Shown one piece after another: positions 1-23,783 of a DNA stretch of 23,783 nucleotides. The DNA comes from Amaricoccus sp. (GTDB taxonomy: Bacteria > Pseudomonadota > Alphaproteobacteria > Rhodobacterales > Rhodobacteraceae). The DNA is taken from the NCBI RefSeq assembly GCF_017995835.1, contig NZ_JAGOID010000048.1:1-23783 (forward strand), in the 5' to 3' direction. The notes below the pieces were generated by a model. That model did no database searches. It had not been told where the DNA came from and saw only the letters and a list, made by a program, of their open reading frames with translations. Made by a program: the position numbers and the translations under genes. The number at the start of each line of letters is the position of its first letter. Positions within the stretch are counted from its first letter, which is position 1.

Positions 1-60
1 GGCTTCGCTCTCTCGTAGCATCCCGATGATCTGCTCTTCGGTGAACCTGCTTCGCTTCAT
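1..60 (-). CDS. IS3-family transposase OrfA, N-terminal fragment (continues beyond the left edge)
   Basis: The reverse complement of 1-60 reads ATG AAG CGA AGC AGG TTC ACC GAA GAG CAG ATC ATC GGG ATG CTA CGA GAG AGC GAA GCC = MKRSRFTEEQIIGMLRESEA. This is the conserved N-terminus of IS3-family OrfA proteins. It is absent from the ORF track because it is partial. Confidence 0.8.
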   Translation of the reverse strand, partial: MKRSRFTEEQIIGMLRESEA

Positions 61-130
61 CTCCGGTCCCTCTCCTGGTGGTCCGGATTCCAGCAGCCCG
101 TGGAGGAGAAACAAGGGGTCACGTCAGTCA
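1..130 (-). mobile_element. Left end of an IS3-family insertion sequence (terminus plus start of orfA); the element extends leftward out of the window
   Basis: Read on the minus strand from 130, the sequence is TGAC TGACGTGACCCCTTGTTTCTCC... It starts with TG about 65-70 nt upstream of the orfA ATG (position 60), as expected for an IS3-family terminal repeat. I cannot resolve the exact end (126 vs 130) without the other end of the element. Confidence 0.6.
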
Positions 131-307
131 GTCCATCGTCGGAGTGTCGGAGTGACGAACTCGGCTGAAGCTCGCATTCTGGTCGTCCAGCGCGGAAGCG
201 CCCTCTCGGGAGTGTGCACGTTGTGATTGCCGAAAGAGCGAGGCCTTCTGGCCTGCCCTGACCCGCCGCGCCCAGCCCGCCATCTTTTAGGCAGATGACG
301 CCAGCTC

Positions 308-2239
308 TCAGGTGTTTGACCTTCCGCTTTGAAACATTGGTCCACCGCGGCGGCGGGGAAAACTGTAGCCATGGATCTCTACCAGGTCGATATCGGCCGG
401 CTGGGCCGCTATGCCCTCGGAGAGAATGGCAGCGCCTTCGGCGGCCATTTCGGCGACCAGATGCTCGGCGATATCGGAAGGCGTCTCACCTTGCGTCAGG
501 GCGGCGGCTAGGAGTTGCGCCACGACCGGTGAGGAACGCGGAGCACGGTCGCCCTGATCGTAGTCGTACCAACCGCCTCCGGTCTTTTGGCCCTTGCGAC
601 CAGCTTGGACGAGAATGTCGCCTAGAGTCTTCGGTACGTCCTCTCCACGCCCGCGGGCCCCTTCGCGCTGGAGAAACGCAATGTCGAGGCCGCCTAGGTC
701 TTGGGCCTCGAATGGACCCATGGCGAAGCCATAGGCGCGCATTGCGGCGTCGATCTCGGTGATGGGGACGCCCTTGCGGACGAGGTCTTCGGCGGCGGCT
801 CGGTAGCGCTTCAGGATACGGTTACCGATGAAGCCGTCGCAGATGCCGGCTTGAACCGGAATCTTGCGGAGCTTCGCGGCGAGAGCGAAGCCCGTTGCCA
901 GGGTCTCGGGGCTGGTGTCCGGAATGGGCACGATCTCGAGGAGCTTCATCACGTTGGCGGGGCTGAAGAAGTGAAGGCCGATGAAGCGGCCCGGGTTGGG
1001 AAGGCCCTCGGGGATCGCGCGGGGGTCGAGATAGGAGGTGTTGGTCGCGAGGATCGCGTCTGAGCGGCAGACGGTGGCGAGAGCGGCGAAGACGGTCCGC
1101 TTGACCGAGAGTTCCTCGAACACGGCCTCGATCACGAGGTCGGTGTCGGCCAGGGCGGCGTAGTCTGTCGTCCCCCCGAGGTCGGCCATCCGCACTTCCC
1201 GGTCCGCCTCGGTGAGCCGCCCGCGCTTCACCGCCCCTTCGAAGATCGCGGCGACGTTCGCAAGGCCGCGCGCCAGCGCCTCGGCGTCGCGCTCGACGAG
1301 CGTCACCGAAATGCCGCCGTCGCGCAGGGCGGCGGCAATGCCGGCACCCATGGTGCCGCCGCCGACGACCGCGGCGGTGCGGAGGGTTTTCGGCTCGACG
1401 CCCTTGACGGAGGCGGGACGCAGGGCGGCCCGCTCGGCGAAGAAGACGTGGCGGAGGGCGGCGGCCTCCGGGGAGGAGCGGAGGGCGAGGAAGGTCTCGC
1501 GCTCGAAGGACATCGCCTCGTCGAAGGAAGCTTCGGTCGCCTTGCGGAGGCAGGCGAGGACACGGAGGGGCGCGGCTTCGCCGCGCGCGGCTTTCTTCAC
1601 CGACGGGGCGGCCTCGTCCCAGAATCCGGTGTCGGCGGCAAGCGGCGGACGGTCGCGGAGGGGGGGCGGAAGGGGCGGCAGGGCGGCGGCGAAGGCGACG
1701 GCACCGGCGCGGAGGTCGCCGTCGACCACGCGGTCGATCAGACCGAGGGCAAGGGCTTTCGGCGCCTTCACTGGCTTGCCGGTGGTGGCGATCTCGACGG
1801 CGACGGCGGGGGGGACGAGCCGGGGAAGGCGGACCGTGCCGCCGGCGCCGGGGACGATGCCGAGTGTAACCTCGGGGAGCCCGACGGAGGCCGAGGCGTG
1901 GGCGACGCGGAAGCGGCAGGCCAGCGCCACCTCGAAGCCGCCGCCGAGGGCGGAGCCGTGGATGGCGGCGACCCAGGGTTTCCGGGCCGCCTCGATGCGG
2001 GCGACGAGGTCGGGGAGGTGCGGCGGCTGGGGCGGCTTGCCGAACTCGGTGACGTCGGCGCCGGCAATGAAGGTGCGCCCCGCGCAGAGGAGGACGACGG
2101 CGTCGACCGAGGGGTCGGCGTCGAGGTTCTCCGCCGCGTCCCAGAGCGACTGGCGGAGGGCTTGGGAGAGGGCGTTGACCGGCGGGTTGTCGACGGTGAC
2201 GACGGCGACGCGGCCTTCGCGGGCGATGGAAACGGGCAT
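308..2239 (-). CDS. Fused enoyl-CoA hydratase / 3-hydroxyacyl-CoA dehydrogenase (FadB/FadJ-like); probable PaaF+PaaH function; C-terminus appears truncated
   Basis: The N-terminal crotonase domain carries both catalytic Glu motifs (GGGFEVALAC, LPEVTLGIVPGAGGT). The central domain has the NAD-binding motif VVGGGTMGAGIA and the NTS...HFFSPA dehydrogenase motifs. ATG at 2239 lies 2 nt after the livF-type stop. The protein ends ...GYSFPRRRGGPMF-QSGRSNT*, whereas relatives as I recall them continue for about 50 aa after GGPMF. Confidence 0.9.
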   Translation of the reverse strand: MPVSIAREGRVAVVTVDNPPVNALSQALRQSLWDAAENLDADPSVDAVVLLCAGRTFIAGADVTEFGKPPQPPHLPDLVARIEAARKPWVAAIHGSALGGGFEVALACRFRVAHASASVGLPEVTLGIVPGAGGTVRLPRLVPPAVAVEIATTGKPVKAPKALALGLIDRVVDGDLRAGAVAFAAALPPLPPPLRDRPPLAADTGFWDEAAPSVKKAARGEAAPLRVLACLRKATEASFDEAMSFERETFLALRSSPEAAALRHVFFAERAALRPASVKGVEPKTLRTAAVVGGGTMGAGIAAALRDGGISVTLVERDAEALARGLANVAAIFEGAVKRGRLTEADREVRMADLGGTTDYAALADTDLVIEAVFEELSVKRTVFAALATVCRSDAILATNTSYLDPRAIPEGLPNPGRFIGLHFFSPANVMKLLEIVPIPDTSPETLATGFALAAKLRKIPVQAGICDGFIGNRILKRYRAAAEDLVRKGVPITEIDAAMRAYGFAMGPFEAQDLGGLDIAFLQREGARGRGEDVPKTLGDILVQAGRKGQKTGGGWYDYDQGDRAPRSSPVVAQLLAAALTQGETPSDIAEHLVAEMAAEGAAILSEGIAAQPADIDLVEIHGYSFPRRRGGPMFQSGRSNT

Positions 2240-2241
2240 AG

Positions 2242-2943
2242 TCAGATCCCCAGGTAGGCTTCGCGGATGCGCGGGTCGGCGATCAGTTCGGCCGCCGACC
2301 CCTCCATGGTGACGCGCCCGGTTTCGAGGACGTAGCCGCGGTCGGCGATCTTGAGCGCGCCGAAGGCGTTCTGCTCCACGAGGAGCACGGTGACGTCGAG
2401 GGCCCGCATGCTCTTCACCACGTCGAAGATCTGCTGGACGATGATCGGCGCAAGGCCCATCGACGGCTCGTCGAGAAGAAGGCAGGAGGGACGGCCCATC
2501 AGCGCGCGGGTGATCGCGAGCATCTGCTGCTGGCCGCCGGAGAGGCCGCCGGCGGCGAGGTTGCGCTTTTCCTTCAGGATCGGGAACATCGCGAAGGCGT
2601 TCGCCATGTCCTTCTCCACCCGGTCGTCGGTGAAGAGGAAGGCGCCGAGGCGCAGGTTCTCTTCCACCGTCAGGTTGGTGAAGATCTGCCTACCTTCCGG
2701 CGACTGGGCAAGGCCGTGGCCAAGGCGCTTGTAAGCGGGCACGGCGGTAAAGTTCTCGCCGCGGAAGGTGATCGAGCCGCCGGTAACCGGCTGGACGCCG
2801 GAGAGGCAGCGGAGCAGCGTGGTCTTGCCGGCGCCGTTGGCGCCGACGACGGTAACGATCTCGCCAGAGTTCACCGCGAGGTCGATGCCGTGCAGCACCT
2901 CGATGCGGCCGTAGCGGGAGCGCAGGCCCTCGACGTTAAGCAT
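2242..2943 (-). CDS. livF: Branched-chain-amino-acid-type ABC transporter ATP-binding protein (LivF type)
   Basis: Walker A GANGAGKTT, ABC signature LSGGQQQML, Walker B LLLDEPSMGL, and the typical LivF C-terminus REAYLG. The start overlaps the stop of the upstream ATPase gene by 8 nt. Confidence 0.9.
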   Translation of the reverse strand: MLNVEGLRSRYGRIEVLHGIDLAVNSGEIVTVVGANGAGKTTLLRCLSGVQPVTGGSITFRGENFTAVPAYKRLGHGLAQSPEGRQIFTNLTVEENLRLGAFLFTDDRVEKDMANAFAMFPILKEKRNLAAGGLSGGQQQMLAITRALMGRPSCLLLDEPSMGLAPIIVQQIFDVVKSMRALDVTVLLVEQNAFGALKIADRGYVLETGRVTMEGSAAELIADPRIREAYLGI

Positions 2944-3709
2944 GAGCGGCCTCCGTTCCGAGGTAAGCCTCGATGACCTTCGGGTCCCGGCTGACGACTG
3001 CGGGCTCGCCCTCGGCGATCTTCTCGCCGTGGTCGAGGACGACGATGTGGTTCGAGATGCGCATGACCATCTTCATGTCGTGTTCCACGAGCAGGATCGC
3101 GGTGCCAGAGGCGGCGACCTCGGCGATCAGGTGGTCGATTTCCTCGGTCTCGACCGCGTTGCAGCCGGCGGCGGGCTCGTCGAGGAGGAGGACGCGGGGC
3201 TTCAAGGCGAGGGCGCGGGCGATCTCCAGCCGCTTGAGGGCACCGTAGGAGAGCGAACTCGCCTCTTTCTCGGCCGCATTGCCGAGGCGGACGCGGTTGA
3301 GCAACGTCCGGGCCTCGGTTTCGGCGGCGCGGGCGCGGAATTTCATGGACGGGAGGTGGAGGAGGTCGGCGAGGAGAGAGCCCTTCTCCTGCAGATGGAA
3401 GCCGGCGATGGCGTTCTCGAGCACAGTCATGGTCTGGAAGATCTGCAGGTTCTGAAAGGTGCGGGAGAGGCCGCGCCGGGCGAGGAGAAAGGGATCGAGG
3501 CCGGTCACGTCCTGACCGTCGAGCTTCACCGTGCCGGACGACGGCTTGTAGACGCCGGAAATCATATTGAAGAGCGTGGTCTTGCCGGCGCCGTTCGGGC
3601 CGATCACCGAGACGATCTCGCCGGGGTTCACCCGGAAGCCGACGTCTTGAACGGCCTTGAGGCCGCCGAAGGTGATGCCGAGCCCGGAGACTTCGAGGAG
3701 CGTGGTCAT
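2936..3709 (-). CDS. livG: Branched-chain-amino-acid-type ABC transporter ATP-binding protein (LivG type)
   Basis: Walker A GPNGAGKTT, signature LSYGALKRLEIARAL, Walker B LLLDEPAAG. I trimmed the ORF-track start (3775) to the ATG at 3709 (MTTLLEVSGL...). That ATG forms an ATGA overlap with the permease stop at 3706-3708. The upstream extension lies inside the permease gene. Confidence 0.9.
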   Translation of the reverse strand: MTTLLEVSGLGITFGGLKAVQDVGFRVNPGEIVSVIGPNGAGKTTLFNMISGVYKPSSGTVKLDGQDVTGLDPFLLARRGLSRTFQNLQIFQTMTVLENAIAGFHLQEKGSLLADLLHLPSMKFRARAAETEARTLLNRVRLGNAAEKEASSLSYGALKRLEIARALALKPRVLLLDEPAAGCNAVETEEIDHLIAEVAASGTAILLVEHDMKMVMRISNHIVVLDHGEKIAEGEPAVVSRDPKVIEAYLGTEAAHA

Positions 3710-4656
3710 TTGTCCTTCCCTCTCAGTGCGCGCAGGATGCTCGGGAGCAGTCCTTCGCGCATGAAGATCATGCACAGCATCATCACGAGGCCGAGCAGGA
3801 TCTGCTCGTACTCCTGGAAGACGGTCAGCACCTGCGGCAGCGTGGTCAGAATCGCCGCGCCGAAGAAGGCGCCGAGCACCGAGCCAACGCCGCCGAGGAC
3901 CGCCATGGTCACCATCTCGATCGAGTGCATGAAGCCGGCGACTTCCGGGGTGATGAACTTGTTCTGGAGCGCTAGGAGCGAGCCGGCGATTGAGGCGTAG
4001 ACCGCCGAAATCACGAAGGCCTGGAGCTTGAGGCGCGCGACGTCAATGCCAACGGTGCGCGCGGCGATTTCCGAGCCGTGCAGCGCCCGGAGGGCGCGCC
4101 CGGTAGGGCTGTCGTAGAGGTTGAGCGCGATCCAGGCGCCGATAACGAGCGCCAGGCCGGAGAAGAAGTACCAGAACTGCGCGTTCGAAATGTCGATGCC
4201 GACGAACTCGAGCACGTCGTTAAGGCCGAGATCGGGCACCTCGATGCCGTCTGGACCGCGGGTTAGCCAGGCTTCGTTGGCGAGCACCATCGAGACGAGG
4301 ATGCCGAGGCCGAGGGTGGCGACGGCGAGGTAGTAGCCCTTGAGGCGGAGGATCGGGCGGCCGACCGCCCAGGCCAGCGCGCCGGAGATGGCAGCGCCGA
4401 GGATAGCGGCTAGGCCGGGGTGGAGCCCGAGATGGACCGGGGCAAGTGCGCAGGCGTAGCCGCCGATGCCCGCAAAGCCGGCGTGGCCGAGGCTGATCTG
4501 CCCGGCGTAGCCGATGAGGATGACCATGCCGGTCACGGCGAGGCCGTTGACGAAGATCAGCGAGCCGACGCGGTAGTAGAAGTTTGACGGGAAGAAGAAG
4601 GGCGAGGCGATCACGATGATCGCGAGGATTAGGAGCGTGACGCGTTTCGTGGTCAT
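3706..4656 (-). CDS. livM: Branched-chain-amino-acid-type ABC transporter permease (LivM type)
   Basis: Polytopic hydrophobic protein with LivM-like motifs (GQISLGHAGFAGIGGY). ATG at 4656 lies 2 nt after the livH-type stop. The alternative TTG at 4662 used by the ORF track cannot be excluded. Confidence 0.85.
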   Translation of the reverse strand: MTTKRVTLLILAIIVIASPFFFPSNFYYRVGSLIFVNGLAVTGMVILIGYAGQISLGHAGFAGIGGYACALAPVHLGLHPGLAAILGAAISGALAWAVGRPILRLKGYYLAVATLGLGILVSMVLANEAWLTRGPDGIEVPDLGLNDVLEFVGIDISNAQFWYFFSGLALVIGAWIALNLYDSPTGRALRALHGSEIAARTVGIDVARLKLQAFVISAVYASIAGSLLALQNKFITPEVAGFMHSIEMVTMAVLGGVGSVLGAFFGAAILTTLPQVLTVFQEYEQILLGLVMMLCMIFMREGLLPSILRALRGKDK

Positions 4657-4658
4657 GA

Positions 4659-5531
4659 TCAAACTCGGTCCGTCGACTTGCGGCCGAAGATGCCGCTCGG
4701 CATCACGAAGAGGACGATGAGGATCACTACGAAGGCAGCGGCGTCCTTGTAGACCGAGCTCAGGTAGCCGGCGGTCAACGCCTCAATTAAGCCAAGCAGG
4801 ATGCCGCCGACCAGCGCCCCGAGCGGCACGCCCATGCCCCCGAGCATCGCGGCGGCGAAGCCCTTGAGCGCGTAGGCGATGCCGACGCCGTAGCTGATGT
4901 TGGTGATTGGTGTGACAAGCACACCCGCTAGCGCCCCGATGGCCGCAGAGAGCGCGAAGGAGAGCGTCATTACCCAGTTGGTGTTGATGCCGACGAGCTG
5001 CGCCGCCAGGCGGTTGTTGGAGGTCGCGAGGACGGCGCGGCCCGTGAGCGTCTTGGTGAAGAAGGCCCAGAGGCCGACGAAGACCACGATAGCGCCGGCC
5101 AGAACCCAGAGGCTCTGGGGCAGGATGGTGGCGCCGAAGATGCTGATCGGGGTGTCGCCCGAGAAGGCCGGAAAGCGGTGGAGCTGCTTGTCAAAGACGA
5201 GCTGCGCCACGCCTTGGATGAAAATCGAGGCGCCGATGGTGATGATGATGAGCGACACCACCGGTGCGCCGCGGGCGGGCTCGATGGCGAGCTTGTTGAG
5301 GGCGACGCCCATGGCGGCGGTGCCGGCGATGGCGATCAGGGCCGCGAGGGGGATCGGCAGCCCCGCCATGTGGGCGAAGACCGTAATCATGCCCCCGAGC
5401 ATGACGAACTCGCCCTGGGCGAAGTTCACCACGTCCGACGCGTTGTAGATGATGGTGAAACCCAGGGCGACCAGCGCGTAGACCGCGCCGACGGTCACGC
5501 CGGACAGGAGGAATTGCATAAGTTCGGCCAT
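4659..5531 (-). CDS. livH: Branched-chain-amino-acid-type ABC transporter permease (LivH type)
   Basis: LivH-like N-terminus LLSGVTVGAVYALVALGFTIIYN, with multiple transmembrane segments. I preferred the ATG at 5531 (MAELMQF...), which has GGAG 10 nt upstream, over the TTG at 5552. Confidence 0.85.
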   Translation of the reverse strand: MAELMQFLLSGVTVGAVYALVALGFTIIYNASDVVNFAQGEFVMLGGMITVFAHMAGLPIPLAALIAIAGTAAMGVALNKLAIEPARGAPVVSLIIITIGASIFIQGVAQLVFDKQLHRFPAFSGDTPISIFGATILPQSLWVLAGAIVVFVGLWAFFTKTLTGRAVLATSNNRLAAQLVGINTNWVMTLSFALSAAIGALAGVLVTPITNISYGVGIAYALKGFAAAMLGGMGVPLGALVGGILLGLIEALTAGYLSSVYKDAAAFVVILIVLFVMPSGIFGRKSTDRV

Positions 5532-5607
5532 GGGCGTCGAGCTCCGGGGCAAAAGGGCGCGGGAGCAGGGCGGGCGGCGTTGCCCACCTTGCGAATGCGT
5601 CGTGCGG

Positions 5608-6744
5608 CTACGGGACGAGGGTCCATTCGCCGTTCTTGATCTCGAGCATCCGGAACGCCGAGAGGTCGAAGCCCAGGTGGTCCTCCGGTGTCATGGTGAC
5701 GACGCCGGTGGTGCCGGCGAGGCTCGAGGTCGCCTCGATGGCGTCGCGGATGTCGGAGGGCTTGGTGGAGCCGGCACGGGTCAGCGCGTCGACGAGGATG
5801 GCGAAGGCGTCGTGGGCATAGCCGCCGAAGGTCGAGGGCGCCTCGCCGTAGGCGGCGGTGTATTCGGTGACGTAGGCGTCAACGACCGGCTTCTGCGCGT
5901 CGTCGGCGGCGAGGAGGCTGCCGATGAGCAGCGCGGTGCCGGGCAGCCGGACGCCCTCGGCCGCCTCGGGGCCGGCGAGGTCGATGAAGCCCTTCGATGC
6001 GACGCCGTGGCTCTGGTAGAGCGGCAGGCCCACAGCGAGCTGCTGATAGTTGCGAGTGACGATCGACGGCCCCTGGCCAAAGCCCGGGTTCAGCACCGCC
6101 TCGATGCCGGCCGTGTTCTTGATATTAGTGAGCTGCGGCGTCATGTCGGCATCGGTCGGACCATAGCTCTCATCCGCCAGGACCTCGATCCCGTAGTCGC
6201 CGACCACCTCGAGGCACTGCTTGCGCATGGACGCCCCGAAGCCGTCGGTGCCGGAGATCATGCCGATCTTGGTGATGCCGCGCGCCTTCATGTCCTCGAA
6301 GAGCTTCTGGCAGGCCATGCGGTCGGTGTGCGGGGTCTTGAACACCCACTCCTTGACCGGGTCGATGATCTCGATGGCGCCGGCCAGCGAGATGAAGGGG
6401 ATTTCGGCGTCCTCGGCCACCGGGATGATCGACATCGAGGTGCCGGTGGTGGTGCCGCCGATGATCGCCACGACCTCGTCGTCCTCGACGAGGCGGGTAG
6501 CGAAGGTGCGCGCTTTGTTCGGGTCGCCGCCATCGTCGTAGAGCGTCAGCGCGATCTCCTCGCCGTTGATGCCGCCGGCGGCGTTGAGCTTCTCCACCAT
6601 CATCTTGAGGGTCTTGGCTTCCGGGTCGCCGAGGAAGGCGGCGGGTCCGGTTTCCGACACAGTGGCGCCGATCTTAATGTCGGCCTGTGCCGCGGTGGTG
6701 AGGCCGAGCGCGACGAAGCTAGCGAGAGCCGTCAAGGTTTTCAT
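5608..6744 (-). CDS. Periplasmic substrate-binding protein of the Leu/Ile/Val-binding (type I, Peripla_BP_6-like) family; probable aromatic-acid/phenylacetate binder
   Basis: Signal peptide MKTLTALASFVALGLTTAAQA followed by DIKIGATVSETGPAAFLG, typical of LivJ/K-family binding proteins. RBS GGGGAGGAA precedes the ATG at 6744. The ligand assignment is an inference from context only. Confidence 0.85.
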   Translation of the reverse strand: MKTLTALASFVALGLTTAAQADIKIGATVSETGPAAFLGDPEAKTLKMMVEKLNAAGGINGEEIALTLYDDGGDPNKARTFATRLVEDDEVVAIIGGTTTGTSMSIIPVAEDAEIPFISLAGAIEIIDPVKEWVFKTPHTDRMACQKLFEDMKARGITKIGMISGTDGFGASMRKQCLEVVGDYGIEVLADESYGPTDADMTPQLTNIKNTAGIEAVLNPGFGQGPSIVTRNYQQLAVGLPLYQSHGVASKGFIDLAGPEAAEGVRLPGTALLIGSLLAADDAQKPVVDAYVTEYTAAYGEAPSTFGGYAHDAFAILVDALTRAGSTKPSDIRDAIEATSSLAGTTGVVTMTPEDHLGFDLSAFRMLEIKNGEWTLVP

Positions 6745-6783
6745 GGGTTCCTCCCCTTGGATTTTTCAGGTGCTTGCTTGAGG

Positions 6784-8436
6784 TCAGGCGACCACCGGCC
6801 GGCGCCACATCGCGCGGGCGAAGCGGCCGGCGACGAAGGCCGAGTCGGTCAGGCTGGCGTTGCCGGACGGGTTGAGGCCGGTGACGTGGAAGTCGCTGAA
6901 GGCGGCCGACTGGTTGACGAAGATGTTGCCGGTGAGGTTGACCGAGAGGTTCGCGCCCGCCCGGGCGAAGGCGTCGGCGGCGCGGAGGATCCGCGCCTCG
7001 TCGGTGTCGTAGAGGGCGGCGGTGATCGCCCCCTTGTGCATCGCGAGCGCCGCGGCGCGAGCGATGCCGTCGTCGGCGTCGGCGACGGCGATCACGAAGG
7101 CGATCGGGCCGAAGCGCTCCTCGCCGTAGGCAGCCTCGTCGGCGGCGTCGACCGCGACGATCAGCGGCGTTGCGCTGCGGCCCCCGGCGAGAGGGGCGCT
7201 GTCGCGGACGACGCGGCCGAGGCTGCGCGCGTCGGCGACGCGGTCGATGGTCGCCGGATTCGCGATGGCGCCGGCGACGCCGGCGGCGCGGTCCGGATCG
7301 GCGAGCAGCTGATCCACGGCGTCGGCGATGCCGGCCGCGACCTCGTCGAAGGACTTTCGGCCCTCGTCGGTGTCGATGCCGTCCCACGGGACGAAGATGT
7401 CCTGCGGGGCAGTGCACATCTGGCCGGAGTAGAGCGAGAGCGAGAAGGCGACGTTGGCGCACATCGCGGCGAAGGCGTCGACGCCGGCGATGACGATCGA
7501 GTTCACGCCGGCCTCCTCGGTGTAGACGAGGGCTTCTCCGGCGTTCTCGCGCACCCAGGCGCCGAAGGCGTTGGAGCCGGTGTAGTCGACGATCCGTATC
7601 GCCGGGTGTCGCACGAGGTCCTTGGTGACCGGCGCCTCGGCCGAATCGGCGGCGAGAAGGACGACGTCGCGCGGGAAGCCCTCCTCGGCGAGGAGGTCGC
7701 GGAGCACGGCGACGGTCAGGGCGAGGGGCAGGGTGGCGCCGGGGTGCGGCTTCACGATGACGCTGTTACCGGTCGCGAGGCTGGCGAAGATGCCGGGATA
7801 GCTGTTCCAGGTCGGGAAGGTCTGGCAGCCGATGGCGAGGGCGACGCCGCGCGGGACGATGCGCCAGTGCTTCTCGATGACGATGGGGTCGGCCTTGCCC
7901 TGCGGTTTCTCCCAGACGGCTCGGGCCGGCGCGCGGGACATCTCGAGCCAGGCGGTGGCGACGGCCTCGAGGCCGCGGTCCTGCGCGTGAGGGCCGCCGG
8001 CCTGGAAGGCCATCGGGAAGGCTTGGCCGGTCGTGTGCATCACCGCGTTGCCCATCTCGAAGCTCATCGCGTTCAGCCGCTTCAGCGCCTCGAGGAGGAG
8101 GCCGACTCGGGTGTCCGGCGCCGCGGCGGCCCAGGCGGAACTGGCGGATTCGGAGGCGGCGACGAGGGTGGCAGCATCGGCGGAGGGATAGGTGATCCCG
8201 AGTGCGGGGCCGTAGGGCGAGACTTCGGCGCCGACGCGGGTCGATTCGGGGTGGCCGGGGAGGGCAAATGCCGCGCCGAGCCGCGCTTGGTAAGCCGTCT
8301 GCCCGTCCTCGCGGGCGGTCTCGCCATAGAATTTCCCGCTCGGAACCTCCGGGAAAGGCGACCAGAATCCCCGGTCACCCAGCGCTGCGACGGCTTGTTC
8401 GAGAAGCGTGCGATGCCGGTGGAAGAGCGAGGCCAT
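6784..8436 (-). CDS. paaN: PaaN2-type (PacL-like) aldehyde dehydrogenase of phenylacetate degradation
   Basis: 550 aa from the ATG at 8436 (RBS GGGAGA 7 nt upstream). The ORF-track start at 8655 runs through the AT-rich promoter region. Aldehyde dehydrogenase superfamily with catalytic Glu (YTEEAGVNS) and Cys (SGQMCTAPQ). The N-terminus LFHRHRTLLEQAVAALGDRGFWSPFPE resembles the stand-alone PaaN2 family as I remember it. Confidence 0.8.
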   Translation of the reverse strand: MASLFHRHRTLLEQAVAALGDRGFWSPFPEVPSGKFYGETAREDGQTAYQARLGAAFALPGHPESTRVGAEVSPYGPALGITYPSADAATLVAASESASSAWAAAAPDTRVGLLLEALKRLNAMSFEMGNAVMHTTGQAFPMAFQAGGPHAQDRGLEAVATAWLEMSRAPARAVWEKPQGKADPIVIEKHWRIVPRGVALAIGCQTFPTWNSYPGIFASLATGNSVIVKPHPGATLPLALTVAVLRDLLAEEGFPRDVVLLAADSAEAPVTKDLVRHPAIRIVDYTGSNAFGAWVRENAGEALVYTEEAGVNSIVIAGVDAFAAMCANVAFSLSLYSGQMCTAPQDIFVPWDGIDTDEGRKSFDEVAAGIADAVDQLLADPDRAAGVAGAIANPATIDRVADARSLGRVVRDSAPLAGGRSATPLIVAVDAADEAAYGEERFGPIAFVIAVADADDGIARAAALAMHKGAITAALYDTDEARILRAADAFARAGANLSVNLTGNIFVNQSAAFSDFHVTGLNPSGNASLTDSAFVAGRFARAMWRRPVVA

Positions 8437-8541
8437 CTGCGTTTCTCCCGATGTTGTTGCGTTTATAATTGACTGACCAGTCGGTTTATGCAACACTTTT
8501 TTTAACGGCTGCAGCGAGCGGTCGCCTTGGGAGGGAAGCCG
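8437..8541. promoter_or_regulatory. Divergent control region between paaN2 and paaG
   Basis: This is the most AT-rich stretch of the window. It contains a perfect TATAAT (8464-8469, + strand), TTGACT (8469-8474), a T7 run (8497-8503) and the palindromic motif at 8468-8489. Transcription start sites are not determinable from sequence. Confidence 0.55.
8468..8489 (+). promoter_or_regulatory. Candidate PaaR (TetR-type) operator, copy 1
   Basis: ATTGACTGACCAGTCGGTTTAT has a GACTG-AC-CAGTC inverted-repeat core. By hand alignment, 17 of 22 positions are identical to the reverse complement of 23518-23539 upstream of paaJ. Confidence 0.5.
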
Positions 8542-9348
8542 ATGACCGAGACTGCGGCCTTGTCTGAGACGGTGCTCGTCTCGCTCGACGCGGGGGTGCT
8601 GAGCCTCACCCTGAACCGCCCGGACAAGCTTAACTCCTTCAACGAGGAAATGCACCGGTCGCTGCGCGCCGGCATGGAGCGCGCCGCCTCCGACCCGGAA
8701 GTCCGGGCGATCCTGCTGACCGGCGCCGGCCGCGGCTTCTCCGCCGGCCAGGACCTTGGCGACCGCGACCCGCGCAAGGGCGGCGGGGCGCCGGACCTCG
8801 GGGCGACGATCGAGACCTTCTACAACCCGACCTTGCGGCTGATCCGCTCCATCGAAAAGCCGGTCGTCTGCGCCGTGAACGGCGTCGCCGCCGGCGCAGG
8901 CGCCAACATCGCGTTCGCCTGTGACATCGTGTTGGCGGCGAAGTCGGCCAAGTTCCTCCAGGCCTTCGCGAAGATCGGCCTCGTCCCCGACGCCGGGGGC
9001 AGTTGGTCGCTCGCCCGCATCCTCGGCGAGCCCCGCGCCAAGGCGCTGGCGCTCCTCGCCGAGCCGCTGCCGGCCGAGACCGCCGCCGACTGGGGCCTGA
9101 TCTGGAAGGCTGTCGACGACGCCGCGCTCCTCATCGAGGCCGAGTCGATCGCGAAGCGCCTCGCCGCCGGCCCGACCCGCGGCCTCGGCCTGACCAAGCG
9201 CGCGATCCAGGCGGCGGCGACCAACAGCCTCGACGCCCAGCTCGACCTCGAGCGCGACCTGCAGCGCGAGGCCGGCCGCACCGCCGACTACGCCGAGGGC
9301 GTCATCGCCTTCCTCGACAAGCGCCAGCCGGAGTTCTCGGGCAGATGA
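8542..9348 (+). CDS. paaG: 1,2-epoxyphenylacetyl-CoA isomerase (crotonase family)
   Basis: Near-colinear similarity to E. coli PaaG (LTLNRPDKLNSFNEEMH, LLTGAGRGFSAGQDLGDR, VCAVNGVAAGAGANIA, LDAQLDLERDLQREAGRTADYAEGV). ATG at 8542 follows GGAGGG, and I preferred it to the TTG at 8527. Confidence 0.9.
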   Translation: MTETAALSETVLVSLDAGVLSLTLNRPDKLNSFNEEMHRSLRAGMERAASDPEVRAILLTGAGRGFSAGQDLGDRDPRKGGGAPDLGATIETFYNPTLRLIRSIEKPVVCAVNGVAAGAGANIAFACDIVLAAKSAKFLQAFAKIGLVPDAGGSWSLARILGEPRAKALALLAEPLPAETAADWGLIWKAVDDAALLIEAESIAKRLAAGPTRGLGLTKRAIQAAATNSLDAQLDLERDLQREAGRTADYAEGVIAFLDKRQPEFSGR

Positions 9349-9800
9349 CCACCGCGACGCTCACCGCCGCTGGCCTCTCGCCGCAGCAGCTCGCCGAGGC
9401 CTGCGCCGAGGCGATGTGGTCCACCGACTGGACCTCGCAACGCCTCGGCATGCGGATCGAGCACATCGCGCCCGGCGAGGCCACCCTCTCCATGGACATC
9501 ACCGAGGACATGCTGAACGGCCACGGCAACGCCCACGGCGGCTTCATCTTCTCCGTCGCCGACTCAGCCTTCGCCTTCGCCTGCAACACCTATAACCAGC
9601 TTGCCGTCGCCTATCAGGTGTCGATCACCTACATGGCGCCGGGACGCAAGGGCGACCGGCTCACCGCCACCGCGCGCGAGCTCCATCGCGCCGGGCGCAA
9701 CGGCATCTACGACATCCACGTCACGAACGACCGGGGCGAGCCGGTGGCGGAGTTCCGCGGCCACTCGCGCACCGTCAAGGGAACCCACCTGCCGGAGTAG
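9345..9800 (+). CDS. paaI: Hydroxyphenylacetyl-CoA/phenylacetyl-CoA thioesterase (hotdog fold)
   Basis: 151 aa. MLNGHGNAHGGFIFSVADSAFAFACN and GDRLTATARELHRAGRNGIYDIHVTN match E. coli PaaI. The ATG forms an ATGA overlap with the paaG stop. The longer ORF-track start (9003) lies in a different frame inside paaG. Confidence 0.9.
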   Translation: MTTATLTAAGLSPQQLAEACAEAMWSTDWTSQRLGMRIEHIAPGEATLSMDITEDMLNGHGNAHGGFIFSVADSAFAFACNTYNQLAVAYQVSITYMAPGRKGDRLTATARELHRAGRNGIYDIHVTNDRGEPVAEFRGHSRTVKGTHLPE

Positions 9801-9838
9801 GCCCGGTTTCGACGGATTTTTTGGGGAGAGAACGCCAG

Positions 9839-11158
9839 ATGCCTAAACAACGTATGCGGCCCGGTCGGACGGAAGTGTTCGACCCGATCGAGACGGCTTC
9901 GCGCGACGAGATCGAGGCGCTGCAGTTCCACCGCATGAAGCGGACGCTCAGGCACGTCTACGAGAACGCGCCCTTCCACCGCAAGCGGTTCGACGAGGCC
10001 GGGGTGCATCCCGAGGACCTGAAGTCGCTGAAGGATCTGTCGAAGTTCCCCTTCACCACCAAGACCGACCTGCGCGACACCTATCCCTTCGGCATGTTCG
10101 CCGTGCCGCGCGAGGAGCTCGTGCGCATCCACGGCTCGTCGGGCACCACCGGCAAGCCGATCATCGTCGGCTACACCAAGCACGACATCGACGTCTGGGC
10201 CAACGTCGTCGCGCGCGCCATCCGGGCCGCCGGCGGGCACCGCGGCGACCTCGTCCACGTCGCCTACGGCTACGGCCTCTTCACCGGTGGCCTCGGCGCG
10301 CACTACGGCGCCGAGCGTCTCGGCTGCACCGTGGTTCCGATCTCCGGCGGCATGACCGAGCGCCAGGTCACGCTGATGCAGGACTTCAAGCCGCGCATCA
10401 TCATGGTGACGCCCTCCTACATGCTGTCGATCCTCGACGAGTTCCGCCGCCAGGGGCTCGACCCGCGCGAGTGCTCGCTCGAGCTCGGCATCTTCGGCGC
10501 CGAGCCCTGGACGAACGCCATGCGCGAGGAGATCGAGCAGGCCTTCGACATGGACGCGGTCGACATCTACGGCCTCTCCGAGATCATGGGCCCGGGCGTC
10601 GCCAGCGAGTGCGTCGAGACCAAGGACGGGCTGCACATCTGGGAAGACCACTTCTACCCGGAGATCGTCGACCCCGAGACCGGCGAGGTGCTGCCCGACG
10701 GCGAGCTGGGCGAGCTCGTCTTCACCACCCTCACCAAGGAGGGGATCCCGATGATCCGCTACCGCACGCGCGACCTGACCCGGCTGCTGCCGGGGACGGC
10801 GCGGTCGATGCGGCGCATGGAGAAGGTGACGGGGCGGTCCGACGACATGATCATCCTCCGCGGCGTCAACGTCTTCCCGACGCAGATCGAGGAGCAGATA
10901 CTGAAGTGCGCGGGCCTCACCCCGCATTTCCAGGTCGAGCTGGTGCGCAAGGGGCGGATGGACGACATGGTCGTCCACGTCGAGGCCGCCGCGAACGCTG
11001 CCTCGGCCGAGGCGCGGGCGGCGTCGGCGAAGGAGCTCGCCCATCACATCAAGAGCGTCGTCGGCGTCTCGACCAAGATCGTCGTCGCCGACCCGGACAG
11101 CGTCCAGCGCTCCGAGGGCAAGGCGAAGCGCGTGGTGGACAACCGGCCGAAAGAGTGA
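9839..11158 (+). CDS. paaK: Phenylacetate-CoA ligase
   Basis: Strong similarity to E. coli PaaK along the whole length (DPIETASRDEIEALQ, IHGSSGTTGKP, VAYGYGLFTGGLGAHYGAERLG, IRYRTRDLTRLLPGTARSMRR, GRSDDMIILRGVNVFP). ATG at 9839 has GGAGAG 9 nt upstream. Confidence 0.95.
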   Translation: MPKQRMRPGRTEVFDPIETASRDEIEALQFHRMKRTLRHVYENAPFHRKRFDEAGVHPEDLKSLKDLSKFPFTTKTDLRDTYPFGMFAVPREELVRIHGSSGTTGKPIIVGYTKHDIDVWANVVARAIRAAGGHRGDLVHVAYGYGLFTGGLGAHYGAERLGCTVVPISGGMTERQVTLMQDFKPRIIMVTPSYMLSILDEFRRQGLDPRECSLELGIFGAEPWTNAMREEIEQAFDMDAVDIYGLSEIMGPGVASECVETKDGLHIWEDHFYPEIVDPETGEVLPDGELGELVFTTLTKEGIPMIRYRTRDLTRLLPGTARSMRRMEKVTGRSDDMIILRGVNVFPTQIEEQILKCAGLTPHFQVELVRKGRMDDMVVHVEAAANAASAEARAASAKELAHHIKSVVGVSTKIVVADPDSVQRSEGKAKRVVDNRPKE

Positions 11159-11257
11159 TTTTGACCGACCCGACGGACGATGAATTGATCCGAGGGGATG
11201 GTCGGCAGCGGCCGTCCCCCACCGTCCGAGACCCGCGAGGGGATTGGAGCCGACGAA

Positions 11258-11857
11258 ATGGCACGGACACGCGCCAGTGACTTCGAGGAGAAGCAGCAGG
11301 GCCTCCTGATGAGCGCGGCGGCGGTCTTTGCCGAGCACGGCATGGAAAAGGCCTCGATGGCGCAGGTCGCCGCCCACTCTGGCGTGTCGAAAGCGCTCCT
11401 CTATCATTACTATCCGAGCAAGGACGCCCTGATCTTTGCCATCATCCACACCCATCTTGTCGAGCTCGAAGCCTCCGTCTCCGTGGCAGCCCAAGTGAGC
11501 CGGCCGCCGGAGGAGCAGCTGCGCGTGCTCGTGGGCGTGGTGCTCGAGAAGTACCGTGGAGCCGACGACGCCCACAGGGTGCAACTGATCGGTGGCGCGG
11601 CGCTCGCTTACGAGCAGCGCCGCGAGATCCGGGCGGTGGAGCGGCAGATCGTCGGACATTTCTCGGACGTGCTGCGTCGGGTGCATCCCGAACTCGACCG
11701 GCCGGATCGGCCGTTGCTGATGCCGGTCACGATGACGGTCTTCGGGGTGATGAACTCGGTTTACCTGTGGTTTCGCGAAGAGGGTCCGATCACGCGAAGT
11801 GACTACGCTCAAGTAGCGACGACCTTGATCCTTGAAGGCATCAAGGCTGTGCGCTGA
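11258..11857 (+). CDS. paaR: TetR/AcrR-family transcriptional regulator, probable PaaR
   Basis: N-terminal TetR helix-turn-helix (AAVFAEHGMEKASMAQVAAHSGVSKALLYHYYPSKDAL). ATG at 11258 has GGAG 9 nt upstream. The PaaR assignment comes from position in the paa cluster and the absence of a GntR-type paaX. Confidence 0.75.
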   Translation: MARTRASDFEEKQQGLLMSAAAVFAEHGMEKASMAQVAAHSGVSKALLYHYYPSKDALIFAIIHTHLVELEASVSVAAQVSRPPEEQLRVLVGVVLEKYRGADDAHRVQLIGGAALAYEQRREIRAVERQIVGHFSDVLRRVHPELDRPDRPLLMPVTMTVFGVMNSVYLWFREEGPITRSDYAQVATTLILEGIKAVR

Positions 11858-11909
11858 GGGAATGGTTGCCCCCGGTAGAGGCGGTGCGTCCGGCGGGGAG
11901 GGGGCGGCA

Positions 11910-11933
11910 ATCGGGGCGGATCGCCCCCCCGAT
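11910..11933. terminator. GC-rich imperfect hairpin between convergent paaR and paaY (possible bidirectional terminator)
   Basis: ATCGGGGCG-gat-CGCCCCCCCGAT is a stem with a three-C bulge. It lies 3 nt from the paaY stop and 53 nt from the paaR stop. Neither strand has a U-tract. Confidence 0.25.
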
Positions 11934-11936
11934 CGG

Positions 11937-12548
11937 TCAGTCGCCGAGCTTCAGGCGCTCGGCAATCAGCGGGTCGTAGTCCGGGGCACGAACCTGGCGA
12001 CGCCCTGGCTCGGGGACGGCGAGCGGCTCGGCCGGCGCGAGCTTGCCGGGTGCCTCGGCAGCGAGGCGCTGATACACGCCGGTGCCGCGGGTCTTCCACT
12101 CGATCTCCTGACGGGTGAGCTCGCGGACGACCTTGGCCGGAGAGCCGACGGCAAGGCTGCGAGGCGGGATCTTGCGGCCGGCCGGGACGAAGGCCATGGC
12201 CCCGACGATTGAATCCTCGCCGACCTCGGCCTCATCCATGATGACGGCGTTCATCCCGACCATGGCGTTTCGCCCGATGCGGCAGCCGTGCAGGACAGCG
12301 CCGTGGCCGATGTGGCCGCAGGGCTCGACGACGACGCCGAGGTTCGGGAAGGTGTGGACGACGCAGGTCTCCTGCACGTTGGCGCCATGGCCGATCTCGA
12401 TGCGGCCGAAGTCGCCGCGCAGTACGCACTGTGGCCCGATGTAGACGCCGGCGGCGATGATGACGTCGCCAATGACCGTAGCGTCGGGATGGACGAAGGC
12501 CTCGGGATCGACGACCGGAATGATGCCGTCCCATGACCAGATGCTCAT
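11937..12548 (-). CDS. paaY: PaaY, hexapeptide-repeat (gamma-carbonic-anhydrase-like) protein with thioesterase role in the paa pathway
   Basis: Colinear with E. coli PaaY (VVDPEAFVHPDATVIGDVII, LRGDFGRIEIGHGANVQE, GHIGHGAVLHGCRIGRNAMVGMNAVIMD, VGSPAKVVRELT). The start forms an ATGA overlap with the upstream thioesterase stop. Confidence 0.9.
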   Translation of the reverse strand: MSIWSWDGIIPVVDPEAFVHPDATVIGDVIIAAGVYIGPQCVLRGDFGRIEIGHGANVQETCVVHTFPNLGVVVEPCGHIGHGAVLHGCRIGRNAMVGMNAVIMDEAEVGEDSIVGAMAFVPAGRKIPPRSLAVGSPAKVVRELTRQEIEWKTRGTGVYQRLAAEAPGKLAPAEPLAVPEPGRRQVRAPDYDPLIAERLKLGD

Positions 12549-13024
12549 TGCCCGCCCTCCGTTGCGCGTTCCATTTCAGTGGTGATCTCCCGGCGCAGCC
12601 GGCGGCGGAGTTCGGCGGCGCGGTTGCGCCGGGCCTCGGCCGAGGTCTCGATGCGAAGCTCCGGCACCTCGGCGGGGCGGCTCGAGTCGTCGATGGCGAC
12701 CATAGTGAAGTAGCAGGAGTTAGTGTGGCGGACGGTGCCGGTGCGGATGTTCTCGGCCTCGACCCGGATGCCGACCTCCATCGACGTGCGGCCGGCGTGA
12801 TTGACCGCGGCGCGGAAGGTAACGAGCTCGCCGACGTTGATCGGTTCTTTGAAGGTCACCTGGTCAACCGAGAGGGTGACGGCGTAGCGGCCTGAGTAGC
12901 GCGAGGCTAGCGAGAAGGCGACTCGGTCGAGGAGGTTGAGGAGCGCGCCGCCATGGACCTTGCCGGAAAAGTTGGCCATGTCGGGGGTCATCAGGACAGT
13001 CATCTCCAGGCGGCGGTGATCCAT
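12545..13024 (-). CDS. Acyl-CoA thioesterase, hotdog fold (YciA/acyl-CoA hydrolase type)
   Basis: LMTPDMANFSGKVHGGALLNLLDRVAF and SCYFTMVAID are typical of the acyl-CoA hydrolase family. I preferred the ATG at 13024, with strong RBS GGAGAAGGAAG, over the GTG at 13066. Confidence 0.85.
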   Translation of the reverse strand: MDHRRLEMTVLMTPDMANFSGKVHGGALLNLLDRVAFSLASRYSGRYAVTLSVDQVTFKEPINVGELVTFRAAVNHAGRTSMEVGIRVEAENIRTGTVRHTNSCYFTMVAIDDSSRPAEVPELRIETSAEARRNRAAELRRRLRREITTEMERATEGGQ

Positions 13025-13077
13025 CTTCCTTCTCCGTGACAGGCAAGGGACAGGAGCGTCCGCCACTCGGGCGTCGG

Positions 13078-13101
13078 CCGCCGGGCGCGGACGCCCGGCG
13101 G
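13078..13101 (-). terminator. Perfect 10-bp GC stem-loop immediately downstream of the acylase gene
   Basis: CCGCCGGGCG-cgga-CGCCCGGCGG lies 5 nt after the pac stop (13107). No U-tract follows, so it may be an attenuator or mRNA-stabilising hairpin rather than a full terminator. Confidence 0.35.
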
Positions 13102-13106
13102 AAGCA

Positions 13107-15479
13107 TCATTCGATGGTAAAGGCCATTCGCCCCACCGCGGATTTCTCGACGTCGTCGCGGTAGAAGGCCTGCGGGCGGCAGCCGAAGTCGGCGTAGAGC
13201 TGCAACTGGTCCTGATAGTGCGGCGACTTCGTGCCGTCGGGGGCGATGAAGCCGCTCTGGCCCGGGGGCGTGACGGCGCAGAAAGTCACCTTGCCGTCGC
13301 GGAAGCGGACCATGTTGTTCTCGGTGCCGCGGTTCATGGCGGTGCCGACGGCGAGCCCTTCGTCCGCGGTGGTCTGCGGGATGCCGAGGTAGTTCTTCGT
13401 GTCGAAGACGTGCTGGTCGATCGGTGCGAGCCAGGCCGTGACGTTGTCGCTGCCGTACTGTTCGGACAGGGCCACGCGGGCCTTATCGAGCGCCGTCAGG
13501 ACCACCGTGTCGGGATCTTCGCCATTGAAGAAGTCGTAGGCCTGCGGGACGCCTGCGTCCTTGCCGAGAAGCGCGTTGTTCAGGAGAGCCGAGGGCAGCG
13601 CGATCCGGATTTGCATGACCTTCGACGGGATCGACGGCGCATCGTCGAGGAGCACGTCGGCGACCATGACGTCCATCCAGGTGCGCAGGATCGCGACCGC
13701 CGGTGAGGTCGCCTTGCCGTCGGCGTCGCGGATCTGGCGGCTGTCCCAGTCGGCGAGCGCCGCGAGCATGGGCTGGCGCGGGTCATCCGCCGGTAGGCCC
13801 GCGCTCGCGGCGAGGATGCGCGGCACGAAATAGCGTGCGTTGACGTCGACGAAACTCGTCTCGGGCAGGATGTTCCAGACCTCCTCGGGGGAGAAGCGGT
13901 CCTTGGCTTCGATGCGCGACATGATCTCCACGACGCGGTCGGCCGAGCCCCATGGGCTGCCCTCGACGGTGGAGACGGTGCCCTTGCCTGAGCGGTTGTT
14001 CCAGTTGGCGATCCAGCCCTGCTCAGGGTTCAGTGTCTTGGGGACGTCGTCGAAGGGGCGGATTCCCTGCCAGTCCATGCTGCCGTCGCCCTTGGCCGGC
14101 AGGCGAAGATCTTGGCTGGCCTGCCGCACCGGCAGGTAGCCGGGCGAGACGTAGCCGATGTTGCCGTCCTTGTCGGCGTAGTACCAGTTGATCGTGGTCG
14201 CGACGTCCTTCGCCGCGTCGAGCCACTGGTCGTAGTCCTGTGCCTGCGTCGAGCGGATCCAGGCCATGAGCGTGGAAATCTCGTAGCCCTCCCAGGTGCG
14301 GTGGAAGGCGAAGGCGCGATCATGCTCGGCGTCGAAGACAGGGACCACGCCATAGTCGGTCCCCCAGATCTCGGCGGTCACATCCTCGGCGCCCTTGACC
14401 TTGATCGTCTCCTCGCGGCGGCGCATGTCGGTCCAGCCGTCGCCGCGGCGATACTGGTGTGGATTCTGCGGGTTGAGCTCGAGCGCGACGTAGTCGTTGA
14501 CGTCGAGAGGGCCGGCGGTGGCGCCCCAGGCGATCGCGCCGTTGGTTCCGAACAGGACGTTTGGCACGGCGAAGGGGGTGTTGCCGGTGAGGTCGAACCC
14601 GGCGCCGTGCAGGCCGATCGAGAACACGTAAGCCGGGTTGAAGTTACCGAACTGCGGGCCGTTGACGAGGATGGTGCTGCCGTCGACGGTCTTTTCCGGC
14701 CCGAGGATCCAGATGTTGCTGGCACGCGGGCGGTCGTCCTCGCCGCTCTCCATGCCGGGGACGTCGGCGAGGCCGGCGAAGCGGGTGGCGCCGAGCGGCG
14801 CGGCCTCGGCCTTCTTCTGGTATGGCGCGCCGGCGGGAACGGTGGTGGGGGCGAGCGGGTCCTCGATCCAGTAGATCTGGTCGAAGAGCTGCTTGCCGAC
14901 GGTCTCGCCGTGCTGCTCGACAAGGGCGTCGAGCACTTTGGCGTTGTTGAGTTCGTTGGAGAAGTAGGAGAAGCGGCCGGCCATCGTGCCGACGTAGATC
15001 ATCGCGACGTCGAAGTCGGACCAGTCCGCGGGCTCGAAGCCAAAGTCGGTGAACTCCTTCGGCAAGAGGTTTGCCTTGTCCGCCATCACCTCGGAGAGGC
15101 GCTTATTGAAGCCGGCCGCGTAGCCTTGGAGGATTGCGCGCTGCTCGGGGGGCAACGCGTCGATCTGGGTGCGGATCTTCGCCTGGTCGAAATTGGTGCG
15201 GGTCTGGGTGTCGTAGGCGACCTGGTCGGGGCCGAGCACCTCGGCGGTGGTGCCGAGGACCGAGCGGCGGGCCATCTCCATCTGGAAGAGGCGGTCCTCG
15301 GCGACTGCGTAGCCGAAGCCGGCGTAGAGGCCGTAGACATCGTTGGCATAGACCTGCGGGATGCCCCACTCGTCGCGCAGGATCGTCACGTCGGAGGCGG
15401 CACTGGCGGCGATGGGGGAGAGGGCGAGCAGGGCAGGCAGGAGCAGCCGGCCGAGGGACCGGGTCATCGTGGCGGGCAT
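13107..15479 (-). CDS. pac: Penicillin G acylase (penicillin amidase, Ntn-hydrolase, peptidase S45) precursor
   Basis: Colinear with E. coli PGA. Shared segments include ILRDEWGIPQVYAND, GYAVAEDRLFQMEMARRS, FDVAMIYVGTMAGRF and the beta-subunit N-terminal nucleophile SNIWILG (Ser254, codon 14718-14720). Further shared segments are VNGPQFGNFNPAY, GLHGAGFDLTGNTPFA, TINWYYADKDGNIGY, WIANWNN, RGTENNM, PPGQSGFIAPDG and HYQDQL. The N-terminal signal peptide is MPATMTRSLGRLLLPALLALSPIAASA. RBS AGGAGGAG precedes the ATG at 15479. Confidence 0.95.
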   Translation of the reverse strand: MPATMTRSLGRLLLPALLALSPIAASAASDVTILRDEWGIPQVYANDVYGLYAGFGYAVAEDRLFQMEMARRSVLGTTAEVLGPDQVAYDTQTRTNFDQAKIRTQIDALPPEQRAILQGYAAGFNKRLSEVMADKANLLPKEFTDFGFEPADWSDFDVAMIYVGTMAGRFSYFSNELNNAKVLDALVEQHGETVGKQLFDQIYWIEDPLAPTTVPAGAPYQKKAEAAPLGATRFAGLADVPGMESGEDDRPRASNIWILGPEKTVDGSTILVNGPQFGNFNPAYVFSIGLHGAGFDLTGNTPFAVPNVLFGTNGAIAWGATAGPLDVNDYVALELNPQNPHQYRRGDGWTDMRRREETIKVKGAEDVTAEIWGTDYGVVPVFDAEHDRAFAFHRTWEGYEISTLMAWIRSTQAQDYDQWLDAAKDVATTINWYYADKDGNIGYVSPGYLPVRQASQDLRLPAKGDGSMDWQGIRPFDDVPKTLNPEQGWIANWNNRSGKGTVSTVEGSPWGSADRVVEIMSRIEAKDRFSPEEVWNILPETSFVDVNARYFVPRILAASAGLPADDPRQPMLAALADWDSRQIRDADGKATSPAVAILRTWMDVMVADVLLDDAPSIPSKVMQIRIALPSALLNNALLGKDAGVPQAYDFFNGEDPDTVVLTALDKARVALSEQYGSDNVTAWLAPIDQHVFDTKNYLGIPQTTADEGLAVGTAMNRGTENNMVRFRDGKVTFCAVTPPGQSGFIAPDGTKSPHYQDQLQLYADFGCRPQAFYRDDVEKSAVGRMAFTIE

Positions 15480-15512
15480 GGGGTCTCCTCCTAGTTGTTG
15501 GTGGCGCCGGCC

Positions 15513-17582
15513 TCAGGCCGCGGGCGACCAAGTCTTCGCCACCATGGTCAGCACGTCGTACTGGGCGACGAGCGCGCCGTCCTGCTTGGTCACCTGGCAG
15601 CCCCAGCGGACCTCGCCGTGCTCGGCACCGGCGCGCGGGTTGATCTCCTTGCAGGTCAGGCGCACGCCGAGGGTGTCGCCCGGGTAGACTGGCGTGAGGA
15701 AGCGGAGGTTGTCGACGCCGTAGTTGGCGAGGACCGGGCCCGGATCCGGATCGACGAAGAGGCCGGCGGCGAAGGAGACGATGAGGTAGCCGTGGGCGAC
15801 GCGGCCGTCGAAGAACGGGTTCGCCTTGGCCGCCGCCTCGTCCATGTGGGCGTAGAAGGTGTCGCCGGTGAACTCCGCAAAATGCTCGATGTCCTCCAGC
15901 GTCACCGTGCGGGTGGCGGTGACGAGCTGGTCGCCGACCCTCAGCTCCGCCAGCGACTTGCGGAACGGGTGGGTGCCGTCCGCCCGGGTGTCGGCGCCCT
16001 CGATCCAGCGGCCGGTGACCGCCGAGAGCAGGCGGGGGGCACCCTGGACCGCGGTGCGCTGCATATAGTGATTGACGCCGCGGATGCCGCCCAGCTCCTC
16101 GCCGCCGCCGGCGCGGCCGGGGCCGCCGTGGACGAGCACCGGCAGCGGCGAGCCATGGCCGGTGGAGGTCTTGGCGCTCAGGCGGTTGCCGATCAGCACC
16201 CGGCCGTGGAAGGGGGCGAGGCCGAGGACGACCTCCTCCGCGACGCCCTTGTCGTCGGTGAACACCGAGGCGACGAGCGAGCCCTTGCCGAGCCTGGCGA
16301 GCGCGATGGCCTCGCCGACATCGTCGTAGGGCATCACCGTCGAGACCGGGCCGAAGGCCTCGACGTCATGGATGGCGGTCTTGGCCAGCGGGTTGTCGGC
16401 GTAGAGGACGACCGGGTTGAGGAAGGCGCCCTTCTCGGCGTCGCCCGAAGCGATCCGCACCTCGTCGGGGTTGCCGGCGACGATCTCGGCCTCGGCGCGC
16501 AGCTCGCGGATGCGGTCGCGGACCTCGCGGCGCTGGTCGAGGCTGGCGAGCGCGCCCATGCGCGTCGCCTCGTTCGACGGATCGCCGAGAACGGTCTTGG
16601 CGAGGCGGTCGCCGAGCGCGGCGACGAGCGCGTCGGTGAAGGCCCGCGGCGCGATCACCCGGCGGATGGCGGTGCACTTCTGCCCCGCCTTCACCGTCAT
16701 CTCGCGGGCGACCTCCTTGACGAAAAGGTCGAACTCCGGCGTGCCCGGGCCGGCGTCGGGCCCGAGGATCGCGGCGTTGAGGCTGTCGGCCTCCATGGTG
16801 AAGCGGGTGGAGTTCTCGACGATCGCCGCGCCGCTGCGCAGCTTGCGCCCCGTCCAGGCCGAGCCGGTGAAGGTGACGACGTCCTGCCCCGTCACATGGT
16901 CGAGCAGGTCGCCGGTCGAGCCGGCGATGAGCTGGATCGCCCCTTCGGGCAGGATGCCCGACTCGACGATGCGGCGGACCACGAGCTCGGTCAGGTAGGC
17001 GGTCTGGCTCGCCGGCTTCACGATCGAGGGCACGCCGGCGATGAAGGTCGGCGCCACCTTCTCCAGCATCCCCCACACCGGGAAGTTGAATGCGTTGATG
17101 TGGATCGCGACGCCGGTCAGCGGCGTCAGGACGTGCTGGGCCGAGAAGCTCGCGTCCTTCGACAGCAGCTCCACCTCGCCGTCGGTGAGGACGCGGGTGT
17201 TCGGCAGCTCGCGGCGCGCCTTCGAGGCGTAGGAGAGCACGGTGCCGGCGCCGCCCTCGATGTCGATCCAACCGTCGGCGCGGGTGGCGCCGGTGGCGAA
17301 GTTCTCGGCGTAGAACTCCTCCTTGTTGGCCATCAGGAACTGGCCAAGCGCCTTCAGCATTGCGGCGCGGTCGTGGAAGGAGAGCGCGCGCAGCTTCGGC
17401 CCGACCACGTCGCGCCCCCAGGTGAGGGCCCCGGCGAAGTCGACGCCGGAGCTGTCGATGCGGGCGACGGGGGCGCCGGTGGCGGCGTCGAGCAGGGTCT
17501 GGCCCGGGCCGTTGCCCTTGACCCATTCGCCGCCCACGTAGCTTTCGAGGGTACGGGGCTTGGTGGTGACGTCGACGGTCAT
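15513..17582 (-). CDS. paaZ: Bifunctional oxepin-CoA hydrolase / 3-oxo-5,6-dehydrosuberyl-CoA semialdehyde dehydrogenase
   Basis: N-terminal aldehyde dehydrogenase with catalytic Glu (MEADSLNAA) and Cys (GQKCTAIRR). C-terminal MaoC hotdog domain (TGDTFYAHMD...VAHGYL...NLRFLTPVYPGDTL), colinear with E. coli PaaZ. Confidence 0.95.
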   Translation of the reverse strand: MTVDVTTKPRTLESYVGGEWVKGNGPGQTLLDAATGAPVARIDSSGVDFAGALTWGRDVVGPKLRALSFHDRAAMLKALGQFLMANKEEFYAENFATGATRADGWIDIEGGAGTVLSYASKARRELPNTRVLTDGEVELLSKDASFSAQHVLTPLTGVAIHINAFNFPVWGMLEKVAPTFIAGVPSIVKPASQTAYLTELVVRRIVESGILPEGAIQLIAGSTGDLLDHVTGQDVVTFTGSAWTGRKLRSGAAIVENSTRFTMEADSLNAAILGPDAGPGTPEFDLFVKEVAREMTVKAGQKCTAIRRVIAPRAFTDALVAALGDRLAKTVLGDPSNEATRMGALASLDQRREVRDRIRELRAEAEIVAGNPDEVRIASGDAEKGAFLNPVVLYADNPLAKTAIHDVEAFGPVSTVMPYDDVGEAIALARLGKGSLVASVFTDDKGVAEEVVLGLAPFHGRVLIGNRLSAKTSTGHGSPLPVLVHGGPGRAGGGEELGGIRGVNHYMQRTAVQGAPRLLSAVTGRWIEGADTRADGTHPFRKSLAELRVGDQLVTATRTVTLEDIEHFAEFTGDTFYAHMDEAAAKANPFFDGRVAHGYLIVSFAAGLFVDPDPGPVLANYGVDNLRFLTPVYPGDTLGVRLTCKEINPRAGAEHGEVRWGCQVTKQDGALVAQYDVLTMVAKTWSPAA

Positions 17583-17592
17583 GGTCCTGTCC

Positions 17593-18369
17593 TCAGGCGA
17601 GGCCGAGCGGCGCCAGCGTCGCGCGGACCGAAGCGGTCCAGTCGGCGAGCAGCGCCTCGTTCGGGCGGTGGCGGAGGCCGAAGCGCTTCTGCGTCTCGAA
17701 CCGGGCGGAGTTCATCGTGCCGAAGCTGTCGGCGACCTTCGGCTGCCAGTAGGCGATGGCGGCCTTGGCGGCGGCGCGCCCCTCCTCGGTCGCGGTGATG
17801 TCGGTGAGGCCGGTGACGCCGAGGTCGGTGTGGCGTTTCTCGCGCGGGGCGATGGCGCGGAACACGTCGGCGAGCGGGGCGTAGGAAACCCTCGCGAGCT
17901 CCTCCAGCGTCACCGCCGCGGCGAGCCCCTGCAGGACGTTCAGCACCACGGCGTCGACCCAGCCCTCGATCGGATAGTGGAACACCGCGAGGCGCATGTC
18001 GGCGCCATGGCGGGCCTGGCCGAGTGCCGCGTCGCGCGGCAGGCGGTCGGCCCAGGGATGCTGGGTCGCGTAGCGGCCCTCGTCGGCGCCGAAGTCGCCC
18101 ATCAGGTCGAGGACACGGCCGGCGTGGTCGGCCTTCTCCAGCGTGATCCGGCAGGCGGCGATGCGCGCGGTGATGCCCGCCGCGTCGTTGATGGTGTCGG
18201 CGAAGCCGGCCGAGGCGGCGAGCTCGCTGTCGACGAAGCTCGCCATCAGCCGCAAGAGCTCGCCGCGGTAGCGGGCGGGCACGTTGGCCGGGGAGGTAAG
18301 CTGGCCGCCTTGGGCGAGGTAGTCCTCGATCGGCATGGTCGCGGCGGTGGCGTCGGTGTCTTCGGTCAT
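17593..18369 (-). CDS. Additional PaaA/PaaC-family (ferritin-like, phenylacetic acid catabolic) protein, function unknown
   Basis: 258 aa from the ATG at 18369 (RBS GAGGGAGGG). The ORF-track start at 18867 runs in another frame through paaE. The protein has ungapped similarity to this window's PaaA across the ligand helices: YRGELLRLMASFVDSELAA, LEKADHAGRVLDL, FHYPIEGWVDAVVLNVLQG and SYAPLADVFRAIAPREKRH. Confidence 0.75.
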   Translation of the reverse strand: MTEDTDATAATMPIEDYLAQGGQLTSPANVPARYRGELLRLMASFVDSELAASAGFADTINDAAGITARIAACRITLEKADHAGRVLDLMGDFGADEGRYATQHPWADRLPRDAALGQARHGADMRLAVFHYPIEGWVDAVVLNVLQGLAAAVTLEELARVSYAPLADVFRAIAPREKRHTDLGVTGLTDITATEEGRAAAKAAIAYWQPKVADSFGTMNSARFETQKRFGLRHRPNEALLADWTASVRATLAPLGLA

Positions 18370-18380
18370 GGTTCCCTCCC

Positions 18381-19454
18381 TCACTGGTCGTAGCTGACGA
18401 CGACCTTGTCGCTCAGCGGGAAGCACTGGCAGGTGAGCACGTAACCCTGCTTCACCTCGTAGTCCTCGAGCGCGTGGTTGATGGCCATCTCGGTCTCGCC
18501 CTCCAGCACCCTGGCGCGGCAGGTCGAGCACACCCCGGCCTTGCAGGCGTAGGGCGCGTCGATGTTCGCCTCCAGCGCCGCGTCGAGCAGGCTCTGGCCC
18601 GCCTTCGGCATGCGGAAGCTCCGCGTCGCGCCGTCGAGCGTCACCGTCGCCTCGGTGGAGTTGGAGGTCGAGACCTCGGCCGAGACCACCCGCTGCTTGG
18701 TCCGCCCCGGCTGGCCCGAGGCGAAGAGCTCGAACTTGATCTGCGCGTCGGCGAGCCCGTGCTCCTTCAGCGCCCCGGCGATCGCCAGCATCATCGGCTC
18801 GGGGCCGCAGATGAAGGCGGTGTTGACCGTCGGCAGGTCGATCCAGGTGCGGAACAGCGCCGCGCACTTCTCCGCGTCCACCCGCCCGGTGAAGAGCTCG
18901 ATGTCCTGCGCCTCCGTTTCGAGGACGTGGACGATCGACAGCCGTCCGAGGTAGCGGTTCTTCAGGTCCTCGAGGTCCTCGCGGAACATGATCGAGCTGA
19001 TCTGCCGGTTGGCGTAGACGAGGGTGAAGGTCGAGCCCGGCTCGGCGGCGAGCACCGTCTTGATGATCGAGAGCAGCGGCGTGATCCCCGACCCGCCGGC
19101 GAAGCCGAGGTAGTTCTTCGGCGCGTCCGGCTCGATCGGCGTGAAGAACCGCCCCATCGGCGGCATCGCCTCGAGCACCGCCCCCGCCTTCAGCTCCTCG
19201 TTGGCCCAGGTCGAGAAGGCGCCGCCGTCGACGCGCTTGATGCCGACCTGCAGGTGACCCTCGCCCTTGCCGGCGCAGATCGAGTAGCTGCGGCGCAGCT
19301 CGTCGTCCTCGAACTTGCGGCGAAAGGTCAGGTACTGGCCTTGGGTGAAGTCGAAGAGCGCGGCGTCCTCGTCGCGCGGCTTCAGGGTGACGACGACGGC
19401 GTCCCGCGTCTCCTTGCGGACGTCGACGACATCGAGGGAATGGAAGCGTGCCAT
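18381..19454 (-). CDS. paaE: Phenylacetyl-CoA epoxidase reductase subunit (FNR-like with C-terminal plant-type 2Fe-2S)
   Basis: FAD-binding RSYSIC, NAD-binding GFAGGSGITPL, and the C-terminal cluster motif CKAGVCSTC...C. Colinear with E. coli PaaE. Confidence 0.95.
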   Translation of the reverse strand: MARFHSLDVVDVRKETRDAVVVTLKPRDEDAALFDFTQGQYLTFRRKFEDDELRRSYSICAGKGEGHLQVGIKRVDGGAFSTWANEELKAGAVLEAMPPMGRFFTPIEPDAPKNYLGFAGGSGITPLLSIIKTVLAAEPGSTFTLVYANRQISSIMFREDLEDLKNRYLGRLSIVHVLETEAQDIELFTGRVDAEKCAALFRTWIDLPTVNTAFICGPEPMMLAIAGALKEHGLADAQIKFELFASGQPGRTKQRVVSAEVSTSNSTEATVTLDGATRSFRMPKAGQSLLDAALEANIDAPYACKAGVCSTCRARVLEGETEMAINHALEDYEVKQGYVLTCQCFPLSDKVVVSYDQ

Positions 19455-19475
19455 TTCAGTTGTCCTTGCGTCCGC

Positions 19476-19997
19476 TCAGATGCACTTGAAGTAGTCGAAG
19501 GGCTCGAGGCAGTCGTCGCAGCGATAGCTCGCCTTGCACGGCGTCGAGCCGAACTGGCTCACCTTGGTCGTATGGGCCGAGCCGCAGCGCGGACAGGCGA
19601 CGGTCAAGTTGCCGCCCGTCATCCGGTTCACCCGGCCGATCAGCCGCCCGTCGGCGGCGGTGCCGTCGATCGGCGGCGCGATGCCATAGGCCCGGAGCTT
19701 CTCCCGGCCGCCCTCGCTGATCCAGTCGGTGGTCCAGGGCGGCGAGATCTGGCGCTTCAGCTTGAGGTTCGAGACGCCCTTCTCGCGAAGCGCCTTCTCG
19801 ATGTCGAGGTTGATGATCGCCGTCGCCGGGCAGCCGGAATAGGTCGGCGTCACGGTGACGACGAGGGTGTCGCCGTCCCAGGCGACATCGCGGACGATGC
19901 CGAGGTCGGTCAGCGAGATCACCGGAATTTCCGGGTCGGGGACATGGCTCAGCCAGTCCCAGACCTCGGCGGTGCTGGGGTGGGTCGCAGTCGTCAT
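19476..19997 (-). CDS. paaD: Phenylacetyl-CoA epoxidase accessory subunit PaaD
   Basis: 173 aa from the ATG at 19997. VPDPEIPVISLTDLGIVR, TPTYSGCPAT and the C-terminal CPRCGS...FGSTPCKASYRCDDCLEPFDYFKCI match E. coli PaaD. The 403-aa ORF-track version extends in another frame through paaC. Confidence 0.9.
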   Translation of the reverse strand: MTTATHPSTAEVWDWLSHVPDPEIPVISLTDLGIVRDVAWDGDTLVVTVTPTYSGCPATAIINLDIEKALREKGVSNLKLKRQISPPWTTDWISEGGREKLRAYGIAPPIDGTAADGRLIGRVNRMTGGNLTVACPRCGSAHTTKVSQFGSTPCKASYRCDDCLEPFDYFKCI

Positions 19998-20008
19998 CGG
20001 CCTTCGTC

Positions 20009-20860
20009 CTACCAGGAGGCGCCGGGATAGGCGCGCTGCAGGAACTGCATCTCGGCGAGGATATAGCCGAGGTGCTCGGTGTGGACGCCGCGCTTGCCGC
20101 CCTTGTGGGCGAAGCCCGACTCCGGGATTGCCAGGGTCGCCTCGGTCAGCACGTCGCGAACGGTCGCGTCCCAAGCGGCCTCGAGGTCGCGCGGGTTCGG
20201 CGCGATCCCGGCCGCTGCGACCGCGACGTCCTTCTCGTCGGCGAGGAACATCTCGCCGGTATAGGCCCAGAGCGCGTCGAGCGCGTCCTGCATCCGCCGG
20301 CGGCTCTCCCCGGTCCCGTCCCCGAGCCGGATCACCAGGTCCGACGACCGCTCGAGGTGGTAGGCGACCTCCTTCGCGGCCTTTGCCGCGATCTCGGCGA
20401 CGCGCGGATCGGACGACCCTTGGAGCGCCTTCAGCAGCTCGAAGTGCCAGGCGTCGAACAGGAACTGCCGCATCAGCGTGTGGCCGAAGTCGCCGTTCGG
20501 GCGCTCCACCAGCAAGAGGTTGCGGAAGTCCCAGGCGTCGCGCAGGTAGGCGAGATCGTCGGCCGACCGGCCCTTGCCCTCGACCTCGCCGGCGAGGCCG
20601 AGCCACATCTGGGTCTGGCCGATCAGGTCGAGCGCGACGTTGGCAAGCGCGATGTCCTCCTCCAGCGCCGGCGAGTGGCCGCACCATTCGGAGACCCGGT
20701 GGCCGAGGATCAGCGTCGCGTCGCCGAGGCGGAGCAGCACCTCGAAGAAGGCGTCCTGCCCCGCATCCGGGGTCGGGATCTCGGTCGCGTGGCTGTGGGC
20801 CGCCGCTTCGCGCGCGAGCTCCGCCACGTCGGGGGTGTTCATGTCCGGGAGCGAGGGCAT
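20009..20860 (-). CDS. paaC: Phenylacetyl-CoA epoxidase structural subunit PaaC
   Basis: LLRLGDATLILGHRVSEWCGHSPALEEDIALANVALDLIGQ and the C-terminal GKRGVHTEHLGYILAEMQFLQRAYPG match E. coli PaaC. It lacks ExxH ligands, as expected for PaaC. ATG at 20860 lies 1 nt after the paaB stop. The alternative ATG at 20842 is possible. Confidence 0.9.
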   Translation of the reverse strand: MPSLPDMNTPDVAELAREAAAHSHATEIPTPDAGQDAFFEVLLRLGDATLILGHRVSEWCGHSPALEEDIALANVALDLIGQTQMWLGLAGEVEGKGRSADDLAYLRDAWDFRNLLLVERPNGDFGHTLMRQFLFDAWHFELLKALQGSSDPRVAEIAAKAAKEVAYHLERSSDLVIRLGDGTGESRRRMQDALDALWAYTGEMFLADEKDVAVAAAGIAPNPRDLEAAWDATVRDVLTEATLAIPESGFAHKGGKRGVHTEHLGYILAEMQFLQRAYPGASW

Positions 20861-20861
20861 C

Positions 20862-21146
20862 TTACATGTGCCCCACTTCGTCGGGGATGTCGTAGAAGGT
20901 CGGGTGGCGATAGACCTTGGAGTTGGCCGGCTCGAACAGCGGACCCTTGTCCGAGGGGCTCGACGCGGTGATTGCGGCCGAGGGCACCACCCAGATCGAC
21001 ACGCCCTCGTTGCGGCGGGTGTAGACGTCGCGGGCGTTGTTGATCGCCATCTCGGCGTCCGGCGCGTGCAGGCTGCCGACGTGGCGATGGTTCAGCCCGT
21101 GCTGGCCCCGGATGAAAACTTCCCAGAGCGGCCATTCCTTGGACAT
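20862..21146 (-). CDS. paaB: Phenylacetyl-CoA epoxidase subunit PaaB
   Basis: 94 aa from the ATG at 21146 (RBS GGGAGGAAG). WPLWEVFIRGQHGLNHRHVGSLHAPD and SKVYRHPTFYDIPDEVGHM match E. coli PaaB. The ORF-track start at 21236 lies in the AT-rich spacer. Confidence 0.95.
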   Translation of the reverse strand: MSKEWPLWEVFIRGQHGLNHRHVGSLHAPDAEMAINNARDVYTRRNEGVSIWVVPSAAITASSPSDKGPLFEPANSKVYRHPTFYDIPDEVGHM

Positions 21147-21273
21147 TCGCTTCCTCCCTTGGTTCCACGGCGCGGAGGCCCGGTTAACCTTGGTTGACGT
21201 TCGGTGAATCTGATCGACGTTATCTTTGACTATCAACGACTTGACCAGCGTCGCGCGCGCGAGACTGCAGGCC

Positions 21274-22266
21274 TCACTCGGCGGCGACAGGCGCCCGGCG
21301 TGCGGCGGCCTTCTCGGCGTGGGCGACGAGCCCGTCGCGGAACCAGGCGCCGTCGTCCCAGGCCTTCACCCGGGCGCCGAGCCGGTCCTTGTTGCACGGG
21401 CCGTTGCCGGCGATGACGTCGAAGAACTCCGACCAGTCGGGCTCGGAGAAGTCGTGGCCGCCCTTCTCCTCGTTCCACTTCAGCTCGGGATCGGGGACGG
21501 TCAGCCCCAGGTACTTGGCCTGCGGCACGGTCTGGTCGACGAACTTCTGGCGGAGCTCGTCGTTGGTGTTCATCTTGATCTTCCACGCCATCGACTGGGC
21601 GGAATGCACCGAGTCCTTGTCCGACGGCCCGAACATCATCAGCGACGGATACCACAGCCGGTTCAGCGCATCCTGCGCCATGCGCTTCTGCTCGGGCGTG
21701 CCTGCGGCCATCTTCATCATGATGGCGTAGCCTTGGCGCTGGTGGAACGATTCCTCCTTGCAGATGCGGATCATCGCCCGGCTGTACGGCCCGAACGAGG
21801 TCCGCTGCAGCGGCACCTGGTTCATGATCGCCGCCCCGTCGACCAGCCAGCCGACCGCGCCCATGTCGGCCCAGGTCAGCGTCGGATAGTTGAAGATCGA
21901 CGAGTACTTCATCTTGCCCTTGTGGAGTAGTTCCATCAGCTCGTCGCGGCTCACCCCGAGCGTCTCGGCGGCGCAGTAGAGATAGAGGCCGTGCCCCGCC
22001 TCGTCCTGCACCTTGGCGAGCAGGATCGCCTTGCGCTCCAGCGTCGGGGCACGGGAGATCCAGTTGCCCTCGGGCAGCTGGCCGACGATCTCGGAGTGGG
22101 CGTGCTGGCCGATCTGGCGGATCAGCGTCTTGCGATAGCCCTCGGGCATCCACTCCTTGGGCTCGATCTTCTCGTTCCGGTCGATGCGCTCCTGGAAGGC
22201 GCGCTCCGCGGGCGTCATGTCCTCCGGCTTCTTCAGACCCTCGGTCGAGACGAGCTGGGCGTACAT
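21274..22266 (-). CDS. paaA: Phenylacetyl-CoA 1,2-epoxidase catalytic subunit PaaA
   Basis: 330 aa from the ATG at 22266 (RBS GAGGAGGAAG), 14 nt after the paaJ stop. [43 protein letters not shown] and [11 protein letters not shown] match E. coli PaaA, with all di-iron ligand motifs present. Confidence 0.95.
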
Positions 22267-22280
22267 TCTTTGCTTCCTCC

Positions 22281-23486
<1,206 letters not shown>

Positions 23487-23517
23487 ATCGTCCTCCCCGA
23501 ATCTCCATTGCCATCAC

Positions 23518-23539
23518 ATTAGCCGACCGGCCGGTCAAT
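23518..23539 (-). promoter_or_regulatory. Candidate PaaR (TetR-type) operator, copy 2, upstream of paaJ
   Basis: The minus strand reads ATTGACCGGCCGGTCGGCTAAT. It contains the perfect 12-bp palindrome GACCGGCCGGTC and ends 31 nt upstream of the paaJ ATG. It matches 8468-8489 at 17 of 22 positions, in the same orientation relative to the downstream operon. Confidence 0.5.
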
Positions 23540-23589
23540 GTATAGCGAAATGTGCCCTTTGCCGAGAAAGAGATGATCTTGGTGGGGCC

Positions 23590-23783
23590 GGCAGCCACCA
23601 GGAACAGCGACAGAACTCGTGTCCGCTTCGCTTAAGCGGCCCAGGCGAGCTCGGGGCCTAGTGGAAGGAATCCAACGCTTGGTACCCGCGCTTGACGGCG
23701 GCGATGATCTTGTCGGGGTCGGCGGTCCAGGTGAAGGGCTTTGGCTGCTGGTTGTGCTCGGCGAGGAAGCGGTTGATGGCGGC
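23590..23783 (-). mobile_element. Right-hand partial IS630-family element; inner boundary uncertain
   Basis: The transposase 3' end is at 23658. The terminal repeat must lie somewhere between about 23545 and 23657. Candidate TA target dinucleotides occur at 23541-23544. A CCGCTT-cgctt-AAGCGG hairpin sits at about 23623-23639. I cannot fix the boundary without the other end. Confidence 0.45.
23658..23783 (-). CDS. IS630-family transposase, C-terminal fragment (5' part beyond the right edge)
   Basis: The reverse complement of 23783-23658 translates to AAINRFLAEHNQQPKPFTWTADPDKIIAAVKRGYQALDSFH*. The N(x3)PKPF(x)WT motif is the characteristic C-terminal tail of IS630/Tc1-like bacterial transposases. 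It is absent from the ORF track because no start codon lies in the window. Confidence 0.8.
   Translation of the reverse strand, partial: AAINRFLAEHNQQPKPFTWTADPDKIIAAVKRGYQALDSFH

Follow-up and report, generated by a model that had tools for sequence, protein, structure and literature searches.

Penicillin G acylase (PGA) is among the most used industrial enzymes and, to our knowledge, its physiological role has never been settled by experiment. It has been seen as an enzyme that scavenges phenylacetyl esters and amides and, in E. coli W, phenylacetyl-CoA lifts the repression of pac by PaaX (reviewed in PMC9493321), a control that constitutes the best prior support for such a role. The put operon of Crofts et al. 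(2018), composed of genes for a beta-lactamase, an MFS importer and two amidases, is, according to the summary given in PMC11446756, induced by penicillin or penicilloate and not by phenylacetate. In B. cenocepacia, the PaaR operator ACCGACCGGTCGGT was validated by mutation, and the scan of the corresponding regulon reported paa clusters only, an acylase being undescribed as a member (PMC2770484). In the literature searched we found no report of pac inside paa clusters, an earlier mention being still possible, and this arrangement is absent from a 2026 survey of paa architecture (PMC13186573), from a 2009 paper on cluster assembly and from a Variovorax genome comparison.

We analysed a stretch of 23,783 nucleotides (hereafter, the window) from a member of Amaricoccus, a sludge genus, in which a pac gene (13107–15479, minus strand), recognized by its ORF, ATG start and PF01804 match, codes for the 790-amino-acid precursor of a PGA-type Ntn hydrolase; its strand had gone unstated in the preliminary description of this DNA. 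We think it quite likely that the product is a periplasmic phenylacetyl-cleaving acylase, whose gene was inserted as an internal member of a paa operon and is under PaaR-type control.

The PF01804 profile spans the pac product end to end (profile positions 1–675 of 675, E-value 9.5e-136; Pfam) and its closest solved relatives are the PGA beta chains of A. faecalis (2e-141), P. rettgeri (1e-134) and E. coli (1e-127). Solved PGA beta chains as a group gave E-values from 1e-124 to 2e-141, versus 1e-15 for cephalosporin acylases and 1e-9 for PvdQ; a phylogeny with characterised PGAs and AHL acylases had been proposed earlier, and in the present comparisons the protein is closest to the PGAs; since this similarity to solved PGAs was already decisive, structure prediction was unneeded for the family call. 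A predicted Sec-type signal peptide (residues 1–28, MPATMTRSLGRLLLPALLALSPIAASAA; 15396–15479, minus strand) was delimited from the translation and the alignment with the E. coli precursor. By inspection, it has a positively charged N-region, a Leu/Ala-rich core and an ASA motif, and no twin-arginine motif is present in residues 1–28. The start of the mature alpha chain of E. coli PGA aligns with its end and cleavage probably occurs after ASA, the protein being predicted to be exported to the periplasm and to mature itself.

The alpha-subunit region, with a short spacer peptide (residues 29–253; 14721–15395, minus strand), was assigned by alignment with PGA alpha chains (E-value ~1e-59) and contains Met166, Arg169, Phe170 and Glu176, which correspond to alphaM142, alphaR145, alphaF146 and alphaE152 of E. 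coli. The spacer would occupy approximately residues 234–253, from a putative alpha/spacer boundary, and have about 20 amino acids versus 54 in E. coli. The beta-subunit (residues 254–790; 13110–14720, minus strand), delimited by residue maps, begins after this spacer with the nucleophile Ser254, in a Ser254-Asn-Ile-Trp (S-N-x-W) motif, and contains Gln276, Phe277, Phe310, Ala322, Trp407, Ile430, Asn494, Arg515 and the Cys734/Cys767 pair. The motifs listed in the preliminary description were all located, namely GTMAGRF (residues 164–170), SNIW (residues 254–257, with betaSer1), PQFG (residues 275–278) and ANWNN (residues 491–495, in which Asn494 is betaN241). The catalytic/oxyanion set is kept (Ser254, Gln276, Ala322, Asn494, Arg515 and Arg169, equivalent to betaS1, betaQ23, betaA69, betaN241, betaR263 and alphaR145), as is the phenylacetyl pocket (alphaM142, alphaF146, betaP22, betaF24, betaY31, betaP49, betaF57, betaW154 and betaI177). 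Met166, Phe170, Phe277, Phe310, Trp407 and Ile430 are identical to the residues that, from E. coli structures, we take to form this pocket (alphaM142, alphaF146, betaF24, betaF57, betaW154 and betaI177). At the calcium site, Glu176 (alphaE152), Asp326 and Asp329 (betaD73 and betaD76) are kept, betaD252 is replaced by threonine, and the positions that provide backbone ligands in E. coli, beta75 and beta205, are occupied by asparagine and leucine, respectively.

By its family matches and its catalytic and pocket residues, the pac product is a genuine PGA-clade Ntn hydrolase with an intact phenylacetyl pocket, and its earlier identification as a secreted PGA homologue, with full-length PF01804 and a predicted signal peptide, is borne out. 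It is under purifying selection (dN/dS of about 0.2 versus orthologues). The leaving-group side departs from that of classical PGAs (betaF256S, betaS386Q, betaN388R and a loop ~14 residues shorter), so that the substrate range of the enzyme is unreadable from E. coli data. A phenylacetyl-HSL would fit the phenylacetyl pocket, Kluyvera PGA was reported to degrade AHLs (as cited in PMC5474475), and an orthologous locus (L086) has a gene for a LuxR-type autoinducer-binding protein directly after pac. It is nevertheless very unlikely that the enzyme mainly hydrolyses acyl- or aryl-homoserine lactones, with acid catabolism as a by-product, given that the LuxR gene was found in one contig only, that the pocket is of the compact aromatic PGA type and not deep aliphatic, and that true AHL acylases are as remote as the PvdQ E-value indicates; membership of that group was also not found with the NCBIfam PvdQ equivalog, which scored 57 bits versus a cut-off of 950 and matched the N-terminal 130 residues only.

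As for the genomic context of this PGA-type acylase, the paaZ stop codon (TGA, 15515–15513) and the pac start codon (ATG, 15479–15477) are separated by exactly 33 nt (15480–15512), in which a ribosome-binding site (AGGAGGAG; 15485–15492, minus strand) is located 5 nt before the ATG, in agreement with the spacing and the RBS first described. Directly upstream, paaZ (15513–17582, minus strand) codes for a fused aldehyde dehydrogenase/MaoC hydratase (Pfam Aldedh and MaoC; TIGR02278 with 1002 bits, NCBIfam cut-off 563) and is preceded by paaJ, paaA, paaB, paaC, paaD, paaE and an extra gene (17593–23486, minus strand; ORFs, Pfam/NCBIfam). The first gene of the unit is paaJ (22281–23486) and the extra, PaaA/PaaC-like, gene (17593–18372) lies between paaE (18381–19454) and paaZ, the order from paaJ to the extra gene being repeated in the loci L001, L003 and L086–L088. 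Downstream of pac there is a gene for a hotdog (4HBT, YciA-like) acyl-CoA thioesterase (12545–13024, minus strand; PF03061, E-value 6.7e-19), whose ORF at its longest extends to 13066, the ATG at 13024 being favoured by the orthologues in the pac-less relatives L092 and L095, from which the start was chosen. Its stop codon overlaps by 4 nt the start of paaY (11937–12548, minus strand), the final gene of the operon, whose top NCBIfam match is TIGR02287 PaaY (260 bits, under the equivalog cut-off of 320). Pfam and NCBIfam matches and the orthologues thus agree with the succession of thioesterase gene and paaY reported before.

Most gaps within the operon are of at most 40 nt, the largest (82 nt) being that from pac to the thioesterase gene, and scans of the paaZ-pac-thioesterase region gave no terminator-like or sigma-70-like promoter site on the coding strand. 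Immediately 3' of the pac stop codon, an inverted repeat forms a GC-rich hairpin (13078–13101, minus strand) with a 10-bp stem (CCGCCGGGCG/CGCCCGGCGG), a 4-nt loop and no U-tract; the 73-nt stretch between pac and the thioesterase gene that holds it folds at -36 kcal/mol, and the loci L001, L086 and L087 contain this hairpin too. The terminator scan gave no terminator call at this hairpin, which is possibly an RNA-stability or partial-attenuation element and could stop some transcripts, touching the expression of the thioesterase gene and paaY but not that of pac. Thus, pac appears to be laid out within a long paaJ-to-paaY transcription unit, and from this layout we infer its co-transcription with the paa genes; the operon-like arrangement proposed earlier holds, with pac on the same strand, after a 33-nt gap and with no intervening terminator, promoter-like site or PaaR box.

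A predicted PaaR-box operator (TTGACCGGCCGGTCGG; 23523–23538, minus strand) was detected by motif search in the paaJ promoter, 37 nt before the paaJ ATG, and recurs in L001 and L003. A second predicted box (TTGACTGACCAGTCGG; 8469–8484, plus strand) is located in the divergent paaN/paaG intergenic region, and a weaker box-like site, with 2 mismatches (11161–11176, plus strand), lies between paaK and a TetR-family gene. The 16-nt motif has 3 matches in the window versus 0.22 expected, the boxes fit the validated B. cenocepacia operator, and the search across the window gave no site near pac, with the same outcome in L001 and L003. The TetR-family regulator (11258–11857, plus strand; Pfam TetR_N and TetR_C_24) closes the paaG-paaI-paaK unit, convergent with paaY, a position kept in L001, L003, L086 and L087; from context and boxes, and by analogy with Burkholderia, it is predicted to be PaaR, and the weaker box before it possibly reflects paaR autoregulation. 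By the same analogy, the box in the paaJ promoter is predicted to control the entire paaJ...pac...paaY operon. Where pac stands alone in the alphaproteobacterial clade, it has its own PaaR box in 12 of 12 cases, 66–121 nt upstream of the start codon, and boxes also precede pac in Pandoraea (a perfect 14/14), Cupriavidus, Caballeronia and Variovorax robiniae, against a background of 0.12 sites per kb. Given that the boxes are confined to paa promoters in the window and are present before stand-alone pac, the gene is apparently a member of the PaaR/phenylacetate regulon, via the operon or via its own promoter.

The island contains, downstream of paaN, a livK-H-M-G-F-type ABC importer (2242–6744, minus strand; ORFs, NCBIfam Liv-type binding protein), in keeping with the Liv-type importer noticed previously elsewhere in the island; Liv genes likewise occur in the Variovorax and Zoogloea paa clusters. 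An IS630 transposase fragment is located at the flank of the island. All 22 window genes were assigned (22/22) and none codes for a beta-lactamase or an MFS importer. The preliminary description had evoked the penicillin route of beta-lactamase, amidase and paa pathway, and in this reading pac would free phenylacetate from benzylpenicillin or benzylpenicilloic acid, the island being a self-contained antibiotic-eating module. Such dedicated penicillin catabolism accords with the use on penicillin G of the PGAs that are its closest solved relatives, with the use of that same route by soil isolates and the engineering of E. coli W for it with bla plus pga, as recounted in PMC11446756, and with the degradation of penicillin G via a phenylacetate intermediate by a sludge Paracoccus (PMC8554860), a genus in which pac adjoins the paa operon. 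We nonetheless regard it as improbable: a dedicated role is unsupported, as the window lacks a beta-lactamase, the surroundings of the pac genes checked in Pandoraea and Cupriavidus likewise contain no beta-lactamase or MFS importer, the diverged residues are those on the beta-lactam (leaving-group) side, and a repressor box of the phenylacetyl-CoA type suggests a general phenylacetate-yielding role, in which penicillin is one substrate among many.

The association with paa genes extends to other genomes. In at least 18 of the best 80 genomic pac loci, two or more paa genes lie no farther than 10 kb from pac, with at least 6 distinct insertion points (Z|pac|Y, pac|paaX|J, K|pac|A, I|pac|K, K|pac|J and pac|K). 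These positions suggest that pac was repeatedly recruited into paa clusters, co-localising independently in at least six lineages. Together with the PaaR boxes on stand-alone copies, this repeated recruitment makes it very likely that pac is functionally tied to phenylacetate catabolism, and the link to the paa pathway drawn in the preliminary description is thereby strengthened. The association is facultative: 5 of the 11 Amaricoccus-clade loci sit elsewhere, orthologues with 73–84% identity being found at the unrelated loci L002, L082, L084, L085 and L089, every one of them preceded by a PaaR-box promoter of its own. In 80 metagenome loci anchored on paaZ, pac was absent from the available flank (up to 5 kb), the best match of this PaaZ scan being 79%, with no Amaricoccus-level relatives; the ancestral junction found there is paaZ-TE-paaY or paaZ-paaY. 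Synteny, and not GC, reveals the paaZ|thioesterase junction as the site at which pac entered the operon in Amaricoccus. The GC content of pac (0.670) is, as had been counted by hand, numerically below that of paaZ (0.713) and paaC (0.709), but the separate acquisition then suggested did not stand: pac is within the spread of the island genes (mean 0.681, sd 0.028), its GC3 (0.916) equals the island mean (0.916) and its codon-usage distance (z = 2.2 versus 7.3 for paaJ, 8.3 for fadB and 6.1 for tetR) is ordinary for the island, so that a recent foreign origin from composition was rejected. Compared with the eight operon genes upstream (paaJ–paaZ, 0.935–0.975), its GC3 is reduced by about 0.04. 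The embedded copies may not share a single origin, as the stand-alone L085 copy falls within their group, with 100% support, in a bootstrap NJ tree.

These features bear on two further explanations. A passenger gene, present in the operon by chance and tolerated with no metabolic tie to phenylacetate, would account for the frequent relocation of pac within Amaricoccus, the non-monophyly of the embedded copies and the IS630 fragment flanking the island; the fact that six lineages or more independently place pac next to paa genes, the PaaR boxes before stand-alone copies, the purifying selection and the control of pac by PaaX in E. coli make this most improbable. The L002/L082 orthologue (81–82% identical) comes after genes for an NRPS module, a type II thioesterase, FecCD/ABC components and a phosphopantetheinyl transferase, as would be expected for a PvdQ-like maturation of siderophores or lipopeptides, in which pac acts on an acylated NRPS product. 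We consider this barely conceivable, since the L002/L082 copies share the phenylacetyl-type pocket residues and have their own PaaR box, the window contains no NRPS genes, and the NRPS adjacency is confined to one sublineage.

Most likely, then, the pac enzyme acts outside the cell on amide or ester conjugates and releases phenylacetate that feeds the paa operon. The proposed enzyme would be a periplasmic, self-processing Ntn hydrolase whose acyl pocket fits the phenylacetyl group, and its gene would be read as an internal member of a paaJ-A-B-C-D-E-x-Z-pac-TE-Y operon. As the promoter of this operon bears the predicted operator of the TetR-type PaaR, it would be expected to open when phenylacetyl-CoA builds up. 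Acting outside the cytoplasm, the enzyme would split phenylacetyl amides or esters, candidate substrates being N-phenylacetyl amino acids, phenylacetamide-type compounds and benzylpenicillin or its penicilloate; the phenylacetate released in the periplasm would be imported (the adjacent Liv-type ABC system is the probable route), converted to phenylacetyl-CoA by PaaK and degraded by the rest of the island.

A broader proposal, which we put forward tentatively and regard as somewhat unlikely, is that the PGA family as a whole supplies phenylacetate catabolism with a conserved front end, its natural substrates being phenylacetyl conjugates and not penicillin. If so, candidate substrates would include phenylacetylglutamine or phenylacetylglycine from urine in sewage, plant conjugates of the auxin phenylacetic acid with amino acids in the rhizosphere (Variovorax, Herbaspirillum and Collimonas) and aryl-homoserine-lactone signals, and pac would have joined the regulon repeatedly, by coming under PaaX, by having a PaaR-box promoter as a stand-alone gene and by insertion into the operon. 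Independent genomic support for the role is added here, in that several unrelated bacterial groups place pac inside or beside a phenylacetate operon and stand-alone pac bears the predicted repressor-binding site of the paa operon itself. The scavenger hypothesis is now directly testable in the culturable Amaricoccus macauensis DSM 101730, in which pac is embedded in the paa operon, Paracoccus denitrificans DSM 413 and Variovorax spp., and diverged PGAs with altered leaving-group sites are a pool of possible biocatalysis interest.

Among known systems, the best solved match is A. faecalis PGA (PDB 3K3W/3ML0; beta chain, 43% identity), with which the window enzyme has in common the catalytic and phenylacetyl-pocket residues, including betaL56, betaA67 and betaP71; relative to E. 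coli these are the changes betaV56L, betaS67A and betaF71P. Its Cys734/Cys767 align with A. faecalis betaC492/betaC525, presumably a stabilising disulfide, whereas betaD252T, betaY256S, betaS386Q, betaN388R, the ~14 residues missing from a loop near the leaving-group side and the shorter spacer peptide set the two apart. E. coli W and Kluyvera PGAs belong to the same family (41–42% identity) and share the logic predicted for the window, in which a phenylacetyl-CoA-sensing repressor links the acylase to the phenylacetyl-CoA catabolon. However, E. coli pac stands alone near the hpa cluster, with the GntR-type PaaX, whereas window pac is an internal operon gene with a box for the TetR-type PaaR, and E. 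coli PGA is exported via Tat, unlike what the absence of a twin-arginine motif suggests here. In the put plus paa system of soil isolates, as outlined in PMC11446756, an amidase frees phenylacetate for the paa pathway, as proposed for the window; the latter has no put-operon genes, and phenylacetyl-CoA is the predicted signal for its acylase. As in the B. cenocepacia PaaR regulon, in paa promoters the operator core adjoins a -35-like TTGAC element. The presence of pac in the paa operon therefore fits the long-proposed role of PGA, being a new gene arrangement of the known PaaX-pac link and not a new type of system.

The window carries a paa catabolic island (68% GC) of an Amaricoccus-like alphaproteobacterium, whose minus-strand gene order starts with paaJ (23486–22281) and continues with paaA, paaB, paaC, paaD, paaE (19454–18381), an extra PaaA/PaaC-like gene (18372–17593), a fused paaZ (17582–15513; TIGR02278, 1002 bits), pac (15479–13107), a YciA-like hotdog thioesterase gene (13024–12545), which shares 4 nt with the start of paaY, and paaY (12548–11937). 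The genes paaG, paaI, paaK and a TetR-family gene (11258–11857) occupy the plus strand at 8536–11857, and paaN, livKHMGF and a fadB-like fusion gene the minus strand at 8439–308. The extra PaaA/PaaC-family gene encodes 259 amino acids (PF05138, E 1.7e-13, far under the NCBIfam PaaA cut-off) and occupies a conserved place there in Amaricoccus, in Paracoccus and Ensifer, and in metagenomic relatives. Both kinds of ring-opening aldehyde dehydrogenase, fused PaaZ and a stand-alone PaaN (6784–8439, minus strand; TIGR02288, 757 bits), are present on the island, which looks like redundancy. The island abuts an insertion sequence, since the window includes the 3'-terminal 41 codons of an IS630-family transposase gene (23663–23783, minus strand); these are 90–93% identical to IS630 transposases of rhizobial plasmids and stop about 125 nt short of the PaaR box of paaJ, on its upstream side.

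The pac product (790 aa) is matched over its entire length by the Pfam Penicil_amidase model (E 9.5e-136), and its best genomic matches are from Amaricoccus MAGs and A. macauensis (80–85% identity). The nearest solved structures are genuine penicillin G acylases (PGAs), from A. faecalis (beta chain, 2e-141), Providencia rettgeri (1e-134), and E. coli and Kluyvera (~1e-125 to 1e-127), with D-succinylase (4e-45), cephalosporin acylases (~1e-15) and PvdQ (1e-9) being remoter. The only NCBIfam match, partial and sub-threshold, is to PvdQ, at 57 bits where the cut-off is 950, and the interpretation of the enzyme as PvdQ-like, or as an acylase of N-acyl-homoserine lactones, is poorly supported. The four motifs quoted in the preliminary description as pocket and catalytic elements (GTMAGRF, SNIW, PQFG and ANWNN) are all found in the product. 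When mapped to the E. coli PGA precursor, taken from a RefSeq genome, the nucleophile betaS1 is retained together with betaQ23, betaA69, betaN241, betaR263 and alphaR145, as are all phenylacetyl pocket residues, on the alpha (alphaM142 and alphaF146) and the beta side (betaP22, betaF24, betaY31, betaP49, betaF57, betaW154 and betaI177). The enzyme diverges mainly around the leaving group (betaF256S, betaS386Q, betaN388R, together with a loop shorter by ~14 residues), and one calcium ligand is altered (betaD252T). The betaV56L, betaS67A and betaF71P replacements are exactly the residues of A. faecalis PGA, with whose betaC492 and betaC525 Cys734 and Cys767 align. By inspection, the N-terminus looks like a Sec-type signal peptide, predicting export. 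Lipobox-like signal peptides (such as LAGC, LVGC and LSAC) occur in many other PGA homologues, encoded by Variovorax, Acinetobacter and Woeseia-like MAGs (L018, L016, L050, L052, L067 and L069 among the loci whose N-termini were compared), suggesting that these enzymes, unlike the window enzyme and classical PGAs, may be lipoprotein-anchored. A dN/dS of ~0.2 against Amaricoccus orthologues indicates purifying selection on pac, and its reading as a mere passenger gene is poorly supported.

As the preliminary description had it, pac lies 33 nt downstream of paaZ (stop codon 15515–15513, pac ATG at 15479), with a strong ribosome-binding site, AGGAGGAG, in the spacer, 5 nt before the start. Scanning the coding strand from paaZ to paaY retrieved no terminator-like site, and a consensus scan of 11100–23783 no sigma-70-like promoter. 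The 16-nt motif TTGACYGRCCRGTCGG has three matches in the window against 0.22 expected: 37 nt upstream of paaJ (23523–23538), in the divergent paaN/paaG spacer (8469–8484) and, at two mismatches, in the interval separating paaK from the TetR gene (11161–11176). Its core matches ACCGACCGGTCGGT, the B. cenocepacia PaaR operator, an inverted repeat between the -35 and -10 elements of the paaA promoter, whose mutation abolishes PaaR-dependent repression (PMC2770484). The paaJ and paaN/paaG boxes are kept in two other Amaricoccus loci (L001 and A. macauensis DSM 101730, L003), and the motif search of the window found none near pac. On the simplest reading, pac would be transcribed from the predicted PaaR-controlled paaJ promoter. 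A perfect 10-bp GC hairpin devoid of a U-tract (13078–13101) directly follows the pac stop codon, is also present in L001, L086 and L087, and may serve RNA stability or attenuation within the operon.

In pac-less alphaproteobacterial relatives (PaaZ 74–77% identical), paaZ is followed within a few nt by the thioesterase gene and paaY (L092 and L095) or by paaY only (L094 and L097). Because the paaZ-thioesterase-paaY order exists without pac, we infer that the thioesterase-paaY pair is ancestral and that pac alone was inserted at the paaZ/thioesterase junction. The insertion is seen in synteny and not in composition, which gives no support to the separate acquisition previously suspected from a lower GC content: pac has a GC of 0.670, its GC3 (0.916) is the same as the mean of the island, and its codon-usage distance is unremarkable. 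The thioesterase gene, though present in L092 and L095, is missing from the Amaricoccus MAG L001, where paaY is directly 3' of pac (12364–12425). In the metagenomic L086 (8501–9977), pac and the thioesterase gene are separated by two additional genes, one SnoaL-like and the other, on the opposite strand, of the LuxR autoinducer-binding type (PF03472, E 2.4e-26).

The position of pac is unstable within Amaricoccus: it occupies the paaZ slot in six loci (the window, L001, L003, L086, L087 and L088) and lies elsewhere in five (L002, L082, L084, L085 and L089). In L002 (2544–9610) and L082 (2237–7603), an 81–82% identical pac follows a cluster with an NRPS module, a type II thioesterase, FecCD/ABC genes and a phosphopantetheinyl transferase; this layout recalls pyoverdine loci with PvdQ, yet both pac genes keep their own PaaR box. 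In a bootstrapped NJ tree, the stand-alone L085 pac nests with the window group (100%), and L003 and L088 are set apart (96%). Embedded pac genes are therefore not monophyletic and their history is not one clean insertion; candidate explanations are that pac entered this same junction more than once, that it moved out of the operon, or that there are paralogues not yet sampled.

Two or more paa genes lie within 10 kb of pac in at least 18 of its 80 best loci from GTDB representative genomes. The junctions vary by lineage: paaZ-pac-(thioesterase)-paaY in Amaricoccus, pac-paaX-paaJ in Paracoccus and Ensifer, paaK-pac-paaA in Variovorax and related MAGs, paaI-pac-paaK in Herbaspirillum, paaK-pac-paaJ in Collimonas, paaK-pac in Paraburkholderia and pac-paaK in Woeseiaceae, with looser linkage in Zoogloea, Pseudomaricurvus and Woeseia. 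Linked loci form several separate clades, mixed among unlinked members (NJ tree), and enterobacterial and Achromobacter PGAs have no paa linkage.

We propose that the enzyme serves as a scavenging front end: acting outside the cytoplasm, it would cleave phenylacetyl amides or esters, and the cell would take up the freed phenylacetate for activation by PaaK and degradation. Retention of the pocket, a location predicted to be periplasmic, the PaaR logic and a Liv-type importer encoded next to the paa genes all fit this putative role. The substrates may include penicillin G or its penicilloate. The dedicated penicillin route put forward earlier is another matter, as nothing in the window singles penicillin out: neither a beta-lactamase nor an MFS importer is present there, and it is in the leaving-group subsite that the enzyme departs from classical PGAs. 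N-phenylacetyl amino acids are good PGA substrates and, in sewage or the rhizosphere, are at least as plausible as penicillin G.

Within the alphaproteobacterial clade, every pac not internal to an operon (L002, L082, L084, L085, L089, L005, L006, L007, L008, L009, L060 and L072) has ATTGACCGACCGnnyGGTTAAT, essentially identical to the paaJ promoter sequence, 66–121 nt upstream of its start. Boxes are likewise found ahead of the stand-alone pac genes of Pandoraea morbifera (14/14), Pandoraea ASV26, Cupriavidus, Caballeronia and Variovorax robiniae, the background density being 0.12 sites per kb; the count overstates independence, because many upstream regions are homologous. The pattern is consistent, with stand-alone pac genes boxed and embedded ones boxless. 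In Paracoccus and Ensifer (L008, L009, L060 and L072, about 9860–13400), a GntR-type PaaX gene separates pac from the paa operon, pac and paaJ each have a TetR-type PaaR-like box in front of them, and two regulator types may act on one locus.

That PGA feeds the phenylacetyl-CoA catabolon is an established idea, and in E. coli its control by a repressor that senses phenylacetyl-CoA is established as well. Neither the repeated physical insertion of pac into paa operons nor the presence of PaaR-type boxes before stand-alone pac genes appears to have been described in the literature searched. These boxes parallel the published control of pac by PaaX in E. coli W (reviewed in PMC9493321).

Follow-up and report, generated by a model that had tools for sequence, protein, structure and literature searches.

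The window, by which we mean the whole 23,783-nt stretch of Amaricoccus DNA that was analysed, carries a phenylacetate (paa) operon on its reverse strand. A sequence-only reading had described the canonical epoxidase subunits PaaA and PaaC as present and intact, with a further gene (here called X) packed between paaE and paaZ behind a strong ribosome-binding site. Pfam and NCBIfam models showed all five canonical genes, paaA, paaB, paaC, paaD and paaE, to be intact, and the junctions bore out the position of X. In order of transcription, the features are:

22281-23486, reverse strand: 3-oxoadipyl-CoA thiolase gene (paaJ/pcaF), head of the operon, called as an ORF
21274-22266, reverse strand: paaA (NCBIfam equivalog TIGR02156, 520.5 bits)
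20862-21236, reverse strand: paaB (Pfam/NCBIfam)
20009-20860, reverse strand: paaC (NCBIfam equivalog, 294 bits)
19476-20003, reverse strand: paaD (Pfam/NCBIfam)
18381-19454, reverse strand: paaE, reductase with FAD, NAD and 2Fe-2S domains (Pfam FAD_binding_6, NAD_binding_1, Fer2), directly upstream of X
18374-18380, reverse strand: Shine-Dalgarno sequence GGGAGGG, read from the sequence, 4 nt ahead of the X ATG and abutting the paaE stop codon
17593-18369 (stop codon included), reverse strand: X, ORF translated as a 258-aa K-type PaaA-like protein of predicted ferritin fold
15513-17582, reverse strand: paaZ, aldehyde dehydrogenase fused to a MaoC hydratase (Pfam), directly downstream of X

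The X start codon at 18369 is separated by 11 nt from the paaE stop codon (18381-18383), and 10 nt lie between the X stop codon and the paaZ ATG (17582). Terminator-like or promoter-like sites were looked for at the paaE-X-paaZ junctions of the reverse strand and none was found, so that strand, spacing and the absence of a terminator-like site all fit co-transcription of X with paaABCDE. A longer ORF (17593-18867, 424 aa, GTG start) was rejected as the X reading frame, as it overlaps paaE in another frame and X homologues measure 250-260 aa; this homologue length therefore identifies the ATG at 18369 as the start.

We compared X across 80 species-level genome loci from many genera, including Amaricoccus, Paracoccus, Rhizobium, Shinella and others. 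All 80 had the order paaABCDE-X, and the thiolase gene was colinear in 61 of them (annotated pcaF in Paracoccus denitrificans). The dN/dS of X was 0.09-0.18 against three Amaricoccus loci, like that of the neighbouring genes, and 0.40 against a fourth; its GC3 was 0.95, compared with 0.94-0.97 in the neighbouring genes, and 72 positions were invariant in the orthologue alignment. Since selection, codon composition and the 80/80 synteny agree, X is a real gene under purifying selection. That X might have no function, as a duplicate in decay or a wrongly called ORF, could be suspected from the loss of two iron-ligand positions and from low scores to the curated PaaA and PaaC models (both detailed below), but the low dN/dS, the GC3, the invariant positions, a high-confidence fold prediction and conservation over these many genera in two synteny types make this hardly credible and, for practical purposes, rule it out.

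X belongs to the PaaA/PaaC family, as the sequence-only reading had proposed: it matched Pfam PF05138 (PaaA_PaaC) over residues 28-257 with 50.8 bits (E 1.7e-13; gathering threshold 28.5 bits). The same reading took X for neither a copy of PaaA nor a dead subunit of the PaaC kind, and the curated models likewise set it apart from both proteins, with only 35.3 bits to the PaaA equivalog TIGR02156 (cut-off 280) and no match at E up to 1 to the PaaC equivalog TIGR02158 (cut-off 133 bits). An AF2 model of X (pLDDT 94.8, pTM 0.91) is a PaaA-like helical bundle, and its predicted fold superposes on the solved structures of both PaaA and PaaC. The best PDB match found by Foldseek was PaaA (3pwq/3pvr, E 2e-9, TM 0.8), followed by PaaC at E 1e-6 and a TM of about 0.7. 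In profile-profile comparisons (hhalign), X reached a score of 76 and a probability of 96.9% with PaaA, a negligible score of 21 (1.2%) with PaaC, and a score of 311 with short PaaA-like proteins bearing intact ligands (P0192-type), a result that rules out a recent duplication of the operon's own PaaA or PaaC. By these profiles, X falls in a separate subfamily, which we call K-type, and, rather than being a local innovation, has its origin in a distinct subfamily of short PaaA-like proteins.

Such short proteins include P0192, P0206, P0231 and others, and Sulfolobus SSO1313 (PDB 4MUD); the P0192-type sequences are the closest profile relatives of X outside the K-type clade. The short proteins are 230-280 aa long, some share an H-x-W...R...R...D-x-R loop with X, and SSO1313 is a Foldseek match to the X model (TM 0.72). 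In contrast to X, they retain all or nearly all six ligands (E/ExxH/D/ExxH) and lie outside paa clusters, either stand-alone or, on Alteromonas plasmids, next to genes for radical-SAM and MaoC proteins.

The iron ligands of PaaA are E42, E72, H75, D126, E155 and H158 (PMC4498308). X aligned with E. coli PaaA and with the PaaA of the window without gaps over the ligand-bearing segments, as had been claimed from the sequence alone, and the positions of interest are:

18223-18225, reverse strand: E49 codon (PaaA E42), kept; Glu in 79/81 genome orthologues and 80/80 metagenome loci
18133-18135, reverse strand: K79 codon, in place of PaaA E72 in the first ExxH; Lys in 81/81 genome orthologues and 80/80 metagenome loci
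18124-18126, reverse strand: H82 codon (PaaA H75); invariant in 81 genome orthologues
17971-17982, reverse strand: F130-H-Y132-P133, aligned with PaaA F108-N-Y-P; F130 and Y132 invariant
17926-17928, reverse strand: G148 codon, at the PaaA D126 position; Gly in 80/80 metagenome loci of both clades
17830-17841, reverse strand: E177-K-R-H180, second ExxH kept (PaaA E155 and H158), from the sequence alignment

X thus has four of the six ligands expected of a catalytic PaaA (E49, H82, E177 and H180). The alignment did not restore the other two, which leaves the proposed four-of-six pattern standing, and the "Q/G" noted where the Asp was expected resolves into G148 at the D126 position and Q147 at -1. 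The claim about the first motif held only in part: K79 does replace the Glu, whereas the Glu in EKADH, taken for a ligand displaced by one residue, is E78, which aligns with PaaA D71, the usual acidic residue ahead of ExxH (PaaC and the intact relatives also have an acidic residue here, or Gln in a few cases), and was rejected as a ligand. E78, K79, D81, H82, N144, E177 and H180 were invariant in the 81 orthologues; E177 was invariant wherever examined, and H180 was found in 81/81 orthologues and in 79/80 metagenome loci. H82 was replaced by Asn in 9 of 30 metagenomic (marine) paaE-type loci, and distant members have N, I, C or M there. The alignments therefore define E49, K79, G148, E177 and H180 as the conserved core of the K-type site, in which H82 is not universal. 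Across the 81 orthologues and the 80 metagenome loci, the remodelled site is thus conserved and not drifting.

Overall, X is about 22% identical to E. coli PaaA (PDB 3PVR, 3PW1, 3PWQ), with which it shares the Pfam family, the operon, the best structural match, the four ligand positions and the F-x-Y-P motif, whose Phe in PaaA (F108) orients the phenyl ring (PMC4498308). Besides K79 for E72 and G148 for D126, X differs from PaaA in having I75 and F56 in place of the lysine bridge (K68, E49), and in lacking some 70 C-terminal residues, among them the Leu286 "door". PaaC (PDB 1OTK; 3PVR chain B/C) resembles X in length, ferritin fold, incomplete ligand set and operon membership. It differs in that four of its ligand positions are occupied by T/A/C, L, Q and V/A, while the Asp is kept; several positions conserved in the X site are hydrophobic in PaaC, V-E-Q-P stands where X keeps F-x-Y-P, and no paa locus lacks PaaC, while X is a facultative component.

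Such a site could also belong to a metal-free, non-catalytic subunit. X would then be a structural or regulatory protein, PaaC-like or effector-like, in which Lys79 pairs with E49 and E177 and so occupies the iron site left vacant, and it would act as an adaptor or effector on PaaE or on the PaaABC core that tunes docking and electron flow. We regard this as possible, though somewhat doubtful. Two of the six ligands are gone, including the Glu of the first motif, H82 varies across the subfamily, and R176 stands where PaaA has an acidic residue ahead of its second ExxH; moreover, PaaC itself is a precedent for a non-catalytic ferritin-like partner (PMC4498308), and in a distant K-type locus (L082) the immediate neighbour of the gene is a near-intact alpha-like paralogue, an arrangement like that of PaaC near PaaA. 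Of the contacts within the complex, that between PaaE and the core is reported to be the weakest (PMC4498308), which makes a need for an adaptor plausible. However, E49, K79, G148, E177, H180 and F-x-Y-P are kept more strictly than the same positions of PaaC, and PaaC is never lost where X is present, so X is no PaaC replacement.

A survey of how widespread a third paralogue is between paaE and paaZ, suggested in the sequence-only reading, found the order paaE-X-paaZ to be common: paaZ follows X in 75 of the 80 genome loci. X adjoins paaE in 79 of them, the remaining contig ending just upstream of X, and in Ruegeria sp. AD91A X stays beside paaE without a following paaZ. In a sister clade (43-51% identical), X is head-to-head with a MioC-like flavodoxin gene and upstream of paaG or paaF. 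Upstream sequence of 700 bp or more was available for 67 metagenome loci; the upstream neighbour was a divergent flavodoxin in 41, a co-directional paaE in 26 and any other gene in none, and the divergent MioC-like flavodoxin was present in 41/41 sister-clade loci without paaE linkage. No flavodoxin gene was found in the window or in the 80 genome loci. Thus, the constant neighbour of X is an electron-donor gene (paaE or, in the sister clade, flavodoxin) and not paaZ. Among more distant K-type genes, L082 adjoins a ferredoxin gene and L088 has an FNR-like reductase gene nearby; Bartonella plasmids carry two K-type genes and a PaaX-like regulator, with no electron-donor gene annotated nearby. 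Apparent PaaE-X or X-PaaZ fusions (P0147, P0187, P0236) were discarded as interaction evidence, being assembly frameshifts with out-of-frame stretches; on the contig from which they come, L182, genes are fragmented throughout.

The epoxidase also occurs without X, which is therefore dispensable and facultative. X is lacking in E. coli, in Sinorhizobium meliloti pSymB (paaABCDE-paaZ) and in Dinoroseobacter shibae, and the latter two mark it as accessory. Consistently, 296 plasmid records matched PaaC and 37 had an X-type protein (at least 60% identity), plus a few more divergent ones. Full paaABCDE lies a few kb from the flavodoxin-X pair in Caenispirillum. In the Roseospira goensis cluster (paaN-flavodoxin, divergent from X-paaG-paaI-paaJ-paaK) there is no paaABCDE within 10 kb, nor is there over the same distance in a Sulfuritalea MAG or within 7 kb in flavodoxin-type metagenome loci. 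No Roseospira PaaC was among the best 120 PaaC matches listed, a result that cannot show absence. A general replacement of PaaABCDE by X plus flavodoxin is not supported, as Caenispirillum has both.

Evolutionary rates were compared as partial correlations over 55 loci. Shared local history is a confounder in such comparisons (the paaE-paaZ pair also gave a partial r of 0.42). The highest value for X was with PaaE (0.526, permutation p about 5e-4), while the known PaaA-PaaC pair gave 0.487. X gave -0.11 with PaaA, 0.14 with PaaC and 0.18 with PaaZ. The rate evidence thus leans toward a coupling of X with the reductase and away from PaaA or PaaC. It is compatible with simple binding of PaaE by a metal-free adaptor, a role to which the missing or weak co-variation with PaaA and PaaC runs counter.

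Our preferred reading, to which we give a probability of about 0.4, is that the epoxidase module has in X a facultative sixth component of PaaA-like ferritin fold, which works with the electron donor of the system and is not a spare PaaA or PaaC. We infer electron transfer, ligand binding, metal content and reaction as follows. X would dock to PaaE or accept electrons from it, and in the sister clade the dedicated MioC-like flavodoxin would fill the part of PaaE; this coupling is suggested because a donor gene is always adjacent (67/67 metagenome loci) and because X and PaaE co-vary in rate. As the ring-orienting F-x-Y-P motif of PaaA is kept in X and missing in PaaC, X may have a PaaA-type pocket that binds phenylacetyl-CoA or the ring-1,2-epoxide of this ester. 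E49, K79, E177 and H180, joined in most members by H82, would form the remodelled centre through which X acts. Here Lys79 takes the place of the first-motif ligand Glu, Gly148 vacates the Asp position, and at most one metal ion would be held canonically. Most likely, X would not carry out the primary epoxidation but would have an auxiliary side task at the epoxide step, reductive or protective in nature, for example re-reduction of the toxic epoxide or control of uncoupled electron flow.

Several observations weigh against parts of this donor-coupled reading. Adjacency to paaE could mark only the point of gene insertion, the flavodoxin gene heads a paaN/paaY transcription unit that it might serve instead, and the Bartonella plasmid genes have no annotated donor nearby. 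A two-histidine metal site is weakened because H82 is replaceable, as in the marine loci, and the E-K-E-H cluster could be a salt-bridge pair filling an empty site, as in a dead subunit. The roles first floated from the sequence, namely an alternative partner, an altered-metal oxygenase or a regulatory/protective subunit, were speculative, and all are compatible with the data.

An active, self-sufficient oxygenase or epoxide deoxygenase, formed by X and its electron donor (PaaE or the MioC-like flavodoxin) with a non-di-iron centre around Lys79, is improbable in our view. Mononuclear iron is one option for this centre; others are a dimetal site with carbamylated Lys79 as the bridge and a metal-free centre that uses a flavodoxin-derived oxidant, in the manner of class Ie ribonucleotide reductase R2. 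The substrates might be phenylacetyl-CoA, its epoxide or ring-substituted analogues, and X might stand in for PaaABCDE in Roseospira-type clusters. The conserved pocket motif, the invariant site, the ever-adjacent donor gene and the loci without paaABCDE nearby (Roseospira goensis, the Sulfuritalea MAG and the flavodoxin-type metagenome loci) are consistent with it. However, split paa clusters occur, in Burkholderia for one, and both Caenispirillum and the window carry PaaABCDE together with X, which is therefore normally an addition. To our knowledge, no carbamyl-lysine is known in the ferritin-like fold of X. A precedent for lysine in a ferritin-like metal site with a flavodoxin-like partner is class Ie R2 (QSK/VPK), in which metal-binding glutamates are replaced, one by Lys, and which remains functional and depends on the flavodoxin-like NrdI encoded alongside (PMC11846895; PMC6176560). 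The likeness (a ferritin-like protein with Lys at a metal-ligand Glu) is an analogy only, since R2 belongs to another ferritin-like family, and Foldseek matches of X to R2-like oxidases were weak (E at least 5e-3, TM no more than about 0.6). Moreover, R2 has lost three glutamates (Q/V, S/P, K) compared with two ligands (K, G) in X, it has a modified tyrosine of which X gives no sign, and the window has PaaE and not a flavodoxin.

Still less probable is a maturation factor that delivers iron to, or repairs, the labile di-iron site of PaaA, with a half-site Fe(II) that PaaE or flavodoxin would keep reduced and X would pass on to PaaA. PaaA crystallises without iron (PMC4498308), the half-site of X could hold one ion, and X is both linked to an electron donor and accessory rather than essential. 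Nevertheless, X lacks rate co-variation with PaaA, PaaD is already presumed to be the maturation factor, and a substrate-orienting motif would be needless for an iron chaperone, yet is kept.

By definition the epoxidase consists of PaaABC(D)E, reviews name no sixth component, and the phenylacetate pathway is considered biochemically solved; our literature searches found no description of the X gene. The subfamily is unnamed and spread over many Alpha- and Betaproteobacteria, including the tractable Paracoccus denitrificans, whose X protein is WP_011751025.1, and databases label its members "Phenylacetic acid catabolic protein" or, wrongly, PaaA or PaaI. A well-studied pathway thus has an unexplained extra part under strict site selection and linked to donor genes. 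If X is catalytic, it would represent a new kind of active centre for the ferritin-like superfamily and could account for the handling of the toxic ring epoxide in some bacteria; if it is an adaptor, it would bear on how PaaE docks, which is poorly understood. In both cases, genome surveys that take the number of "PaaA_PaaC" domains as a pathway marker will miscount in X-bearing lineages.

A role of X as a substitute for the isomerase PaaG was ruled out, as the window has its own gene of this kind:

8527-9348, forward strand: paaG-like enoyl-CoA hydratase/isomerase gene

The window also contains paaK, paaR, paaY, a thioesterase gene, a paaN-like gene and a fused hydratase/dehydrogenase gene.

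On the minus strand of the window, open reading frames and Pfam domains gave the order thiolase gene, paaA, paaB, paaC, paaD, paaE, X, paaZ, in which X is an additional gene:

17593-18369, minus strand, X, open reading frame of 258 amino acids

The ATG of X, at 18369, lies 4 nt past a GGGAGGG and 11 nt past the paaE stop, 10 nt separate its own stop from the paaZ start, and a search between the genes of paaE-X-paaZ revealed no terminator-like or promoter-like sites; its GC3 (0.95) was like that of the neighbouring genes. Elsewhere in the window we found a paaG-like gene, paaK, a TetR regulator, paaY, thioesterases, a paaN-like aldehyde dehydrogenase, a fused hydratase/dehydrogenase, an ABC transporter and a penicillin-amidase gene. 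Since the canonical pathway genes are all present, the pathway is complete and X is extra to it. Reviews (PMC4498308 among them) give only PaaABC(D)E as components of the phenylacetyl-CoA epoxidase, and our literature search returned no paper describing gene X, which NCBI annotates solely as "Phenylacetic acid catabolic protein" and other sources as PaaA or PaaI. X is widespread, can be studied in tractable hosts, and is relevant both to di-iron enzyme evolution and to the handling of a toxic epoxide.

The nearest relatives were Amaricoccus species (88-93% identity), and the order paaABCDE-X recurred in all 80 retrieved genome loci (Amaricoccus, Paracoccus, Pararhodobacter, Shinella, Rhizobium, Ensifer, Mesorhizobium, Phyllobacterium and some Burkholderiaceae MAGs). 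In 75 of these loci X was followed by paaZ, and in 61 a thiolase gene lay upstream. X diverged at about the rate of PaaC, and its dN/dS was 0.09-0.18 in comparisons with three Amaricoccus loci and 0.40 with a fourth. That X is a relic is ruled out by the data. Among the plasmid records, 296 matched PaaC and 37 carried X-type genes at ≥60% identity, with a few more divergent genes besides; X was present in 16/17 Paracoccus, 11/11 Rhizobium and only 2/65 Sinorhizobium records, and in none of the listed Ralstonia, Pseudosulfitobacter or Dinoroseobacter records. In S. meliloti pSymB paaZ directly follows paaABCDE with no X, X was not found in E. coli or at pcaF-paaABCDE of D. shibae, and Ruegeria sp. 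AD91A has paaE then X without paaZ after it.

The sequence-only reading had placed X in the PF05138 family, and its profile score of 50.8 bits (cut-off 28.5) confirmed this. X scored 35 bits against the PaaA equivalog model, under the 280-bit cut-off, and did not match the PaaC model. Among 1.8 billion cluster representatives only 298 clusters were homologous (E ≤ 1e-3), forming a clade with Lys at position 79 without exception (K-type) and a more distant group of short PaaA-like proteins with intact ligands. Profile comparison scored X at 583 against distant K-type members, 311 against the intact short proteins, 76 against PaaA and 21 against PaaC, so that X is a separate subfamily rather than a duplicate arisen within the operon; a plain PaaA or PaaC copy is excluded, as had been proposed. 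The AlphaFold2 model, for which 46 homologues were used (pLDDT 94.8), matched PaaA best in the PDB (TM 0.8), then PaaC (0.7) and Sulfolobus SSO1313 (0.72).

At the positions of the iron ligands of E. coli PaaA (E42, E72, H75, D126, E155 and H158; PMC4498308), alignment gave E49, K79, H82, G148, E177 and H180 in X, and the residue calls made earlier were correct. The accompanying proposal that E78 is a Glu ligand displaced by one residue failed: E78 aligns with PaaA D71, in a column that is acidic in almost all compared sequences, including PaaC. PaaC has T/A/C, L, Q, D, V/A and H at the six positions and lacks the PaaA motif F108-x-Y-P, retained in X as F130-H-Y-P; F108 orients the phenyl ring (PMC4498308). 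X is without the PaaA lysine bridge and the C-terminal stretch of about 70 residues. E78, K79, D81, H82, N144, E177 and H180 were invariant in 81 X orthologues.

A metagenome scan using divergent K-type members as queries returned 80 loci. About half repeated the paaE-X order; the remainder, 43-51% identical to X, were arranged as paaY <- (paaN) <- flavodoxin <- | -> X-like -> (paaF) paaG ... thiolase, paaK. Where the sequence extended 700 bp or more upstream (67 loci), the upstream neighbour was a divergent MioC-like flavodoxin gene in 41, paaE in 26 and anything else in none; neither the window nor the 80 genome loci held a flavodoxin gene. Across both groups of metagenome loci E49, K79, G148 and E177 did not vary, H180 was retained in 79/80, and H82 was Asn in 9/30 paaE-type loci. 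Class Ie ribonucleotide reductase R2, in which glutamates are replaced, one by Lys, and which depends on the flavodoxin-like NrdI (PMC11846895, PMC6176560), is an instructive analogy for X and no relative.

Partial correlations of pairwise protein distances (seven genes, 55 loci), with the mean of the remaining five genes as control for each pair
X-PaaE, 0.526 (permutation p ~5e-4)
PaaA-PaaC (known dimer), 0.487
paaE-paaZ, 0.416
X-PaaD, 0.30
X-PaaZ, 0.18
X-PaaC, 0.14
X-PaaA, -0.11

The co-variation of X with PaaE, the reductase, is suggestive and not proof, because linked genes have a common history. The data favour X as a facultative component linked to the electron donor; its pocket would be of the PaaA type, and its centre, which contains lysine and is under selection, cannot be a canonical di-iron site. 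X may play an auxiliary role at the epoxide step, coupled to the electron donor, a tentative reading (probability about 0.4) whose chemistry we infer. The main rival explanation, somewhat less likely, is that X is a catalytically silent adaptor.

Named hosts of the flavodoxin arrangement include Caenispirillum, with a complete paaABCDE a few kb from the flavodoxin-X pair, Roseospira, Sulfuritalea and Rhodocyclaceae; paaABCDE was not found within 10 kb in Roseospira goensis or a Sulfuritalea MAG. The R. goensis cluster (L183, 7515-14902) is a compact paaN-flavodoxin | X-like-paaG-paaI-paaJ-paaK flanked by unrelated genes, with no paaF or paaH within 10 kb either. Another flavodoxin-type cluster (L144) carries a near-intact alpha-like PF05138 protein beside an ORF that by eye resembles a PaaX-type regulator (12481-13302, minus strand, and 13448-14398, plus strand), hinting at a possible pairing of alpha-like with K-type proteins in some genomes. 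This alpha-like protein is 62% identical to one encoded outside any paa context (L082, GCA_036703705.1, 3977-5836), where three tandem genes encode this PaaA-like paralogue with five of six ligands, a K-type paralogue and a ferredoxin of 79 aa that has two four-cysteine motifs; the trio may represent a minimal oxygenase system of two subunits.

On a Bartonella sp. HY761 plasmid (L091, 7613-10993), a PaaX-C-terminal-domain regulator precedes two tandem K-type genes, 50% identical to each other, one of which has Glu where the Asp ligand would be; the genes on either side are annotated hypothetical and no other paa genes lie nearby. Another K-type gene stands alone near an FNR-like reductase. Alteromonas mediterranea pAMDE1 (L093, 5959-8314) carries a short PaaA-like gene (intact ligands, 22% identical to X), then genes for a radical-SAM protein and a MaoC dehydratase, next to transposase genes of the Tn3 family; several Alteromonas plasmids and one from Enterobacter have the same module. 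Apparent PaaE-X or X-PaaZ domain fusions (P0147, P0187, P0236) came from frameshift-ridden assemblies (L182) and are not to be taken as real fusions.

In the window, the paaB frame as called (20862-21236, minus strand) encodes 124 aa with the PaaB domain at residues 34-121, and translation probably begins at an internal Met some 30 codons further in. A fused PaaZ (aldehyde dehydrogenase plus MaoC hydratase; 15513-17582, minus strand) coexists with the separate paaN-like aldehyde dehydrogenase (6784-8655, minus strand), the same pair as in Paracoccus denitrificans. The penicillin-amidase family gene (13107-15479, minus strand; 790 aa, Pfam E 1e-135) lies within the paa cluster, right behind paaZ, and recurs at Amaricoccus loci L001, L002 and L005 and beside the P. 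denitrificans paa cluster; its product could supply phenylacetate to the pathway by hydrolysing phenylacetylated compounds.
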